Shown one piece after another: positions 1-64,000 of a DNA stretch of 64,000 nucleotides. The notes under the pieces are model-generated. The model saw nothing but the letters and a program-made list of their open reading frames with translations. It ran no database searches and was not told where the DNA came from. Numbering within the stretch: the first letter of the stretch is position 1; every line of letters starts with the position of its first letter. The stretch spans positions 1,386,506-1,450,505 of the forward strand of contig OY969767.1 of assembly GCA_963702895.1 (NCBI GenBank). Direction: 5' to 3'. The stretch is from an uncultured Elusimicrobia bacterium. GTDB lineage: Bacteria > Elusimicrobiota > Elusimicrobia > 2-01-FULL-59-12. Position numbers and translations under genes: made by a program.

Positions 1-636
1 GCGGTTTTCTCGCACGACACCTTGCGGGGTTTTAAAGGACTCCAAATGGTCCTTACCGACGTTGGTGATCAGAGCCACCTGAGGCCGGAGCAGATCGGCC
101 AGAAGATCCATATCGCCAGGCATGGAAGTTCCCAACTCCAGGAGGGCGTAACGGTGGTCCGGTTCCCACTCTGTGAGCATCAAAGGAAGACCGATATGAT
201 TGTTGAGGTTCCCGCGAGTGGAGAGCGTTTTTCCGGACCTTTGGAGGATGAGCGCCAGCATATCCTTCGTGGTGGTCTTGCCGTTGGAACCTGTGAGCCC
301 GATAAAGAGCGTGTGGTCCGCTTGGCTCCTGACCATGCGCGCCGTGTCCTGGAGGGCCTTCAGTGTATGGCCCACCTGAATCACATGGGTGGTCCGGTCC
401 ACATCAAAGTCCAAACCCGCTTCCAAGCGATCGACCACGAGCGCCTGGGCCCGCTTGCGGGAGGCCACTTTCAGAAAGCGGTGTCCATCGAACCGGGGTC
501 CGCGGAGCGCAAAGAAAATATCCCCGCTTTGAAGCGTTCGTGTGTCAATGGAGACTTTCCGGCAGGGCGTTTGGGGATAACCCAGTACGAGACGCCCGCC
601 CGTGGCCTTGACGATCTCTTGCACGCACACGTTCAC
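1..636 (-). CDS. murF: UDP-N-acetylmuramoyl-tripeptide--D-alanyl-D-alanine ligase MurF (N-terminal part; gene continues past window start)
   Basis: Reverse-strand translation gives ...NVCVQEIVKATGGRLV... and the Mur ligase P-loop LFIGLTGSNGKTTTKDM (rc of 277-309). Probable GTG start at 636-634 with GTGA overlap on the murE stop. Not in the ORF track because its stop lies outside the window. Confidence 0.8.
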   Translation of the reverse strand, partial: MNVCVQEIVKATGGRLVLGYPQTPCRKVSIDTRTLQSGDIFFALRGPRFDGHRFLKVASRKRAQALVVDRLEAGLDFDVDRTTHVIQVGHTLKALQDTARMVRSQADHTLFIGLTGSNGKTTTKDMLALILQRSGKTLSTRGNLNNHIGLPLMLTEWEPDHRYALLELGTSMPGDMDLLADLLRPQVALITNVGKDHLESFKTPQGVVRENR

Positions 637-2231
637 GCGAGGGTCTCCAGGAGTTGGCGCACCACGAGCCGATCATCGAAAGGGACCGTTCGATCCGACA
701 GAATCTGATAATTCTCGTGGCCTTTGCCGGCCACCAGCACCAGGTCCCCTTCGGTGGCAAGCGCAATGGCTTTCTGGAGGGCCTGTTCTCGGTCCAAAAT
801 GATTTCGTAGTGGTTCGACCGCACGCGGCGCACACCGACCTCCACGTCCAGAGCAATCCGACCAGGATCTTCACTGCGGGGATTGTCGGAGGTGACGATG
901 ACTTCGTCACTCATCTGGGCAGCCGCCTCGCCCATCAACGGACGTTTCGCCCGATCTCGGTCCCCCCCACAGCCAAAGACGGTGATCAAACGCCGGGGAT
1001 TGAGCTTGCGCAGGGCGGCCATCGCTTTCCGCAAGGCGTCTTCGGTATGAGCATAATCCACCACGACCGTAAATCCCCGCCGGGAGGGGATGCGCTCCAT
1101 GCGCCCTGGAACCATCGACACCGTTTCAAGCCCTTCGACAATATCGGGGACGGCAAGGCCCTGAGACAAGGCCACCCCGGCGGCGGCGAGCGCGTTCATC
1201 ACGTTATAGTCGCCCACCAGCGGCAGTCGCACAGGATGGTTGCCGCTCGGGGTGCAAAGGAGGAACCGGCTGCCCGTCGCCTCACAGACCAGGTCTTTCG
1301 TCGAGAGATCAGCGGGGCCGGTCAATCGGTAGAGAAGCTTGGGGACCCGGGCTGATCCGAACCCTTTCTGGACCCAAGGATCGTCGGCATTGAGGACCGT
1401 GCACCGCGGAAAGGCCTTGGAGGATCGAGGTCCAATCGACGTAAAGAGCTTGGACTTTGCCGCGGCATAGGCCTCCATGGTCTTGTGGAAGTCCAGATGA
1501 TCCTGGGTGAGATTGGTCAAGACCGCGACATCGAAATCGACGCCTTCCACGCGCGAGAGCTCCAATGCATGGGAGGAGACCTCCATGATACAGGCTTGGG
1601 CGCCCCGTTGGAGGATGTCGGACAAGAAACGCTGGACATCGCTCGCAAAAGGTGTGGTGTTCGGAGCCGGCATACTTTCATTTCCAAAACGGTAATTGAT
1701 GGTCCCGAGCACGCCTGTCGGCCACCCGACATGACGGAAGATGGATTCCACAAGATAGGACGTTGTCGTCTTCCCATTGGTTCCGGTAATGCCGACCAGG
1801 CGAAGCTTGGACGAGGGGTTGTCCCAGAACCGGACGGAGACGTGCGCCAGGGCCTTGAGGGCGTTGGAAACCTGGACCCGCGTGACAGAACCCGGGACCA
1901 CCTCTCCCTCCGCCAGAACAGCAGAAGCTCCCGCTTTCACCGCTCGATCGATGAAGGCCCGTCCATCCTGATGGACTCCCTGAAGGGCGACAAAGAGCGA
2001 GCCTTTCTTGATTTTCCTGGAGTCAAAAGCGATGTCCTCCACGCCAACCTGGGAGGACCCCCGCACATCACAGGGCAGGCCCTGAAGGAGAAATTCGAGG
2101 GTTTTCATCAGCGACGGCCTATGATCCGGGCGGTGGCGACGGGGGCCAGCGATTCGGAGGGGATCTTGAGGTAAGGCGCCGCATGTTTCAGGATCCGCGA
2201 AAACAGTGGCGCGGCTTCGGAGCTGCCCCAA
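633..2231 (-). CDS. murE: UDP-N-acetylmuramoyl-L-alanyl-D-glutamate--2,6-diaminopimelate ligase MurE
   Basis: 532-aa ORF with the Mur ligase motif GITGTNGKTTT and the typical MurE C-terminus TSDNPRSEDP. Position between ftsI and murF in the dcw cluster. The true start may be internal, since the ORF overlaps ftsI by 124 nt. Confidence 0.9.
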   Translation of the reverse strand: MGQLRSRATVFADPETCGALPQDPLRIAGPRRHRPDHRPSLMKTLEFLLQGLPCDVRGSSQVGVEDIAFDSRKIKKGSLFVALQGVHQDGRAFIDRAVKAGASAVLAEGEVVPGSVTRVQVSNALKALAHVSVRFWDNPSSKLRLVGITGTNGKTTTSYLVESIFRHVGWPTGVLGTINYRFGNESMPAPNTTPFASDVQRFLSDILQRGAQACIMEVSSHALELSRVEGVDFDVAVLTNLTQDHLDFHKTMEAYAAAKSKLFTSIGPRSSKAFPRCTVLNADDPWVQKGFGSARVPKLLYRLTGPADLSTKDLVCEATGSRFLLCTPSGNHPVRLPLVGDYNVMNALAAAGVALSQGLAVPDIVEGLETVSMVPGRMERIPSRRGFTVVVDYAHTEDALRKAMAALRKLNPRRLITVFGCGGDRDRAKRPLMGEAAAQMSDEVIVTSDNPRSEDPGRIALDVEVGVRRVRSNHYEIILDREQALQKAIALATEGDLVLVAGKGHENYQILSDRTVPFDDRLVVRQLLETLA

Positions 2232-3844
2232 TAGTTGACACGAGGCTCATCGAGGAAAACGCCGATCACCAGGCGCGGCCGATCGAGTGGAGCAAAACCG
2301 CAAAAGGAGGCGATATAGAGAGAGTCCGAATATTCGCGTGTGCGTGGGTCGATCTTTTGGGCCGTGCCTGTTTTTCCCGCCACGCGGAGCCCCTCGACAT
2401 GGGCGGCCTTGCCGGTACCCTCTTCGACGACCGCTCTAAGGATCGAGCGCATGATGGCGGCTGTTTGTTGGGAAACGACCCGTCGAATGGGAGGGGCGGC
2501 CGTCCATTCCTGGTACTGGCCATGTTCATCGATGACGCCCTTGTAGAGACGCGGCTCGTAGAGCAGTCCGCCATTGGCAAGGGCACTGAAGGCATTGACG
2601 ATCTGAAGAGGGGTGGCACCGACTTCTTGGCCGAAAGCGATCGTCTCAAGACTGGAGAGGTGCCACTGCTGCGTGGGCCGAAGAATGCCAGCGCCATCGC
2701 CCGGGAGACCGCATCCCGAAGGCATGCCGAAACCAAAAGCTCTTGAATAGCGATAGAGGGGGTGTTTCCCCAGCTTGCGGGCGATCTTGGCGGTACCGAT
2801 ATTGGACGAGTGGCTGATCACTTCAGAAAACGTCAACCATCCATCCTTTTCATGGTCATGAATGGTTCGTCCGGGAATATCCCATTCGCCGTTTTCGCAG
2901 AAGAAATTGTCTTTGAGCGAAGCGGCACCTTCTTCCAGGGCGGCCGCCGCGGTGACAATTTTGAAGGTGGAGCCGGGCTCAAAGACATGCTCCACCGCTG
3001 GGTTTTTCAGGTGCTCCGGACCATAATCGGAGGGCTGCAGGGGACTGCCCCAGACGTTGGGGTCAAAAGAAGGCGCCGTGGCCATCGCGAGGATTTCGCC
3101 GGTCTGCGGGTCCTGCACAATCACAGTCCCGCTTTTCGGGCGTGAGAGTTTCATTTGGTCGGCCAGTTCCTGCTCCACAATGGTTTGCAGGGTCCGGTCC
3201 AGCGTCAACACCACCGATTGGGGCGGCAGGTCCGGTTTCGTCGCCACCGGAGACTGGCGCTTCTTCGCGAAGGTCCATGACTTGAAGATCGTGGGTGTCC
3301 CTTGACGGCTGAGCCACCGCTCCGTCATGAGCTCGACACCGGAGAGCCCTTTTTGGTTGTCGCCCACAATACCCAGGACATGCGCGGCCAGCGACTCCTC
3401 GGGATAGAAACGTTTCGTGTCCGAAGCGACGCTGATGCCGGGGCGTTTGAGGGATTTTATTTTGATGGCCGTGTCCGGATCGAGTCGCCGGGCGAGCCAC
3501 ACAAAGCGCTTGCGCTGGGTGAGCTTCTGATAAAGGACCTCGAACTTCTCCTGGAGGAGCGGCGCCAAGATTTTCGCGGTCTCCAGGGGGTCCGTCACCC
3601 GGGCAGGGTCGGCATAGCAGGCCCCGCCGTGCAGGCTCATGGCCAGCGTCGCTCCGTTCCTGTCGAGGATCGCGCCTCGTGGGATGATTTCTTGCAGACG
3701 CTGGGCGCGCGTATTTTCACGATCGACGCGCTTCTGGAGCGACGCGTGGCAATAGATCTGAAGATAACCCAGGCGCAGCGCGACAAAGGCGAAGAACGCG
3801 AGGGACGCGACGCGCGTCATCCAGAGCCTGGTATTTCGGATCAT
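2108..3844 (-). CDS. ftsI: Peptidoglycan D,D-transpeptidase FtsI (class B penicillin-binding protein)
   Basis: 578-aa ORF with an N-terminal TM segment, a PBP dimerisation region and transpeptidase motifs (STFK, SSN-like SHSSN, KTGTA). Location ftsL-ftsI-murE. Confidence 0.88.
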   Translation of the reverse strand: MIRNTRLWMTRVASLAFFAFVALRLGYLQIYCHASLQKRVDRENTRAQRLQEIIPRGAILDRNGATLAMSLHGGACYADPARVTDPLETAKILAPLLQEKFEVLYQKLTQRKRFVWLARRLDPDTAIKIKSLKRPGISVASDTKRFYPEESLAAHVLGIVGDNQKGLSGVELMTERWLSRQGTPTIFKSWTFAKKRQSPVATKPDLPPQSVVLTLDRTLQTIVEQELADQMKLSRPKSGTVIVQDPQTGEILAMATAPSFDPNVWGSPLQPSDYGPEHLKNPAVEHVFEPGSTFKIVTAAAALEEGAASLKDNFFCENGEWDIPGRTIHDHEKDGWLTFSEVISHSSNIGTAKIARKLGKHPLYRYSRAFGFGMPSGCGLPGDGAGILRPTQQWHLSSLETIAFGQEVGATPLQIVNAFSALANGGLLYEPRLYKGVIDEHGQYQEWTAAPPIRRVVSQQTAAIMRSILRAVVEEGTGKAAHVEGLRVAGKTGTAQKIDPRTREYSDSLYIASFCGFAPLDRPRLVIGVFLDEPRVNYWGSSEAAPLFSRILKHAAPYLKIPSESLAPVATARIIGRR

Positions 3845-4122
3845 AGCTGTATGCCGATGCGCCGCGTCGCGGGCAAGGGGCCCATGGACCGTTCCTTCGC
3901 GACCGCGTCTAAGCGGCTGGGTGAGACGGCCTGATGGATTTGTGTTTGCCGAAGGCCGTTTTGATAAGTCAACCGGTCCACTTCAGCGCGCATGCTGGAC
4001 AGATGTCTTCCCAGACGCTGCGCCTGGACATGTTCCCACACCCTCAGCATGAGCACGGCCAGGACGAGGACGCAGAGTTGGACCCACTTCTTCATGTTCT
4101 CCCTGTCTCGCGCGTTCTTCAT
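3841..4122 (-). CDS. ftsL: Cell division protein FtsL (small bitopic membrane protein)
   Basis: 93-aa product MKNARDRENMKKWVQLCVLVLAVLMLRV... with a single TM segment. ATGA start/stop overlap with rsmH at 4119-4122. The ORF-track version (to 4266) is over-extended. Confidence 0.7.
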   Translation of the reverse strand: MKNARDRENMKKWVQLCVLVLAVLMLRVWEHVQAQRLGRHLSSMRAEVDRLTYQNGLRQTQIHQAVSPSRLDAVAKERSMGPLPATRRIGIQL

Positions 4123-5132
4123 AAGTGTTCCAACGCCCTGAGCTTCGCGCTGCGGGACCGGGGGTTCGTCTGGACCTCCGTCTCGCTGGGGCGCACGGGC
4201 TTTCTTTGCAAAAGTCTGCCCCAAGGCTTCCGGTGACACACACATTGAGGAAACCTCGGCGGGCATACACAGCCCTTGACCGCGGCTTGAAAGGCGGTCT
4301 TGACGCGACGGTCCTCCAAAGAGTGGAACGAGATCACCGCCGCTCGCCCCCCGGGAGCCAAATGCTGTTCAAGGCCGTCCAGAGCGGATTGCAGATTGGC
4401 GAGTTCGCCGTTCACCGCGATACGCAGGGCCTGGAAGCACCGGGTGGCAGGATCCATTCGTTGCAGCGGCGTTGACGTGGTCTTGCGGATGAGCTCCGCC
4501 ACCTTCCAAGCGTCATTGCTCAGCGTATGATTTCGGATCGCCTGCGTCAGCGCACGCGCGATCTTTCGCGCCTGGGGTTCTTCCCCATACTCGCGGAACA
4601 ACCGCGCGAGCTCCTCTTCGGAGGAATGCGTCAAGACTTGCCAGGCGGTCTGTGTCAAAGACTGGCTCATCCGCATGTCCAGCGGCCCCGGACGCAGGAA
4701 ACTAAAGCCCCGGTCCGAGTCCTGGAGCTGCATGGAGGAGAGCCCCAAGTCCAGAAGGATCCCGTCGGCTGTCTCACGACCCCTCTGAGACAGAACAGAC
4801 GGGAACTGGGCATAACTGGCCGCGACCCCTTCGAAGCGTTCGCCAAAACGGGCAAGACGCGTGGTGGCATGGTCCAGGGCCTCGGTGTCCCATTCAAGGC
4901 CCAAGACCTTCATACCCGGGTAGCGCTCCAAGAGCCTTTCGGAATGCCCCCCCAGACCCAACGTCCCATCGATCACCAACGCGGGACCCGGAAACGAAAA
5001 AAGCTCAACGACCTCCTCCGCCAGGACGGGGACGTGCTCGTGGACCACGCTCACAGCGCCAGTTGCGGTGCGACTTTTTCGAAACTGACTCGCGCCACTT
5101 TGCTGTAACGGCTCCAGTGTTCCCGGGACCAC
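4119..5132 (-). CDS. rsmH: 16S rRNA (cytosine1402-N4)-methyltransferase RsmH/MraW
   Basis: HEHVPVLAEEVVELF..GTLGLGGHSERLL...LLDLGLSSMQLQ motifs typical of RsmH. The true start is probably downstream of 5132, near the mraZ stop. Confidence 0.85.
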   Translation of the reverse strand: MVPGTLEPLQQSGASQFRKSRTATGAVSVVHEHVPVLAEEVVELFSFPGPALVIDGTLGLGGHSERLLERYPGMKVLGLEWDTEALDHATTRLARFGERFEGVAASYAQFPSVLSQRGRETADGILLDLGLSSMQLQDSDRGFSFLRPGPLDMRMSQSLTQTAWQVLTHSSEEELARLFREYGEEPQARKIARALTQAIRNHTLSNDAWKVAELIRKTTSTPLQRMDPATRCFQALRIAVNGELANLQSALDGLEQHLAPGGRAAVISFHSLEDRRVKTAFQAAVKGCVCPPRFPQCVCHRKPWGRLLQRKPVRPSETEVQTNPRSRSAKLRALEHL

Positions 5133-5500
5133 AATTCGACGTGTCGTAAAACCCCCAAAATGACCACCTGGCGCTTCAGGCCGGCATAGTCCTTTAAATG
5201 CTGAGGGATCAGAATCCGGCCTTGCGCATCGATCTCGGCTTCACAGGCCGCGGAAAGCAGCACCCGCTTAAACGCGCGCTCCTGCGCTTTGTCCTTCAAG
5301 GCAAGCGCGTCCAGTTTCGCGGCCAGGTGGTCCCAATATTTTATCGGAAAAAGAAACAAACACCGCTCCAGGCCCTGGGTCAGCACGTAATCGGCGCCAT
5401 GGGATTTTTCGCGGAAATGCGACGGAAGAAAAAGCCTGTTTTTGCCGTCCAGGCCGTGCTCGTACTGCCCGAGGTAACGATAGACTCTACTTTCCACCAC
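5051..5500 (-). CDS. mraZ: Transcriptional regulator MraZ
   Basis: 149-aa ORF with duplicated MraZ/SpoVT-AbrB-like halves (DGKNRLFLPSHFR ... DAQGRILIPQHLK). First gene of the dcw cluster. Confidence 0.85.
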   Translation of the reverse strand: MVESRVYRYLGQYEHGLDGKNRLFLPSHFREKSHGADYVLTQGLERCLFLFPIKYWDHLAAKLDALALKDKAQERAFKRVLLSAACEAEIDAQGRILIPQHLKDYAGLKRQVVILGVLRHVELWSREHWSRYSKVARVSFEKVAPQLAL

Positions 5501-5673
5501 TTTTCCCCACTGGGCTCTAGTATACCCCCCGAGGGAGTTTCTGTCAACGGCCCCGGCGCGTGCCAGAGGTGATCACGCGCCACACGGCAGAAAGGCCTCC
5601 CACCGTGGAGGGTGGAAGGCCTTAAGGAAAGTGAAAGCTGCATTCTATACACCGAATTCTGTACGGCAACGGC

Positions 5674-5772
5674 AAACGTCGTAAATGGTAAATGGTGAAG
5701 GAGGAATGGTGAAGAGTTCGATAGAACATAACGATTCACCATTTTCTATTTACTATTTACGCCGTCTGCCGT
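5674..5772. repeat. Palindromic AT-cored repeat, family A copy 1 (arms CGGCAAACGTCGTAAATGGTAAATGGTGAA / TTCACCATTTTCTATTTACTATTTACGCCGTCTGCCG)
   Basis: Imperfect ~100-bp hairpin seen directly in the sequence. Two further copies lie within 600 bp. Confidence 0.7.
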
Positions 5773-5845
5773 CACCGTCGAGCGCCATTCTTCTGGGCGA
5801 CGACCTCGAGTGCGGACGAGCCGGGACCAGCTCTCCTCGAACCCC

Positions 5846-5938
5846 GGGAACGGCAAACGTCGAAAATAGAAAATGGAAAATAGCACTTTCTCATCTCTCT
5901 ATTTTCGATTCTCTATTTTCGCCGTATGCCGTTCCCGG
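5846..5938. repeat. Palindromic repeat, family A copy 2
   Basis: GGGAACGGCAAACGTCGAAAATAGAAAATGG...CTATTTTCGCCGTATGCCGTTCCCGG. Same arm structure as copy 1. Confidence 0.7.
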
Positions 5939-6037
5939 CATCTTGCTCCGGATGGGGTTTGCCTTGCTCCCTTCGTTACCTCAGGGACGGTGAGCTCTTA
6001 CCTCGCCATTTCACCCTTACCCGTCACGACCAACTCA

Positions 6038-6122
6038 GGGTTCAGAGCTCAGAACTCAGAGAGGGCGATGGTTTTATAAGAATCATCCTTATCTCTGAGC
6101 TCTGAGTCCTGAATTCTGAGCT
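6038..6122. repeat. Palindrome built on a CAGAACTCAGA motif
   Basis: CAGAGCTCAGAACTCAGAGAG...CTCTGAGCTCTGAGTCCTGAATTCTGAGC inverted repeat. A related AGCTCAGAACTCAGAAGGCAGAGTTCAGAA lies at 10061-10095. Confidence 0.6.
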
Positions 6123-6164
6123 GGCCGTTCCAGGCGGTGTATTTTCTGTGGCACTTTCCGTTGA

Positions 6165-6266
6165 GAACGGCAAACGTCGTAAATAGTAAATGGTGAATCG
6201 TGAACAGTATTTGCGCATGCTCCTACTCACTATTTTCTATTTACTATTTACGCCGTCTGCCGTTCC
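6165..6266. repeat. Palindromic repeat, family A copy 3
   Basis: GAACGGCAAACGTCGTAAATAGTAAATGGTGAA...TATTTTCTATTTACTATTTACGCCGTCTGCCGTTCC. Confidence 0.7.
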
Positions 6267-6485
6267 CCCCCTGGCTTGCGCCAGGCATCCTGCCCATGGA
6301 GTTCGGACTTTCCTCCCACCTCCGCTCATTCTTGCGCTTCGCGCGGCGATGAGCTACGGTGGGCAAGCCCCCCCTATAAAAAAGGGGCCTGCCCGCCATA
6401 GCTCTGCCGCAGCGCGTTAGCGCTAAGAGCGGGCGGAGGCGGGCGGCGCTCCGAATGCAGCTTTCAAAGAGCGAACAACAAAAGC

Positions 6486-7202
6486 TTAAGCAGCCGGGAC
6501 TTCTTCGAGATAAACGATGCGCGAGCAGGACTCGCAGCTGACGATCTTATGGCCGCGGCGCAATTCAACGATCAGGTTTTGTGAGACCTTCATGTGGCAG
6601 CCGGAACATTGCCCTTTGAGAATCGGGACCACCGTGGCCCCGCGCTTGCCGTTGCGCAGCGTGGAATACTGGTGGGCCAGGGGCTTCGCGAGGGAGGCCA
6701 GCGCCTGCGCGCGCTCGGCTTGCTTGGCCGCGATGGTTTTTTCGAGCTCTTTGCCCCTGGCTTCCCATTCCAAAATCTGTTGCTGGAGCGTTGTTTCGTG
6801 ACCTTGGGAGTCCGCCTCTTTTTGCTTCCAGACTTTGGTCGCCTGGTCGATCTGCTCCATCAGCTGCAAAATTTGGTCTTCGAGCGACGATTTGACCTGC
6901 TTGGCTTTATCAATCTCGCCAAGCAAGGCTTTATAGGCTTCGTTGGTTTTGATGGCATTCAGGTCCGTCGAATGCTTACGAATGGCCGTTTCCTGGACGT
7001 CCAGGTCCAGCTCCTTCTGCTTCTTCGTGAGCTGAAACTGGTTCAGCTCTTTCTTCGCAGACTCCAGCGCCGTTTTCTCTGCCTGGATCTCCCCCTTTAA
7101 GCCGGCGACCCTGCCAGGGACTGACGCCAGTTCATTTTGAAGCCGGTCCAACTCGAGATCCCTTTCCTGTAGGGACAAGAGCAACTTGATGTCGTCTTTC
7201 AT
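6486..7202 (-). CDS. Zinc-ribbon domain protein with long coiled-coil (COG1579/DUF164 family)
   Basis: 238-aa ORF. The N-terminal ~190 aa are coiled-coil. The C-terminus carries CxxC...CxxC (CSGCHMKV...CESCSRIVY), typical of this family. Confidence 0.8.
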   Translation of the reverse strand: MKDDIKLLLSLQERDLELDRLQNELASVPGRVAGLKGEIQAEKTALESAKKELNQFQLTKKQKELDLDVQETAIRKHSTDLNAIKTNEAYKALLGEIDKAKQVKSSLEDQILQLMEQIDQATKVWKQKEADSQGHETTLQQQILEWEARGKELEKTIAAKQAERAQALASLAKPLAHQYSTLRNGKRGATVVPILKGQCSGCHMKVSQNLIVELRRGHKIVSCESCSRIVYLEEVPAA

Positions 7203-7282
7203 TGAGGGATGTCATTTTATCTTATCACCCGCGCCATCACCAGCCCCGGAAGCGGGGTGGGGAGTTGGAGACATTCCCCAAG

Positions 7283-8046
7283 TTATGCATAATTCGCCCA
7301 TGAGCATGGTCTTTCTGTTCTGGCTGAGCGCCCTTTATACCCTGGCTCTCTTTAGCGCACAGTTCGCCGAATTTCTTACCGCGGGTCGACTTCACGTTCA
7401 GCTTGCCACAGCCAATGCTCTGTATCTTGCTCTTCTATCAACCTATGTCGGAGGAAAAGAGATCAAACGCTGGACGGTCGGCTTCAAACCCAATGAACAA
7501 GGCGTGTCCACAGAGCAGGGTCAGCGTGCTCCCTTTCGGCTTAAAGGCGAATGGTTTGTGGGGCTTTGGGTTCTTTTTCTGCTCGCCGCCAATCTGGGGT
7601 CGGAGATCTGGCCCGCACGATTTGCCTACCCCAAAGGATTGACCCTCATTGCGTTTGAAGTCCTGGGGTTTTATATCGGCTCCAGCGCCTCCCGCTGGCT
7701 GAACGACCGGATCGAGGAAAGGGCGCATGTGGAGCTTGAGCAACAGCTCGAGGCCGAAAGCGGGAAGGGAAATGCGCGATCCGCATCTTCCGTATCTCCC
7801 GTCACAAGCCCACGCCTCAACCGTAAGCGTCTACGCTACGAGAAAGCGATCCTTGAAGCGGTACACCGCAAAGGAGGCCTGCGGCGCCAAGAGATCGAAG
7901 CGCTTCTTGGACTTTCGCGGGCGGCTTCCTTGCGCATTATCGGCCATCTCATGGAGAAAGGTTTGCTCAAGCGTACCGGCGAGCCGGGCGACCCCGACAC
8001 GTTGTATCAAGCTGATTCAGATCTCCATCCAGCTGCTCGTTTTTAG
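7283..8046 (+). CDS. Hypothetical membrane protein with C-terminal winged-helix/HTH domain
   Basis: Several predicted TM helices are followed by LEAVHRKGGLRRQEIEALLGLSRAASLRIIGHLMEKGLLKR (MarR/ArsR-like wHTH). The start was chosen at the internal MHNSPMSMV. The ORF-track start (7186) overlaps the divergent gene. Confidence 0.45.
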
Positions 8047-8236
8047 CCCAACCTGCTCACTTTTTCAGTTGAAGCTGCTCGTTTTGGAAGGCCAACCTGC
8101 TCACTTTTCGAGGAAGCTGCTCACTTTTTTGAGCTGAAGCTGCTCGTTTTAGAAGTCCAAGCTGCTCGTTTTTCGAGGAAGCTGCTCACTTTTTTGAGCT
8201 GAAGCTGCTCGTTTTCAGAGGGGACCTGCTCACTTC
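8030..8236. repeat. Tandem array, ~10 units of 21-23 bp (consensus GCTGCTC[GA][C]TTTT..GA[GA]GAA)
   Basis: Visible direct repeats beginning in the last codons of the 7283-8046 gene and running to 8236. Confidence 0.8.
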
Positions 8237-8389
8237 TCGCGGAGGGCGTCGTGGGGACGGCGCATCGTGGGGCGTAGAGGATTCGAGCGCCACACAACAG
8301 GCGCTCGCCCGCCGGTCCTGTGGCGGGCGAACCTCTGGCTTCCATCGTGTGAGGACGTTCGCCCTGAACGATTGAGAACCATGCCAAAG

Positions 8390-8464
8390 TGGTGGGCGCT
8401 ACAGGATTCGAACCTGTGACCCCTGTCGTGTGAGGACAGTGCTCTACCGCTGAGCTAAGCACCC
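8390..8464 (-). tRNA. tRNA-Val (anticodon CAC), CCA encoded
   Basis: The reverse complement folds as a canonical cloverleaf: acceptor GGGTGCT/AGCGCCC, D-arm GCTCAGCGGTAGAGC, anticodon stem CTGTC/GACAG with loop CTCACAC, T-arm ACAGGTTCGAATCCTGT, 3' ACCA. Confidence 0.85.
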
Positions 8465-8979
8465 AAATTGATTCTCAATCACCGTTTGATGACAATGAGC
8501 ATTCAGGGCGAACGCTCCCGCCTACGACTTGCGGGACCAACACGCTATAAGGAATTATGGAAGCACACGTCTACCGCTGTCCCGTCCAATATTTGAGACC
8601 GCCTCTGGCGGGCAGGATCGTCGGGGCAATCCCAACTCGATCGCTCGACGAGGCGATCTCAAACAATAGTAGTGTTGTTGCTTTCAACTCCAATGCTTGT
8701 GAAGGCGTATTTTACTTAATAAAGAGAAATGTAAATGGATAACGTGACCAGAGCGGCCAATGTTTCAACGAGTTGCATACGAAGGAATTATCATTTTCGT
8801 CGGGAGGAAAGACCCTCCCGGAGTATGGAAATAAGTGTATTTGATACGTGTTACAGGGAGACTTCTTCATTGAAACAAGAACGTAAATTATAGTCCCAGC
8901 CCTAACGCCGACAGACTTCTATTTTTCGTGGGTATTATGCTCAAACTAAATAGTACCGTCGAAGTCCCTTTGAGCAGGG

Positions 8980-9318
8980 CTAGTTGGGCCAGCGAATCAG
9001 CTTACCCGGTAATGGGAAGACTGGCTTTTTCGACCACGCTTCTTGGAAGGCACGGGCATAGGCTGAGCCGCGCTGCTGAGGGAGGGTGATCAGAATAACG
9101 CTGATATTCGGAAATTTCTTAAGTGCCTTCGCAGCGGATTCGCTGAAATCTTGATCTTTTGTGAGAATGCAAATAACCCCGGCAACGGCAGCCATCTTTA
9201 CCAACTCGCCGTTGCTCAATCTTTGCCAGCCACGTTCTGCGGTGGTTTCAGCAGGAATTCCTAGCGATTGAAAGATCGGCGCTAGTTGGCGAGGTAGATT
9301 GTGATCAAGCAGCCACAC
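8980..9318 (-). CDS. DUF5615 (PIN-like/Mut7-C) toxin of a DUF433-DUF5615 TA pair
   Basis: 112-aa ORF overlapping the upstream DUF433 gene by 14 nt. Lies in a low-GC islet between two tRNA genes. The same pair recurs at 30010-30606. Confidence 0.7.
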   Translation of the reverse strand: MWLLDHNLPRQLAPIFQSLGIPAETTAERGWQRLSNGELVKMAAVAGVICILTKDQDFSESAAKALKKFPNISVILITLPQQRGSAYARAFQEAWSKKPVFPLPGKLIRWPN

Positions 9319-9535
9319 GATGCATCTGCTGGGCGGCGAATTTGAGGATTTCAGGAACGGATTCTGGGGGAAATCCCGGATAATCGTCGGCGATTTCCTG
9401 TGCCAACATGCCGATAGAGAGACATTCCAAGACCTGGGCTACGGAGATACGCGTGCCTTTAATAACAGGCTTTCCTCCAAGCAGGTCCGGGTGATGGACG
9501 ATCCATTGAAACCCTTTATAGGGTCGAGTTTGCAT
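9305..9535 (-). CDS. DUF433 antitoxin-like protein
   Basis: 76-aa ORF, ...GGKPVIKGTRISVAQVLECLSIGMLAQEIADDYPGFPPESV..., typical of DUF433. Confidence 0.7.
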   Translation of the reverse strand: MQTRPYKGFQWIVHHPDLLGGKPVIKGTRISVAQVLECLSIGMLAQEIADDYPGFPPESVPEILKFAAQQMHRVAA

Positions 9536-9979
9536 AGCTATATTCTACCTTTTCAAGGAAGCACTCTAGCCAACCGCTGTTTCCGAATCTCAATTACTTA
9601 CGTCACCAAGTTGCGTCACTAGGAAAGAGACTTGGGGATACGGCAGGATACCAAGATTTCTTACTCCTCAATGATGGTCTACCTAAAGATACCTCAGAAA
9701 TAATTTAAATAAATGCCTGAGGATGGCACTCTACCGCTGTCCCGTCCCCCATACCCGCACCCCGAAGGGGAGCTGAAAGAGCCGGGACAATCCCAACTCT
9801 ATGGCTCGCGAAAGCGAGCTTCAACAGTGGATGGGATGAGTGAACGCCCCGCGCTGCGCCCAATTTCTGCTTTCTGCTCTCTGCTTTCTGCCCTGAATTT
9901 ATTGGGCCCGCCAGGACTCCCCGCCACTACGTCATGGCGGGCCCGCCAACGTCTTAGTGGCGGGGAACCTGGGAAAGAT

Positions 9980-10053
9980 TGGGCCCGGAAGGACTTGAAC
10001 CTTCAACCCTCCAGTTATGAGCCGGACGCTCTAACCGATTGAGCTACGGGCCC
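9980..10053 (-). tRNA. tRNA-Met (anticodon CAT; elongator type or tRNA-Ile2 precursor), no encoded CCA
   Basis: The rc GGGCCCGTAGCTCAATCGGTTAGAGCGTCCGGCTCATAACTGGAGGGTTGAAGGTTCAAGTCCTTCCGGGCCCA forms a cloverleaf with a 1-72 G-C pair and a CAT anticodon. Confidence 0.8.
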
Positions 10054-10134
10054 TTTACAACCAGCTCAGAACTCAGAAGGCAGAGTTCAGAAATATTCAC
10101 TGGTTGCCAAATCTGCGTCGACGCATTTTACAAA

Positions 10135-10449
10135 TTAATTAATAAACCGAAGCGTCAACGGATAGCGCACGGATTCGCCTTTGTTCGCCCGAAGGCCCGC
10201 GCGGATGACGAGCAGGATATGCCCAATCAGAACCAGCGGCAAAAGGACAAACCCGATCAGAATGTAACAAAGCAAGCCTGCCACAAGAGCATAGACCGTC
10301 ACGGAAAGATTAAAATTCACGGCCTCTTTCCCCTGCTCTTGCAGAACAGGATCGCTCTTCCTCTTGAGGAGCCAGATCAACAGAGGAACCAGGACATTCC
10401 CCAGAGGTATCCCAATGTACAGGGAAAGTCCCGCGAGGTGACAGATCAT
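10135..10449 (-). CDS. Small membrane protein (DUF4870-like), translationally coupled to luxC
   Basis: 104-aa product MICHLAGLSLYIGIPLGNVLVPLLIWLLKRK... with two TM helices. ATGA overlap with the luxC stop at 10446-10449. The ORF-track N-extension was rejected. Confidence 0.6.
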   Translation of the reverse strand: MICHLAGLSLYIGIPLGNVLVPLLIWLLKRKSDPVLQEQGKEAVNFNLSVTVYALVAGLLCYILIGFVLLPLVLIGHILLVIRAGLRANKGESVRYPLTLRFIN

Positions 10450-11459
10450 GCTCCAATTGACGGTACTTTGTGTTGGTTCTCCCATGACGTTTCTCCTTTG
10501 ACTGAGTGTAGCACATCGGCAAGATTCACCCCGCCGTTGAGCCAGTCGAGTGGCGGTCTCTGCATTTGCCCCAAAGGACATAGGCGTGAAACACCAAGCC
10601 CCTGCAGGTCTCGTTCGAGCTGTTCCTGCCGACCAGTCTCGCCCGCATAACCCACGCAAGAAAGATGCGGCGCGAGGGTTCGCATCTTGTCGAGCACATC
10701 CTGCCAGCGCTTGAACCCTTCCAGGCGTGGTGCCACCTCCAGTGCGGCCCCCAAGGCCTGCCACTGACTCGGGTCCAAATTTTCCACAAAGATCACCTGC
10801 GGTGACAAGCAGCCCTGGAGCCGAAAGGGTTCAGCATCAGCGATGATTCGGTCCATCCAGACGTTCGAGAGTTCCTTTTGGGCTTCTTCAAAGACAACCC
10901 CGACGCTCAGTTGATGACCATACCCAACAAAGCGTGTCCCAGCAGGCACAGAGGCTTGGACGAGCCGAAGGGTCTCATCGGACCCATAGGCCACCACGAC
11001 ATCAAAGTCGCACAACAACGTTTCACTCCACGCCACGATGTCGACTAATTCTGAGAGTCTTTCATCCATACGCTCAAGCGACTTCTTCCATGCCATTGGA
11101 AAGACAGGCTCCCGAAACGATGGTTTAAGGGCCACCTTCCAACCCGATAGGAGGCTTAGCACAACCCCATGGACCCAGGCGGTAAAGGCGTTCGCCGGCA
11201 AGATATGGAGGACCGTTCGTCCGACGTTCGACGTCCGACGTCCCGACATCCATTGGAGGAGTTTCTCACACGTAAGTTCTTCAAAACAACTCGCAAGCGC
11301 GCGCTCGATCGAACGGCGGCTATAGCCAGTTGAAACTTGAAGGGCCTGGATCGTTTCCGACCGGAAGGCGTCGTCCGGATTCAGCCATCGCTCCGCAACC
11401 TGACCCAAATATTCTATCCGATGGTTCATGTTCGATAGGCCTCCGCCGATAGCGAACAA
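10446..11459 (-). CDS. luxC: Acyl-CoA reductase, LuxC family
   Basis: 337-aa ORF homologous to long-chain acyl-protein/acyl-CoA reductase LuxC (ALDH-like fold). Sits directly downstream of a luxE homologue. Confidence 0.7.
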   Translation of the reverse strand: MFAIGGGLSNMNHRIEYLGQVAERWLNPDDAFRSETIQALQVSTGYSRRSIERALASCFEELTCEKLLQWMSGRRTSNVGRTVLHILPANAFTAWVHGVVLSLLSGWKVALKPSFREPVFPMAWKKSLERMDERLSELVDIVAWSETLLCDFDVVVAYGSDETLRLVQASVPAGTRFVGYGHQLSVGVVFEEAQKELSNVWMDRIIADAEPFRLQGCLSPQVIFVENLDPSQWQALGAALEVAPRLEGFKRWQDVLDKMRTLAPHLSCVGYAGETGRQEQLERDLQGLGVSRLCPLGQMQRPPLDWLNGGVNLADVLHSVKGETSWENQHKVPSIGA

Positions 11460-12481
11460 CCCCGGACCTCAGCATTCGGAGCCCGACCAAGCAGATGAAA
11501 AGCGTCGGACGTCGAACGTCGGACGGACGTTCCAAGGTCCTCCGTCTGAACAGCCATCACGGAATCCACATTGGCCAGGTCAAAATGCCGCAAAAGGCCG
11601 GTTTCGCCTTCCTTGGCGAGTCCACCCGTCACCGAATCCACAACGATGGTTCGCGTCCAAGGAGGTCCTTGGAGAGAGGAAGTCCCCCCTCGTCCATAGA
11701 ATTGAGAACTGAGCTCACACATTCCATATTCATTAATGCATGCTTCTTCTGGGATGCCCAGGGATACTGTCACTTGCTGCACAAATTCTGGCCTGGTCAC
11801 CTGGCGTTTCTCTGTTTTCATTCCCCCCGTATCCATCAACCGGCTGCCAGGAGGAAGACGAAATATCTTTCCCGTCTTGCTTAGATAATCAAAGAATTTC
11901 AGGAAGCTAATCGTTGTGCCCAAGAGAGCCACCGGCACTCCGGTACTTTCCGACTCGCAAAGTTTCCGGAAGAGTTGTGTCTCGAGGAGAACACCTCGTT
12001 CGATGAAGGTGCCGCTACCGGGTGTGCCAAATTTGCGCTTGACGACCTCCAGCATCCAACTCAAGGAAGAGTGCGGGGCCTCCGCTGGAGCCGGCGCTAA
12101 CACCAGCATGGGCAGGCGCGCCTGGTCCGGCAAGACTTGAGATGAGAAAAAGCTCTCAAGCGAGCTCTCGTAGTAGCGAAGTGTCCGAAGATAGTGTTGG
12201 CTCCGGGACGATGAGGTCGTGCCGCTCGAACGAAACACCGCCGCCGCTTGGGCCACAGGAAAGGTGGCCAGCTCAGAGGACTTAAAGGCGGACACGGGAA
12301 CCGCGGGAATTTCCTGCCAGGTCTGGATCCGCACCGGACTCAGACCCTGCGCGCGGCAAAAGGCCTGATAGGGTTTGTTGCGCGCAAACTGATAGGCAAA
12401 AAGTTCAAGGGCGACAGACTCAAAATCACCCGTGCCCGTGCGCAAGAATTGCTCGATACGCTGTCCAAGGCTTTCGGTCAT
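11426..12481 (-). CDS. luxE: Acyl-protein synthetase, LuxE family
   Basis: 351-aa ORF resembling LuxE (adenylate-forming long-chain-fatty-acid ligase). ATGA overlap with the aminotransferase stop at 12478-12481. Confidence 0.7.
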   Translation of the reverse strand: MTESLGQRIEQFLRTGTGDFESVALELFAYQFARNKPYQAFCRAQGLSPVRIQTWQEIPAVPVSAFKSSELATFPVAQAAAVFRSSGTTSSSRSQHYLRTLRYYESSLESFFSSQVLPDQARLPMLVLAPAPAEAPHSSLSWMLEVVKRKFGTPGSGTFIERGVLLETQLFRKLCESESTGVPVALLGTTISFLKFFDYLSKTGKIFRLPPGSRLMDTGGMKTEKRQVTRPEFVQQVTVSLGIPEEACINEYGMCELSSQFYGRGGTSSLQGPPWTRTIVVDSVTGGLAKEGETGLLRHFDLANVDSVMAVQTEDLGTSVRRSTSDAFHLLGRAPNAEVRGCSLSAEAYRT

Positions 12482-13953
12482 ACGGTTTTTATGCCGTCAC
12501 CCCGGCGGAAGCCGGCCCTCCACACATCCGGCGGGCCGTCCGCCCTGCCGTGTGGCGGACGGGGTCCATCATTGTCGGCAAAGAATGGATAGATCCCCCG
12601 CTTACTACCGCGGGGGATGACGGCGAACAGTACCTCACAGAGAATATGGGTTGCCAATTTTAAATCATTTCCTGAAATGGTCAGCGGCGGCGTGAGGGTG
12701 AGCACATTGCGCCGGACTCCTCCGGACAAGACGATGAGCCGCTTCTTGAGCGATTCGGTGACCACCCGCGCGGCAAGCCTGGGTGCCGGCGTGAGGGTTT
12801 TCTTGTCTTGGACCAATTCGATGCCGATCATAAGCCCCAGACCGCGCACCTCTCCCACACAGGGATGATCGGCCAAGGCGTCCTGGAGTTCCCTGAGCCA
12901 CGGTTTGCCCACACGCGAGGCCCGCTCGGCCAGCTTCTTCGCTCGAAGTTCCTTCAGCGTCGCAAGCGCCATCGCACATCCCAGGGGATGGCCCAGAAAC
13001 GTGCTCGTATGGATGGCCTCGCCATCCGACGGCGGCCACGCGTCCATCGCGGCCCGTGTGCCCAGGCAGGCCGAAAGAGGAAAACCATTCGTCAGCGCTT
13101 TACCGACGCAGACAAGGTCCGGGTCGACGCCAAAATGATCCACCGCCAAAAACCGGCCGGTCCGGCCGGTGCCAGAAAAGATCTCGTCGTCGATCAAGAG
13201 CAGCTGATAGCGCCTCGCGAGCGCTCGCAAACCCCGTAGAAACACGGGGCCGGCGACGCGCACGCCGCCCCGGCCTTGCACGGGCTCCACGATAATCGCT
13301 CCAAAGGGCCCGGCGGGATGTTTCCCTTGCTTGAGGAGGCGCTCTAAGTTCTCAAGGCACCGCTCGGCAGAGTTCCCGCGGAGCTCATCGGGGAATGGCG
13401 AAAGCGCGCACCAGGCGGGCAGTTGATCTTGGAACGGATTTCGAAAATCTTCTCGATCGCACAACCCGAGGGTCCCGTAGCTCAGCCCATGGTAGGCCCC
13501 ATCGAAAGCGATCACACCTTTCTTGCCTGTCGCCAGGCGCGCCGTTTTGAGGGCAGACTCCACCGCTTCCGCGCCGGAGCTCGAAAGGATGGCGAGCGGA
13601 AATCGTCGCGAAGTGGCCACGCTCAAGGCCTCAAGGAGCTGAACTTTGACCGCATTGGGATGCACGTCGCCCATGCCATGCCACATCTTTTGGCTTTGTT
13701 TTACGATAGCGCGCTGGACGCAAGGTGCCCCGTGACCCAACCCGGCCACACCGAAGGCGCTCGTGAGGTCGAGATACCGAGTGCCGTCCACGTCCCTCAC
13801 CCAGGAGCCTGCGGCGGACTCCCAGAACACGGGAAAGTCATCCGAGAGGTAGGTGATATTCCTGGACTCGACCCGGCGCAGCCGCCGCGCAAGCTGTCGG
13901 GATTTCGGACCCGGAAGGCGACTAGGGTGAGCGAGCGAAGTGAGTCGATTCAT
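12478..13953 (-). CDS. Class III (PLP-dependent) aminotransferase with MITE-encoded C-terminal extension
   Basis: Aminotransferase class-III motifs (…GAEAVESALKTARLATGKKGVIAFDGAYHG…, PLP-lysine region). The last ~45 codons (…PRGSKRGIYPFFADNDGPRPPHGRADGPPDVWRAGFRRGDGIKTV) are read through repeat element B1. Confidence 0.85.
   Translation of the reverse strand: MNRLTSLAHPSRLPGPKSRQLARRLRRVESRNITYLSDDFPVFWESAAGSWVRDVDGTRYLDLTSAFGVAGLGHGAPCVQRAIVKQSQKMWHGMGDVHPNAVKVQLLEALSVATSRRFPLAILSSSGAEAVESALKTARLATGKKGVIAFDGAYHGLSYGTLGLCDREDFRNPFQDQLPAWCALSPFPDELRGNSAERCLENLERLLKQGKHPAGPFGAIIVEPVQGRGGVRVAGPVFLRGLRALARRYQLLLIDDEIFSGTGRTGRFLAVDHFGVDPDLVCVGKALTNGFPLSACLGTRAAMDAWPPSDGEAIHTSTFLGHPLGCAMALATLKELRAKKLAERASRVGKPWLRELQDALADHPCVGEVRGLGLMIGIELVQDKKTLTPAPRLAARVVTESLKKRLIVLSGGVRRNVLTLTPPLTISGNDLKLATHILCEVLFAVIPRGSKRGIYPFFADNDGPRPPHGRADGPPDVWRAGFRRGDGIKTV
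12493..12623. mobile_element. MITE-like palindromic element, family B copy 1 (termini GCCGTCACCCC…GGGGATGACGG)
   Basis: ~130 bp. Near-identical to 41401-41537 (shared core GCCGGCCCTCCACACATCCGGCGGGCCGTCCGCCCTGCCGTGTGGCGGACGGGGTC). Internal hairpins. Inserted in-frame in the 3' end of the aminotransferase gene. Confidence 0.75.
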
Positions 13954-13979
13954 CGACGGTATTTTATCTTAAAAAACAT

Positions 13980-14012
13980 ACGGGGACGTTGGTAACTTAC
14001 CAACGTCCCCGT
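13980..14012. terminator. Perfect 16-bp-arm hairpin (ACGGGGACGTTGGTAA/TTACCAACGTCCCCGT) followed on the minus strand by T6
   Basis: Seen in sequence, with the A-rich run 13971-13976 on plus. Candidate minus-strand intrinsic terminator insulating the aminotransferase operon. Abuts the IS target duplication. Confidence 0.45.
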
Positions 14013-14020
14013 GTGTCCTG

Positions 14021-15405
14021 GAGTTACCATCAAAAGTGCTGGAAATAGGTTCTGAGGCAAGGAAGGATTTGCCTTAGGAATAGATAACGGCGTACCCTTT
14101 CGTTGAACCAAACAAACCTGTCCGTTCAAGCGGACAATAAACGAAAAGGAGACGCCGTTATGAAGACCATTGTAAACGTGAAAGGCTGCGAACACAAAGA
14201 GAGCATGCTGGATTATCTGGCCCGAGAGGGAGCGCGCAAAATGCTGGTGGAAGCCCTGGAGGAAGAAGTGACGATGTATCTGGAGCGGCGGCGCTATGAG
14301 CGGGCGAAGAGCCTGGAGAAAGGCTATCGCAACGGAACCCGGGAGCGGAAGGTGACAGTTTTGGGAGCAGGTTTAAAGCTCTCGGTGCCGCAAGTCGACG
14401 GGGGCGAGTTTGAGTCGAGCATCTTGCGTCCGTACCAGCGGCGAACCGAGGGTGTCGAGGAGTTATTCCGGCGGCTGTACCTGGAGGGGCTCTCGAGCCG
14501 GGACTTTGAGCCGGCGATGCGAGCACTGATCGGGGATGGAGCCACCTTATCAGCCAGCACGATCCTGCGTTTATCGGCGAAGTTTCAATCGGACCTGGCC
14601 ACCTTCAGCCGCCGGGACTTATCCGAAACGCGTTACGCCTATGTCTGGGCGGACGGCGTGTACTTGAAGGCCGGGCTGGAGAAAGAGAATACGGCGCTTT
14701 TAGTGTTGGTTGGCGTGAATGCCGATGGGAAGAAAGAGCTGATTGCTCTGATGGAAGGCTACCGGGAGAGCCGGGATTCCTGGAAGGAAATCTGGCGAGG
14801 GGTGGCGGAGCGTGGAATGCCCGCTCCGCTCTTGGTTATCGGCGATGGGATGGGTGGGCTCTGGGAGGCGGTGGCGGAGGTCTATCCGACCGCCAAAGAT
14901 CAACGGTGCTGGAAGCACAAGATGCGCAACGTCGTGGATAAAGTGCCGAAGGCCAAGCAAGAGGAGGTGCTCAACCGTCTGCGCGTAGCGTATCAGGCGG
15001 AGCGTCGAGAAGACGCGGAGAATCACCTGGCCTTGTTAGCCGAGGACCTGGAGATTCGCTACCCGAAGGCGGCGGCTTGTATCCGGAAGGACCATGACGC
15101 CTTGCTGCGCTACTTCGACTTTCCGAAGGAGCACTGGGTGCATTTAAAGACGAGCAATCCGATCGAGTCGGTCTTCGCGGGGGTCCGATTGCGAACTCGC
15201 GTTGTGCGGCGGTTTCAGAAATCTCGCACGGGAGTAGCGTTCGTCTACAAAATCATTGAACGCCTGGCGCAATTCTGGAAGCCGATTGAGAAGCCGGAAT
15301 TGGTGATGGGATTATTCGTCGAACGAGAGAAGCTGGAGGTAGCGGCCTAAGAGACTTTCGACCAAAGGGGCGCCGATCGATTTCCATCACATTTGACTAA
15401 AGCTC
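14021..15405 (+). mobile_element. IS256-family insertion sequence (1385 bp) flanked by 9-bp direct repeats TGTGTCCTG (14012-14020 and 15406-15414)
   Basis: Imperfect terminal inverted repeats GAGTTACCATCAAAAGTGCTGG (left) and rc GAGCTTTAGTCAAATGTGATGG (right), 15/22 identical. Single transposase ORF inside. Identical 9-bp flanks. Confidence 0.7.
14103..15350 (+). CDS. IS256-family (mutator-type) transposase
   Basis: 415-aa ORF (likely start MKTIVNV at 14160) with conserved IS256 transposase regions (…YLERRRYER…, DDE-containing core …VWADGVYLK…ALMEGYRES…). Confidence 0.85.
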   Translation: MNQTNLSVQADNKRKGDAVMKTIVNVKGCEHKESMLDYLAREGARKMLVEALEEEVTMYLERRRYERAKSLEKGYRNGTRERKVTVLGAGLKLSVPQVDGGEFESSILRPYQRRTEGVEELFRRLYLEGLSSRDFEPAMRALIGDGATLSASTILRLSAKFQSDLATFSRRDLSETRYAYVWADGVYLKAGLEKENTALLVLVGVNADGKKELIALMEGYRESRDSWKEIWRGVAERGMPAPLLVIGDGMGGLWEAVAEVYPTAKDQRCWKHKMRNVVDKVPKAKQEEVLNRLRVAYQAERREDAENHLALLAEDLEIRYPKAAACIRKDHDALLRYFDFPKEHWVHLKTSNPIESVFAGVRLRTRVVRRFQKSRTGVAFVYKIIERLAQFWKPIEKPELVMGLFVEREKLEVAA

Positions 15406-15522
15406 TGTGTCCTGGGCCGTCGATACCCATATTTTATGGGTCTTTTAGGCCCGTATTTTTGGCCTTCCCTACTATATATTCATTGCCGGAAACCCCCTAT
15501 TATTAAGGAGACTAGATCTTCG

Positions 15523-18500
15523 ATGATTCCCTTTATATTTCAGCGATTTGTCGCACTTCTCCTGGTCCCCTCCCTTCTCGTGGACCCGCTCACGGCGGCT
15601 GCCTTATCCAATGAAAGTCCGAGACCTGTTGACTTGGCTGCCGCACGCGGCGTCAATTTCCTCAACCAAGCCTTAATGGAGAGGCTGACAGGCGCTGAAT
15701 TCCATCCTGCCGCATCGCCAAAACATATCAGTGTCGTGAAGGATTTAATTCAAAGATTGAGGGAAGCCGCGAAAGGGAAAGTTCAGGGCGGGTCGTCAAC
15801 CGATCATCCGTCCTCTGGTAAGGTCGGCCATGGCGATACCGCAGGCTCCGTTAACGGAAATGGTATGTCGCGGCGTGATTTGCTGAAGCAATCTGCGCTG
15901 GCTTTGATGGTTCAGAACCTTCCGGCAGCGGCTCAAGCGGCTCTCGAGGCAGTCCCCATGAAGAGGCGCACGGCTTTTATCCAATTTCTCAGTGCCTTTC
16001 AACAAACACTTGAAGCCTTGCCGCGCGAGGTGAGAGACTACCATCAGGACCCCGACCTCCAGATGGGTGCCGGCAAATTCGGAGAGTTGGCAGACGCGAT
16101 CAGATCCTTGCGCGCTCAAGGAGCTTCGTCAGGGTTCAGCTCGGGCGCGTTGGGGGATTTGCAGGACATCTTTAAATTTTTGCAAGGGTCCGTTCGTCAA
16201 CAGGTGGCGTCTCCGGAGTGGCAGACCCGATTTGCTCCAGAGACGCTCAGGATGCTCCAACTCGCAGCCTCGTCACCGAATGACTTTGAGCTGGAATATC
16301 GTGTCGGCCTCTCCTGCCGCTGGCTGGAAAGCAACGGTATACAGGTAAGCCGTGAGGCAGCCCTGCAATCCGCGCGCGACGCTGTGGTGACGGGGCAAGA
16401 GCCACTTGGCGACTACCTTCAGAAGTGGCTTACGCCGCTCGTTTCAGAGCGTGTCGCGCCTACGGTCGCGCAGGAGGCGCAGCAATTGGCTCGCCTCGGC
16501 GCAAACCCAATTCAAACGGCGGATGCTTTTGCCGTGGAATTCATCCGTGAGTTCCAAAAACATCCTGGCAACGCTTTCTGGCCGAATCCGGATAAATTCC
16601 AGAAATATGTTCATGGCCAGGCGCGGCTCAAGGCGTTAGATGCGTTCCGCAGCAGCGTCAGCGAATTGGGGACGACCCTGGCGAAGGCTGGGGTCAGAAT
16701 CGACGGCGGATTTGTGTCAGCATACAGCAATGACGACTGGGGTTTTAACAAATGGATGAAGGATCCCGCTGCCTATATCCAAGAGATCCGAAGAATCACT
16801 TGGACTTCGCATGTCCGCGGAATGATGTTACAGCGGCTCGAAGAAAAACGGTCACGCTACAACCACGTCGCCTACCAGCGATTGAGAGACAGCATCTTTG
16901 ACATCCAGGACGAGGGCCTCGATCTGGACGCGGACCCCGACACGCTGTTCCACCAGCTCGAGTCCGCCATGGACGCGGAAGGAATCAACCGTCTCCCGGC
17001 AATTCCCGCGAACCGCGTGCCGCCTCCAATGTCCCAGGTTAAGGCACCCGGCGGCGTGCCCGCGGATCTGGATTCGCTCGTCAAGGACATTGCCGAGAGA
17101 GCGACAGCGACGGATGTCGAGGTCCGGGTCTTTATGGATGCGAAGGGGGCCGTCCGGTTTTTCGACATCCGCCCCTTGGATCCAAACGTGAGAGGCTTGC
17201 TGAGGACCCTGAGAGGCGCAGACCTCCCGTTCCTGAAGAAGAGGAACGGCCGCCCAGGGTGGCGTTACGGAATGCGCATCTCAAAGGGGACGCCTGCCTC
17301 AAAGATCAAATCGCGTCTCTTGTCGGGACTCGATTCTGGCCTCTGGCTGGACTTTTACACGGCGCCGCAGCATGACGGATCCCGCCTCCTCCCAGCTCAA
17401 GAGCCGCAAGCGAGCGAACCACTTTTAGCGCCCCGGATGAGCATTTTCAGCGGCCCCGAGTGGTTTGAACGGTGGGGCGCCCCCCTGGAAAGCGTGATGG
17501 TGGGCGCTCTGGCCAGCGGGATCCCGGCGCTTCTGCTTCTCCTTGTGGGCGTGGACTCAAGTGCTCCGACTGTCCTAAACGAGGCCGTCTTGTTGCCCGC
17601 GATGGCTTTGCTGATCTTGACCTTGGGCCAATGGTTGGCCGTTGACCTGTATAGCGGGCGGCATCCTTTGGATCGAAGGGAAGCATGGGACCGGTTGATC
17701 CGAAATGGCACATGGCTTCGGACTCCGCCGCAGAAGGTGCACGGTTGGGCCACGCGCATTGCCCTGGGCGCTGGCGCCGCGGCGCTGCTCCTGCAGGCCA
17801 CGCCGGTACTACCCCTCAGCCTGGCGTCCTACCTCGCCGTCGTCGCAGGGACCTACACGCTGACCCATCTGGCCGTTCATTTCCACCACAATCTCACCCA
17901 CGACAGCGACTTGCGCATGAGCCTTCGTCCGGCCGTACGACCTCCGCTCAATATCCCGATCATGGAATCCCTAAGAGAGCGATGGAAATCGATTTTGATC
18001 GCCGCGCTGTCTCCTCTTCCGTTTTATCTCATCCCCAGAATTATACAGAGACTCATGAAATGGCCGTTTCCTTCGGATCTGGAATTTATGATCACACTTC
18101 TGTTCGGTTTTGCGATCGGCATGGCGGGCATGATCATCTATGAAACAGCCGCGCATACGCTGAAATCTCAACGTGGGGCGGGGACCGAACCTTCGGGACC
18201 CTTGGTGACCCAGGGCTTATATCAATGGGTCCGACACCCTATTTACATGGGTTATTTCCTTGCCTACGGCGGAATCCTGTCGATGTTCAGCTCTCTGATT
18301 ACCACCGTGCCCTTATTTGTCGTTCTCCCTTCGGTGGTCTACTACTGTGTCGACAAAGCGGGCGCGGAAGAGACCCACTTGCATGCTCGGTTCGGCGATT
18401 TATATCGTGATTACGCGCGCCGCACCCCTTCCTTTTTCCCCTTCCGGCTGCCACGGCTCCGTCTGATGTCGGCAACGGCTCCCGCGGTCGACGGCCAACA

Positions 18501-21500
18501 CGAAACTCAAGACCCGGATTCCGAAATCGCCGTTGAGGAGAAGCCTCTCGTCATCATGGCCGAAGATGACCGCCTGCGCCGGCCGCGTATCTTTGACGAG
18601 ATCACAAAATTCCTTGGTGATGCCTATGCTTATCGCGTCTGCAACGATGGGCTTGAAGCGTGGAAAGTCATTGAGGACGCTATAGCATCCGGCCGCCCCA
18701 TTGCCCTTCTCGTCACCGACATCTCCATGCCCGGAATTTCGGGATCGGAATTGACGGCACGTCTGCTCGCGTTGCACCCATATGTCCCCATCATCATTCA
18801 TACCACCGAAGCTATGGACGACCTCAGACAAGCGTTCATGGACCCCCGCGTTCGAATCGTTGCCAAAGAAAATTACGCTGGCCTTCGAAGCGATATTGCG
18901 GAACTTCTGAAGTTGCCCCCCAACGCCGCGGTCGGTAGCGCGGATTCAGCTCCGATGCCGCAGGATGACCCATCACCCGCCAAAAAGACAACTGAACCGG
19001 CCGCGGGGACTCCTGCAACTCCTGAGCCATCGTCCACAGAACCACAAGCATGGTTGTCGTCGTTCCACGACCAAACCGAAGTCTGGGTGTTCTTCTTGAT
19101 CGGCGCCTCCCTGCTCGCGGCCCAAGGTCACATCTTCCCGGTGACCGCGGACTCCGAGACGATGCCTGTGGGTCTTCCCGTGTTTCTTGGATTGGGGCCC
19201 CCTTACAATTTCATTGTCGGTGCTTTTGATCGGGCCCTCCGCCGGATTTTTCCACCTCTGTTTTCGGGACCGGCTGAAGCGTTCACAAATCTGACGCCGG
19301 AATGGTTTCGAGCGTCCTACAGCGCTTGGCTGCAAACTAAGCGAGGCCGTGCGCTCACGACGGAGGAAGAAACTGAAATTGATCGGTTTGCGCGACTCTT
19401 GGCTCCCCCGCTGAATCCCATACGCGCAGAAAAACCGACCTGGAAGGACGAATGGAACTCTGCGTACCGGTACATTTTTTTAGGGCAACCTTTGGACCTC
19501 AAGTCAAAGCGCGCACCAGCGGAAAACGCGACCTCCCTTGGTGAATTGAACGACGCGCTGAAGATTATCGACGGCTACCCCCGCCTATGTTTAACGGCTG
19601 CCCCCTTGGCGTTTAAGATCCTTCAGGCGCGGGGCTTTTCCGTTCGAAGGGTGAGACGGACGAGATTCGAGGGGATCGTTGAACACGAGTATGTCGAAGT
19701 CGAAGTGGCGGGGCAGTGGCTCATTGTTGATTTGGTGGCGAGCCAATTCGGCATCTTGCAAACCTGGGGTGTTGTCGCGATCCCGAAAGAAATCGCGACA
19801 TCCGAGCCTGCCGTGCAGATCTACACGTACGGGGAAGCGGTCGTAAAGGAACAGGCCTTGCTGCCATCCAACCCTGAGACCCCAGGTGTTAGCGATAGCC
19901 GCGATCTCATCGGACTTGACGCGGTACGGTTTGTTCTATCGAATCAGATGGGACGGAGACTCCCCGAGACCACCATTCAAGAATTGACCAGCTACATCGA
20001 AGACTTCTTAAGGGCGCATCAGCTGGAATGGTTGCTGGACCGTGCCAGCATCACGGAGACACGACAGGGGGTGCGGGACAGCACCTCGGAGCTCCATGCA
20101 GGGCACCAAAACCAAAACAGCCTCGACTGGGTCGAACCCGCGCTGGCTGCGCGCGGCGCCTCCAGGGACACGATCTACCAGCTCAGGTACACTCTGCCTG
20201 GACGATCTCCTCGTAACACTCACGCCGTTTATGAAGCGGTGTCTGCTCTCCTGTTGACGCTCGTGCCGGATGACGTGCCAGTCTATCGCTGGATCGAGCC
20301 CGCCCATGCTGGCCTCCCGGGCGGCGACAGCATGCGAAGCTATTGGGCCGTTGCAACGGCCCAAAACAACAAAGACTTTGCCCATTCAGGCCGTATCCTT
20401 CTTAAAAGCTATTTTGGACGCCTCAGGCAGACAGGCGTCTTGGTTGACGATACGGGCGTTGACTTCCCAGCCATCTCTCTGATCCATGATCGAAGAAACG
20501 GCCTTGTTTCGCATGAGGTTGTAACTCCTCAACTCGTGCAACCTGGTCCCACCGCATCCACGCTTTCCTCTGCTTTCTCAATACTGGCGGTCTGGTTGCC
20601 CATCCTGATCGGCGCCTCCCTGCTCGCGGTCCAGATGGCATCCGGCCAGTTCTTCCCGGGAGCCGCACAACCAGAAGCCCTGCAGGCGGGCGGCGCGGCC
20701 ATGGGGCTGGGCTGGCTCTTCTTGCGTTTGATGGATCTGGTCTCTGCGCCTGAAGGACGCCACGTGGATCCAAGCCCGTCCAGGACGGCGAAAACCCAGG
20801 CGGCCGATCTGGGAATAGTCTTCAAGCCCCATCTGCTTGAACAATTGCGATATGCGCTCCAAGGCCCCCGTATCGAAGTTTTGAAACGGTTGTTGGAGTG
20901 GGCGGAAGGGTCCGAACTGCGAGGATTGTATCTTCGCACTACCCTGATGCAGCTTGTCGAGGACAATCCCTCATTCGGGGATCGCTTTCATCAAAAAACG
21001 CTTGCCTTGTTCCGGGAGCTGCGCTCGACACCGACACGTTCGACGGTGCAGTACCTGGCATCCCTATTCACGAAAGACAGTACCGCAGGGGTATGGCTAA
21101 AAAACAACCGGATATTCTTGTGGGACGCCACTCACACCTTCGAAGGTCGAATCAATGTGCGGTATTCCCTAAGCTCCGGCCAACGTCAAGCCTTGGTCGG
21201 CGATCTTCTTGTCCCGGAGTCCGGCTCCACCTTCCTGCTGGAATCGGTCCGGGAGGTCTTGAACGACAACCGTATTGGCGATGACGATTTGAACTATCCG
21301 CTGCAGGTAACAATGATTCAGGAAGGGCTTCGTCAAAAGGTTTACGCCGTGTTCGTCGAATTGAAGGACGGCCGAATGGCGCCGTTTGTCATATCGGTGC
21401 CCCAGAGCGTGAAGCAGAACAACATGGTCAGGAAGGAATTCGAATACTTGCGCCTCCACATAGGTGATCCGCATGCTTTGAGCGTCCTTCGATTAGGGTC

Positions 21501-22467
21501 TGTCAAGCTGGGCGGCACTAAATTCTATGTTTACAGCAGTCTTTTTCTTGACCGATATTCCGAAGTGGTCTACCACCACCGGAGGGCTGGTCTCTTTCAA
21601 AGTAGCCCGGGAGCGTTTCTAGCAACATCCTCGCAGCCACCCCAAACGGTGAGGCTGACCCCCTACGACGCAGCGCGAGTTCTTTCCAAAATTGTCGCCG
21701 TCCTGGTTCATTTTTATGATCCGGAAAAACGCACCATGCTGGGCGGAGTTGATGTGCCTGCCGGAGATTTCAACTTCCCGGATTCCGCGTTCCTGGATTT
21801 CGAGCCGCGAACAGCCACCGTCATTGACACAGACCAACCGGTGAAACTGATCGCCTGGCGGTCCATCGCCCATGGGGTCGACCCAGCAGCATTTATTGAT
21901 TACGTCCTGAGCCTGCGCTATTTGAATTCCAATCCCAGGCTCATTGATTTTGACAGCAACCTCAAAATCGGTGTCCTTGCAGGATTGCGAAGCGGGCTGA
22001 TTGCGCGGTACGGATACGAGGAAGGCCAGCGAATACTAACACGCTGGTTCCAGGCGTATGCTGATGCCGTTGATCAGGACCGGTTTATAGAAAATGGATT
22101 TTTCCAACTTGATGCGCTGCACGGATTCCTGGAGCAGCTCACGGCTCCCAACTCCGGGAAAGCCGGCCCTCGACCCGAGCCGGCGGTTCGCTCTTCCCGC
22201 GCCGGCAAGCTTATCGGCATCCTCTTGATCGCTGGTGCCGCGGCTGCCGCACGTCACGCTGTCCCGGGAATCATCGACATCGGCGCGGGTTCCGATTTGA
22301 TCGGCCGGATTGCCGGGACAGACCTGTTCGCTGGCTCGGCAGTTACTCAGGCCGGCGGCTTGGGCGTGGCGTTGGGCTTGCTCATGGCTTATGGCCTGGG
22401 CGCGCTGAGCCGCCGCTTGGCAAAGAACCATCCCGCTCGTCAACGGGCCTTGGGGCGGGCGGCATGA
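15523..22467 (+). CDS. Giant mosaic protein 1 (~2314 aa): signal-like leader, ICMT-like methyltransferase, CheY-like receiver, transglutaminase-like domain, four hydrophobic-hairpin modules
   Basis: Uninterrupted ORF. Start taken at MIPFIFQRFVALLLVPSLLVDPLTAAA, with GGAG 9 nt upstream. ICMT/PEMT motif …YQWVRHPIYMGYF…EE..L…FGDLYRDY (≈18196-18440). Receiver D…TDISMPGISG…K (≈18541-18915). C/H/D transglutaminase-like core (≈19571-19760). C-terminus …TQAGGLGVALGLLMAYGLGALSRRLAKNHPARQRALGRAA. Confidence 0.8.
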   Translation: MIPFIFQRFVALLLVPSLLVDPLTAAALSNESPRPVDLAAARGVNFLNQALMERLTGAEFHPAASPKHISVVKDLIQRLREAAKGKVQGGSSTDHPSSGKVGHGDTAGSVNGNGMSRRDLLKQSALALMVQNLPAAAQAALEAVPMKRRTAFIQFLSAFQQTLEALPREVRDYHQDPDLQMGAGKFGELADAIRSLRAQGASSGFSSGALGDLQDIFKFLQGSVRQQVASPEWQTRFAPETLRMLQLAASSPNDFELEYRVGLSCRWLESNGIQVSREAALQSARDAVVTGQEPLGDYLQKWLTPLVSERVAPTVAQEAQQLARLGANPIQTADAFAVEFIREFQKHPGNAFWPNPDKFQKYVHGQARLKALDAFRSSVSELGTTLAKAGVRIDGGFVSAYSNDDWGFNKWMKDPAAYIQEIRRITWTSHVRGMMLQRLEEKRSRYNHVAYQRLRDSIFDIQDEGLDLDADPDTLFHQLESAMDAEGINRLPAIPANRVPPPMSQVKAPGGVPADLDSLVKDIAERATATDVEVRVFMDAKGAVRFFDIRPLDPNVRGLLRTLRGADLPFLKKRNGRPGWRYGMRISKGTPASKIKSRLLSGLDSGLWLDFYTAPQHDGSRLLPAQEPQASEPLLAPRMSIFSGPEWFERWGAPLESVMVGALASGIPALLLLLVGVDSSAPTVLNEAVLLPAMALLILTLGQWLAVDLYSGRHPLDRREAWDRLIRNGTWLRTPPQKVHGWATRIALGAGAAALLLQATPVLPLSLASYLAVVAGTYTLTHLAVHFHHNLTHDSDLRMSLRPAVRPPLNIPIMESLRERWKSILIAALSPLPFYLIPRIIQRLMKWPFPSDLEFMITLLFGFAIGMAGMIIYETAAHTLKSQRGAGTEPSGPLVTQGLYQWVRHPIYMGYFLAYGGILSMFSSLITTVPLFVVLPSVVYYCVDKAGAEETHLHARFGDLYRDYARRTPSFFPFRLPRLRLMSATAPAVDGQHETQDPDSEIAVEEKPLVIMAEDDRLRRPRIFDEITKFLGDAYAYRVCNDGLEAWKVIEDAIASGRPIALLVTDISMPGISGSELTARLLALHPYVPIIIHTTEAMDDLRQAFMDPRVRIVAKENYAGLRSDIAELLKLPPNAAVGSADSAPMPQDDPSPAKKTTEPAAGTPATPEPSSTEPQAWLSSFHDQTEVWVFFLIGASLLAAQGHIFPVTADSETMPVGLPVFLGLGPPYNFIVGAFDRALRRIFPPLFSGPAEAFTNLTPEWFRASYSAWLQTKRGRALTTEEETEIDRFARLLAPPLNPIRAEKPTWKDEWNSAYRYIFLGQPLDLKSKRAPAENATSLGELNDALKIIDGYPRLCLTAAPLAFKILQARGFSVRRVRRTRFEGIVEHEYVEVEVAGQWLIVDLVASQFGILQTWGVVAIPKEIATSEPAVQIYTYGEAVVKEQALLPSNPETPGVSDSRDLIGLDAVRFVLSNQMGRRLPETTIQELTSYIEDFLRAHQLEWLLDRASITETRQGVRDSTSELHAGHQNQNSLDWVEPALAARGASRDTIYQLRYTLPGRSPRNTHAVYEAVSALLLTLVPDDVPVYRWIEPAHAGLPGGDSMRSYWAVATAQNNKDFAHSGRILLKSYFGRLRQTGVLVDDTGVDFPAISLIHDRRNGLVSHEVVTPQLVQPGPTASTLSSAFSILAVWLPILIGASLLAVQMASGQFFPGAAQPEALQAGGAAMGLGWLFLRLMDLVSAPEGRHVDPSPSRTAKTQAADLGIVFKPHLLEQLRYALQGPRIEVLKRLLEWAEGSELRGLYLRTTLMQLVEDNPSFGDRFHQKTLALFRELRSTPTRSTVQYLASLFTKDSTAGVWLKNNRIFLWDATHTFEGRINVRYSLSSGQRQALVGDLLVPESGSTFLLESVREVLNDNRIGDDDLNYPLQVTMIQEGLRQKVYAVFVELKDGRMAPFVISVPQSVKQNNMVRKEFEYLRLHIGDPHALSVLRLGSVKLGGTKFYVYSSLFLDRYSEVVYHHRRAGLFQSSPGAFLATSSQPPQTVRLTPYDAARVLSKIVAVLVHFYDPEKRTMLGGVDVPAGDFNFPDSAFLDFEPRTATVIDTDQPVKLIAWRSIAHGVDPAAFIDYVLSLRYLNSNPRLIDFDSNLKIGVLAGLRSGLIARYGYEEGQRILTRWFQAYADAVDQDRFIENGFFQLDALHGFLEQLTAPNSGKAGPRPEPAVRSSRAGKLIGILLIAGAAAAARHAVPGIIDIGAGSDLIGRIAGTDLFAGSAVTQAGGLGVALGLLMAYGLGALSRRLAKNHPARQRALGRAA

Positions 22468-22518
22468 TCCAACTCCTTGCCCGGACCCTTCGCAGAGATG
22501 CAGAAAATCCAGGTTTTT

Positions 22519-25500
22519 ATGCATAGGACCATCCGAAGATCCGCTGCCGTCCTTTTGATTGTCTGCTTGGTGGTCGATCCGGCAACGGCGGCCGCTTTTT
22601 CGAGCAGCCCCCCCCTCTTGCCGCGGCCGTTGGCCAAAAGGTGCCCTCCCATTCCGCGTTTGAAACCCAAGCCCTGACTTTGGTCCTGGCGGCCAGCATC
22701 TTCTTCGGCGCGGCGCTCCATTCTCCCGGGCATCCGCCGGTGGCCAAGACCGTCGCGATGCTTCCGGCGGAAGATCGGACCCGCTCCCTGGGCGCCAGGC
22801 GAAAACGCAGGCCCCGGGGTCCGCGTTCTGCGGACGATGTTGCGAGGGCTCGTCCCCAACGGGTCAGATCAACAGCGGCAGATTTTGTGAGGCAACAAGC
22901 CGCTGCCGGTCGCCTCGCCGAACTCCCCTATCGTCACAAGCTGATACTGACGGAACGATTCATCAAAGGGACATCTACGAAGAGGTTTGCTGTTCTTCAT
23001 GACATGACAGTAACGGCGGTCATAAGCGCAACCAGAACAGCCTTATTGGAATTGCGTCGATTGGTCAAGCCCGCCGCAGTTGAGCCCGCAGGATCTGGAG
23101 ATAACGGTCGCGCCGCACCCGCGCCTTCGGTCACGCACGCAGCAGACGCTGGAAACGCTGCCGGAACATCTCTTCCGGCAATTTCTCAGGATCAGCAATC
23201 CATCCTCGTCATATACCCTAACCTGAAACTCCTCCGCATCATGCATCCACCTGTCAAATCTGCATTGGATGATAACGGGCAGGACAGCCTGAGCCAGTTG
23301 ACCGTACCTCAAGACCCTGAGCTTTTGGACAAATTGGGCATCGATCCTACAGAGCTTCACATCGTCATTGCCGGATCAACAGTGGATGTGCTGAAGATCC
23401 CCTCCAGCGATTGGTGGGTTTCTCACGACCCTCAAGTAGAGCAAGTCAAATTTCTTTGGATTCTGGTGCGCTCCTTGACCAACGAAAAGGGTTTGGTCGT
23501 GATCTCCCCGTGGAGTGATATCACCGATGCTCGCACGCAACTTCAAGCACTGAAAAAGGCTTATTCCTTGACGGGGCGAATAGAACGCTCCCCGCAAAAT
23601 GACTATCCGACGCGCGACAAAGACGTCATCGTACGGCGGCGGGTGCGAGTCCTGGCCGTTGGGCCTGACTCGGACGCACCGTCGGAAACCGCGTTTCAAC
23701 TCTTGAGAGTCAACACGAATCCAAAGTTGAAAGAAAAGGCAGATTTGGACTGGAAAGTCATCCAAACCCTCCAGACCTTCCAGGGAGACAGGCTCTCAGA
23801 GTTATGGGATGTGCTGAAGGCTCAAAAGATCCAATGCGATCTGGACAGCTTAAGGGCCAGCTTAAAGCGTATCACGACTCTCACAAATGCTGCACCTAAT
23901 GAGATTCAAAGGAGCAGGGAGTTTGATCGGGGCCCAAAGAGGCAGAGGACCCGCTTGCCCGCACAGAAACCGCTGATCTTTAAATCGGACTTGTCGGAAG
24001 AAGCCCTTGCTGCCTACACCGAAAAGGTTCCGGTTTTCGAGCGTCAGATTACGTACCAAGAGTTTGTGACACAGAACTATGACCCCGATCGCCGCTTGGA
24101 GGAGATTACACGTCAACTTCCTGGGTGGAACTCCCCTGATCGTGTTTCCATCCCGATACTTGTTAACCATCTTCTGAAGAATGCATTTTTCCCGTTTCCG
24201 GACCGGTCCAATGACCGGCAAGCTCACGTGTCCATGGAAATCAGCATGCTTGAGCCGTCGGATCCAGAAGAGCCCAGGGTCGTGAATATCCGCATCCGTC
24301 AACCTTCGAGCACGCAGGCGGATTGGAATCGGTTGGAAGTCAATCATCGTGGATGGGTGAATCATGATCTCTTTTATTTCGCTCGCCCCGAATTGCGCGG
24401 CGACGAAGGCGCTCTGAGACCCGCTGGTCCTTCAAATCCAGCCGGAACAGGTCATGGGCTTTTGTTAGTCGCCCGGGTCTTGGCTGAGACACCTGCCTTA
24501 TTGAAATTCACGCGCAGTTCCGATCCTCCATACTCCTTACAAACCGATCTGTACATCGCGTTAAGGGACCGCGGGACGCCCCGCCCGAACGTCTCGGCCG
24601 GCAGACTGGCGATCTGGCTCCCCTTCCTGCTTGTCGCGGCCGCCGCAGCACAGATCGTGCTAGGCCACTTCTTGCCGGAAGCCGGTCAGCCGGCCTTGCC
24701 TGTCCTGCAGGCCGGCTTCTCGAGCATTCTCGGGCTGGGAGCATTGCTGACAGCGGCCTTTCAGCCGCGATACGCCCCGGAAGGCGGCGGGTCAGGCTCC
24801 GGAGATAGCGCACCGGCCAGCGGTGTTGCCGCAACGGACGTCGTGAGCAAGCTGCAAATATATGGCGTCCCGGTTGAAACGGATTCGCGCGGTACTTACG
24901 TGTCCCCGTCGCAAATGCCCCAGGCACCCTGGGTGATGGACCGCATGCGGGATCCGGAACAAGGAGCCCTCTATCCCATCCATGATATCCCCTCCCTGAC
25001 GCTGAGTTTTCCACTGCATGAGCTCCCGGCACTTTCCAGGGACAGCCTTTCGATAAACTCAAGCGGTGTGTTCCTCGGCTTCGTAAATGAACTGGATCAT
25101 CCTGTGGCCATTAAAGTTTTGAACCGAGATCAGGGAGATACGGAACTCATGAACGCTCAAATCCTTGGCCGGATTGGGGGCAACCCCGCTTTCTACGGCG
25201 TGATTCGCCTCTCCGACGGAGGGCTGGCCTATGCCATGCAGGCGGTTCGCTGCCTCCCCCTGGCCGAAAGCCTCGATTCGCAAGACAAGCAGTACTTGGC
25301 TGAACGTGAGCTCCTGAAAAAACGCGCGATGACCCTGGCCGGCATATCGCTGATCGCATTTCGCAGAACACCGGAAGGCCACGCCATCGGCATCGACGCG
25401 GGGGATGCCGGCGTCGTCGATGCAATAACCTACGGCCGTTACATCGCTGAACGGACCGCGGCCGCCCCCAAACGGAACGTCTGGATGCCGATCCTGATCG

Positions 25501-28500
25501 CCGTGAGCGCGGCCGCGCACATGGCGCTGGAGCACCTTCAATCTTCGATTCTTGGGTTTGGTCTGCTCAACGGACCGATCGACATGGCCGGGTTAGATTG
25601 GTTCGCCGAAGCGATGGTCTCTCAGGCGGGCGGGCCGGCGATCGCGCTGGGCTTTCTCGCTTGTGCTTTGTTTCAGAGGCTATGGGCGCCGGCTGATCGC
25701 GGGTACGGCTCGGGCGACACCAGCCCTACCACTACACCAGCCGAGAATGCCACTTCGCCTGCCCCGACCTTCCGGTCGGCCGGGGAATTGTTCGGAAGCA
25801 CTGTTCTCGACAGGCACCCGGGTGCCGCGTTGGGTGATCCGGCGCCGGAAGCAACCCCCTCGCCAGGATACACCCGGCCTTTGGACCAAGCCACGTTGGA
25901 TCGGGTGGCCGCTCTTTTGGAACGCCGGGGACTTGGTTTTCTGCGACGCGTTGTGGGCATCACCAGGGTCCAAGTGACGGAAAAGCACGCTGCTCTTTAT
26001 CTGATTAGGTCCACCATCCAACACCTTCTATTCACGAAGTCGATTTTCCAGGAAATTATCGTTCCGGATTTCGAGACCAACAAGATGCTCACGAGGATCC
26101 TCGCCCGCCTCCATGAACTGTTCGACCCTGTGACTCTGCTCAACAGCTTGTCGCAAACGGATGTCTATCAGGACTTGCCCGAACCGATCCGCCAGCGCTT
26201 GGCGGAGGCGCGCAAGCAGTTACCGCCTTCAAGAACGATGTCGGAGTCGAATCAAGACACGCTCCGGCTCATCGTCACAATCGGACTCTTGCACGAGCTC
26301 GGCAGGGTCATCTGGGATTGGATGCGACAGCTGGGGGATGATCCGCCAGGCATTGACGAGGAGGAACTGGCTGCCGACAAGCTGAACGAGTGGAGACGAC
26401 TGGCAGACGCGGCGGACCCGGACCTCTTGTGGGTCCGCGCCGCACTCAACGCGTACGGGCCGGGCCGACGCGAAGATGGCAGCAACACTTTTCCCGCCCA
26501 GCTCTTTGCCGAAAAGTTCGCCGTGTGGGCGTATCCGCCATTGTCCCGTTACTTTGGCGTGAAGCTTTCCGAAAAAGAGACCCAATTCTTTGACGAGCTT
26601 GCCATTTTCCTTCAAGCCACGACGGCGCAGCCCGGCCCCATTGTGCCGGCCGGCGTGTCAGACTTCTCGGTTGACATATTCATCGCCGGCGTGGTGCTGG
26701 ATTCCCCCGAGGGGGAGAAGGTCGCAGCGGCGAGCAAGGCGTATCATGCGGCCAAGGAGGTCGTGACGCGATTACAGAATCAACACCGTTCCAAAGGTCA
26801 CTCACCTATTCACGGGGACAGAGACCTCGAGGAAAGGACTCTTGTCGCCCGTACCCGGGACATGCAAACACGAGAGCGTGAACTGCGCGAGGCTTTGGCC
26901 GCTGCCGCCCATTCGGAGCAACCGCATTACTTCAATGGCGTGCTGAACGCGCTGGTGAGGTTGTTTGTCGCCGGCCAATTGCCCGCGGACGACCACACGT
27001 TCGAAGACTTTCTGCGGCAGAACCGGGAGGTCAAAGAGAGCCAGGATGCGTGGATCCAGGATCACCGGGACAGCGAAGAGGGCGTCTTCAGCCTTAAGAC
27101 ATTACGGTTCGTTGCGTGGAAAGCCGTTCATGCAGCTCTATTGACGAAACTGCATCGGGATAATGGAGAGGCCATGTGGCACGCCCTGCAAAGAGTCGAG
27201 CAAAGGCTTAAGGCGTTACCGAAAAAGGAACGAAGCGAGCTCATCAAAGACAAAGCATTCATTGAAGGTGTGAAGAGCTATGCCCGCAAGGCTGGCGCCG
27301 ATGTGCACGCAGAGTGGAACAGTACCTCTCAGGAAGGCATCGCCGGCGTGGTCATAGGACCCTCCCAGACCAACCGATCAGCTGTCGCGAGGAGCGACGC
27401 GGCCCCCGCCGCTGGCGATACGGCAGGCGATGAGAAGGTCAGCATCTCTCTGGATGGGGCCGCCACCCTAAGGACCCGCTCTAGCGCGCTCGCCATTCAA
27501 GATCTGTTGCACCCTGCCATTCCCATCCGTGTGATGAACGACGAAGCGGGACGGCTGGTCTCCGGTCGAACACAACTCTGGACGGTCTGGGACACTCCAT
27601 TGGATAAGTTTGAGACCGATCTCGACTTTCATATTTTGACGTATCTCAAGACTCTTTTGGAACGTTATCCGGGCCGCCGGATCACGGTCGTGGATTGGGG
27701 GTGCGGATCGGGGAAGGCGATCAGCGAACTTGCCCGCCTAGCCAAAGAGTTGAGCCCCAACCTCCGACTCATCGGTTATTCGGACCAGATTTACCGTGAT
27801 TGGAATGAGGCTCCGGAGAATGTCACTTTCATTCTGGACACAGCAGACCAGCTGCCTGGTTATTTCAATGATGGAGACATTGACCTCGTCGTCAGTCATC
27901 ACGGATTCTCCAAGCTCGGGGCGGACTATATTGGGCACCTGCGCCAGATGCACGGCCGAATGGCACCCCATGGAATCATTCGCCATCACAATGCGGGCTG
28001 GAGCATCAGAATCCATCAGGCACTTCCCGAGTACAGCATCCGATACTTTCCCTCGAAATGGCGGCGTCATGTGATTGAATTTGCCCCACTCCTGGTTCAT
28101 TTAGACCCCGCACTCGCGTTGGACCAAGAGGCCCGGAGAGGAGAAAAGCACGCTTCTCCTACCCCAAAGGCAAATGAGACTCAGACTCAGCCCGCGCCCT
28201 TTCTTCTGCAGGCGATTGAACACCATCAGCCAGACGACACGTTTCCCCTTATCCATCTTCGCTCCAGCAAGACGAAGGAACCTTTCCAAATACGACTTCG
28301 GCAATGGAATCCTTTGGATTTTAGTATTGAAGCTTCGGGCCGCCCCATCGGGGAGCTCAGGCTGAAACGGCTGTCCAATGCATTGGAGCTCAGCAGGATT
28401 CAACTGTATGAAAGATATGAACGCCGCGGTATTTCGGACGCCGTCATCCAGTGGCTTTCCGGTCAATTGGATGAGCGGCACCCCGCGCTCGAGCTCTCCA

Positions 28501-29921
28501 CCCGCAAAGCGAATGTGCGGTCCAGTCTCGTGCGCCATTTCAGCGACGTGCAAATACGAACCCACGCGGGATACGTGCCCTTATCAGATCTTACAGGCCG
28601 GCTCCAGTTCGGCTTCAAGCGCCTTCGACGCTTCCGCGCCATGCAGCCAAAACAGCCAATTGACGAACCATCGGTTGCCACGCCGACATCCGACATCAGC
28701 CTCAAGACCACCAGCATTTTTGTCGCAGGGATCCTGCAGGCCCCCCTGTGGGGGTATGGTCTGAGCCATATTCTTAGCGGGACTCCGGGTCTTTCCATGG
28801 GACACCTGCTCATTGGCGCAGGGTGGTCTTCGCTTCCCATCGCGACAGCTCTTTTTCTGACTGGCGGCTTTCTGGCGGCCGTGATTCCACTATCCCCTCC
28901 GAATCCTGCGGACAAGGTCCGCCTGTTGGGCTCTCAAGGGAAATGGCCGGGGGATGCGCTCCTTGAGGAGCTGGTCCGACTCGTGCAAAAAAAGCCGTCT
29001 ATGAAGCAGCAAGATATTCAGTGGAGGGGTTACCGGATCACCGAGATCCTTTGGCAAATTCTCGATCAGCACCTGGGTTTTGACGGCCACACCATTATCT
29101 ACCCGGCCGGCGGGGCTGATGGATTGCCATCACGCTTTGCGGACACGATTGTGCTCAATCGCGACAGACTGGAGAATCAAGCACGCGAGACTTTCAGTCT
29201 GCCCAAGCCTGGGACACACCGTCTCACCTATCTCACGCTGGACGCGGCCAGTCCTGCCAATTACAACCAAGTCCGCTCCGACATCAAAACCCCGCAAACA
29301 ACGTTACTGCTCAAGGGTCTCGAATGGATGCTCCCAACATCGAAGTTCTTTGTTCGGCGTTTGCGCGCGATTTGTAATGTCTTGCAACCGAATCGGGTGA
29401 TCATCCTGCGCCGTGAGGATGCCGCTGCCGTGGTGCCTGTTCTTGCCGGCCTGGGCTATCGAGAGCGGACGGATTGGATTGATCGGACGCGCAAGAGAGT
29501 TCTTGAAGCGATCTTTAACTATATGTCCATATCGGTGCTGGATGAGGTTCAAACGCCATCCGGCCCCACGTTCATGATCCCCAATACAATCAGACTGTTT
29601 GAAAGGAATAAGGGTCAACAGACCATGGCCGATCGAACGCCGCGGCATCGGGCCAATCGAAAGACAATCGCGCTTTTGGCCGCGGCGACACTCGACGGCG
29701 GGCTCTTGGCCTGGGGCTGGGGCCACGTTCTTGACGGAGCGCAAATGCCGCTCGTCACCCAGGCCGCGTTCCTGGCGATGCCTACGTTCTCGTTGAGCAC
29801 CGCCGCAGCGCTCTTCCTGGCCGGCGGCGCGCTTGTGTCGATCATAACGAAACAGACTCGTATATCGAGAGAATTTAACCGCCCATCTCGCACACCCAGC
29901 CCGTTTCGCCAAGCCGCTTAA
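22519..29921 (+). CDS. Giant mosaic protein 2 (~2465 aa if the frameshift is corrected): leader + class-I SAM methyltransferase + hairpin modules; +1 frameshift at poly-C 22608-22615
   Basis: The leader MHRTIRRSAAVLLIVCLVVDPATAAAFS is in frame 1 (ORF 22477-22677). The body is in frame 0 (22641-29921). Inserting one C in the C8 run restores a continuous ORF (…AAAFSSSPPPLAAAVGQKVPSHSAFETQ…). MTase motif ITVVDWGCGSGKAI (≈27680-28000). Confidence 0.7.
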
Positions 29922-30009
29922 ATCACCCCCATCTTCGACTTCTCCGTAGCCGCACAGCCCGCACGAAACGCTTCAACAGGAAAAGATATAATCTTACTGA
30001 TGCGACTTT

Positions 30010-30237
30010 TTGGAGGTGTCTATGTTTGATCGAATCACGTTTGACGCAAACATTATGGGCGGACGAGCCTGCATTCGCGGAATGCGGATTCCTGTTTCGG
30101 TGATCGTCGGGCAGGTGGCGCATGGAGCGACAGCCCGAGAAATCCTGAAAGGCTATCCTGACCTCAAAGAAGAAGACATCAAGCAGGCCATGGAATATGC
30201 CGCCTGGCTGACTCAGGAAGAAGTGCACACGGCCTGA
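30010..30237 (+). CDS. DUF433 antitoxin-like protein (second copy)
   Basis: 75-aa ORF, …GGRACIRGMRIPVSVIVGQVAHGATAREILKGYPDLKEEDIKQAMEYAAW…. Paralogous to 9305-9535. Confidence 0.7.
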   Translation: MEVSMFDRITFDANIMGGRACIRGMRIPVSVIVGQVAHGATAREILKGYPDLKEEDIKQAMEYAAWLTQEEVHTA

Positions 30238-30246
30238 GGACGAACC

Positions 30247-30606
30247 ATGCGGTTTCTGGCTGATATGTGCGTCTCCCTGGAAGTCGTCGAGTGGCTCCGA
30301 CAGCAACAGCATGACACCAAGCATCTCCGAGAGGAAAACCTTCACAGGCTGCCGAATGGAGACATCTTCAAGAAGGCGGCCGCAGAAAATAGGATCCTCC
30401 TCACCTTTGATTTGGACTTCGGAGAAATCGTAGCGCTGGCGAAAGGAAACCAAACGGGCGTTATTTTGTTCAGGCTCTACGACACGCGGCCCGTGCATGT
30501 GATCGAACGCCTAAAGGTCCTCCTAGCTGATGCTCCTCCCGCCCTCAACAACAGCATCATTACTGTTGAAGAAACCCGCTACCGAATCCGCCATTTCCCC
30601 ACTTGA
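30247..30606 (+). CDS. DUF5615 (PIN-like) toxin (second copy)
   Basis: 119-aa ORF starting 10 nt after the DUF433 gene. Paralogous to 8980-9318. Confidence 0.7.
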   Translation: MRFLADMCVSLEVVEWLRQQQHDTKHLREENLHRLPNGDIFKKAAAENRILLTFDLDFGEIVALAKGNQTGVILFRLYDTRPVHVIERLKVLLADAPPALNNSIITVEETRYRIRHFPT

Positions 30607-30676
30607 CATCGCACCCCATAGCCCAAGCCAGTCGCATCGCCTGAACAGCGCTATTCCAGACTATTCCGCAGTCTAT

Positions 30677-30702
30677 TGAAGAATAGTCATGACTATTCTT
30701 CA
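30677..30702. promoter_or_regulatory. Operator-like perfect palindrome TGAAGAATAGTCA|TGACTATTCTTCA with additional ACTATTC half-sites upstream (30651-30676)
   Basis: Seen in sequence ~150 bp upstream of the giant gene 3 start, in a locally low-GC stretch. Confidence 0.4.
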
Positions 30703-30850
30703 GTGTTCCTCGCGGTCAATAAACGGCCCAACCAAAACCATGGGCCCTTTGGCCCGAAATTAATGGCCGTTCGCACCATTTATCCCCTTCTCAAAACGCT
30801 TTAGAATCAAGTGATGGCTCGAACGCGCGCCCGCGCGGGTTCGAGCGCCT

Positions 30851-33800
30851 ATGCCCAAATCGCTGATCCGCATCGTCGCGCTGATACTCGTCCCGTGCAT
30901 GCTCCTGGATCCGAGCTCCGCGTTCGCGGAGCTCGCCCGCCCCGCTGCGTGGCGGGCGCCATTCCCTGCAGGCGTTTCCCTTGCATCCCCACAGGCGACT
31001 CATGCCGCATTACGACTGGACTCTTTTCCGTTCGGTATCCAAGCCCTGGTTCCACCCAGCTGGCTGAGCCGTCCGATATCCTGGATCCAAAGAGCGAGTG
31101 AGCTGGCCCGCCAAGCAAGCAGGAATCGGTTCCAGGTGCGATGGACGTCTCTAGCAGGATCTCCATTCAGTTTCCCTGTTCTGGGTACGGACGAGCGACC
31201 CATTCGCCCGGTTCAATTCAGCGTATCCCAGAATGAGATCGGCGGCGGGCAGGACGGTACGGGCCAGATCGTAACGACACCAAGCGGCTCTCGCTTCCAG
31301 GTGTTCGACACCCCGCAAACCATGGCCGCCGCCCAGGCCGGTGAAATCGCGGAAATCATCCATGCCAATGATGCCGCCGGCCGGATCACCATCCTGATCC
31401 TGCCAACGGGCTCGACGCCAATCCCTGTCTACCACGAACTGGTCCGCCTGTACCAGGCGCGGCAGCTTTCCTTCCGAAACGTTCATACGTTTAACATGGA
31501 TGAATACTACCCCGGACCGCAGGCTCCCTGCGCTTGGGCTCAGCACCCACAAAGCTACCGCCGATTTATGGATGAGCTCTTATTCTCAAAAGTGGACATC
31601 CCTCGGGCAAATATTCATTTTCTTAACGGCCAGGCCGCCGACCCGGCAGCAGAGGCCGCTCGCTATGAACAGGAGTTTCGGGATCTCGCTCCAAACGGCG
31701 CCGACCTGGAGTTGGGTGGTGTGGGAAGCCGGGGGCATGTGGCCTTCAACGAAGCGGTGGTTCACCTAACGGATGACTTTCTCCAGCGCCTCACGAGCAA
31801 GAATCGGGAAGCGCTAGGTCTGTCCAATGATTTCGCCTTAGAAGTAACGGCCGGCCACGAACTTGCTGCTTTGGCGATGATTCTACAAGGTCACTGGAAT
31901 TTCCGGGAAGGCGAGACTTTCGTCCGCTGGCTTCGAGCAAGGATCAAGACGACGGGTCGCATCACGGAGGAAAGCCTCCAGAAATTGGCGGAAAGGCTTC
32001 GCCGCCAGCGCGTCACCATTGGCTGGAATCCCGATTCCCCTGATGCCAAGGACATCCAGGATTTCGTCAATCAAGCCAGTGCAAGATTCGGCTTTCCGAT
32101 TGAACTGGCCGACCTCAGAAAACTTGATGATTCCCAGACACACCTACGGGAACTGGCTTTATCCACCGTGGTCGACAATTCCGTTCACTTCGCTGAGCCC
32201 GCCGACATTCCCACCCAGGCTCTCACGATGGGCCTGGGAACGCTGAGGCATTCGCAGCGGACCCGCATTCTCGCTTCGACACCCAACAAAATCCCGCCGC
32301 TGGAACAGGTTGCCGCCGGCCCTGTGTCTGAGCAAGTCCCTGTCACCGATGTCCTGCGCCATCCCGACACCCGGTTCCTGGTGACCCAGGCGGCCATCCC
32401 GCCCACGGTGCGCACTGCCCTTGCAAGAACATCGGGTTTGGTATTGAACTCCCAACCCGAAACTCGAAACCCGAAAGCCGAATCCGGGACCCCTGCAGCG
32501 CGCGACACCAAGCTTTACACTCATCCCATCGCTGTTATGGCTCTCGCCTGGATGGCAAGTTCCCACTTTTATAGCTGGGACCCGGCCGGGACAGGCCTCC
32601 TTCTACTTCTGACAATCGCACCTTTAATGGCTTGGCAAGGAAGGATCTTCCGCGGCAAATCCGGCATGAATACGTTCCGGAGACTCGATGCATTGCTGAG
32701 GCATTTGAGGGGTCTTAGTTATGCTCGCTGTCGTGAACTCTTAGCAACCGGTCTCGACCGGTTCGTGCCGCCGCGCCGGAAACATAGACAGCGGGAGTTC
32801 CCGGCAATCGCCCTCCCCGCCGCCGCGCCAGGAAATCCGTTCCAATTGCGCCCCCCCACCGCCGTAGAGCTGGCGTTCCCCAGTCGGTATGAGAGCGCCG
32901 TTCACGCTAAGTTTGTGGGGAACGACCCCTACGATGATCGAACCAGAGCCATAGTCCAGGCCCACGCCACCGCGGCGTATGTGGACTTGATGAGAGAAAT
33001 TTTCAAACGGACAGGCGGGACCTTGCGCGGAGTTTCGTTTCTTGAACTGGGCGCCGGGCTCGGTGCCATAGTGGACGTTCTGCGAACAAGAGCGGGTGTC
33101 GATGCTCAAGGCATCGAGGTCCGCCGGGAGTTTGTTCAATTCGCTAGGGATCATGGGGTGCCGCTTATTCAAGGGACACTGCTGGAAGTGCCCCTTGAAC
33201 TGGCGGGAAAAACGTTCCAGATCACCTTTTCCAGGCAACTGCTGGATGCTATAGAGACGACTGATCGGGCCACCGAGGGCCCCATGCCCTCCCAAGTGAC
33301 CCATGAAGAAGAACTCCGCGTCTTGGCCACGATCGCGGCGCTGACCGCCCCCGGAGGATGGAGCATCCATCAAACATATAGCTCCAACCCTATTCCCTTT
33401 ACTGATGAAGAACTGACGCAGGCCGGGTTTCAGATTGTGTCGATGAACCCAAGGCGAACGATGATGGTGCTTCGCCGGTTGTCCGATCCGCCGCCTTCGA
33501 GCCCGGTACGGAGGCCTGAGGCCGCAGAAGAAACAATTAAACCTGAAGGAAAGAAGGGCCCCAGCCTTTACACTCATCCCATCGCTCTTATGGCTCTCGC
33601 CTGGATGGCAAGTTCCCACTTTTATGGCTGGGACCCGGCCGGGATTTTGCCGCTGCTCCTCTTGCTTGTGCCGCTGATGGCCTGGGGTCCGGGTCGTTAT
33701 CGGCAATGGATGACCTCCCTTTCCGGGAGAGGGCCAAGATACAAGGCGAAGCAATGGGAACGGAAATTGGATGAAGATCTGAGGCGCCTGAGAGGAAAGG

Positions 33801-36800
33801 GAAGTAAAGCCGGAACCTTGCCATTTGAACTTTATCCCGGTGCCGATGCAGGGGCTCGGAAGCCTGCATCCCCTCGCCCGGCCCGGCCGGCCACCCAGCT
33901 GCCCGAAGCGGTCCCGGTCTCTGACCCCTCGGTGTCGCTCGACCTCGCCCCGGCTGCCGCGGTTTCCCTGGCACCGGCTGCCGCGACCGCCGTCTCGCCG
34001 CCTAGCCCTATCGCCGATTCGCCGCCTCCATCCACCGATGGCTCGCCGACCCGCCGGCCCGCCGACCCGCCGACTCGCCGCGTCGCCGCATTGGACGTCG
34101 ACCCCGCCGCGCCGGCGACAAGCCCGTTCCGGCCGTGGCGGTGGATCGCCGCCGGCATCGCAGTCGCCGCGGTCGTTGCCGCCCTGCATTTCGGCCCGAC
34201 AACGTTCAGACAATTCCGGGACGGGTCTTCAACGCCGCGCCCGTCGTCGTCCGCGAGTCAGGACTACGTCTATGAGCCCGGGCCGGCGTCCGAAACCACA
34301 CACGACCGCGTCCGTACCATGATGGGACCGTACTACGGCATGGATCTTCAGGGACATCGGGCGGAATCCGGAGAACCCCGGGCCGATGCGGGAGCTCCCT
34401 CGCAGCCCCCCGCGCTGAACCCATTGGAGAACATTGCAGACATACAGCTGAGCGGTCATGCCGCGAATGAAATGCTGATGATGGCATTCGCGAACACGAT
34501 GGAAGACGGCGGCGTTTTATCCCACGCGGGACGAATTGACTTCGTGCCCTCGGATAAACTCACGAAAGAACGCACCAAAGTCACGCTGATTTTGCCCGCA
34601 TTGCGCCAGGGCCAGGCGATGCGCATGCCCATTCCCCTCAACCGCCGGGTCGATCCCCTGAGCATCTCGGACCCACGCCTCTGGGTTGACGCCCAGGGCT
34701 GGCTCACGGCCCGGGAGGATACCCCCCCGCTCACCGTGACCTTTGATTGGATCACGACCTTGGAAAACGGCTCCTTCCGGGCGAACTTCCCCGTGACACC
34801 CTGGATGGAGCGGGAATTCCAAGATATTCCGCCGGAGGTTCGAAGGGACCTTGACCGCGCTCTAGGGCTCGATGAACATGGACGCGCGAGCGTCCTGGCC
34901 GGCGTGGTTGAGAAATACCTCGGCTACAACCAGCAACAGAGAGTTCAACTTCGTCGGGGGACGTGGAATCGTTTCATTGGAGAAGTTCTTGAGACGGAAG
35001 GGCGGTTTAAGGGCGATTGCGACGTCTTGGCCACCGTCGGTTGGATCTGGGCCAGGTATCTTGGACTTGATGCTGTCATGGCAGCCGGCCGGAACAACAG
35101 GGGCGGGGGCTCACGGTCCGGAACGAACATGTCCCACGCCGTCATGGTCATCCGGATCGGCGGCAAGTGGCTCGAATTCGACCCTTCCAAATGGGCGCCG
35201 CCCGTCGCCAGTGAAAGTCTTGCGCCTGACCAGCCCTCCGCCGACGGGAAACGGCTGGATGCCGGTCCCATGCCGACACCGCTCAAGCCCTCACCCCAGT
35301 TTGTCGCTACCTTTATCCCGAACCCCGAGCTTTTCCCGCCACCTCGAACGGGACCACCCGCCAGTGCAAAGCCTACCGCGGAGCGACCCGTTCCGCCCGG
35401 CGTGGGTCAGGAATCACCGAAGACCGAACCCGGCGCCAAAGTGGGGCCTGCCGAGAAGCCCGCGAGCGCCAAGAAACCCGCGAGCACCGAAACCCCCGCC
35501 AAGCGGCCCAGCACCTACCGCGTTCAGCCCGGCCAGAGTTTCAACGATATCGCGCGCTTGATATTCACGGATGAGAAATATCCCTACCCGGCGGCCTTGG
35601 ATCTGATCGTGGACAACATCAACCACACGATCGGCGGCGACCCCGACCGCCTGATGGCAGGAGTCGACCTCATCGTACGGCCTACGAGCGCGTATTCTAG
35701 TCCTGTAGCAGGGATGGATTGGGAATGGGGCCTCCATCGAAAATATGGACGGGCCTGGTATGAGCGGCGCCATGCCTTGCTGCAGCAGGCGCTGACCCGG
35801 GAAAGTCAACGCCCGTCACCCTATACTTCGGAATACCAATCGGAACTGCGGGCGCGCGCGGGCGCCCGGTGGCGCTCGATCGAATTCGACATCCTTGCCA
35901 TCAACGACATCCTGAATTGGATCGAACAACGCTTCGGGGTCAGATTCCAACGAGTTGACCTTATGCAGGCGATGGCTCAAACCATGGAGCGCAGTCAAAT
36001 CATCTTGAAGCTGACGTCAACCGGCCGTTCAAAATCCGGAACGACCGCCGCCCCGAAGCAGACGGCCGACGGGGAATCGGCGAAACGGAGAAGCGGTGAA
36101 CCGGCGGACTTGCCTCTGGGCCATTCCACGAAAACAAGTCCGGACGACCGACTCATCGCTCCGAAGAGCATCACTCCCCTCATGGCAGGCCTGCTCCAGG
36201 CTCCGCTGTGGTGGTGGGGGCTGAGCCACCTGCTGGGCGGGCCGCAGACACCGCTCCTGACCCAGGCCGCCTTCCTGGCCCTTCCGGCCATCCCGCTCGG
36301 CGCCGCCCTGGCCCTGTTCGCGGCGGGGGTCGTGGTGGCGGGGATGGCGGTTTTGGGGAGAAAGGTTCTGAAGCAAACCAGACCCGAGCGCATTGAAATA
36401 CAACTGACCCCAATGGACAGACCCTATCAATTGGATCTCGTCAAGTCAGGTGGCAGCCATTCCCGGGGAGATTTGATTCGTCTCGATTTGGAGGAAATGC
36501 GGCTCGAAGCGCACAAGACCGGCGTACCCGGCCGTATGGCTGTTCGTCGAGTCTACCTCGAAGAGCTTGGACACGCTGTTGACGCGCGCCGCTTCGTCAG
36601 AGAAGGGCGGCCTCTTAGCGGCTTTGTAAGACCCAACTCACCTTTACAGACGTATTGGGACCACCACAATCCCAAAGACCCTGAGCATGACATGAAGGAG
36701 CTAGTGGCGGGTCTCAGGCACATCCTGTTTGCGCAAACCCCCTTTGAGGCGGAAAGAGCCCTCATAAAATTATCGCAGGTAGCCAATGATCCGACCGACA

Positions 36801-39800
36801 GCCACTATTGGGGCGGACGCTTCGCCCTTGAGAGGATTCTCCAACGCATCGACGCAGGGCGAGGCGAGAGGGTGGATGATCTGACAAACTATTTGCCACG
36901 CCTCATCTATGGGTCAGGGGCGTTCCCGGACCTGCCTACGCTGCGTTTACTGGCGAAAGAATTATGTATCGAAAACCTGCGGGACTATCCGCCTGACGGA
37001 GACGGTCTCCCTGCGCTGAGCGCGGATGGGTCCCGGATCGACGTTCCGGATGAGACCCAACAAGCTTTGGCAACGGTGTGGCGCGCATTCGAGACTTACA
37101 CGGGAAAATCATTGGCCGATGACGCGGTCCCCACGCCGGAACATGTCCGACATTCACAAGCGGCGAGGAGCGGGCTGCCTGGGTTTGACCGAACGGGCCA
37201 TTCTATTCATGACCCTGGTCTTGCGCAAGGGAGAAAGATGGTTGGTATGGTCATCGCCGGCCTGCTCCAGGCTCCGCTGTGGTGGTGGGGGCTGAGCCAC
37301 CTGCTGGGCGGGCCGCAGACACCGCTCCTGACCCAGGCCGCGTTCCTGACGATGCCGGCCATCCCGCTCGGCGACGCCCTGATCAGCTTCGCCGTGGGCG
37401 CGGCGTGGATCGTGGTGGCGGGGATGGCGGTTTTCGGGTCAGGGGCGCCCGCTCCGGGGCAGGAAGGGGTTTCCGGTCCTGTCTCGCCGGGACCGTCTTC
37501 CAATACCGCGGCCGCCGTCCGGAGGTCCTTCGAAGCGCAGGCTCGAGTACTGGCCGGTATCCCCACCGTGACCGAATTTGAAGCTAATTTCCCAGGCACG
37601 ATACGTCGCGTCGATCTTGGACCAGGCTATTCGAATTCGTTACGAGCCGGAGAAGTTCCTAAGATCGATTTCACGCGTCGAATACAGGGAAGAGTCTACC
37701 AGCCACCACCGGCGTCGGAAAACGATTGGCCGAAATGGCTGGACCTGTACGTCGAAAAAGACGCCCAGGCGCTTGTCGTGAGGCTGATGAGAGCGGGCTT
37801 TCGCCCCGATTATTCCAACGCTTACGGAGATGGCCTGAAAGGAGTGTGGTGGACCCGAACCAGCCACCATACTGACACCGTCGGTTCCAACGCAACAAAT
37901 ACGTTCTTTACTCCATTGACAGAGGAGGATTATCTCGCGCCGGACCAAGGCGAACATCCGGGCGAGACTCCTAACGACCCAGGAGCGCCTGTTACACCAA
38001 CAGAACCTCCCTTGAATTGGATCGAAAAGAATGACGCAGCCCTCGAGCAACTGAGTCCCATCGACCGTCAGCTTGTCGATGCCATTCTCCAAGGCGCCTT
38101 ACACGGCGATGCTGAACTGCTTGCCCAGTACCCAGAAAAAGTTTATATCGATCCTATTGAAGTTGGACGCTCGGATGAAGGCCGAACAATCTTTCTCAAG
38201 CTTGAAACGAGCATCCTAGTAGAAGGCCGCTACCTCACACACCTGCGATTCAAAGGCGCTCGCCCCCATAAAGGGCGCTACGGGCAGGGGAACCAAGTCG
38301 CCTATCTCGGACGTCGGGGCCATGTCGAGCGGCCTGTAACGGTCGATCAGGAAGGGCGATTGACGGTTTTTGCCGGTCAACTTGACCCCATGGGAGGTAT
38401 GCGCCGTATCGGGGCTGCCAACGAATACGCTTTGATGCAAAGCGAAAACAGCCAAGGCGCCTATCGCACGGACGTGCCGATCGGCTGGGGCATCTTCCCT
38501 GGATTTGCATTTGAAAACGAACCTCTGGGCTGGGCGATCGCAGGGATGGAAGGGCCCGACGTTCGAATAAACGGGCGTCGTCAGAATCAGCTGATCCTCC
38601 GGTCGCGCACGAACGACCCTTATGGGATGATTGAACTGTCTCAGGAACAGTCGCAACACCTCGCCAGGCTCATCGGTGAGAGCATCTGCGCTTATCATCA
38701 AAAAGGCCGTTATCACCGCTACCCCCATTTTGGAAATATCGGCGTGGCCTACGATACTGTCACCCGTTCCATCCGTTCTGTTGTTCTGCGGGATTTGGAG
38801 ACCTCCGTCCGGAAAGACAGCCTGAGCGGATCTCCGAAAGAAATTGAGAACCAAATCATTGCTTGGCGTTTCCGGGATGTGATTCGGTTGATCTATCAGT
38901 TCTCCTTCAGACCACGGCCCAATGACCCGCTCATCGGCGCCCTCTTGCGCGGATACTTCCCGGAAGGGACTCTAAGAAATGATGATCTTCAGGCCCTGCT
39001 TGTGACCATTTGCCGTCCCAACTTTCTCGATGATTACGCATCCTTATTCTACGACGATGAGACGCAAGATCTCTCGAATTTGATCGACACTCTCGACATC
39101 CAATCTCATCCTAATTATCAGCATCTTTGGAACGCGATCAGACAATCCATGGCGAGCCAGCCCGCCACTCCTGAAGGGAATGACGGTTCGGCGACTCAAG
39201 AACATCCGGGTCGCATTGATCCGACGGGCTTGCGCCGCGTGCTCCCGGCAATCGCCCTCCTGGCCGCTCTTCCCTGGACCTACGGCTTCACTTCGATCAG
39301 CGGCTCTCCCGGATCCGGCGCCGCGATCCCGCTCGGCGCCGCCCTGGCCCTGTTCGCGGCGGGGATCGCGGTCCTGATCTCAGGGAATTCCCCTCGAAAA
39401 CGCAAAATACTAACTAAGGCGGCGAGCCATAAGGCAGGAAGGCAAAAGCCGGTGAGTGGCGATGCACCGGGTCCTTCGCGTCACGTTTACCCTGACCCCG
39501 TCGTCATGGAGAAAAGTCGTTACGATCTTCCAAAGAGTTTGAAGTCCTGGTCTTGGCTCGCTCGCAACAAGGACCAACGTCAATGGCTGCGGGACGTATT
39601 CCTGCCGAGACTCTTGGCGACTCAAAACCTCCGCGCTCCAGGACAAATCAAGGTCGTAGACCTTGGCGTAAGCACCGGAGAAGTCCTCGCCCGAACTTAC
39701 TATGAGATTTTCCAGCATCTCATAGAAAACACCTTGAAGGGAACATGGAAGGCCAGGATGGTAGGTGTTGATAGGGATGCGACCGTGCTGGCGGAAGCCC

Positions 39801-41371
39801 GTCTTCGGATAAGCGGCAAGCACCCTTTCAATGATATCTCGATCTCTGGCCCTACCATTGAAAAACCAACCCCCTACTCGGCGGCCGTGGTGGATTTCTT
39901 AAACAGCGACCCGGCGGCCTTTCAATCCAGCGTGCAGCTGGAGCAGCTCGACATCACCGACCATGATTCGCTGGACCCCGTTTTAGACGGTGTCGACCTG
40001 ATCATGGTCAACCACGTCATGGAATATTTGCACCCGGCGGACGTAAAGCCCTTCTTGCAACACCTGTACCAGAAGGCCCCGCAAGCCTGGTTGGCCATGG
40101 AAAATGAATACAGTACTCCCGCCGAAGCTCACCACCGCCAATGGATACCTTATCAGCCGACGCATTTGCCGGGCTTTCGCCCAACGGATTCAGGAAGCAG
40201 CTCACTTCCCGGCGAGAACACACCCCGGTCAGCGGCTGTGGTCGGCATCTTCGCCAGCTGGCTCGCGCTCAGTCAGGCCGCATCCTCCGCTCACCTCCCC
40301 AGTAGGTTGGAATCCCTGCTTTCATTCTTCTATTCGATATCGCCGCTCTTTCCCTGGCTCATGCTCGCCGCGACAGCGGTCTGGCTGGCGGGCACCTTTG
40401 TCGCGCTGAGAACTCTTTGGAGGCACCCCTCTCGGGTGCCGAGCATAAGACAGGGCGGTACGGCTTCGCCCAGCCCGGCCAGAGCGCTCACTTTTCGGTA
40501 CTATTCCGAACTGACCCCCGGACAAAAAGCTGATGTAACGCTAGCTTCATTAATCAGAAGGTTAGGAGCAAGACGTGAGGTGCACGTCTACGATACGAAA
40601 CCATTGGGCAGCCGGTGGGGCCAATTGCCGATCCTCACCCGGTGGAGCCTGCGCCGTTTCACGCGTAACCTGACCCCTGATCCGACAACACTCAGACTCG
40701 ATGCTCTCGTCGCCTATCGTGGAGACATTCCCATGGGTGTTTACGCGTTCATCGATCTCGGTCCAGATCGTCAAATTGTTATGGACAACGGCATCTACAT
40801 GGACGCCGACCAGAGGCAGAACGGATACGGTGGAAAACTCACGAAGGAACTCCTCAGCAGGCTGGCAGAGCGCGGGTACAGAATGTTCGTTTTGGGACCG
40901 CCTTTGGGAACGGCTGAAGCGGAGGGGCTCCGTCGGTGGCTGAGCGCTGCCCCAGGCGTTGAAACGCGGGGCAGAACAACCATCGTCCATCTCGCTAACT
41001 ACCGAACAAACACCGCCAATTCCCAAGCCGCCGGCAAACCCAAAGGCAAAACAAACGATTCCGCCCCGGAAGCGGAGCCCGCTGACGCGCCGCGCGGCAT
41101 AAAGCTTCGCAGTTCCGCGCTGGCCGGCGCTCTCGCCAGCGCGATCGCGCTCAGCCAGGCGCCGTTTGCCCCCCAACTGCCGGATTGGCTTTCTCCCCTC
41201 TTCAGCACGGCGAGTTCGCTGGCGCCGCTCGTTCCCTGGGTGGGGATGGCCGCCGTGATCGGTTGGCTTTTACGGCCAGCTCTGACTCGCATGCTGTTGA
41301 AGGCCCTTCCCCGCCTGCGCGGCAGTCGTTCATCCCGAGCCATCCATCATCACCTTCGAGCCGCGGCCTGA
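30851..41371 (+). CDS. Giant mosaic protein 3 (3506 aa): leader, NagB/6-phosphogluconolactonase-like domain, 2x SAM-MTase, transglutaminase-like, LysM-like, GNAT-like, many hairpin modules
   Basis: Uninterrupted ORF. Leader MPKSLIRIVALILVPCMLLDPSSAFA. NagB-like PTGSTP…NMDEYY…GHVAFNE (≈31384-31760). MTase LELGAGLGAI (≈33038-33400). TGase-like GDCDVL…SHAVMVI…EFDPS (≈35012-35190). LysM-like YRVQPGQSFNDIARLIF (≈35516-35570). MTase VVDLGVSTGE (≈39640-40090). GNAT-like …QRQNGYGGKLTKELL… (≈40690-40900). Confidence 0.8.
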   Translation: MPKSLIRIVALILVPCMLLDPSSAFAELARPAAWRAPFPAGVSLASPQATHAALRLDSFPFGIQALVPPSWLSRPISWIQRASELARQASRNRFQVRWTSLAGSPFSFPVLGTDERPIRPVQFSVSQNEIGGGQDGTGQIVTTPSGSRFQVFDTPQTMAAAQAGEIAEIIHANDAAGRITILILPTGSTPIPVYHELVRLYQARQLSFRNVHTFNMDEYYPGPQAPCAWAQHPQSYRRFMDELLFSKVDIPRANIHFLNGQAADPAAEAARYEQEFRDLAPNGADLELGGVGSRGHVAFNEAVVHLTDDFLQRLTSKNREALGLSNDFALEVTAGHELAALAMILQGHWNFREGETFVRWLRARIKTTGRITEESLQKLAERLRRQRVTIGWNPDSPDAKDIQDFVNQASARFGFPIELADLRKLDDSQTHLRELALSTVVDNSVHFAEPADIPTQALTMGLGTLRHSQRTRILASTPNKIPPLEQVAAGPVSEQVPVTDVLRHPDTRFLVTQAAIPPTVRTALARTSGLVLNSQPETRNPKAESGTPAARDTKLYTHPIAVMALAWMASSHFYSWDPAGTGLLLLLTIAPLMAWQGRIFRGKSGMNTFRRLDALLRHLRGLSYARCRELLATGLDRFVPPRRKHRQREFPAIALPAAAPGNPFQLRPPTAVELAFPSRYESAVHAKFVGNDPYDDRTRAIVQAHATAAYVDLMREIFKRTGGTLRGVSFLELGAGLGAIVDVLRTRAGVDAQGIEVRREFVQFARDHGVPLIQGTLLEVPLELAGKTFQITFSRQLLDAIETTDRATEGPMPSQVTHEEELRVLATIAALTAPGGWSIHQTYSSNPIPFTDEELTQAGFQIVSMNPRRTMMVLRRLSDPPPSSPVRRPEAAEETIKPEGKKGPSLYTHPIALMALAWMASSHFYGWDPAGILPLLLLLVPLMAWGPGRYRQWMTSLSGRGPRYKAKQWERKLDEDLRRLRGKGSKAGTLPFELYPGADAGARKPASPRPARPATQLPEAVPVSDPSVSLDLAPAAAVSLAPAAATAVSPPSPIADSPPPSTDGSPTRRPADPPTRRVAALDVDPAAPATSPFRPWRWIAAGIAVAAVVAALHFGPTTFRQFRDGSSTPRPSSSASQDYVYEPGPASETTHDRVRTMMGPYYGMDLQGHRAESGEPRADAGAPSQPPALNPLENIADIQLSGHAANEMLMMAFANTMEDGGVLSHAGRIDFVPSDKLTKERTKVTLILPALRQGQAMRMPIPLNRRVDPLSISDPRLWVDAQGWLTAREDTPPLTVTFDWITTLENGSFRANFPVTPWMEREFQDIPPEVRRDLDRALGLDEHGRASVLAGVVEKYLGYNQQQRVQLRRGTWNRFIGEVLETEGRFKGDCDVLATVGWIWARYLGLDAVMAAGRNNRGGGSRSGTNMSHAVMVIRIGGKWLEFDPSKWAPPVASESLAPDQPSADGKRLDAGPMPTPLKPSPQFVATFIPNPELFPPPRTGPPASAKPTAERPVPPGVGQESPKTEPGAKVGPAEKPASAKKPASTETPAKRPSTYRVQPGQSFNDIARLIFTDEKYPYPAALDLIVDNINHTIGGDPDRLMAGVDLIVRPTSAYSSPVAGMDWEWGLHRKYGRAWYERRHALLQQALTRESQRPSPYTSEYQSELRARAGARWRSIEFDILAINDILNWIEQRFGVRFQRVDLMQAMAQTMERSQIILKLTSTGRSKSGTTAAPKQTADGESAKRRSGEPADLPLGHSTKTSPDDRLIAPKSITPLMAGLLQAPLWWWGLSHLLGGPQTPLLTQAAFLALPAIPLGAALALFAAGVVVAGMAVLGRKVLKQTRPERIEIQLTPMDRPYQLDLVKSGGSHSRGDLIRLDLEEMRLEAHKTGVPGRMAVRRVYLEELGHAVDARRFVREGRPLSGFVRPNSPLQTYWDHHNPKDPEHDMKELVAGLRHILFAQTPFEAERALIKLSQVANDPTDSHYWGGRFALERILQRIDAGRGERVDDLTNYLPRLIYGSGAFPDLPTLRLLAKELCIENLRDYPPDGDGLPALSADGSRIDVPDETQQALATVWRAFETYTGKSLADDAVPTPEHVRHSQAARSGLPGFDRTGHSIHDPGLAQGRKMVGMVIAGLLQAPLWWWGLSHLLGGPQTPLLTQAAFLTMPAIPLGDALISFAVGAAWIVVAGMAVFGSGAPAPGQEGVSGPVSPGPSSNTAAAVRRSFEAQARVLAGIPTVTEFEANFPGTIRRVDLGPGYSNSLRAGEVPKIDFTRRIQGRVYQPPPASENDWPKWLDLYVEKDAQALVVRLMRAGFRPDYSNAYGDGLKGVWWTRTSHHTDTVGSNATNTFFTPLTEEDYLAPDQGEHPGETPNDPGAPVTPTEPPLNWIEKNDAALEQLSPIDRQLVDAILQGALHGDAELLAQYPEKVYIDPIEVGRSDEGRTIFLKLETSILVEGRYLTHLRFKGARPHKGRYGQGNQVAYLGRRGHVERPVTVDQEGRLTVFAGQLDPMGGMRRIGAANEYALMQSENSQGAYRTDVPIGWGIFPGFAFENEPLGWAIAGMEGPDVRINGRRQNQLILRSRTNDPYGMIELSQEQSQHLARLIGESICAYHQKGRYHRYPHFGNIGVAYDTVTRSIRSVVLRDLETSVRKDSLSGSPKEIENQIIAWRFRDVIRLIYQFSFRPRPNDPLIGALLRGYFPEGTLRNDDLQALLVTICRPNFLDDYASLFYDDETQDLSNLIDTLDIQSHPNYQHLWNAIRQSMASQPATPEGNDGSATQEHPGRIDPTGLRRVLPAIALLAALPWTYGFTSISGSPGSGAAIPLGAALALFAAGIAVLISGNSPRKRKILTKAASHKAGRQKPVSGDAPGPSRHVYPDPVVMEKSRYDLPKSLKSWSWLARNKDQRQWLRDVFLPRLLATQNLRAPGQIKVVDLGVSTGEVLARTYYEIFQHLIENTLKGTWKARMVGVDRDATVLAEARLRISGKHPFNDISISGPTIEKPTPYSAAVVDFLNSDPAAFQSSVQLEQLDITDHDSLDPVLDGVDLIMVNHVMEYLHPADVKPFLQHLYQKAPQAWLAMENEYSTPAEAHHRQWIPYQPTHLPGFRPTDSGSSSLPGENTPRSAAVVGIFASWLALSQAASSAHLPSRLESLLSFFYSISPLFPWLMLAATAVWLAGTFVALRTLWRHPSRVPSIRQGGTASPSPARALTFRYYSELTPGQKADVTLASLIRRLGARREVHVYDTKPLGSRWGQLPILTRWSLRRFTRNLTPDPTTLRLDALVAYRGDIPMGVYAFIDLGPDRQIVMDNGIYMDADQRQNGYGGKLTKELLSRLAERGYRMFVLGPPLGTAEAEGLRRWLSAAPGVETRGRTTIVHLANYRTNTANSQAAGKPKGKTNDSAPEAEPADAPRGIKLRSSALAGALASAIALSQAPFAPQLPDWLSPLFSTASSLAPLVPWVGMAAVIGWLLRPALTRMLLKALPRLRGSRSSRAIHHHLRAAA

Positions 41372-41400
41372 CCCGAGAGATTAGCCGGGAAACTGCAGTT

Positions 41401-41537
41401 GCCGTCACCCCGGCGGATTGTTAGCCGGCCCTCCACACATCCGGCGGGCCGTCCGCCCTGCCGTGTGGCGGACGGGGTCTATCACCGTCGTAAACGGAAT
41501 GATGGATCCCCCCCTTACGACCGGGGGGGATGACGGT
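41401..41537. mobile_element. MITE-like element family B copy 2 (intergenic)
   Basis: GCCGTCACCCCGGCGG…GCCGGCCCTCCACACATCCGGCGGGCCGTCCGCCCTGCCGTGTGGCGGACGGGGTCTATCACC…GGGGGGGATGACGG. >90% identical to copy 1 over the core. Confidence 0.75.
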
Positions 41538-41606
41538 ACAAAAAAGTCCCGACGTCTCAGTCAATAAAGAACGTTCAACAGAACTTTTCCGGTTAGGTAA
41601 GCTCCT

Positions 41607-41775
41607 CGAAGATTAGGCAGGCCCCCCCCAGAAAGATTAGGTAGGTTGTCCGAAAGATTAAGCAGGATGACGGAAAGAATGATACGGCTCCTCGAAGAAT
41701 GAGACGCTTGCTCCGGAAAGAATGAGACGGTTGGCAGAAAGAATGAGACGGTTCCTGGGAAAAGACGAACCGGGA
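41607..41775. repeat. Tandem array of ~8 units with 21-22 bp period (GAAAGA[AT]T[AG]AG[AG]CGG…)
   Basis: Direct repeats GAAAGATTAGGCAGG… / GAAAGATTAGGTAGG… / GAAAGATTAAGCAGG… / GAAAGAATGATACGG… / GAAGAATGAGACGC… / GAAAGAATGAGACGGTTGG… / GAAAGAATGAGACGGTTCC…. Lies between convergent genes. Confidence 0.75.
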
Positions 41776-41869
41776 AAAGTTCTATTGAGCTTGTTGTATC
41801 GGCTCCGGGGTCTGAAACAAAGTTCTAAAAAGTGTTCCGCTGGGCCTGGCCCCAAGTTCAGACTTAGCG

Positions 41870-42334
41870 CTATGACGCGTCCGGGGTGATACCTTTGACG
41901 ATGTCGCGGACTTCAGTCTTTCGGCGCTCCATTTCATCACCAAGCTTGTTGAGTCCCTCTGAATCCAGGACCCGCTCCGAAAGCGGGAATAGCCCCTCTT
42001 CTTCCTTCGAAAAATGCGTCTCAAGAAGCACTCTCACCTGGAGGGCATAAGACCGCCATTCCTTGCTTTTGGCCGCATGCCCCAAGCGGAGCTGGGTCAG
42101 GAGCTCGTTGATATCTTTGTGTTCCTGAGCGATTTCGTCGGAGAGACGCCGCAAGGACGACTCCTTCTGCAGCGCCGGCAGGAAAATAGCGTCTTCAAAC
42201 CAGGCATGGCCGACTACGGTGCGGTGCAGCGTGCTGGCGATCTCCCCAAATCGCGGGTTTTCGGGATGAAAAGCTTCCATCACCTTGCGAATGAGCCGGT
42301 GGTCGGTGAGGAGTTTGTCGGTTGCTTTGGTCAT
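41870..42334 (-). CDS. Hemerythrin-like (HHE cation-binding) domain protein
   Basis: 154-aa ORF with spaced H/E ligand motifs (LLTDHRLI…HAWFEDAIFLP…EHKDI…HFSKEEEGLFP). Confidence 0.7.
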   Translation of the reverse strand: MTKATDKLLTDHRLIRKVMEAFHPENPRFGEIASTLHRTVVGHAWFEDAIFLPALQKESSLRRLSDEIAQEHKDINELLTQLRLGHAAKSKEWRSYALQVRVLLETHFSKEEEGLFPLSERVLDSEGLNKLGDEMERRKTEVRDIVKGITPDAS

Positions 42335-42687
42335 GACTTGGCAGGCGGCTCCCCCGGTTTCACCATGACGAGAAGCATTTTGAATCGTTTGACCGCCTTC
42401 AGGGCATGCGGGTGGTTGGCCGGCATCATGAAGATTTCCCCCTTACGCACCCGTACGGGCTTTCCGGAGATGGAGATCTCGGCCTCGCCGTCAAGAAGAT
42501 ACACCAGCGCGTCATAGGGCGCCGTATGCTCGCTTAACTCCTGAGCTTCGTCAAAGGCGAAGAACGTGACGCTGCCGGTCGGCTTCTGGATGAGTTTGCG
42601 GCTGACGATGCTTTCGGTTTGGTAGTCCGACCAATCGACGAGGGGCGCGGGCTGCGTACAAAGATCTTCGATGCGCTTGTTATCCAT
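42331..42687 (-). CDS. Cupin-domain protein
   Basis: Cupin_2 β-barrel motifs (…VTFFAFDEAQELSEHTAPYDALVYLLDGEAEISISGKPVRVRKGEIFMMPANHPHALKAV…). Start set at internal MDNKRIEDL. The longer ORF-track N-terminus runs into element B3. Confidence 0.65.
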   Translation of the reverse strand: MDNKRIEDLCTQPAPLVDWSDYQTESIVSRKLIQKPTGSVTFFAFDEAQELSEHTAPYDALVYLLDGEAEISISGKPVRVRKGEIFMMPANHPHALKAVKRFKMLLVMVKPGEPPAKS

Positions 42688-42758
42688 AGGATATGCCTTG
42701 AATAATGAAGATTCCTTTCGTTCCTGATTGATGCAATTGATGACTGCGGTGTTTAGTG

Positions 42759-42835
42759 CCGTCACCCCGGCGAACGCCGGGGTCTATCGAATATCGAAGG
42801 AAAATAATGGATCCCGGCTTTCGCCGGGATGACGT
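42759..42835. mobile_element. MITE-like element family B copy 3 (short form lacking central hairpin)
   Basis: GCCGTCACCCCGGCGAACGCCGGGGTCTATCGAA…AATGGATCCCGGCTTTCGCCGGGATGACG. Same termini as copies 1, 2 and 4. Intergenic between the cupin gene and rpoD. Confidence 0.65.
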
Positions 42836-42856
42836 CAGCTGCAGTGCTCCGGCTGA

Positions 42857-44599
<1,743 letters not shown>

Positions 44600-44607
<8 letters not shown>

Positions 44608-46405
44608 GTAAGGAAGCCTCCCTCGAAATGTTCAAATCCGGTTTGGAACCTTTGAGTCGACGTGAGAGGCTGTTGTAGTGCTGTATCTTTTGGGCATCTT
44701 GCGGCAGGCGCCCCTCAATCATCGCATCAATGTCCTGCTTTAAATCTTGCCATTCCTGATGCTCCTGGCTCTTGCGCCAGCTTTCCATCAGCTCCTGCAT
44801 CAGCGCCGCGGGCTTTGTGTACTGGCGGTCCTGCATGAGCCTGGCTGAGAGCCAATCGCGCGTATTCTCAGGAAGCGCGCCGAGGAGATCCGCGAGAGGG
44901 AACGTCCCCTCCGCCGCTTGGGTCCGTGCCATCTTCCAGACTTCCGCGCACGGGGGAGTCCGCCAAGCTAAGGAGTCCAGCATCGTTCTCCCCTCGTCGG
45001 AGGGATGTCGCAGGAATAAAACGAGGAGCTCCTCCTCGAGGGGAACGATCCCGGGCAGCGCCTCCGAGGGAGCGCTCGCCGTCGTCGGTGTTGGGGGACG
45101 ACGATCTGTTTCGAGCCGCATGCGCTTCATTTGCTGGCCAAGGACCGACTTTTCGACCCTCAAGACGTTGGCCAAGCGGCCCAGATATTCATCCTGCAGC
45201 AGGGGGTCCTTGATCTTATGGATGACCGGCAGGACGTCCTGCGCGATCGCGAGCTTGGTTTCCGGAGCGTAACCGGGATGCCGCTTTTGTGCGGCCGCGA
45301 TAAAATAGTCCATAAACGGCATCGCCTTCTCGAGATACTGCATCAGAGACGCGTGTCCCTCCTTCACGAGAATCTCATCCGGGTCGAGCCCGCCGGGAAG
45401 CGTGACCGTATCGACGGTGAAGCCGTCTGCGACCAACAGCTCGCCGCCGCGAAGCGTCGCCTGGGCCCCCGCCGCATCGGGATCAAAGAGGAGGGTCACG
45501 CGGTCCGCATAGCGGCGCAATATTCTCACATGATCTTCGGTCAAGGCTGTTCCCAAGGTGGCCATGGTCTGGAGCAAGCCATATTGATGGCAGGTCACCA
45601 CATCCATGTAGCCTTCCAGGATCACCGCATGGCGCTCCTTGCGCAAAGTCGCCAGGCCCTGAAAAAGACCGTACAAATGCCTGCTCTTCGAGTAGACCGG
45701 CGTTTCCGAAGAGTTGATGTATTTGGGCATGGCGTCCCCCATGGCCCGGCCTCCAAAGGCCACGGTGCGTCCCTGGACATCGGTAATGGGAAAGATGATG
45801 CGGTTCCAGAAAGCGTCGTAGATGCGGTCGCCGCCTTCTTTTCTTCGCACCAGGCCCGCCTTCTCGAGGCGATCGATGGGCCAGCCCTTGCGGGAAGCCG
45901 CGTCACGCAGCGCGCAGCCCGAAGCCGGCGCGAAGCCGATCAGAAAAGAACGAAGCGTCTCGGGGGTCAGGCCGCGCTTGGCCAAGTAGAGGCGCGCGGC
46001 CTCCGCCTCTTGAGACTCCATCAGGTGGCGATGGTAAAACGTGGCGGCGTCTTCGAGCAGCCCGTAGAGGTCCTGTTTTTGGCGGGCATCGGCGGAGAGG
46101 TCTTCGCGATGGTCGGTTTCAATCGTCACCCCCACGCGCGCCGCGAGTTTTCGGATGGCCTCCGGGTACGACAGGCCTTCGGTCAGCATCAGAAATTTGA
46201 AAGCGTCGCCGCCCACGCCGCAGCCAAAGCATTTGAAGACGCCCATCTCGGGATTGACGTTGAACGAAGGCGTCCGCTCTTCATGAAAGGGGCAGCGGGC
46301 CATAAAATTACGGCCTCGCTTCTTGAGCGTGGGCACGTGCTCGCGCACAAGTTCAGCCAGATTCAAGCTCTCCCGGATCCGGGCGATGGTTTCTTCTGGA
46401 ATCAT
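44600..46405 (-). CDS. dnaG: DNA primase DnaG
   Basis: 601-aa ORF with an N-terminal zinc ribbon CPFHEERTPSFNVNPEMGVFKCFGCGVGGD and a TOPRIM core. Part of the rpsU-dnaG-rpoD arrangement. Confidence 0.9.
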
Positions 46406-46478
46406 TTTTATAGAGGGGAGAAGGGGGAAGGGCGATGAGAGACGGGTCTCCTCTCACCCCTCGCCTCTCACTCCTCGG

Positions 46479-46925
46479 TCAGCCTTTTAGTAATTGTTGA
46501 ACGAACTGCTGGGCCAGTTTTCCATCGGCCCGCCCCTTGATTTGGGGCATGAGGGCCGACATCACTTTGCCCATGTCCTGCGGACCTTTGGCGCCCGCAG
46601 AAGCGATCGCCGCCTGCACCAGGCTCTTGAGCTCGTTTTCGCTCAGCGGCTCGGGAAGATAAGCTTTCAAGACGTGAAGCTCCGCCTCTTCCTTGGACAC
46701 AAGGTCCTGGCGCCCTGCCTTTTCATACTCCGCCATGGACTCTTTGCGGCGCTTGGCTTCGGCCTGGACGACCTCGAGGATTTCCCCTTCCGGAAGGGTC
46801 TTCTTTTTTTCCACTTCCTTGTACCGGATCGCCGAGACGAGCATCCGCAAGGTGGACATGCGGACGCTGTCCTTTTTCTTCATGGCTTCGAGAAGTTCTT
46901 TGGAAATCTGATCCAAGCTCAGCAC
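46479..46925 (-). CDS. yqeY: GatB/YqeY domain protein
   Basis: 148-aa ORF matching YqeY family throughout (…RMLVSAIRYKEVEKKK…MAEYEKAGRQDLVSKEEAEL…). Confidence 0.75.
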   Translation of the reverse strand: MLSLDQISKELLEAMKKKDSVRMSTLRMLVSAIRYKEVEKKKTLPEGEILEVVQAEAKRRKESMAEYEKAGRQDLVSKEEAELHVLKAYLPEPLSENELKSLVQAAIASAGAKGPQDMGKVMSALMPQIKGRADGKLAQQFVQQLLKG

Positions 46926-46934
46926 GCGGGCACC

Positions 46935-47126
46935 CTATCCCTTCATCATGCGGCGCCGCATCTTGCGACGCGCCTCAAGCGCCTTTTTCTTACGCCGGAC
47001 GCTCGGCGGTTCGTAATATTCCCGCCGTTTGATTTCCTGCATGATCCCGTTGCGCTCGCATTCCTTTTTGAAACGACGAAGCGCTTCCTCAATCGATTCA
47101 TTCTCTCTTACTTTAATGACGACCAA
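46935..47126 (-). CDS. rpsU: 30S ribosomal protein S21
   Basis: 63-aa basic protein [48 protein letters not shown]… Classic location upstream of dnaG. Confidence 0.9.
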
Positions 47127-47226
47127 AGTCCCACCATCCTTTCATCACACCGATGACAGATAAAATCCCTGGGGCGAAAAGGAGGACGCCTTTGTTTCCC
47201 CTCGTCCCTACTGACGGATCCCGTAC

Positions 47227-47583
47227 TCAGCCCGGAGGCCAGCGGAGTGGACGACCCGCTAAAACGTGATAATGGAGATGTCCGACGGCTTGTCCGGAAT
47301 CCTTCCCATGATTGACGACGGTCCGAAAACCTTTTTCTGCAATATTCTCTTGCCTGGCGACCCTTTGAATCGTGCGATGCAGGTCGAGCAAGCCGTCTTT
47401 GTGCGACGGCTCTAAAGCCATCAAATTATCGATATGCGCTTTCGGTATAACCAGAATGTGGACAGGCGCTCCGGGGTGGATATCGCGAAATGCCAGTGAC
47501 TGATCGGTTTCCGCAACGATGGTGGCCGGAATTTTTCTAGCCACAATGCCACAAAACAAACACGCTTCTCCAGCTCCCGCCAT
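47227..47583 (-). CDS. HIT-family (histidine triad) hydrolase
   Basis: 118-aa ORF with a zinc-binding CxxC and the HxHxHVL triad (GHLHYHVLAG). Confidence 0.8.
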   Translation of the reverse strand: MAGAGEACLFCGIVARKIPATIVAETDQSLAFRDIHPGAPVHILVIPKAHIDNLMALEPSHKDGLLDLHRTIQRVARQENIAEKGFRTVVNHGKDSGQAVGHLHYHVLAGRPLRWPPG

Positions 47584-47600
47584 TGGAAGCCGGTATTATA

Positions 47601-47879
47601 TCAGGATTTCGTTGAAAAGATGCGCTGAAGCAGACGTTCTGCGAAGGGCATATGGCGCCGCAAAAGGAAGGGCGCCGCAAGCGGTATTCCGACTTCGAGA
47701 AACCTTCCCAGGATGCCGCCCCGAGTGACAAAACTGAGCGCCAGGCGCGCCCAGGCCGGCATCTTCATCCCGTACTCATCGAGCATCCGGAAGGGGTAGG
47801 AGGAAAGCCTCGTGGCCCTTCGGCCCCGAAGCCGGTCCAGGAGCGCCGAGCGGCTTAGGATAAAATTTTCTGAATCCAA
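47601..47879 (-). CDS. Hypothetical protein downstream of holin-like gene
   Basis: 92-aa ORF overlapping the stop of 47855-48232 by 25 nt. No recognisable motif. Confidence 0.3.
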   Translation of the reverse strand: MDSENFILSRSALLDRLRGRRATRLSSYPFRMLDEYGMKMPAWARLALSFVTRGGILGRFLEVGIPLAAPFLLRRHMPFAERLLQRIFSTKS

Positions 47880-48232
47880 TGGATGGTCTCCTGGAGTTCA
47901 CGTTGGGTCGAAGCAAAGGGAGGCCCCACACGCTTATCGCGCCGTGCCAAGCGATAAATCACGAAGGCGATCACAAAATAGAGGGCCCCAAAGATCAGCG
48001 CCGAAAGACTTAAAGGCAGGCCAAGCTTCATCAGACCGCCAATGAGCGCGACCTGCAGCACGATAAAGCCGGTCAGCACAAGGACCAAGATACAGGCGGC
48101 GCAAACGAGGCGCTTCGTGACCCGCTCCGTTTCGTAACGCAATTCGAGCGATGCCAGTTCCACATGATCGGAAAGCTGTCCCGCGACCTCTTTCCAGATG
48201 GTCTGGCGCTCGGGTGGACCGTTCTCAGTCAT
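47855..48232 (-). CDS. Phage-holin-family-3/DUF1469-like small membrane protein
   Basis: 125 aa: an amphipathic N-terminus, then two TM helices (…LVCAACILVLVLTGFIVLQVALIGG…LSALIFGALYFVIAFVIY…) and a charged tail. This architecture is typical of the family. Confidence 0.5.
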   Translation of the reverse strand: MTENGPPERQTIWKEVAGQLSDHVELASLELRYETERVTKRLVCAACILVLVLTGFIVLQVALIGGLMKLGLPLSLSALIFGALYFVIAFVIYRLARRDKRVGPPFASTQRELQETIHWIQKILS

Positions 48233-49598
48233 AGATCAAATCTATCCCTTCAGGAGGGTAAATGCAATCGATAAATTCGCCTTCGCGCGCGCCCTCGGGC
48301 GCGCGGGCCCGGACATAGCGCTCCGTATAGCCCGTCCCATCGGATTCTACAAGAAGCCGAACGCTTCGACCCACAAACATCTCGGCATAGCGGCGACGCA
48401 GCGTTCGGTCCAAGGCCACCATCGTCCGCGTTCTCTGCGCTTTGACTCGCGGATCCACATGACCCGACAGACGCTGGGCGGGCGTCCCGGGCCTCACCGA
48501 ATAGCGGAACGCATGGATGCGGCTCAACCCCTCTTCCTCGAGGAGCTGCAGGGTGCGCTGAAATTCTGTTTCCCCCTCCCCCGCAAAACCGACGATGATG
48601 TCCGCTGAGAGCGCCACCTCCGGTATGCGGGACTTGATCCAGCGCACCCGGTCCCGGTAATCCTGAGAACTGTACCAACGTCCCATGCGCTTGAGCACGG
48701 CATCATCGCCGGATTGAAGCGGGATATGAAAGAAGGGGCAAAGTTTGGGGTGCCGCGCCGCGAGCATCACGAGCTCGTCCGGAATCTCGGTGACCTCAAG
48801 GGAGGACAGACGTATCCTGAAATCTCCAGGCAACTCAAGCAAAGCTTTAAGAAGTCTCTCAAATGTCCATTGTTGTTGGAGAAATTTTACGTCATTCCGG
48901 CGAAAGCCGGAATCCATCATGATGGACCCCGGGTCTCCACAAGTCCGGCGACCCGGCCCGCCGGGTGTTTGGAGGGCCGGCGTCCGCCGGGGTGACGAGA
49001 TGGAATCATCAGTTCCACCATATTGATAGCGACCCAATCGAACTCCTGTCAGGACAATCTCACGAAAGCCTTTGTCAATCAAATTGCTGGCCTCTGCGCG
49101 GATTCGCTCTGGCGATCGACAAATGAGATTCGGCCTCACGGAGGGGATGATGCAGTACGTACACTTCGCATCACAACCGTCCTGGATCTTGATATAGGCG
49201 CGCGTTCGATCAGCAAGGGCCGTCACGCCGCTCCTGGCGGCCTCCTGGACACAGGCCGTGGGCACGCCCAGGGCTATGGCGATCATGGGCTTCTCATGGT
49301 TCCCATAGACTTCCACCCGGGGGGAGATCTGGCGCAGCTCTTCTGCCGCGCGCTCCGCGTAGCATCCGGTCACCACCACACGAGAGCCCTTTAGTTCACG
49401 CAAGAGTTTGCGGATGAGCTGCCGGCAGGAGCGATCGGCGCCCGAGGTGACGGTGCAGGAGTTCACGATCGCAATGTCGGCGGGCTGGCTCCCGGGGACG
49501 ACACGGTATCCACCCAGGCGAAACTGCTCCCGGAGTTCTTCGGTTTCATACTGGTTGACCTTACACCCGAAGGTATGAAAAGCGATGGAGGGTGTCAT
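48225..49598 (-). CDS. Radical-SAM methylthiotransferase (MiaB/MtaB/RimO family) carrying an in-frame MITE insertion
   Basis: MTTase N-domain (FGCKVNQYETE), radical-SAM CxxxCxxC (DGCDAKCTYCIIP), C-terminal TRAM-like region. ~40 inserted residues (…GGTDDSISSPRRTPALQTPGGPGRRTCGDPGSIMMDSGFRRNDVKF…) coincide with element B4. Confidence 0.85.
   Translation of the reverse strand: MTPSIAFHTFGCKVNQYETEELREQFRLGGYRVVPGSQPADIAIVNSCTVTSGADRSCRQLIRKLLRELKGSRVVVTGCYAERAAEELRQISPRVEVYGNHEKPMIAIALGVPTACVQEAARSGVTALADRTRAYIKIQDGCDAKCTYCIIPSVRPNLICRSPERIRAEASNLIDKGFREIVLTGVRLGRYQYGGTDDSISSPRRTPALQTPGGPGRRTCGDPGSIMMDSGFRRNDVKFLQQQWTFERLLKALLELPGDFRIRLSSLEVTEIPDELVMLAARHPKLCPFFHIPLQSGDDAVLKRMGRWYSSQDYRDRVRWIKSRIPEVALSADIIVGFAGEGETEFQRTLQLLEEEGLSRIHAFRYSVRPGTPAQRLSGHVDPRVKAQRTRTMVALDRTLRRRYAEMFVGRSVRLLVESDGTGYTERYVRARAPEGAREGEFIDCIYPPEGIDLIYD
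48889..48997. mobile_element. MITE-like element family B copy 4 (reverse orientation), in-frame inside the methylthiotransferase gene
   Basis: Its rc reads CGTCACCCCGGCGGACGCCGGCCCTCCAAACACCCGGCGGGCC…GGGGTCCATCATGATGGATTCCGGCTTTCGCCGGAATGACG. Same termini and core as copies 1 and 2. Length is compatible with an in-frame insertion. Confidence 0.7.
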
Positions 49599-50533
49599 TC
49601 GCTTTCGTGATGGCTGGCTTGGTCTTTGATGGCAAGAGAAAACAAAATCGATATGGCCAAGACCAGTCCGACCACCCCCAACGATACACCAATCGGGATC
49701 TTATAGAGGTCTGCCAGAAGCATTTTGACGCCGATGAAGACGAGCACAATGGCGAGGCCAAAGCGCAGGAAACGAAAATAGCCGATGAGACCATGGATCA
49801 AGAAGTAGAGGGCGCGCAGACCCAGGATCGCCAGAATATTGGAGGAGAAGATGATAAAGGGGTCATTCGAAATCGCCAGGACTGCCGGTATGGAATCAAT
49901 CGCAAAAATCAGATCGGAAACTTCGACCACCACCAGCGCAGCGAACAAGGGCGTGGCATGCCACTTGCCTTCGAGCCGGGTGAGGAAGTGGTGCTCATCC
50001 AGTTGGGTCGTGACCGGCATGAAACGCCGCAAGAGCTTCAGGACCCCGTTGTGCTCCGGGTGGATGGCATCCGGGTTGTCCCGGAACATCTTGAGCGCCG
50101 TGATGATGAGCAGGCCGCCGAAGACATAGAGCATCCAGTGGAAGTAGTGCAAGAGGGTCACGCCCGCAAAGATGATCACGAAGCGCATCCCGATGGCTCC
50201 CAAGACGCCCCATTTGAGCACGCGGTGCTGGTAGCAGTCGGGGACGGAGAAGAATTTAAAGATCATCACGAAGACGAACATGTTGTCGACGCTGAGCGAC
50301 TTCTCAATGAGGTAGGCGGCAAGAAACTCAAGAGCGCGCTCGTGCCCCATGGCCGCATCAATGATGCCGGCAAAAGACAGAGACAGGACAAGCCAGAGGA
50401 GACTCCACAAGGCCGCTTCTTTGAAGGAAACCACATGGGCGCCCCGGTGACTCTTGAGACCCATATCGACGATCAACGCCACGATGACCACCACCACGAA
50501 GAGCGCCCAGAGCCAAACATGGACATCCATCAA
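49595..50533 (-). CDS. terC: TerC-family integral membrane protein
   Basis: 312-aa polytopic membrane protein with TerC-family conserved segments (…EKSLSVDNMFVF…, …EVSDLIFAIDSIPAV…). Confidence 0.85.
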   Translation of the reverse strand: MMDVHVWLWALFVVVVIVALIVDMGLKSHRGAHVVSFKEAALWSLLWLVLSLSFAGIIDAAMGHERALEFLAAYLIEKSLSVDNMFVFVMIFKFFSVPDCYQHRVLKWGVLGAIGMRFVIIFAGVTLLHYFHWMLYVFGGLLIITALKMFRDNPDAIHPEHNGVLKLLRRFMPVTTQLDEHHFLTRLEGKWHATPLFAALVVVEVSDLIFAIDSIPAVLAISNDPFIIFSSNILAILGLRALYFLIHGLIGYFRFLRFGLAIVLVFIGVKMLLADLYKIPIGVSLGVVGLVLAISILFSLAIKDQASHHESE

Positions 50534-50534
50534 A

Positions 50535-51278
50535 TTATTCCCCTCTTTCGGCCAAGAGTTGTGCCAGTGCGACGAGCCCGGCGGTTTCGGAACGGAGCAA
50601 GAGAGGCCCCAGGGTCACAGGCCGTACGCCATGGCGCTGGGCCAGCTCAACTTCAGCGGCCTCCCAGCCCCCTTCGGGCCCAATGAAGAGCGAAATCCGA
50701 TCACAAGGACGGTAGGCTTGACGAAGCGTCACGGTCGTTTCTTTTTCCCAGGGGATGAACGAGAGGCCCTCACGAGGCACCGTTTGAAGCGCCTCCTGCA
50801 AGGAAACAGGACGTCCAATCTCCATCACACTCGAACGTCCGCATTGCTTCGCCGCGGAAAGGGCAATGCGCTTCCAGCGCTCAAGTGCGCCTGCTCTTCC
50901 CGGTTTGATGAGGGTCCGCGCGGTGAGAAGCGGGACCAGTCGCGACGCTCCTACTTCACAGGATTTCTCGACCAGCCAGTCCCACCGGGGACCCTTCACC
51001 AACGCCTGATAAAGGACACAGGACGTCTTCGGAAGCGCGGCCGCGCGGCTTTCGGACAGAATCGCGCCTTCGATACGATCGGCGCTGATACTCTCAATGC
51101 GTCCGCGGTAGGAAAGATCTGCCCCGTCGAAGAAATCGATCACGTCCCCCACCTTGTGTCGAAGAACCTGTGCCGCGTGCCGGGCTTCCGAACCCAGCAT
51201 CACAAAGCGTCGGTTTTTGATTTGTTCCGGCGGGACAAAAAAGCGAGAGCTCATAGGCGCGGGTTTCCCGCCCCCCAC
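50535..51278 (-). CDS. rsmE: 16S rRNA (uracil1498-N3)-methyltransferase RsmE
   Basis: 247-aa ORF with a PUA-like N-terminus (RFFV…) and a SPOUT C-terminus (…LFIGPEGGW…E…GV.PV.LGP.ILR.ETA). Confidence 0.85.
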   Translation of the reverse strand: MGGGKPAPMSSRFFVPPEQIKNRRFVMLGSEARHAAQVLRHKVGDVIDFFDGADLSYRGRIESISADRIEGAILSESRAAALPKTSCVLYQALVKGPRWDWLVEKSCEVGASRLVPLLTARTLIKPGRAGALERWKRIALSAAKQCGRSSVMEIGRPVSLQEALQTVPREGLSFIPWEKETTVTLRQAYRPCDRISLFIGPEGGWEAAEVELAQRHGVRPVTLGPLLLRSETAGLVALAQLLAERGE

Positions 51279-51339
51279 ATTTCTGGCAGACCGTCCCTTC
51301 CGATCATAAATACGGTAGGGGACGCTAACCCGAAATCTT

Positions 51340-51510
51340 CAGCATAGGGGTTCCGTCCGTCTGATCCAGTTGCACTTATTAATCCCCTCTCCCGCCGCCA
51401 GGTGGGAGAGGGTGAAGGGTGAGGGCACAGCCTCATCTTCCGACGCAGACCTGCCCTCACCCCCGCCCTCTCCCGCGTTCCGCGGGCGAGGGGGTTACAT
51501 AGAACCGAAG
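51340..51510. terminator. Cluster of three GC-rich hairpins downstream of dnaJ
   Basis: CTCTCCCGCCGCCAGGTGGGAGAG; GGGTGAGGGCA…TGCCCTCACCC; CCCTCTCCCGCGTTCCGCGGGCGAGGGGG. All seen in sequence. Confidence 0.4.
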
Positions 51511-51547
51511 ATTTCCGGCTAACGGCCGCGGTGAATGACAATATGTA

Positions 51548-52684
51548 TTAGCCTCTTCCAAATATTTTGCGGAGGACACTTTCGTCGTACTGCTCCGGTT
51601 TTTCGCCGAGCGTCTTGGCGAACTCCCGCAAGAGTTCTCGCTGCTTGGAGCTTAGATCTTTCGGTACATCGACGATCACCTTGACGTATTGATCTCCCTG
51701 GCCTCGCCCTTCAAGACGCGGCATCCCGCGGTCCCGTAGTCGAAAAAGGGCGCCGTTCTGTGTCGCAGGCGGGATCTTCATCGTCACAGGCTCGTCCATG
51801 GTTTCCACATGGATCTCACAGCCCATCGCCGCTTGCGGGAAAGAGAGACGCTCTTCAACGTAGAGATCATCTCCATTGCGGACATAGCGCTTGTCGGTCG
51901 TCAGATGGATCACGACATAGAGGTCGCCGGAAGAACCGCCGCGAAAACCGGCATGGCCAGCCCCGGAAATACGAAGGGACGTCCCTTCCCTGACGCCCTG
52001 GGGAATTCTGACCGTCAGGGTCGCGTCCTTCTGCGCAGCGCCCATGCCGCGACAACTTGGGCAGGGAGAGGGATTCACCATCCCCTCACCGCGGCAGGTG
52101 GGACAGCTCTGCTGCATCATGAAAAAGCCGCGTTGGCTCCGGACCTGCCCTGTTCCATGACAAGACTTGCAGGTGACGGCCGAGGTGCCGGGTTTGGCGC
52201 CGCTGCCGCCGCAGTGCTCGCACTTTTCAAGGCGGGATAAACGGACAGGTTTCTTGGCGCCTTCGTAAGCCTCGCGAAGGGTGATATCGACTTCAAGCGC
52301 GACGTCCTCGCCGCGCGAGGTGCGGGAGCTTCGGCGTGAGCGGCCGCCAAAGGCATCGGCACCGCCGAAGATATTGCCGAGAATATCGCCCAGGTCGACG
52401 TCGCCGAAATCCGTGGAGAAGCCGCCAAAACCTCCGGGACCTCCCGCGCCGGCACCCGAGACGCCGGCGTGACCAAAGCGGTCATAGGCCGCCCGTTTAT
52501 TCGCGTCCGAGAGGGCCTCGTAGGCCTCATTGATGGACTTGAACTGGGCTTCGGCGGTCTTATCCCCCGGGTTTTTGTCCGGGTGATATTTAATCGCCTG
52601 ACGCCGATAGGCAGCCTTGATCTCGTCCTGGGAGGCGGATTTCGTGACGCCTAAGAGATCGTAATAGTCTCTTTTTTCCGCCAA
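51548..52684 (-). CDS. dnaJ: Chaperone DnaJ
   Basis: J-domain with HPD, G/F-rich region, four CxxCxGxG zinc-finger repeats, C-terminal domain. Confidence 0.95.
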   Translation of the reverse strand: MAEKRDYYDLLGVTKSASQDEIKAAYRRQAIKYHPDKNPGDKTAEAQFKSINEAYEALSDANKRAAYDRFGHAGVSGAGAGGPGGFGGFSTDFGDVDLGDILGNIFGGADAFGGRSRRSSRTSRGEDVALEVDITLREAYEGAKKPVRLSRLEKCEHCGGSGAKPGTSAVTCKSCHGTGQVRSQRGFFMMQQSCPTCRGEGMVNPSPCPSCRGMGAAQKDATLTVRIPQGVREGTSLRISGAGHAGFRGGSSGDLYVVIHLTTDKRYVRNGDDLYVEERLSFPQAAMGCEIHVETMDEPVTMKIPPATQNGALFRLRDRGMPRLEGRGQGDQYVKVIVDVPKDLSSKQRELLREFAKTLGEKPEQYDESVLRKIFGRG

Positions 52685-54577
52685 TTACTTCTTCCCTTCA
52701 TCGACGACTTCTGCGTCCACCGCCTCGGGGCCGCCATTGGTCGGGCCCTGGGTGGCGCCACCGGAGGGAGCTTCCTGGCCGGCCTTGGCTTTGGCGGCCG
52801 CTTCCTTATAAACGACTTCGGCCAGCTTGTGAGACGCCTTCATGAGTGTCTCTTTGGCCTTCTTCAAGCTCTCCACGTTGCCGCTTTTGAGGGCCTCTTT
52901 GGCTTCCGACAAGGCCCTGTCGAGTTCCAGGCGCTCGTCCCCTGAGACTTTGTCGCCATGGTCTTTGACGGATTTTTCTGTGGCATAGACCAGACCATCC
53001 AGCTCGTTCTTGGCCTCGATCTGATCACGGGTCTTTTTATCTTCCTCCGCGAACTGCTCCGCCTGCTTGACAAACTTATCCACCTCGTCCTTGGAAAGCT
53101 TGCTGGGGGAGGAGATGCGGATGGACTGCTCCTTGTTGGTGCCAAGGTCTTTGGCGGTGACGTGGAGGATGCCGTTGGCGTCGAGGTCAAAGGAAACCTC
53201 AATCTGCGGCATGCCGCGGGGCGCGGGCGGAATCCCGTCCAGGATGAACTTGCCCAGAGAGACATTGTCTTTGGCCATCTGGCGCTCCCCCTGGAGCACG
53301 TGGATCTCCACAGACGACTGATTGTCCGCCGCCGTCGAGAAGACCTGAGATTTCTTGACGGGGATGGTCGTATTCCGATCGATGAGCGGCGTGCGCACGC
53401 TGCCCAGGGTCTCAATGCCCAGGGTGAGCGGTGTCACATCCAGGAGCAGCACGTCCTTCACTTCACCCGTTAAGACCGCCGCCTGGACCGCCGCGCCTAA
53501 CGCGACGCACTCCATCGGGTCAATACCGTGTTCGACCTTACGGCCAACGTGCTCTTCGACAAACTTTTGAACGATCGGCATGCGTGTCGGACCGCCCACC
53601 AGAATGATCTTCGTGATTTCCTGAATCGATCCCCAGGAGTGCTTGGGGTTCTTGCGCGCGTCATCCAAGGCCCGCTCGACGGGACCGATGCATCGGTCAA
53701 TGATCGGCTTCACGATGCCCTCGAGCTTGGCCCGCGTGAGTTTCTGCGTGAGATGCTTCGGTCCCGAAGCGTCAGCCGTAATGAACGGCAGGTTGATTTC
53801 GGTTTCCAGCACCGTGGACAGCTCGATTTTGGCTTTTTCCACAGCTTCCTTGAGGCGGGTCATCGCGAGCCTGTCCTTGAGCAGGTCGATCCCGGTTTCC
53901 TTACGAAACTCACCGGCGACCGCCTCAATGAGGGCATTATCCATGTCGGTCCCGCCGAGCTGCGTGTCGCCGGAGGTGGCGACGACTTCAAAGGTGGCAT
54001 CCGAGCCTGAGCTCGACATGTCCATGAGCGTGACGTCCAGCGTCCCGCCCCCCAGGTCAAAGACCATGATTTTTTGGCTCTGGCCGGACTTATCCAAACC
54101 GTAGGCGAGGCAGGCCGCTGTAGGCTCATTCACGAGTCGGACCACCTCAAGCCCTGCGATCGCACCCGCATCTTTGGTGGCCTGGCGTTGGTTGTCGTCG
54201 AAATAAGCCGGTACGGTGATGACGGCCTTTTCGATCTTTTCACCGAGGTAGGCCTCGGCATCTTTCTTGATCTTCTGGAGAATAAAGGCTGAGAGCTGCT
54301 GTGGGGTATATTCCTTGCCCCCCGCCTGATACTTGTGCGGCTGACCCATCTTCCGCTTGAAGGCATACATGGTGGATTCGGGGTTCGAGACCGCTTGCCG
54401 GCGCGCGGGCTCTCCTACGAGGAGCTGCCCGTCCTTCGTGATGGCGACATACGAGGGAAAAGCCTTGCCGCCGAGCGTCGTGCCCTCCGCGGAGGGAATG
54501 ATGACAGGCTTGCCCGCCTCCATCACGGCCGCCGCTGAATTGGATGTTCCTAAGTCAATGCCAATGATTTTTGCCAT
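52685..54577 (-). CDS. dnaK: Chaperone DnaK (Hsp70)
   Basis: 630-aa ORF with [18 protein letters not shown] and EEVD-less C-terminus. Highly conserved. Confidence 0.97.
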
Positions 54578-54594
54578 GATACAACCTCCTTAAA

Positions 54595-55107
54595 TTATGG
54601 TGTGGGGCTTTTCGCGACCCCAACTCTGACACGCGCGGGCCGGATGATCCGGCCTTGAAAACTGTAGGCCTTCTGCAGCTCCTCCACCACCTGGCCCACT
54701 TTCGATTCCTCGACTTCCGTTTGTTCCACCGCCTCCGCCGTATGGGGATCGAAAGGCTTGCCCATGAGCTCGACGACGGAAAGTCCCTCGGACTTTAAAA
54801 AGTTGGAAAAGCTCTTATGCAAGTAACCGAGGCCTTCCGTGACCTGCTTCATGTCCTTGGCATGCTCCGCTTGGCTGAGCGCCTGCTCAAAGACATCGAC
54901 GAGCGACAAGAGCGGCATGAGGACTTCTTGCTTGCCCCAGGCCCGAAGGTCCTGCTTTTCTTTTTCGACACGTTTCCGGTAATTCTCAAACTCGGCCTTG
55001 AGCCTCAAAAGCTGGTCGTAATAATCATCGGCTTTGGCCTTTTGCTCTTCCACGGACTGCTGCAGGATGGCCAGCTCCGAAAGTTTTTCCTCGAGTTCGT
55101 CACTCAT
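54595..55107 (-). CDS. grpE: Nucleotide exchange factor GrpE
   Basis: 170-aa ORF with a coiled-coil N-terminus and the GrpE C-terminal β-domain (…YLRLKAEFENYRKR…). Confidence 0.9.
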   Translation of the reverse strand: MSDELEEKLSELAILQQSVEEQKAKADDYYDQLLRLKAEFENYRKRVEKEKQDLRAWGKQEVLMPLLSLVDVFEQALSQAEHAKDMKQVTEGLGYLHKSFSNFLKSEGLSVVELMGKPFDPHTAEAVEQTEVEESKVGQVVEELQKAYSFQGRIIRPARVRVGVAKSPTP

Positions 55108-56161
55108 TCGGCACCATACGTTCCAGCATCTGGTTCACGATCTTCGCGACCCCTTCGACGAGCGCAATCATCCTGCCATACTCCATGCGCCGAGGACCCA
55201 TGATGCCCAGCACGCCTACCGTCTGGTCGTTCAGTTTGTACGTATTGGAAACAAGGGACACGTGGCGAAGTTCCGGACGCACGTTTTCTGCGCCGATATT
55301 GACCAAAAGCCCCCCCTTCTTCATCGTCTTCTCGAGGACCGAAGAGAGAAGGTTCTTGTGTTCCATCACTCTCAAGATCCCGGAGATCTCATCGAAATCG
55401 CCCATGTCTGGAAAGGAGAAGATATTCTCCCTCCCTTCGACATAAAGATCCCCCTCGACGGCATTCAGGTCAAAGGCTTCTCGGGCCAGGTCACGGGCGA
55501 GCAAAAACGCATCGGACTGTTCCTGTTGAAGCGCCTCAATATGATGAAGGATCTGCGTCCTCGCTTCCGAAAGTGGCAGTCCGGCCAGGCGTTCATTAAG
55601 CATGTCGCTGATGATGGACAGTCTCTGGGAGCTCATCGGGCTCTTCAAGTTCAGCACCTTATGGCGGATGAACCCTGACTGGGAAAGAATCACGACCAAA
55701 ATCTGACTTGGCGAAATCGAGATGAGCTGAAGGCGCCGAAGCAGGGACTTGTCCAGCCTCGGCGAAAGCACCATCCCGGTATAGCTCGAAAGCGAAGAGA
55801 GCATGCGCGAGGTCGAGATCAGCACGTCCTGGAGCTCTTTGGCGCGAGCGGCATACTCCCGGCGTATGCGTTCCTCTTCGGCGACCGCCAGCGACTGCAC
55901 CTCGAGAAGCGAATCCACATAGAGACGGTATCCTTTGTCGGAAGGGACGCGCCCGGCGCTCGTGTGGGGCTGGATGAGAAAACCCTCCTTTTCGAGATCG
56001 AGCAGCATATTTCGGACCGTCGCCGAAGACATCCCAAAGTTGTACTTGTCCACGATCACGTGCGACCCCACGGGCTTGCCCGTTTTCATGAAATGGTAAA
56101 TGACCGCCTGCAGGAGGCGTCGCTTACGATCTTGTGACGTCTTGGGATCGAGGACTCTCAT
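55100..56161 (-). CDS. hrcA: Heat-inducible transcription repressor HrcA
   Basis: 353-aa ORF with an N-terminal wHTH (ERKRRLLQAVIYHFMKTGKPVGSHVI…) and the HrcA C-domain. First gene of hrcA-grpE-dnaK-dnaJ. Confidence 0.9.
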   Translation of the reverse strand: MRVLDPKTSQDRKRRLLQAVIYHFMKTGKPVGSHVIVDKYNFGMSSATVRNMLLDLEKEGFLIQPHTSAGRVPSDKGYRLYVDSLLEVQSLAVAEEERIRREYAARAKELQDVLISTSRMLSSLSSYTGMVLSPRLDKSLLRRLQLISISPSQILVVILSQSGFIRHKVLNLKSPMSSQRLSIISDMLNERLAGLPLSEARTQILHHIEALQQEQSDAFLLARDLAREAFDLNAVEGDLYVEGRENIFSFPDMGDFDEISGILRVMEHKNLLSSVLEKTMKKGGLLVNIGAENVRPELRHVSLVSNTYKLNDQTVGVLGIMGPRRMEYGRMIALVEGVAKIVNQMLERMVPNE

Positions 56162-56182
56162 AAGTTCTGTCTTGTCTGTAAA

Positions 56183-56209
56183 GTAGCAGTCTGGAGAACT
56201 GAGTGCTAA
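56183..56209. promoter_or_regulatory. CIRCE-like operator (GTAGCAGTC-N9-GAGTGCTAA) upstream of hrcA
   Basis: The right half is a perfect CIRCE half-site. The left half matches 6/9 of TTAGCACTC. 25-50 nt upstream of the hrcA start. Confidence 0.6.
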
Positions 56210-56314
56210 GACTATATCAGCTTTGAAATTATAATGTCAATAGATTGTGGATTAATATCTAGATATAGATATGTTTTGAAGTGCCAATTTTCATCCGCGC
56301 AGCACGTCGAATCC

Positions 56315-57124
56315 TCATCCGACCGTTTCCGCACTATAGCGTGCAATCAGCCCCAAACGCGTCGCTTCCTTATAGATAGAGACAAAGGCCCTGTAGGAAA
56401 CCCCGAGTAGAAGAGCGGCCAAAGCTGCACCGATCAGGAGTGATCCGGTTGAGAAAGAGCCTGTGAGCGAGATTTGGCGGAGATTCTCGAAGACGTAGGA
56501 GGGAGGCAGGCAGGCCCCGACATGCTGCATCCAGCGAGGGAGAATGGAGAGCGGGTAGAAGACGCCCACAAAAGGTGAGAGGAGCGCCGGGATGGGCCAG
56601 ATGAACCATTCCGCGGCTGGACCCCAACGTAAGACCATGCCGCAAGACAAAATTCCAAGAGAAATCGCGAAAACGAATAAGATCAACAGAAAGGGCAAGA
56701 CCATCGAGCCGTAAATCGCCATCGTCATACCAAAAACCAGGGACGCCACCAGCCACATCACCAAGAGTCCCACAAGACTCGTCAGGACACTGCACAAGAT
56801 AAGCCCCAAGAGGTATTCGCCAACCGTGATGGGGGAAGCAAAGACATTCAGAAAATTGCGGGACCAAACGTCTTCAAAGAACGTCATGGTCACCCCCTGC
56901 ATCACGCGTATAAAGAAGTCCCAAAGCAGCACGGCCCCCAGCAACACCATGATCTTGTCTTGTCCTTGGACCATCATGCTTTGAAGATAACGTGTGAGAA
57001 ATCCCCAAAGCACCATATCGATGGCCACCCAGATAAAGAGCGGCAAGACCCTGGAAAAACTCCCACGCATCAAATAGAGGTACCTCAGCGCGATGGCATA
57101 GACCCGATGGAGAGACCGTGTCAT
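56315..57124 (-). CDS. ABC-2 type transporter permease
   Basis: 269-aa protein with six TM helices and ABC-2 family conservation. Adjacent to the ATPase gene. Confidence 0.8.
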   Translation of the reverse strand: MTRSLHRVYAIALRYLYLMRGSFSRVLPLFIWVAIDMVLWGFLTRYLQSMMVQGQDKIMVLLGAVLLWDFFIRVMQGVTMTFFEDVWSRNFLNVFASPITVGEYLLGLILCSVLTSLVGLLVMWLVASLVFGMTMAIYGSMVLPFLLILFVFAISLGILSCGMVLRWGPAAEWFIWPIPALLSPFVGVFYPLSILPRWMQHVGACLPPSYVFENLRQISLTGSFSTGSLLIGAALAALLLGVSYRAFVSIYKEATRLGLIARYSAETVG

Positions 57125-57868
57125 CTAGTCCATCTCCTGGGCGAGAGGCTCACGCGCTAAATGGATAAAGAGCTCCTCGAGATTCGCCCTGCCATGCTCT
57201 CGGGGCAGCCGTTTCGGATCGCCTTCAAGGAGGATTTTGCCATGGGATAAGAAAATGACGCGATCACAAACCGTTTCCACCTCGCGCATATTATGGGAGG
57301 TCCAAAGCACGCCGCACCGGCCTTCTTTGACCACCTCCAGGATCAGATCACGCGTCTGCCGGGCCGCCGACGGGTCAAGAGAAGCGGTCGGCTCGTCCAG
57401 CAAGAGGAGCTCGGGTTGGTTCAGCATGGCCTTGGCGAGGCTCACGCGCGTTTGTTCGCCGGAGGAGAGCAGGCCGCACTTCGTTTTCCGGAATTGTCCC
57501 AGCTGGAAGCGTTGCAGCATCCCGGGAAGGAGGTCCGAGAGATTCTGCACACCATAGAGCAACCCAAAGATCTTGAGATTTTCTTCGACGGTCAAGTTGC
57601 CTGGCAGAGGCGCGTAGACCGCGGCGAAATTGACGTCGCCCAGCGCCGCGCGGTCTTGCGTCGTAATCCGACGACCCTTGATCCAAATCTCCCCGCCGGA
57701 GGGTTCCAGCACGCCCAAGACCATACTGATCAAGGTCGTTTTCCCCGCCCCGTTGGGTCCGAGAAGCCCGACAATTTCGCCTGTCTTGACCGTGAAACTG
57801 ATCTCTTGGACCGCGTTGAAATTCCCGTAAGTCTTATGAACATGCTGAACGTCTAATACGGTTTTCAT
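57125..57868 (-). CDS. ABC transporter ATP-binding protein
   Basis: Walker A GPNGAGKTT, ABC signature LSSGEQ, Walker B LLLLDEPT. Start chosen at MKTVLDVQHV. Confidence 0.85.
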   Translation of the reverse strand: MKTVLDVQHVHKTYGNFNAVQEISFTVKTGEIVGLLGPNGAGKTTLISMVLGVLEPSGGEIWIKGRRITTQDRAALGDVNFAAVYAPLPGNLTVEENLKIFGLLYGVQNLSDLLPGMLQRFQLGQFRKTKCGLLSSGEQTRVSLAKAMLNQPELLLLDEPTASLDPSAARQTRDLILEVVKEGRCGVLWTSHNMREVETVCDRVIFLSHGKILLEGDPKRLPREHGRANLEELFIHLAREPLAQEMD

Positions 57869-57881
57869 CGAAGGTGTCCGG

Positions 57882-58994
57882 TCAGCTTGCGAAAGGGAGG
57901 AGCGCCTGATTGGTGAGCAGCACCGACTCATCCGGGACCCGCCAGCGGCCTTCCGGAGTCACTTCCAGCAAGCGCCGCTCCGCGAGGCGACGGCGTTTGC
58001 CTTGCCAATCGGGATCGGGTTCTTCCCATTCCAGCCCCTCGCGAAGTCTCAAGCCCAGCATCAGACGCTCAAAACGCCGCGTCTCTTCGCTCAAGAATTC
58101 TCTCGATGCCTGTGGAAGCTTCCCCCTCGCCAGATCATGTCCATAATCGTCAAGAGTTTTATGATTTTCCCACCGGACGCCTCCGACGCATCCCACGGCA
58201 CCGACGCCGGCACCGATGTAATCCTTTTGCCGCCAGTAGATGAGGTTATGCTCACATTCCTTCGAGGGAAGGGCGAAATTCGAGATTTCGTAATGGCCAT
58301 AGCCTCTCTGCTTCAGATAAGCACGGGCCCAGTCGTACATGTCGGTCTGGCGATCTTCGTCGGTCCGGACGCCGCTGTCTCGAAAGGGAGTGTGCTCCTC
58401 CACCTTCAAAGCATAGAGGGAAAGGTGATCAGGATAGTAGGTGGTCGTCTTCTCCAGCGTGTCCTGCCAATCTTGGAGGGACTGGCTGGGAAGACCATAG
58501 AGGAGGTCCACATTCAGATTACGGAAACCCGCTTCTCGAGAAGACCGAAAAGCATTCTCGAAGTCTTGCGCCGTATGCAGCCGATCTGCCATTTTCAGCA
58601 GTCGGTCATCGTAGCTCTGCAGGCCGAGGCTCAAGCGATTGACCCCCGCGCCGAACCAACCCGCTGCCTTATCGCCTGTCACGCTCTCGGGGTTGGCTTC
58701 CATCGTAATTTCGGCATTGGGATTTAAGGCAAAGGCCTTCCGGACCGTGCCCAGGATTTGGCCAACATGGTGCGGCCCCAAGAGCGAGGGCGTCCCACCG
58801 CCCAAGAACACCGTTGAAAGAAACGACGGGCGAGGCAGGGCAGACGCGTGAAGTTCAATCTCCTGGCAGAGATCCCGTACGTAGGCATCGATTCGGTCTT
58901 CGATACCGGCGAACGTGACGAAATCGCAGTACCCGCACCGGGCACGGCAAAACGGGATATGGAGATAGAGGCCCTTAGGACTTCTTTCCGTCAT
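57882..58994 (-). CDS. hemW: Radical-SAM heme chaperone HemW (HemN-like, oxygen-independent coproporphyrinogen oxidase family)
   Basis: GLYLHIPFCRARCGYCDF radical-SAM motif plus the HemN C-terminal domain. Start set at MTERSPKG. Confidence 0.8.
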   Translation of the reverse strand: MTERSPKGLYLHIPFCRARCGYCDFVTFAGIEDRIDAYVRDLCQEIELHASALPRPSFLSTVFLGGGTPSLLGPHHVGQILGTVRKAFALNPNAEITMEANPESVTGDKAAGWFGAGVNRLSLGLQSYDDRLLKMADRLHTAQDFENAFRSSREAGFRNLNVDLLYGLPSQSLQDWQDTLEKTTTYYPDHLSLYALKVEEHTPFRDSGVRTDEDRQTDMYDWARAYLKQRGYGHYEISNFALPSKECEHNLIYWRQKDYIGAGVGAVGCVGGVRWENHKTLDDYGHDLARGKLPQASREFLSEETRRFERLMLGLRLREGLEWEEPDPDWQGKRRRLAERRLLEVTPEGRWRVPDESVLLTNQALLPFAS

Positions 58995-59901
58995 TCTTGG
59001 AGTCTTTGAGGAGCTCAACCGCTCCTGCGACAGCTCCCGCAAGACCCGCTGTCTCCAGCGGTATAAGAATCTTGGTCGCGGGGCCTTCCGACATCTTCTC
59101 CAGGGTCTCCAGATACTTGATCGCGATCAAGTCTTTCGTCGGGTTGCCCGTGTGGATCGCTTGATAAACAACTTCAGTCTCATATTTCTGAGCGTCGGCC
59201 ACGCGCTTGATCGCTTCAGCTTGACCTTCCGCTTTCAAGATCGCCGACTGCTTCTGGCCGGTGGCTTCGAGCACCACGGCTTCCTTCACCCCTTCGGCTT
59301 TCAAAATCGCGGACTGCTTCAGTCCTTCCGCTTCCAGGATCGCCGCGCGCTTTTCACGCTCGGCTTTCATTTGCTTGGACATCGACATCGTGATGTCCTG
59401 GGGCGGTTCGATCTTTTGGATTTCAACGCGTACGACTTTGACGCCCCACCGGTCGGTCGCTTCATCGAGCACCTGACGAAGCTGGCTGTTGATACGCTCG
59501 CGGCTCGTGAGGGTTTGATCCAATTCCATTTCGCCCACAATGTTTCGAAGGTTCGTTTGGGCCAGTTTGATCGCGGCCAGGGCGAAATTGGCGACGTTGT
59601 AGACCACTTTAACAGGATCGGTGACTTGAAAGTAGATCACGGCATCAACCGTCACCGAAGCGTTGTCTTTGGTGATCACTTCCTGCGGAGGCACGTCCAT
59701 CACCTGCTCGCGCATATCCACCATGCGAATGGATTGCATGGGCGGGAATAAAAGGACCAACCCGGGACTGCAGGTTTTGCTGTATTGCCCGAACGTTTCC
59801 ACGAGTCCTTTTTCGAATTGACGCACGATACGGAGCGCTCGCGATGCATAGATGACGGCCGCAACCGCTAATAAACCTGCAAAACTAAACGGAAAGTTCA
59901 T
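58975..59901 (-). CDS. SPFH/band-7 (stomatin-like) membrane protein
   Basis: An N-terminal TM segment, then the SPFH domain and an Ala/Glu-rich coiled-coil (…AEGLKQSAILKAEGVKEAVVLEATGQKQSAILKAEG…). Confidence 0.85.
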   Translation of the reverse strand: MNFPFSFAGLLAVAAVIYASRALRIVRQFEKGLVETFGQYSKTCSPGLVLLFPPMQSIRMVDMREQVMDVPPQEVITKDNASVTVDAVIYFQVTDPVKVVYNVANFALAAIKLAQTNLRNIVGEMELDQTLTSRERINSQLRQVLDEATDRWGVKVVRVEIQKIEPPQDITMSMSKQMKAEREKRAAILEAEGLKQSAILKAEGVKEAVVLEATGQKQSAILKAEGQAEAIKRVADAQKYETEVVYQAIHTGNPTKDLIAIKYLETLEKMSEGPATKILIPLETAGLAGAVAGAVELLKDSKNDGKKS

Positions 59902-60329
59902 GATAGCCTCCTGACCACCAGTGATGTTCCTTCGACTTTTTCAACCAGGACCCAACTCTCTTTTTCGAGGCGATCCCCATACGTCACAGCCCGCCACTCC
60001 TCGCCTCCCGCTTTGACCCTGCCTGCCTGCCGGGGGTCCACCGCCTCCAGGACGAGCACCTTCTGACCGAGGAGCGAGTCGACGTTCGACGCATGAGGCT
60101 TGGGCGTAAACAAAAACTTGGCGAGGGGGATGAGTAGCGGTGTCAGTGCCACCGTGACGACGGCAAAGACCACCCACGGAAGCCACGCGACGTTCGGCAC
60201 AGAGAGCGCCGCGATCGAGCCCCCGAGCGCACCGATCGCCATACATACGAAGAAGAAATGGGTCGGCGGCGGCAGAATCTCGAGGATAATAAAGACAACG
60301 CTTGCCATGAGCCAATGCTGATAATGCAT
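59898..60329 (-). CDS. NfeD-family membrane protein (partner of SPFH protein)
   Basis: 143-aa ORF with two or three TM helices and a C-terminal OB-fold-like β domain. ATGA-type overlap with the SPFH gene. Confidence 0.75.
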   Translation of the reverse strand: MHYQHWLMASVVFIILEILPPPTHFFFVCMAIGALGGSIAALSVPNVAWLPWVVFAVVTVALTPLLIPLAKFLFTPKPHASNVDSLLGQKVLVLEAVDPRQAGRVKAGGEEWRAVTYGDRLEKESWVLVEKVEGTSLVVRRLS

Positions 60330-60348
60330 AGTGCCTCCTCTGTCCCCT

Positions 60349-61308
60349 TTATCGTATCACCTTGATACGCCTGAGCGGCCAATAGACAACCCAGGCTCTG
60401 CCTTTGAGCAATCGCTCCGGAAGCGGCCCCCAGAAACGACCGTCAAACGATCCATCGCGATTATCCCCCATGACAAAATAGTGGCCCGCAGGAACCTGGA
60501 TCGGTCCAAAGTTGTCCCCGATCTGGGGACGCATCAGGGTGGCAAACCCGCCGCTTTCCCAGAGCCGCTGGTATTGCTCGGCGCCCAGGCGAAGTTTGGC
60601 GGCAGGGTAGGTCGAAAGGTCCTTGTAAACGGGAAAAGGGTTCGTGTCGAGCACGCCGTTGACATAAAGGCGTTTATTCTTGATCTCGATCGTATCGCCA
60701 GGAAGCCCGACGGCGCGCTTAATGAAATCTTTTCGAACACGCCGCTCCTTTTCTCGAGCCGAGACCATGGCGCTCAGAGGAGCCTCGAAGACAATCACGT
60801 CGCCATGCCGAATAGGACGGATTCTCAGAATTCGTTTCTCGGTGAACGGGATGCGAATGCCGTAAATAAATTTGTTGACGAATAGATGGTCGCCTTCCAG
60901 AAGCGTGTTTTGCATGGACCCTGAAGGGATTTTAAACGCCTGGAGGATGGCGTACATAATGACCGAGGCCAGCAGGATCGCGGAAAACGATGTTTCGATC
61001 CATTCCAGGTCTGAAGTGAGCAGTCGGGTGCCGTTGCCCGATTTCGACCTGCCCCAGAGCGCCTGGGTGATTCCCCACACCAGCCCCACCCCCGCGCCCA
61101 GGAGCGGCCACTCGGGCGAGGGCCCCTGGAGATCCGTCGAAGCGCTATAAACAAAACCGATGAGGGCGCCCACCGACACCGTAAAGAGCAGATGAAGCAG
61201 CGTGATCAGCGCTTGGTTTTGAATCCATCGCTCGCGCTGGAAGATCTTACGCAGCACCACACCGTATGCGCCAAGGCCGCAGCCAATCCAAAAAAGTGTG
61301 CTTTCCAA
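60349..61308 (-). CDS. lepB: Signal peptidase I
   Basis: S26 family boxes (…SGSMQNTLLEGDHLFVNK…, GDNRDGSFDGRFWG). Confidence 0.9.
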   Translation of the reverse strand: MESTLFWIGCGLGAYGVVLRKIFQRERWIQNQALITLLHLLFTVSVGALIGFVYSASTDLQGPSPEWPLLGAGVGLVWGITQALWGRSKSGNGTRLLTSDLEWIETSFSAILLASVIMYAILQAFKIPSGSMQNTLLEGDHLFVNKFIYGIRIPFTEKRILRIRPIRHGDVIVFEAPLSAMVSAREKERRVRKDFIKRAVGLPGDTIEIKNKRLYVNGVLDTNPFPVYKDLSTYPAAKLRLGAEQYQRLWESGGFATLMRPQIGDNFGPIQVPAGHYFVMGDNRDGSFDGRFWGPLPERLLKGRAWVVYWPLRRIKVIR

Positions 61309-61317
61309 ATCTGTCTC

Positions 61318-63105
61318 CTAGGAACGCTTGAGAATCGCCATAAAGGCTTCTTGAGGAATTTCAACAGCCCCAAACTGCTTCATCTTCTTCTTGCCTTCCT
61401 TCTGCTTCTCCAGGAGTTTTCGCTTGCGCGTAATGTCACCGCCATAACATTTGGCCAGCACATCTTTGCGCATCGCAGGGATCGTTTCCCGCGCAACAAT
61501 CCGGCTTCCTATTTTCGCCTGGAGCGGTATTTCAAACATCTGGCGGGGAATGAGTTCCTTCAGTGATTCTACCAAGGTGCGGCCCTGCGCGTATGCTTTT
61601 TCCGTATGGACAATAAAGGAAAAAGCGTCGACCACCTCCGCGTTGACCAGAATCTCCATCTTCACCAGGTCCGCGGCCGAGTATCCCGCATGGTCATAAT
61701 CGAAGGAGGCATACCCCTTGGAGAGGGATTTCAGCTCGTTGTAGAAATCGCTGACGATCTCGGCGAGCGGCAAATCGTAATGCAGCGCCACGCGGGTCGC
61801 GGAAAGGTACTTCATGTCATGGAAGATGCCGCGGCGGTCCTGACAGAGCTGCATGATCGCCCCGACATAGTCGACCGGCACAAGAATGGTCGCCGTCACA
61901 AAAGGCTCCAGGATTTCCTTGACCACGCCGGGCTCGGGAAATTTCGCCGGGTTATCGACTTCGATCTTCTCGCCCTGCTGGGTCACGACCTCGTATTCCA
62001 CGTTGGGCGCCGTCGCAATGAGAGGAATTTCGAACTCCCTTTCAATACGTGTTTTCACAATATCCAAATGCAAGAGCCCCAGAAATCCGGCGCGGAAACC
62101 AAAACCTAAAGCGGTCGACGTCTCCGGGATAAAGGAAAAAGCGGAGTCTGTCAGGTGCAGCTTTTCCAGGGCCTTTTTCAAATTGTCGTAATCGCTTGGA
62201 TTGACCGGATAAATGCCAGCGAAAACAAAGGGCTTGAGCTCTTTATAGCCAGGGTGGGGCTGAGACGTCGGGCGGTCGACGGCGGTGAGGGTATCGCCCA
62301 TTCGCACATCCTGCAATTCCTTCAGCCCGAGGATCATGTAGCCGACTTCGCCTGCCTGCAGGCGATCGGCCTTGATGTATTTCAGTTGGAGCGTGCCAAT
62401 CTCTTCGGCCAGGACCTCGCGTCCGGTCTGCATCATTTGAAGCTTCATCCCCGTACACACTTCCCCTTCGAGGATCCTCACGTAGACCACCACCCCCCGA
62501 AAGGTGTCAAAGACAGAGTCAAACACAAGCGCCTTAAAGGGGGCCTGTGTGTCGGTGGCGGGGGCCGGGATATCGTGAACGATGGTCGAGAGGATATCGT
62601 CGATTCCTTGGCCGACTTTCGCGCTGGCCAGCACAGGCTTTCGCGTGATGCCCAGAACCTCGCGAATCTGGTGCTGACAATTCTCCGGATCGGCCGCAGG
62701 GAGGTCGATCTTGTTGATGACGGGAATGATTTCGAGCCCCGCGTCTTTGGCGAGCGTCGCATTGGCCAAGGTCTGGGCTTCGACGCCTTGCGTCGCGTCG
62801 ACCAGGAGGAGCGCCCCCTCGCAAGCCGCTAGCGCCCGCGACACTTCATAGGTAAAGTCCACGTGCCCCGGGGTATCGATGAGGTTTAAGACATAGCGTC
62901 TCGAAGAACCTGGCGGGGTGTACGACATCCGGATCGCCTTCGCCTTAATCGTAATGCCGCGTTCACGCTCGAGCTCCATGCCGTCCATGATTTGCTCACG
63001 CATTTCCCGCTTCGGGATGGTGCCGGTGGTCTCGAGCAGGCGGTCGGCAAGCGTCGATTTGCCATGATCAATATGCGCGATAATGCAGAAGTTACGAATA
63101 TCCAT
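61318..63105 (-). CDS. lepA: Elongation factor 4 (LepA)
   Basis: 595-aa ORF with GTPase motifs ([21 protein letters not shown]) and the LepA C-terminal domain. Confidence 0.95.
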
Positions 63106-63113
63106 GAGGTGGC

Positions 63114-64000
63114 TTATGAAATTCTGGAAAAGACGTTGGGGTCGCCTGGATCGGCGCCCTTCGAGAAGATACGTTCGACGAGTTTATTCGCTTCCTCTTG
63201 CGACATTTCTCGGATCAAACGCTTGATTCGCGGCACCGCGGCCGCTGGGACGGAGAACTCATCCAGGCCCATACCCAGGAGGATGCGCGTAAACGAGGGA
63301 TTCCCGGCCATTTCTCCGCACATGCCCACCCACTTGCCGGCGGCGTGGCCCGCCTCGATCACCATGCGGATGAGCCGCAAGACGCCCATATGCAGAGGGT
63401 TGTAGAGGTGCGCCACGTTTTCGTTCACACGATCAACAGCAAGCGTATATTGGATGAGATCGTTCGTGCCGATGGACAGGAAGTCGGCTTCTCGGGCCAG
63501 CCAGTCGGCGATCACGGCGGCTGAAGGCGTTTCCACCATGATGCCAACCTCCATCTTCGGATCGAAGGGGACACGCTTGGTCCGGAGCTCCTCCCGGACT
63601 TCTTGAAGCAGCTTGTTCGCCTCTCGTAATTCCTCAAGGCTTGTGATCATGGGATACATGACTTTGAGTTTGCCGCTGTCGGAAGCGCGCAGGATGGCTC
63701 GGAGCTGCGTCTTGAAGATATCGGTAAATTTCAAACAAAGACGGATGCCCCTAAGACCCAAAAACGGGTTTTGCTCTTCCTTGAATCCCATGACACCCAG
63801 GGACGTAAGCTTATCGCCGCCGATGTCCATCGTGCGGATAATCACACTGTACGGGAGCATCTGCCGGGCGACCGATGAATAGGCCTTGAATTGCTCCTCC
63901 TCGGTGGGAAGCTCTTTTCGGTTGAGGAAGAGAAATTCCGTCCTGTACAGACCGATTCCTTCAGCGCCATGGGCCAAAGACGTCTTGATCTCATCGGGAG
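63114..64000 (-). CDS. ptsI: Phosphoenolpyruvate-protein phosphotransferase (PTS enzyme I) or related PEP-utilising enzyme, C-terminal part (gene continues past window end)
   Basis: PEP-utilisers C-terminal TIM-barrel motifs (…[11 protein letters not shown]…, …MVETPSAA…, [14 protein letters not shown]). The region is open to the window edge on the minus strand. Confidence 0.75.

Follow-up and report, generated by a model that had tools for sequence, protein, structure and literature searches.

Repeated hydrophobic hairpins in three giant enzyme-string proteins of an uncultured Elusimicrobia bacterium as candidate membrane anchors

Three giant genes and their hydrophobic modules

Three neighbouring paralogous genes, termed g1, g2 and g3 (Table 1), are located in the 64-kb window, that is, the whole stretch of DNA analysed here. 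The source genome comprises 2.7 Mb (2.72 Mb) with an ordinary housekeeping context, and its DnaG shares 59-73% identity with those of Elusimicrobiota MAGs. An exact-sequence look-up with g3 returned no record, and when the gene order around dnaG/rpoD was followed into related Elusimicrobiota MAGs, tblastn revealed no homologues of the giants there.

The product of g1 is constructed of an N-terminal leader, an unknown domain, an ICMT/LmtA-like polytopic methyltransferase (ICMT matches at aa 858-1003), a receiver domain and two unknown domains, with family B hairpins between them. In g3, the leader is followed by a NagB-like domain, a methyltransferase, a Pro-rich linker, a weakly matched transglutaminase-like domain and a zincin-like domain designated X, which contains a Glu-Glu-x-Gly-His motif, after which domain Y, the protein-kinase-like domain Z with its WaaP/Bud32-like kinase fold, a methyltransferase and a weakly matched GNAT domain are arranged. 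Throughout the three giants, the enzyme domains between the modules are of cytoplasm type, including methyltransferases, a receiver, kinase-like, GNAT and NagB-like domains. LysM, HATPase and sigma-r4 domains, which had been seen by eye, were dropped owing to the lack of Pfam support at E<=0.1, and the NCBIfam sigma-factor matches in the giants are weak, with E of 0.03-0.13 only.

Altogether, the three proteins harbor 14 two-segment hydrophobic modules (three to seven per giant) and one single helix, each module consisting of two hydrophobic segments separated by a loop of 3-25 aa and spanning 41-69 aa in total. The preliminary description of this DNA had listed recurrent hydrophobic modules, which were recovered at essentially all of its positions in the three + strand ORFs; its module at 36186-36365 corresponds to g3 aa 1779-1838, and the letters agree exactly with those it quoted. 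Its observation of a module and a basic tail at every C-terminus likewise holds for all three, the Lys/Arg-rich tails measuring 19-32 aa. The recurrence is far above chance, with z values up to 32 in Smith-Waterman comparisons against composition-preserving shuffles. One entry was misassigned, since the g1 region at 17480-17900, taken for a module of the repeated kind, resembles no other module; the segments found there are probably N-terminal helices belonging to the ICMT-like membrane enzyme.

Table 1. Positions of the giant genes, their leaders and their hydrophobic segments in the window (aa, residues of the respective ORF).
Feature	Coordinates	Strand	Description
g1	15436..22467	+	2343 aa
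g1 N-terminal leader	15523..15606	+	MIPFIFQRFVALLLVPSLLVDPLTAAAL; same leader in L003
g1 hydrophobic segments	17494..17862	+	aa 687-809; directly N-terminal of ICMT-type polytopic membrane domain
g1_c	19081..19227	+	family B hairpin, aa 1216-1264
g1_d	20575..20742	+	family B hairpin, aa 1714-1769
g1_e	22210..22464	+	family B hairpin, aa 2259-2324, and basic tail ending GRAA-COOH
g2 N-terminal leader	22519..22596	+	MHRTIRRSAAVLLIVCLVVDPATAAA; out of frame with g2 ORF
g2	22641..29921	+	2426 aa as listed ORF; SAM methyltransferase at aa 1684-1780
g2_a	24606..24761	+	family B hairpin, aa 656-707
g2_b	25479..25685	+	family B hairpin with long loop, aa 947-1015
g2_c	28713..28892	+	family A hairpin without TQAAFL, aa 2025-2084
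g2_d	29664..29918	+	family A hairpin with TQAAFL, aa 2342-2403, and basic tail ending RQAA-COOH
g3	30851..41371	+	3506 aa
g3_a	32513..32635	+	family C module, aa 555-595, loop DPA
g3_b	33566..33685	+	family C module, aa 906-945
g3_s	34136..34207	+	lone predicted TM helix, aa 1096-1119; outside all module families
g3_c	36170..36358	+	family A hairpin with TQAAFL, aa 1774-1836; module of the preliminary description
g3_d	37238..37438	+	family A hairpin with TQAAFL, aa 2130-2196
g3_e	39239..39379	+	family A hairpin without TQAAFL stretch, aa 2797-2843
g3_f	40232..40408	+	family D hairpin, aa 3128-3186
g3_g	41114..41368	+	family D hairpin, aa 3422-3474, and basic tail ending LRAA-COOH
LepB gene	60349-61308		housekeeping gene

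Module families, homogenised DNA and conserved termini

Rather than forming one motif family with TQAAFL as its recurrent core, as had been supposed, the modules are divided into four families, A (five copies), B (five), C (two) and D (two), and TQAAFL is confined to 3 of the 14 modules (g2_d at the g2 C-terminus, g3_c and g3_d), being absent from the family A members g2_c and g3_e. Profile-profile comparison detected no relation between families A and B (hhalign probability 0.4%), and a single superfamily embracing all modules was rejected on account of the four families and this non-significant comparison. Even the three C-terminal modules represent three different families, namely B in g1, A in g2 and D in g3.

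Hairpin pairs with z of at least 5 occur within the same protein or genome in 21 of 22 cases, and no relatives of family A were found in GTDB genomes, JGI metagenomes or 1.84 billion representative proteins. A homologue search with g3 aa 1770-2205 was uninformative, returning zero matches and missing even g3, which is contained in that collection; perhaps the candidate list was swamped by hydrophobic low-complexity words. Judged from their sequences, the modules appear to be lineage-specific rather than a conserved recognition motif.

At the DNA level, g3_c and g3_d are about 100% identical, even at synonymous sites, along a stretch of about 90 nt, g3_a and g3_b are 95% identical over 84 nt, and the second helix of g3_e displays 94% identity to that of g3_c. 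The identity between module copies falls to about 25%, the random level, at the module edges, and this combination of near-identical DNA within the modules and abrupt loss at their borders points to gene conversion. It indicates that the module DNA has been homogenised within and between the three genes via segmental duplication or gene conversion. Furthermore, g2_d and g3_c both keep PLxTQAAFLAxP despite eight synonymous differences in 18 conserved codons, which means that the family A peptide is under selection in addition to being homogenised.

Both ends of the proteins are conserved as well. All three giants possess a Sec-signal-like leader of the pattern R-x-[VI]-A-L-[IL]-L-V-P-[CS]-[LM]-x-x-D-P-x-[TS]-A, in which a short h-region is followed by DP and an AxA-like site. 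The true start of g1 is probably Met30 of its ORF, and the leader of g2 is out of frame because of a frameshift at a C8 run at 22608, which may be either an assembly error or a slippage switch; another homopolymer run lies near 43466 in rpoD. Among related Elusimicrobiota MAGs, L003 yielded one large ORF with such a leader. The extreme C-terminus, hydrophobic-x-R-[A/S]-A-COOH, is conserved across the protein class and is absent after the internal modules, where three loose matches were seen by eye against about 1.3 expected by a rough, uncomputed estimate.

The same design, with hairpin sequences of its own, is displayed by distantly related large metagenome proteins. Thirty-nine homologues of 1,000-6,629 aa were collected, among which P0017, P0048, P0003, P0002 and P0039 contain hairpins of their own, which recur within the protein and separate methyltransferase, GNAT, HAD and kinase-like domains, and GT9 heptosyltransferase domains are also present. 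P0011, P0049 and P0105 terminate in a domain, a hairpin and a basic tail. In P0008, P0010, P0014, P0073 and P0105, domain X occupies the C-terminus, which fits the fusion of once-terminal cassettes. No conserved partner gene was found beside six homologues whose neighbourhoods were inspected.

Membrane topology and competing explanations

The reading favored here, with a probability of about one half, takes the modules to be helical-hairpin membrane anchors, which tether a chain of cytoplasmic enzymes and have been spread by recombination. Each module would combine a strongly hydrophobic helix with a marginally hydrophobic, often Trp/aromatic-rich helix through a short, uncharged, Pro/Gly-rich loop, and the resulting hairpin would enter the membrane with both ends facing the cytoplasm. 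Together with the low-complexity linkers, such hairpins may hold successive cytoplasm-type domains on the inner membrane face, comprising SAM methyltransferases, the receiver, the WaaP/Bud32-like kinase fold, GNAT and NagB-like domains and the ICMT/LmtA-like integral methyltransferase, while the final hairpin and basic tail would fix the C-terminus of a protein that presumably remains intact. A second probable role of the modules is that of in-frame joints for recombination, where cassettes of a domain plus a hairpin could be gained, lost or exchanged.

The charge distribution follows a positive-inside pattern. Lys/Arg residues are depleted in the module loops (2 of 134 residues against a background of 11%, p=2e-5) and enriched in the 20-aa flanks (98 of 559, p=3e-6). 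Owing to their dependence on ATP, SAM, acetyl-CoA or phosphotransfer, the receiver, the methyltransferases, domain Z and the GNAT domain are presumably cytoplasmic, and these domains together with the basic C-terminal tails would imply an even number of spans in g1_c to g1_e combined and in g3_e, g3_f and g3_g. Moreover, the hairpins are situated exactly at domain boundaries and are flanked by P/S/T/G-rich linkers; homologue matches cover g3 1850-2117, 2196-2373 and 2388-2801, i.e. the gaps between modules c, d and e. An AF2 model of g3_d, of low confidence, consists of a helix, a short turn at TQAAFL and a second helix, the pLDDT of the hairpin models being 30-70.

Charges and parity thus favor same-side tethering over alternating in/out loops, so that the fallback offered in the preliminary description comes close to the evidence with respect to membrane-embedded giants whose enzyme domains are split by TM modules, and is disfavored with respect to the alternation. 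A serpentine arrangement, in which each module contributes one true span and one interfacial helix and the domains alternate between cytoplasm and periplasm, is nevertheless suggested by the marginal hydrophobicity of one segment per module (+4.3 to +8.7 on a simple Hessa-scale sum). This range overlaps that of the controls (soluble controls up to +6.0; bona fide TerC helices -2.8 to +5.6), so some modules possibly are of this kind. The export-signal look of the leader and the weak transglutaminase-core match, in principle an extracytoplasmic activity, would also agree with it. As a general scheme it is unlikely, because about half of the SAM-, ATP- and acetyl-CoA-dependent domains would end up outside the cell, as would the basic C-terminal tails of g2 and of g1, the latter lying three modules past the cytoplasmic receiver, and the module flanks are Lys/Arg-rich on both sides of loops nearly free of these residues. 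The lone helix g3_s presents a topological puzzle of its own, being at odds with the in/in arrangement, and the Sec-signal-like leader would place the N-terminal domain outside the cytoplasm, contrary to it; by charge and hydrophobicity, no single topology of g3 accommodates the leader, g3_s, the charges and the enzyme types at once. The selection on the family A peptide also counts against the anchor reading.

That the modules are C-terminal sorting signals of the sortase, exosortase, archaeosortase or rhombosortase type, iterated internally, had been inferred from the tripartite look of the three C-termini (conserved stretch, hydrophobic helix, basic residues), and a signal-like leader indeed exists at the N-terminus. 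The resemblance is superficial, and the idea is now scarcely credible, since every defining feature tested disagrees with it. No signature motif is common to the modules or to the three C-termini; two hydrophobic segments replace the single helix; and three to eight more hydrophobic modules intervene between leader and C-terminus. In the definition of GlyGly-CTERM, 0-5 residues follow the TM helix, compared with 19-32 aa here, and no TM segment occurs between signal peptide and sorting signal (PMC3237569). NCBIfam sorting-domain models gave no match to modules or C-termini at E<=1, and no sortase-like or other sorting enzyme was found in the 64-kb window or beside the six homologues. The modules, which unlike such signals are also internal, differ from the LPXTG/sortase, PEP-CTERM/exosortase, PGF-CTERM/archaeosortase, GlyGly-CTERM/rhombosortase and MYXO-CTERM/myxosortase systems.

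Cleavage of the giants at or beside the modules into separately membrane-anchored enzymes, which could be executed by signal peptidase, an intramembrane protease or a protease domain within the giants, is a different matter. It would account for the homologues ending in a domain, a hairpin and a basic tail and for those in which domain X is terminal, and in P0017 helix 1 ends in a lipobox-like L-x-G-C in all four hairpins. The same question has been raised in passages on giant multi-TM Omnitrophota/Elusimicrobia proteins (10.1101/2023.11.21.568195; PMC12057145), and LepB is encoded in the window, albeit as a housekeeping gene. Processing of this kind is improbable in view of the four families sharing no cleavage motif, the internal modules lacking the R-[A/S]-A end typical of true C-termini, and the failure to find a dedicated protease in this neighbourhood or beside the six homologues; no positive evidence for such cuts was obtained, and they keep a small probability.

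Export of the giants as effectors, whose hairpins enter a host or prey membrane and whose enzymes act in the foreign cytosol, would be in keeping with an Inc-like architecture, in which a long bilobed hydrophobic domain shows little sequence similarity (PMC3656976). It would also suit the conserved leader and extreme C-terminus as possible export signals, the effector-typical repertoire of kinase-like, methyltransferase, acetyltransferase, zincin-like and transglutaminase-like domains, and the predatory or host-associated lifestyles proposed for related phyla in passages of 10.1101/2023.11.21.568195 and PMC12057145. Such a role is quite improbable, for no secretion system was found in the window, the hydrophobicity of one helix in each module equals that of ordinary inner-membrane helices, which would favor retention in the producer membrane, and two parts of g1, the polytopic ICMT-like enzyme and the receiver, are typical of resident proteins; the genome size and ordinary housekeeping context also speak against it.

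If any element acts as a sorting or recognition signal, this role is more plausible for the leader and the R-[A/S]-A end than for the hairpins. It is tentatively proposed, with considerable doubt, that these two termini are the hallmarks of a hitherto undescribed pathway dedicated to the targeting or processing of large 'enzyme-string' proteins of Elusimicrobiota and related uncultured bacteria, for which the hairpins would be the units of anchoring, possible cutting and cassette shuffling.

Implications and comparison with known systems

Provided that the hairpins are anchors, the giant genes would represent a compact route to a membrane-attached assembly line of modifying enzymes, and the homogenised connector DNA suggests a built-in mechanism for the in-frame shuffling of enzyme cassettes. 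The WaaP-like kinase fold, the LmtA/ICMT-like methyltransferase and the GT9 heptosyltransferase domains of homologues weakly hint at a role in envelope glycolipid chemistry. The module borders also provide precise places at which termini may be sought in proteomic data, which bears on the question of cleavage in the Elusimicrobia/Omnitrophota giants.

Flavivirus polyproteins and the nidovirus replicase are likewise encoded by long ORFs, with TM hairpins that lie between the functional units and attach enzymes to a membrane surface. In these viruses, signal peptidase and viral proteases are established as the cleaving enzymes, and the sites are conserved; g1-g3 differ in that no cleavage site or active protease has been demonstrated. 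The bilobed domain of the chlamydial Inc proteins is defined by architecture, with two hydrophobic lobes, a short loop and both flanks cytosolic (PMC3656976, PMC3290821), and the modules share this layout of two lobes of about 20 aa and a short loop within about 40-60 aa in total. In contrast, Incs are small to medium-sized, type III-secreted proteins with usually one bilobed domain near the N-terminus, whereas g1-g3 carry three to seven modules each and a Sec-like leader, belong to another phylum and are accompanied by no T3SS genes in the 64-kb window.

The closest parallel is offered by the giant multi-TM proteins of Omnitrophota, Elusimicrobia and CG03 (West-Roberts et al., 10.1101/2023.11.21.568195; mentioned in PMC12057145). 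According to the passages of these sources that were searched, these proteins resemble g1-g3 in being encoded by very large ORFs with many domains, in coming from the same phylum or its neighbours, in the high number of TM helices predicted for them, in divergent domains mostly invisible to Pfam, and in the open question of product cleavage. The same passages describe proteins of 10,000-85,000 aa, mostly predicted to be extracellular, with SecA-like, C39/S8 peptidase and carbohydrate-binding domains, as opposed to the 2,300-3,500 aa and cytoplasm-type modifying enzymes of g1-g3, and they contain no mention of such enzymes, of two-helix border modules, of the leader or of the [A/S]-A end. In descriptive terms, g1-g3 (2343-3506 aa) belong to the class of large multi-TM multidomain Elusimicrobia/Omnitrophota proteins, from which they are distinguished by TM segments gathered into discrete, repeated two-helix modules at domain borders, a shared leader and an [A/S]-A C-terminus.

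Hydrophobic modules, their families and their kinship

Hydrophobic segments were found by a hydropathy scan at essentially every position that a preliminary description had assigned to a module, and the module at 36186-36365 (g3_c; letters run within each of the giant genes g1, g2 and g3) was located at aa 1779-1838 of g3 with the sequence originally quoted. Fourteen modules, each a pair of hydrophobic segments with a short loop, were delimited, together with one lone helix (g3_s, g3 aa 1096-1119). All-versus-all Smith-Waterman comparison of the modules, scored against composition-preserving shuffles, revealed similarities far above chance (z up to 32), which divide the modules into four families, termed A-D (see the table). 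The profiles of families A and B show no significant relation (hhalign probability 0.4%), so that the single recurring motif first proposed gives way to four families. Its TQAAFL stretch occurs in three modules and not in the rest, being deleted in g3_e and replaced in g2_c, while the K/R-rich tail does follow a module at each C-terminus, but each terminal module comes from a different family. The segments at 17480-17900 in g1 resemble no other module and adjoin an ICMT/LmtA-like polytopic methyltransferase, and therefore probably belong to that enzyme.

Features of the window and members of the module families
Feature	Coordinates	Strand	Detail
RNase P RNA (class A)	5742-6383	-	
LuxC-like/LuxE-like/aminotransferase genes	10446-13953	-	
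Transposase	14103-15350	+	IS256/Mutator family
g1	15436-22467	+	ORF, 2343 aa
g1 leader	15523-15606		
g1 C-terminal end	22453-22464		GRAA
g2	22641-29921	+	ORF, 2426 aa
g2 leader	22519-22596		
g2 C-terminal end	29907-29918		RQAA
g3	30851-41371	+	ORF, 3506 aa
g3 leader	30851-30928		
g3 C-terminal end	41357-41368		LRAA
rpoD	42857-44607	-	two ORFs
Family A			g2_c, g2_d, g3_c, g3_d, g3_e
Family B			g1_c, g1_d, g1_e, g2_a, g2_b
Family C			g3_a, g3_b
Family D			g3_f, g3_g

At the DNA level the module copies are direct repeats that stop at the module borders: in register, g3_c and g3_d are ~100% identical over ~90 nt, g3_a and g3_b 95% over 84 nt, and g3_c and g3_e 94% over 50 nt, with a drop to ~25% just beyond. 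Synonymous sites are identical too, which points to recent gene conversion or segmental duplication, and this shared ancestry accounts for much of the apparent motif conservation. The family A peptide is also under purifying selection, as W-G-H…P-L-x-T-Q-A-A-F-L-A-x-P is kept between g2_d and g3_c despite 8 synonymous differences across 18 conserved codons.

When g3 aa 1770-2860 was run against 1.84 billion representative proteins in a full HMMER scan, it gave 107 matches, including 39 large proteins (1,000-6,629 aa); most matched the protein-kinase-like domain Z, fewer the zincin-like domain X and domain Y, and none matched a module except g3 itself and g2, which are singletons in the collection from one 2.72-Mb contig. 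Between their domains, the homologues P0017, P0048, P0003, P0002 and P0039 have hairpins of their own that recur within the protein, and the domains visible to Pfam in hairpin-bearing homologues are methyltransferase, GNAT or HAD. Across the hairpins of giants and homologues, 21 of 22 significant similarities lie within one protein or genome; what is conserved is thus the architecture rather than the sequence, and a recognition motif would show the reverse. Since P0011, P0049 and P0105 end with a domain, a hairpin and a basic tail, and domain X is C-terminal in five homologues, the giants look like fusions of such "domain + hairpin" cassettes. No common neighbour gene was found at six homologue loci, which are surrounded by unrelated housekeeping genes. 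A word-indexed search with g3 aa 1770-2205 missed even g3, a representative in the collection, so a negative result of this method cannot be relied on when the query is hydrophobic or of low complexity, as here.

Chromosomal setting and termini of the giants

The three giants are consecutive in an ordinary chromosomal setting, accompanied in the window by murE/PBP/mraW, RNase P RNA and two tRNAs, and further by rpoD, dnaG, hrcA-grpE-dnaK-dnaJ and lepA-lepB. The DnaG of the window shares 59-73% identity with Elusimicrobiota MAGs and at most 41% with all other matches returned, which places the organism in the Elusimicrobiota; no counterparts of the three giants were found next to dnaG/rpoD in related MAGs. 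A transposase gene lies directly upstream of g1, and just upstream of it are genes for a LuxC-like acyl-CoA reductase, a LuxE-like acyl-protein synthetase and a class III aminotransferase, which may constitute a fatty aldehyde/amine pathway. The RNase P RNA match is 642 nt long and its model has 367 positions, so the RNA must carry large insertions.

A leader of the form …[VA]A[LV][LI]L[VI][PV][CS][LM][LV]xDPx[TS]A[AF]A is common to g1 (from Met30), g3 and an out-of-frame ORF upstream of g2. It also begins an ORF of at least 1065 aa near dnaG/rpoD in Elusimicrobia bacterium RIFCSPLOWO2_01_FULL_59_12 (locus L003, from 18651), and variants containing DP begin P0011 and P0025; in our judgement, this conservation exceeds that of a generic signal peptide. 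All three giants terminate in AA-COOH, and an [A/S]-A-COOH end was found in 34 of the 107 homologues (20 of the 39 with at least 1,000 aa), among them P0007, P0012, P0041 and P0051, with the consensus hydrophobic(-5)-x-R(-3)-[A/S](-2)-A(-1). Most proteins with this end are devoid of a C-terminal hairpin. The end resembles recognition tags of the ssrA/ClpX or Prc type, or an export signal located at the C-terminus.

Within 22519-22680, the g2 leader is in another frame than the g2 ORF, and the frames meet across a C8 run at 22608; the run is a tract prone to slippage, or else the assembly is in error here. Near 43466, a frameshift at a C/G homopolymer divides rpoD, the essential sigma-70 gene, after …DLIQEGG; the breakage of both genes at homopolymers suggests homopolymer-length errors in the assembly.

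Proposed hairpin topology and the question of cleavage

The modules of the preliminary description are real and statistically solid, but were misread as sorting signals: they are lineage-specific, recombination-homogenised hydrophobic hairpin connectors, which most likely serve as membrane anchors, in giant proteins of the enzyme-string kind. K/R are depleted in the loops, at 2 of 134 residues (p = 2e-5), and enriched in the 20-aa flanks, at 98 of 559 residues (p = 3e-6), against a background of 11%; this is the positive-inside pattern of a hairpin whose two ends both face the cytoplasm. Between the modules, the domains that can be recognised are of kinds that work in the cytoplasm (NagB-like, four SAM methyltransferases, a receiver domain and a weak GNAT match), and the modules lie exactly at domain borders, judged by homologue match ranges, beside P/S/T/G-rich linkers. 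If domains and basic tails are cytoplasmic, the intervening modules would have to contribute an even number of spans, as would apply to g1 c+d+e after the receiver domain and to g3 e, f and g. On simple Hessa-scale sums, one segment of each module scores as a strong helix (-0.6 to +3.9) and the other as marginal (+4.3 to +8.7), compared with up to +6.0 in soluble control proteins and -2.8 to +5.6 for TerC helices, and an AF2 model of module g3_d shows, at low confidence, a helix, a short turn at TQAAFL and a helix. A model with everything in the cytoplasm is incompatible with the Sec-like N-terminal leader and with the lone helix g3_s. Owing to this conflict, the marginal segments and the low AF2 confidence, the hairpin-anchor reading is assigned a probability of about 0.5.

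That the giants are polyproteins, cut at or near the modules into separately membrane-anchored enzymes, is considered unlikely, although their cassette structure hints at it. The same may be said of P0017 (locus L085, 2068 aa), where a lipobox-like L-x-G-C, followed by A/E-P, ends helix 1 in all four internal hairpins (aa 316-380, 790-854, 1050-1121 and 1960-2016); internal processing or lipidation of the lipoprotein type could take place there. Cleavage of giant proteins in this group of phyla is a question raised in the giant-gene preprint (10.1101/2023.11.21.568195) and in a later paper (PMC12057145).

Comparison with C-terminal sorting signals

LPXTG, PEP-CTERM and GlyGly-CTERM signals combine a signature motif with a single TM helix and with basic residues clustered at the very C-terminus, 0-5 residues past the helix, in substrates with an N-terminal signal peptide and no other TM segment, and are co-distributed with a sorting enzyme (PMC3237569). 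In contrast, the C-termini of the three giants share no motif, their modules have two hydrophobic segments each, their tails extend over 19-32 aa, and many other TM segments are present. No NCBIfam sorting-domain model matched the giants or isolated modules at E<=1, and among ~30 flanking genes Pfam revealed no sortase, exosortase, rhomboid or CPBP protein, only the housekeeping LepB, which together leave the sorting-signal reading unsupported. Among the large multi-TM proteins known from Elusimicrobia and Omnitrophota, a loosely described class, the hairpin connectors are a new variant.

Follow-up and report, generated by a model that had tools for sequence, protein, structure and literature searches.

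Inverted dimers of CGTC-type REP units in an Elusimicrobia genome, two of them in-frame in protein-coding genes

The palindromic elements of Rickettsia, RPE-1 to RPE-10 (Ogata et al. 2000, as related in PMC10969869 and PMC3733652), lie in-frame in unrelated housekeeping genes at positions compatible with the protein fold. In the survey by Di Nocera, De Gregorio and Rocco (2013, BMC Genomics 14:522; PMC3733652), RPE-6 is placed with the Neisseria repeat dRS3 in CGTC-1, and RPE-4 in CGTC-4, within a superfamily of REPs whose units comprise an unpaired tag CGTC (or TGTC or CCTC) at one end, a stem of 8-9 bp opening with A-T and T-A, a loop of 4-5 nt with exceptions, and a 3-nt tail that is mostly CCA. 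These units mostly form inverted dimers with short spacers, and intragenic dimers encoding 20-30 aa are already on record. The survey reports no transposase found associated with CGTC repeats, and notes that REPs affect mRNA stability.

REPINs, described together with RAYT genes (Bertels & Rainey 2011, PMC3116915), consist of two inverted REPs which can form one long hairpin, leave no target duplication and are present as numerous near-identical copies, their partner being a cognate RAYT gene of the same genome that usually has those REPs on its flanks. In Neisseria the REPIN seed, ATTCCCGCGCAGGCGGGAATC, is the dRS3/CGTC-1 sequence; it is linked to a Group 2 RAYT, and a frameshift in that RAYT goes with decay of the repeats (bioRxiv 10.1101/2021.07.10.451892). 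Bacterial MITEs such as Correia, ERIC and Nezha (PMC10969869) are likewise small and non-coding, with inverted ends, and are sometimes fused in-frame to host ORFs; they come with target-site duplications and derive from a parent IS.

The stretch of DNA analysed here (64,000 nucleotides of an Elusimicrobia genome, hereafter the window) contains four copies of an element which resembles each of these systems in part. We interpret the copies as inverted dimers of CGTC-1-type REP units, non-autonomous (REPIN-like) and inserted in-frame, with a loop of the methylthiotransferase MtaB as a recurrent hotspot, and assign this reading a probability of about 0.8. The copies, with lengths counted from CGTCA to TGACG, and the two genes concerned are as follows.

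12495-12622, plus strand: copy 1, long-form CGTC-REP dimer, 128 nt
41403-41535, plus strand: copy 2, long-form dimer, 133 nt, intergenic
42760-42834, plus strand: copy 3, short-form dimer, 75 nt, intergenic
48890-48997, minus strand: copy 4, long-form inverted CGTC-REP dimer, 108 nt or 36 codons, in-frame in MtaB
12478-13953, minus strand: class-III aminotransferase, 491 aa, Pfam domain ending at residue 441
48225-49598, minus strand: mtaB, tRNA t6A37 methylthiotransferase, 457 aa, Pfam UPF0004 and Radical_SAM

An earlier note on this sequence had proposed four related copies, and all were recovered within 1-2 nt of where it had placed them. Similarity from copy to copy is far above chance: copies 1 and 2 are 88-89% identical across 113-114 nt, including a 47-nt block at 100%, copies 1 and 4 share 93% identity across 44 nt and 79% across 70 nt, and the end units of copies 3 and 4 are 91% complementary across 32 nt. 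The 14-mer terminus, with 8 matches in the window at ≤2 mismatches versus 2.1 expected, is weak evidence taken alone. Folding z-scores against shuffles range from -3.8 to -7.5 over the four copies and minimum free energies from -49 to -79 kcal/mol; the termini pair, making one long hairpin possible. Of the termini given in the note, CCGTCAYCC and GGRATGACGG, the CGTCA and TGACG ends hold in all four copies, but the outermost C/G is inconstant, being T at both ends of copy 4 and at one end of copy 3. The same DNA occurs between genes and within unrelated ones, in keeping with the dispersed palindromic repeat that had been proposed.

Each copy pairs two hairpin units in inverted orientation, their tags outermost, across spacers of 6-21 nt. 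Several units are referred to below.

12590-12622, minus strand: right unit of copy 1, a second subtype, CGTC-ATCCCCCG-CGGTAGTAAG-CGGGGGAT-CTA
42760-42786, plus strand, and 42808-42834, minus strand: the units of copy 3, separated by a 21-nt spacer
48890-48916, plus strand: intact unit of copy 4, CGTC-ATTCCGGC-GAAA-GCCGGAAT-CCA, the general form of the unit, with 0 stem mismatches and a 4-nt loop
48917-48922: spacer of copy 4, 6 nt between the intact and composite units
48923-48997, minus strand: composite unit of copy 4, a stem ACCCCGG...CCGGGGT enclosing a mini-hairpin and a ~45-nt imperfect inner palindrome

The tag CGTC starts all eight units (8/8). Stems measure 8-9 bp in every intact unit, and their first pair is always A-T, while the second is T-A in four units and C-G in the other four (ACCCCGGC/GCCGGGGT). 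Loops of 4 nt (GAAA, GAAC, GGAA or GGAC) are found in both units of copy 3, in the intact unit of copy 4 and in the mini-hairpins of copies 1 and 4; those of the right units of copies 1 and 2 (8-10 nt) and of the left unit of copy 2 (9 nt) are longer. The unpaired 3-nt tail reads CCA in five units and CTA in three. In three of the four copies one unit is composite, its stem halves enclosing an extra imperfect palindrome of ~45 nt. Beyond the window, units related to the second subtype were seen at loci L126 and L127, a single, unpaired REP unit at L127, and TGTC tag variants at L128 and L139. The inner palindrome was also considered as an element in its own right, given locus L138, which has no CGTCA ends; this candidate was rejected, L138 being a degenerate composite unit.

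The likeness to CGTC-1, as set out in PMC3733652, extends to the unpaired CGTC, the 8-bp stem starting with A-T, the GNRA-like 4-nt loop of some units and the CCA tail, and equally to the arrangement: mostly short-spacer inverted dimers, usually just 3' of ORFs and occasionally in-frame, encoding 20-40 aa. Differences from the same source are the host, which judging by the Elusimicrobia/Elusimicrobiota names of homologues appears to belong to a phylum beyond its five, the loops of 8-10 nt in some window units (4-5 nt there), and the composite unit with its inner palindrome in the stem, which is absent from the text consulted. A literature search found no paper linking Elusimicrobia with REPs; the repeat is of a known kind, in a phylum apparently not previously listed for CGTC REPs. 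The note had held that the elements echo RPEs. That link is closer than an echo, as the units fit the superfamily holding RPE-6, RPE-4 and dRS3, and it runs through the assignments made in PMC3733652. From RPE-1, a ~150-bp, AT-rich element of an obligate intracellular alphaproteobacterial host (PMC10969869 and PMC3733652), the window copies differ in their free-living-type host, a genome of 58% GC and Pro/Gly/Arg-rich peptides.

A scan of species-representative genomes for the unit returned at least 120 loci, with 158 pattern matches among those listed; the source genome of the window is not one of the listed genomes. Across these 158 matches the two free stem positions are fully complementary in 103, versus 43 expected, and the tail is CCA in 110, with GAAA, GAAG or GCAG loops. 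At least 30 inverted dimers of 65-165 nt were found in other genomes, their spacers unrelated between taxa and their flanks showing a Y before the first tag and an R after the last (Y/CGTCA...TGACG/R), with no duplication. Among the matches listed, the 21-nt terminal motif occurs in Alpha-, Beta-, Gamma- and Deltaproteobacteria, Chloroflexota, Actinomycetota and others, a spread over many phyla that is not peculiar to one high-GC lineage. The composite "long" unit is present on 14 metagenome contigs, its outer stem maintained by compensatory changes across the inner part.

In these contigs the long form lies in-frame in real genes at least three times (an AddB-like nuclease, an RND pump and an EVE-domain protein), and a short dimer occupies a linker between domains of DNA polymerase I (PolA) in an alphaproteobacterium. 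With the MtaB loop and the aminotransferase tail described below, these are fold-compatible sites of the sort known for RPEs. An exhaustive HMMER search with the 37-aa peptide gave four matches, two of them short ORFs on further long-form copies and one a tandem short-dimer cluster, too few to gauge its frequency in real proteins; a word-indexed search of proteins for the inserted peptide gave no candidates. In high-GC genomes (L028, L048, L104 and others) most of the long ORFs that run across dimers resemble spurious antisense frames and are excluded from the count, and an ORF spanning the dimer at L128, with no Pfam match, is likewise outside the in-frame cases counted.

Copy 4 contributes the peptide (S)SPRRTPALQTPGGPGRRTCGDPGSIMMDSGFRRND(V) to MtaB, read in the sole stop-free frame on that strand. 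That it lies in-frame in this gene, as the note had claimed, is borne out by the open ORF of 457 aa and by the eight nearest orthologues in a neighbour-joining tree, which have a 4-residue loop and no insert. The empty insertion site is visible in the DNA of locus L002, alignments of RimO and MiaB with MtaB break exactly at the insert point, and the gene order TerC-MtaB-holin-HIT is common to the window and the orthologue loci. The insert had been placed between the radical-SAM core and the C-terminal domain; it is instead within the core, the Pfam Radical_SAM match (residues 136-353) spanning it. About 12 residues flanking it (GGTDDSI..., ...KFLQQ) match neither the element nor the orthologues. 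A check on a structural model had been suggested, and in the AlphaFold model of MtaB (mean pLDDT 89) the insert maps to a disordered loop leading from a beta-strand (180-184) to the next helix (246-254); residues ~195-243 are the only unstructured part, with pLDDT <50 at 207-236. All six Fe-S cysteines (C12, C48, C79, C142, C146 and C149) are conserved. The low pLDDT and these invariant catalytic cysteines suggest that the loop tolerates the inserted peptide.

At the other intragenic site, copy 1 and one flanking base make up 129 nt, or 43 codons, read on the minus strand five codons ahead of the aminotransferase stop. With the 129 nt removed the protein would end in ...EVLFGIKTV, comparable with EVLYATV at L127 and ...VTV or ...VSV in other orthologues, all directly before the stop. 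Copy 1 was thus mistaken for a replacement of the last codons by 45 residues; it is a 43-codon insertion which keeps the native last codons. Its in-frame position in the gene is upheld by the closest aminotransferase orthologues, which lack the segment, and the alignment with insert-free orthologues that had been advised accordingly gives the same picture for both genes. The ATGA coupling to luxE is preserved as described, stop and start overlapping at 12478-12481. Every peptide quoted in the earlier note was located in the translations; the related ones, however, do not come from different frames but reflect a single register of the terminal unit, entered from one end of the palindrome or the other.

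The two remaining copies lie close behind genes. Copy 2 starts 32 nt 3' of the stop of a 3506-aa ORF (ending at 41371), between convergent genes, and copy 3 follows the rpoD 3' end (42857) at a distance of 22 nt, upstream of a cupin gene. A scan for terminators and promoters around both found sites no more numerous than in shuffles, and an Rfam search of the window, which matched RNase P RNA and two tRNAs, returned no family for the elements. Copy 2 has only one open frame, on the plus strand; copies 3 and 4 have lengths divisible by 3, with a single open frame on each strand; and both coding copies, 1 and 4, are read in an open frame. The assembly carries a homopolymer frameshift in rpoD, that is, at least one indel error, and frame arguments that hang on a single base therefore carry some risk.

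Large inserts occupy the MtaB loop in 16 of the 73 nearest orthologues, and these are palindromic and derive from at least three families: CGTC dimers were confirmed in the DNA of L001, L125 and L126, and palindromes of non-CGTC families in that of L004, L143 and L142. Judged by these sequences, the loop is a regional hotspot, filled independently by CGTC dimers and other palindrome families in related bacteria. The note had proposed that orthologues carrying the same segment would mark it as native. The closest orthologues lack it, while some distant ones do carry related or unrelated palindromes there; since these differ in position and register, they speak for repeated insertion rather than native sequence. 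A lineage-specific native coding segment, or an assembly artefact, could draw on the uninterrupted ORFs and on the indel error just mentioned. Set against it are the fourfold presence of the sequence in 64 kb, twice outside genes, the close orthologues without the segment, and the independent assemblies that show the same type of element in the same loop and on the 14 metagenome contigs. The copies outside genes and the empty orthologous sites refute this idea, to which we give next to no credence. It is also conceivable that one ancient insertion entered the loop in an Elusimicrobia ancestor, was then turned over by nested insertions and by gene conversion from copies elsewhere in the genome, and was precisely lost many times, the window copy being inherited. 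Such a history would suit the start of the CGTC tag at codon position 2 in L125, L126 and the window, the common register in which several inserts finish with ...(N/D)D(G/V), and an insert-rich subclade (P0012, P0013, P0015, P0018 and P0019). Yet the eight nearest neighbours of the window MtaB have the minimal loop, insert positions shift by several codons (4-9 from a conserved Tyr, in differing registers, L001 among them), at least three unrelated families are involved, the L125 MtaB (41% identical) has a CGTC dimer of its own with different stems, and copy 4 is nearer to copy 1 than to the insert of any orthologue. We consider a single origin unlikely.

The same weighing applies to how the dimers move and whether they serve a purpose. 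The note had called the element a MITE, and its small size, dispersal and inverted ends agree with that; a classical MITE, derived from a DDE-type IS by internal deletion, moved by the latter's transposase through terminal inverted repeats and leaving a target-site duplication, would also account for several copies of 75-133 nt with ~27-nt inverted termini and no coding capacity of their own. An IS256-family (Mutator-type) transposase ORF (14103-15350) even lies 150 nt from the aminotransferase gene, but this sole transposase of the window lacks CGTCA-type ends, and no IS with such ends was found there. No direct repeat flanks the four window copies or 30 other dimers, which show only the Y...R preference; the spacers are unrelated between taxa, and each supposed terminal repeat is a self-folding REP unit, with compensatory stem changes, that also occurs singly (L127). 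Lacking a target-site duplication and, in the window, an IS with matching ends, the copies are only loosely described as MITEs, and descent from such an IS seems to us highly improbable. Equally doubtful is the proposal that the inserts are functional additions under positive selection, as an Arg-rich RNA-contacting loop or a hairpin regulating the aminotransferase-luxE junction, and not neutral passengers. The copy 4 insert has 6 Arg in 36 residues and would sit in a loop beside the barrel of a tRNA-binding enzyme, the loop is occupied repeatedly, REPs influence mRNA stability (PMC3733652), and the copy 3 unit with its T-rich tail resembles a terminator 3' of rpoD. Against this, the loop peptides are wholly different between families, most MtaB orthologues have no insert, disorder is predicted for the segment, terminator-like sites are no commoner than in shuffles, and the same DNA lies in unrelated proteins and between genes.

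As non-autonomous, REPIN-like mobile DNA, the dimers would depend on a RAYT-type HUH tyrosine transposase whose gene would lie in another part of the genome; this enzyme would copy them in the form of single-stranded hairpins and cause no duplication of the target. Mobilisation by such an enzyme is proposed by analogy with REPINs, from which the present case differs in that the defining partner, a cognate RAYT gene, was not seen within the 64-kb window. A scan for HUH and Y-x-x-N-P motifs found no RAYT-like ORF in the window (~2% of the 2.7-Mb contig) or in ~0.9 Mb of other loci, which is weak negative evidence because the motif expression is crude. The similarity of the copies may point to recent mobility. 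Their usual landing place would be just 3' of an ORF, as for copies 2 and 3, and copies in genes would survive only if their length is a multiple of three, their register stop-free (S-P-R-R...G-F-R-R-x-D) and the site tolerant of a floppy Pro/Gly/Arg-rich peptide. All three would hold in the strand-to-helix loop of MtaB and in the aminotransferase tail, where the last codons and the junction with luxE stay in frame.

Tolerance alone may be an incomplete explanation for such frequent hits on one MtaB loop. A bolder and rather speculative extension, which we regard as possible without favouring it, is that this Elusimicrobia clade represents a second Rickettsia-like case, with several unrelated palindrome families frequent in protein-coding genes, that the MtaB loop serves as a genuine landing pad (insertion being mechanistically favoured, or Arg-rich peptides co-opted by a tRNA-binding enzyme), and that the composite three-way-junction unit is a new, independently propagating REP architecture.

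Repeat segments such as these lengthen proteins and can mislead the alignment and annotation of metagenome-assembled genomes, and they yield spurious "hypothetical" ORFs, for example those with VIPAKAGI... and ...GFRRNDV peptides. In-frame REP-type palindromes in housekeeping genes are not confined to Rickettsia but extend to a free-living-type bacterium whose phylum has been little studied. The MtaB loop, which has no insert in most relatives and which different repeats have entered on at least several separate occasions, offers a natural series in which to ask whether such a site is targeted, tolerated or useful.

All four copies of the palindromic element reported in the earlier note are present in the window where that note had placed them. 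Measured from CGTCA to TGACG, and with one example unit added, they are as follows.

12495-12622, copy 1, 128 nt
41403-41535, copy 2, 133 nt
42760-42834, copy 3, 75 nt
48890-48997, copy 4, 108 nt, opposite orientation
48890-48916, example unit of copy 4, CGTC-ATTCCGGC-GAAA-GCCGGAAT-CCA

The 14-mer terminus is found eight times in the window at up to two mismatches, only mildly above the 2.1 expected by chance, and the case for relatedness therefore rests on the long alignments. By these the copies are clearly related: copies 1 and 2 share 88-89% identity over 113-114 nt, including 47 nt at 100%; copies 1 and 4 share 93% across 44 nt and 79% across 70 nt; and the end units of copies 3 and 4 are 91% complementary across 32 nt. 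All four fold far better than shuffled controls (z-scores -3.8 to -7.5), have a G+C content of 59-70% against 57.6% for the window, and lack direct repeats at their flanks.

Each end of the element is a small self-standing hairpin; in the example unit, the 8-bp stem has a 4-nt loop and is flanked by an unpaired CGTC tag and a 3-nt tail. The paired units of each copy are opposed, tags outermost, with a spacer of 21 nt in copies 1-3 and 6 nt in copy 4. Copy 3 represents the plain form, while the others contain a composite unit, in which the stem halves ACCCCGG and CCGGGGT enclose a mini-hairpin of 5 bp plus an imperfect ~45-nt palindrome. The right-hand units of copies 1 and 2 form a second subtype, CGTC-ATCCCCCG(C)-loop of 8-10 nt-(G)CGGGGGAT, seen again in L126 and L127, two fetched loci coding for orthologues of the window's tRNA methylthiotransferase (MtaB) and aminotransferase.

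In a metagenome scan, the composite-unit core matched 14 contigs. An alignment of 16 copies shows the outer stem maintained on either side of the inner part, with compensatory changes at three pairs, and the inner hairpins nearly invariant. At least three of the 14 contigs carry the unit in-frame within real genes.

L136, AddB-like PD-(D/E)XK nuclease
L137, RND efflux pump
L138, EVE-domain protein, its Pfam match extending across the insert

If the window is added, where two of three long copies are intragenic, the composite subfamily is seen inside genes unusually often, though from few cases and with the bias inherent in sampling metagenome contigs. In two further loci (L135, L131), the terminal ...ATGACG may supply a gene's start codon, and in L133 a long-form copy lies just upstream of a polysaccharide deacetylase gene which itself harbours a second, different palindrome-like insert.

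Two superfamilies of repetitive extragenic palindromes (REPs), tagged GTAG or CGTC, were distinguished by Di Nocera, De Gregorio and Rocco (2013, PMC3733652). That survey describes CGTC repeats with 8-9 bp stems starting with A-T pairs, 4-5 nt loops and a 3-nt, mostly CCA, tail; these occur chiefly as inverted dimers with short spacers, favour sites just 3' of ORFs, and include an intragenic minority whose dimers code for 20-30 residues. The window units fit this description, although some have longer loops and half have C-G, not T-A, as the second stem pair. In the same survey, CGTC-1 is identified with both Neisseria dRS3 and Rickettsia RPE-6, while CGTC-4 is identified with RPE-4. The likeness to Rickettsia palindromic elements remarked on in the earlier note is thus a family relationship rather than mere analogy. 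Elusimicrobia are absent from the five host phyla named there (Proteobacteria, Chlorobi, Bacteroidetes, Spirochaetes and Thermotogae), and our literature search returned nothing linking Elusimicrobia and REPs.

Scanning species-representative genomes for CGTCAYYCCGGCGNNNGCCGG yielded at least 120 loci; the matches listed span Alpha-, Beta-, Gamma- and Deltaproteobacteria, Chloroflexota, Actinomycetota, a Microgenomates genome and others. They are not chance matches. Among the 158 units in the matches listed, the two degenerate (Y) positions of the stem show covariation with the bases they pair with (103 units fully complementary vs 43 expected under independence), 110 have the CCA tail, and the loops are GAAA, GAAG or GCAG. 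These matches also include at least 30 inverted dimers of 65-165 nt with unrelated spacers; 30 of them showed no flank duplication, only a pyrimidine/purine preference. One of them, a 105-nt CGTC dimer (L006, 4320-4424), is in-frame in an alphaproteobacterial DNA polymerase I, at the linker joining the 5'-nuclease and 3'-5' exonuclease domains; the 2013 survey had already mentioned this gene class. We assign a probability of roughly 0.9 to the elements being CGTC REP dimers with true in-frame insertions. They belong to a described superfamily, and REP dimers decorating proteins have already been catalogued.

Copy 4 lies in a 457-aa ORF (48225-49598, minus strand) with UPF0004 and Radical_SAM domains, whose named homologues are MtaB; its neighbours (TerC, holin-like, HIT) recur at the orthologue loci. 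Homologues of window genes that carry a name are assigned to Elusimicrobia or Elusimicrobiota. Against solved RimO and MiaB chains, the alignment is interrupted from query residues 186/197 to 244, so that about 46 residues find no match. The nearest MtaB orthologues (408-416 aa, 71-77% identity outside the insert) have a link of 4 residues here, compared with 52 in the window protein; the short link occurs in all eight nearest neighbours on a neighbour-joining tree, and the empty site was confirmed in the DNA of one orthologue locus (L002). Comparison with relatives bears out the proposed in-frame insertion of copy 4. The copy contributes exactly 36 codons, about 12 more residues flanking its peptide on both sides match neither the copy nor the orthologues, and the six Fe-S cysteines are intact. 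In an AlphaFold model (computed from 96 sequences, mean pLDDT 89), residues ~195-243 alone are predicted to be unstructured, between strand 180-184 and helix 246-254. The peptide therefore occupies a loop inside the radical-SAM core, not the junction with the C-terminal domain originally proposed.

The same loop holds large extra segments in 16 of the 73 nearest orthologues in which it is recognisable, as well as in a few distant relatives. At the DNA level, CGTC dimers fill it in L001 (65 nt, in another register), in L126 and in L125, where the MtaB is only 41% identical and the dimer has different stems. A different palindrome, GCCTCACCC...CCCTCTCCC...GGGAGAGGG...GGGTGAGGC, occupies it in L004 and, in nested form, in L143, while L142 has a third, GAGCCTGTCGAA...TTCGACAGGCTC. 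Insertion points lie several codons apart, carriers are scattered on the tree, and the orthologue alignment revealed no comparable inserts at other internal MtaB sites. The loop looks like a regional hotspot mainly governed by protein tolerance; a mechanistic insertion preference, or one old insertion followed by turnover, may also account for it.

Copy 1 sits at the 3' end of a 491-aa class-III aminotransferase gene (12478-13953, minus strand), whose Pfam domain ends at residue 441 and whose stop overlaps the luxE start (ATGA), with luxC next. Orthologues terminate 5-17 residues past the motif EVL, several finishing ...VTV*, ...VSV* or EVLYATV*; in the window, copy 1 is followed by GIKTV* and the overlap. 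Deleting 129 nt in silico restores ...EVLFGIKTV*, whereas deleting 128 nt fuses the gene to luxE. Copy 1 is therefore an in-frame 43-codon insertion five codons before the stop; the coupling to luxE is preserved, as first noted, but the last codons were not replaced. Four orthologues from other lineages (P0149, P0135, P0128, P0141; alignment A3) have different palindrome-like inserts at other positions, such as ...PLAAALSLKGRGEF...PPQGGEGG... and LRERVQGEG..., so that in-frame repeat insertion seems to be common in this clade.

The remaining copies are intergenic. Copy 2 is found between convergent genes, 32 nt past the stop codon of a 3506-aa ORF, and copy 3 lies 22 nt past the rpoD 3' end, before a cupin gene. 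The right unit of copy 3 (42811-42830, minus strand), with CCATTATTTT after it, forms a terminator-like pattern 27 nt downstream of rpoD; such sites are no more numerous in this region than in shuffles. In rpoD itself, a run of six G residues contains a single-base frameshift that splits the gene (43337-43460, minus strand), one frame reading LIQEGGSD* and the next carrying on with a 29-letter peptide. This is probably an assembly homopolymer error, and a caution against frame-based arguments.

Other repeats were observed nearby. Three successive giant ORFs (15436-41371, plus strand; 2343, 2426 and 3506 aa) have internal repeats of 50-171 nt (families D1, D2, D4, D6). A near-perfect hairpin (13976-14016; 20-nt arms, 95% complementary, 1-nt loop) separates the aminotransferase start from an IS256-family transposase ORF (14103-15350), and 22-65 nt direct repeats of AGCTGCTCGTTTT type cluster at 8031-8215, near a tRNA gene (8393-8464). 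The RNase P RNA gene (Rfam RF00010, 123 bits; 5742-6383, minus strand) spans 642 nt against a 367-nt model, with inserts of ~30, 99, 95 and 106 nt, and another hairpin repeat, with arms like ACGGCAAACGTCGTAAATAGTAAATGGTGAA, is present three times in or beside it (5668-6265). This structural RNA gene seems likewise to have been colonised by a palindromic repeat family.

The earlier note had called the elements MITEs, a reading disfavoured by the lack of flank duplications, by ends that fold on their own and also occur singly, and by the unrelated ends of the window's sole transposase (IS256 family). Neither native sequence nor an assembly artefact can account for them, given copies between genes, orthologous sites that are empty, and agreement among independent assemblies. 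REP doublets (REPINs) share the architecture of the window elements, and the Neisseria REPIN seed of Bertels and Rainey, ATTCCCGCGCAGGCGGGAATC, is that of dRS3/CGTC-1; this seed is associated with a Group 2 RAYT, and decay of the repeats is seen where the RAYT gene carries a frameshift (bioRxiv 10.1101/2021.07.10.451892). By analogy, we tentatively infer, at slightly less than even odds, that a RAYT-type HUH transposase might move the elements in single-stranded hairpin form. Counting against this, the 2013 survey reports no transposase adjoining CGTC repeats, and crude motif scans of the window and fetched loci found no RAYT-like ORF.

The lengths of copies 3 and 4 are multiples of three, and in both copies each strand offers exactly one frame free of stops. 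Because the element is palindromic, this frame is identical from both sides (S-P-R-R ... G-F-R-R-x-D); TGA within the terminal TGACG shuts one of the other frames. Both coding copies, 1 and 4, are read in an open frame. Survivorship is the simplest account: insertions would be lost if they shifted the frame, bore a stop or disrupted a structured region of a protein the cell cannot do without. Selection for some function of the peptide or of the RNA hairpin is conceivable, though unsupported. What is new here is the host phylum, the composite unit, and a single MtaB loop filled repeatedly, by at least three palindrome families.
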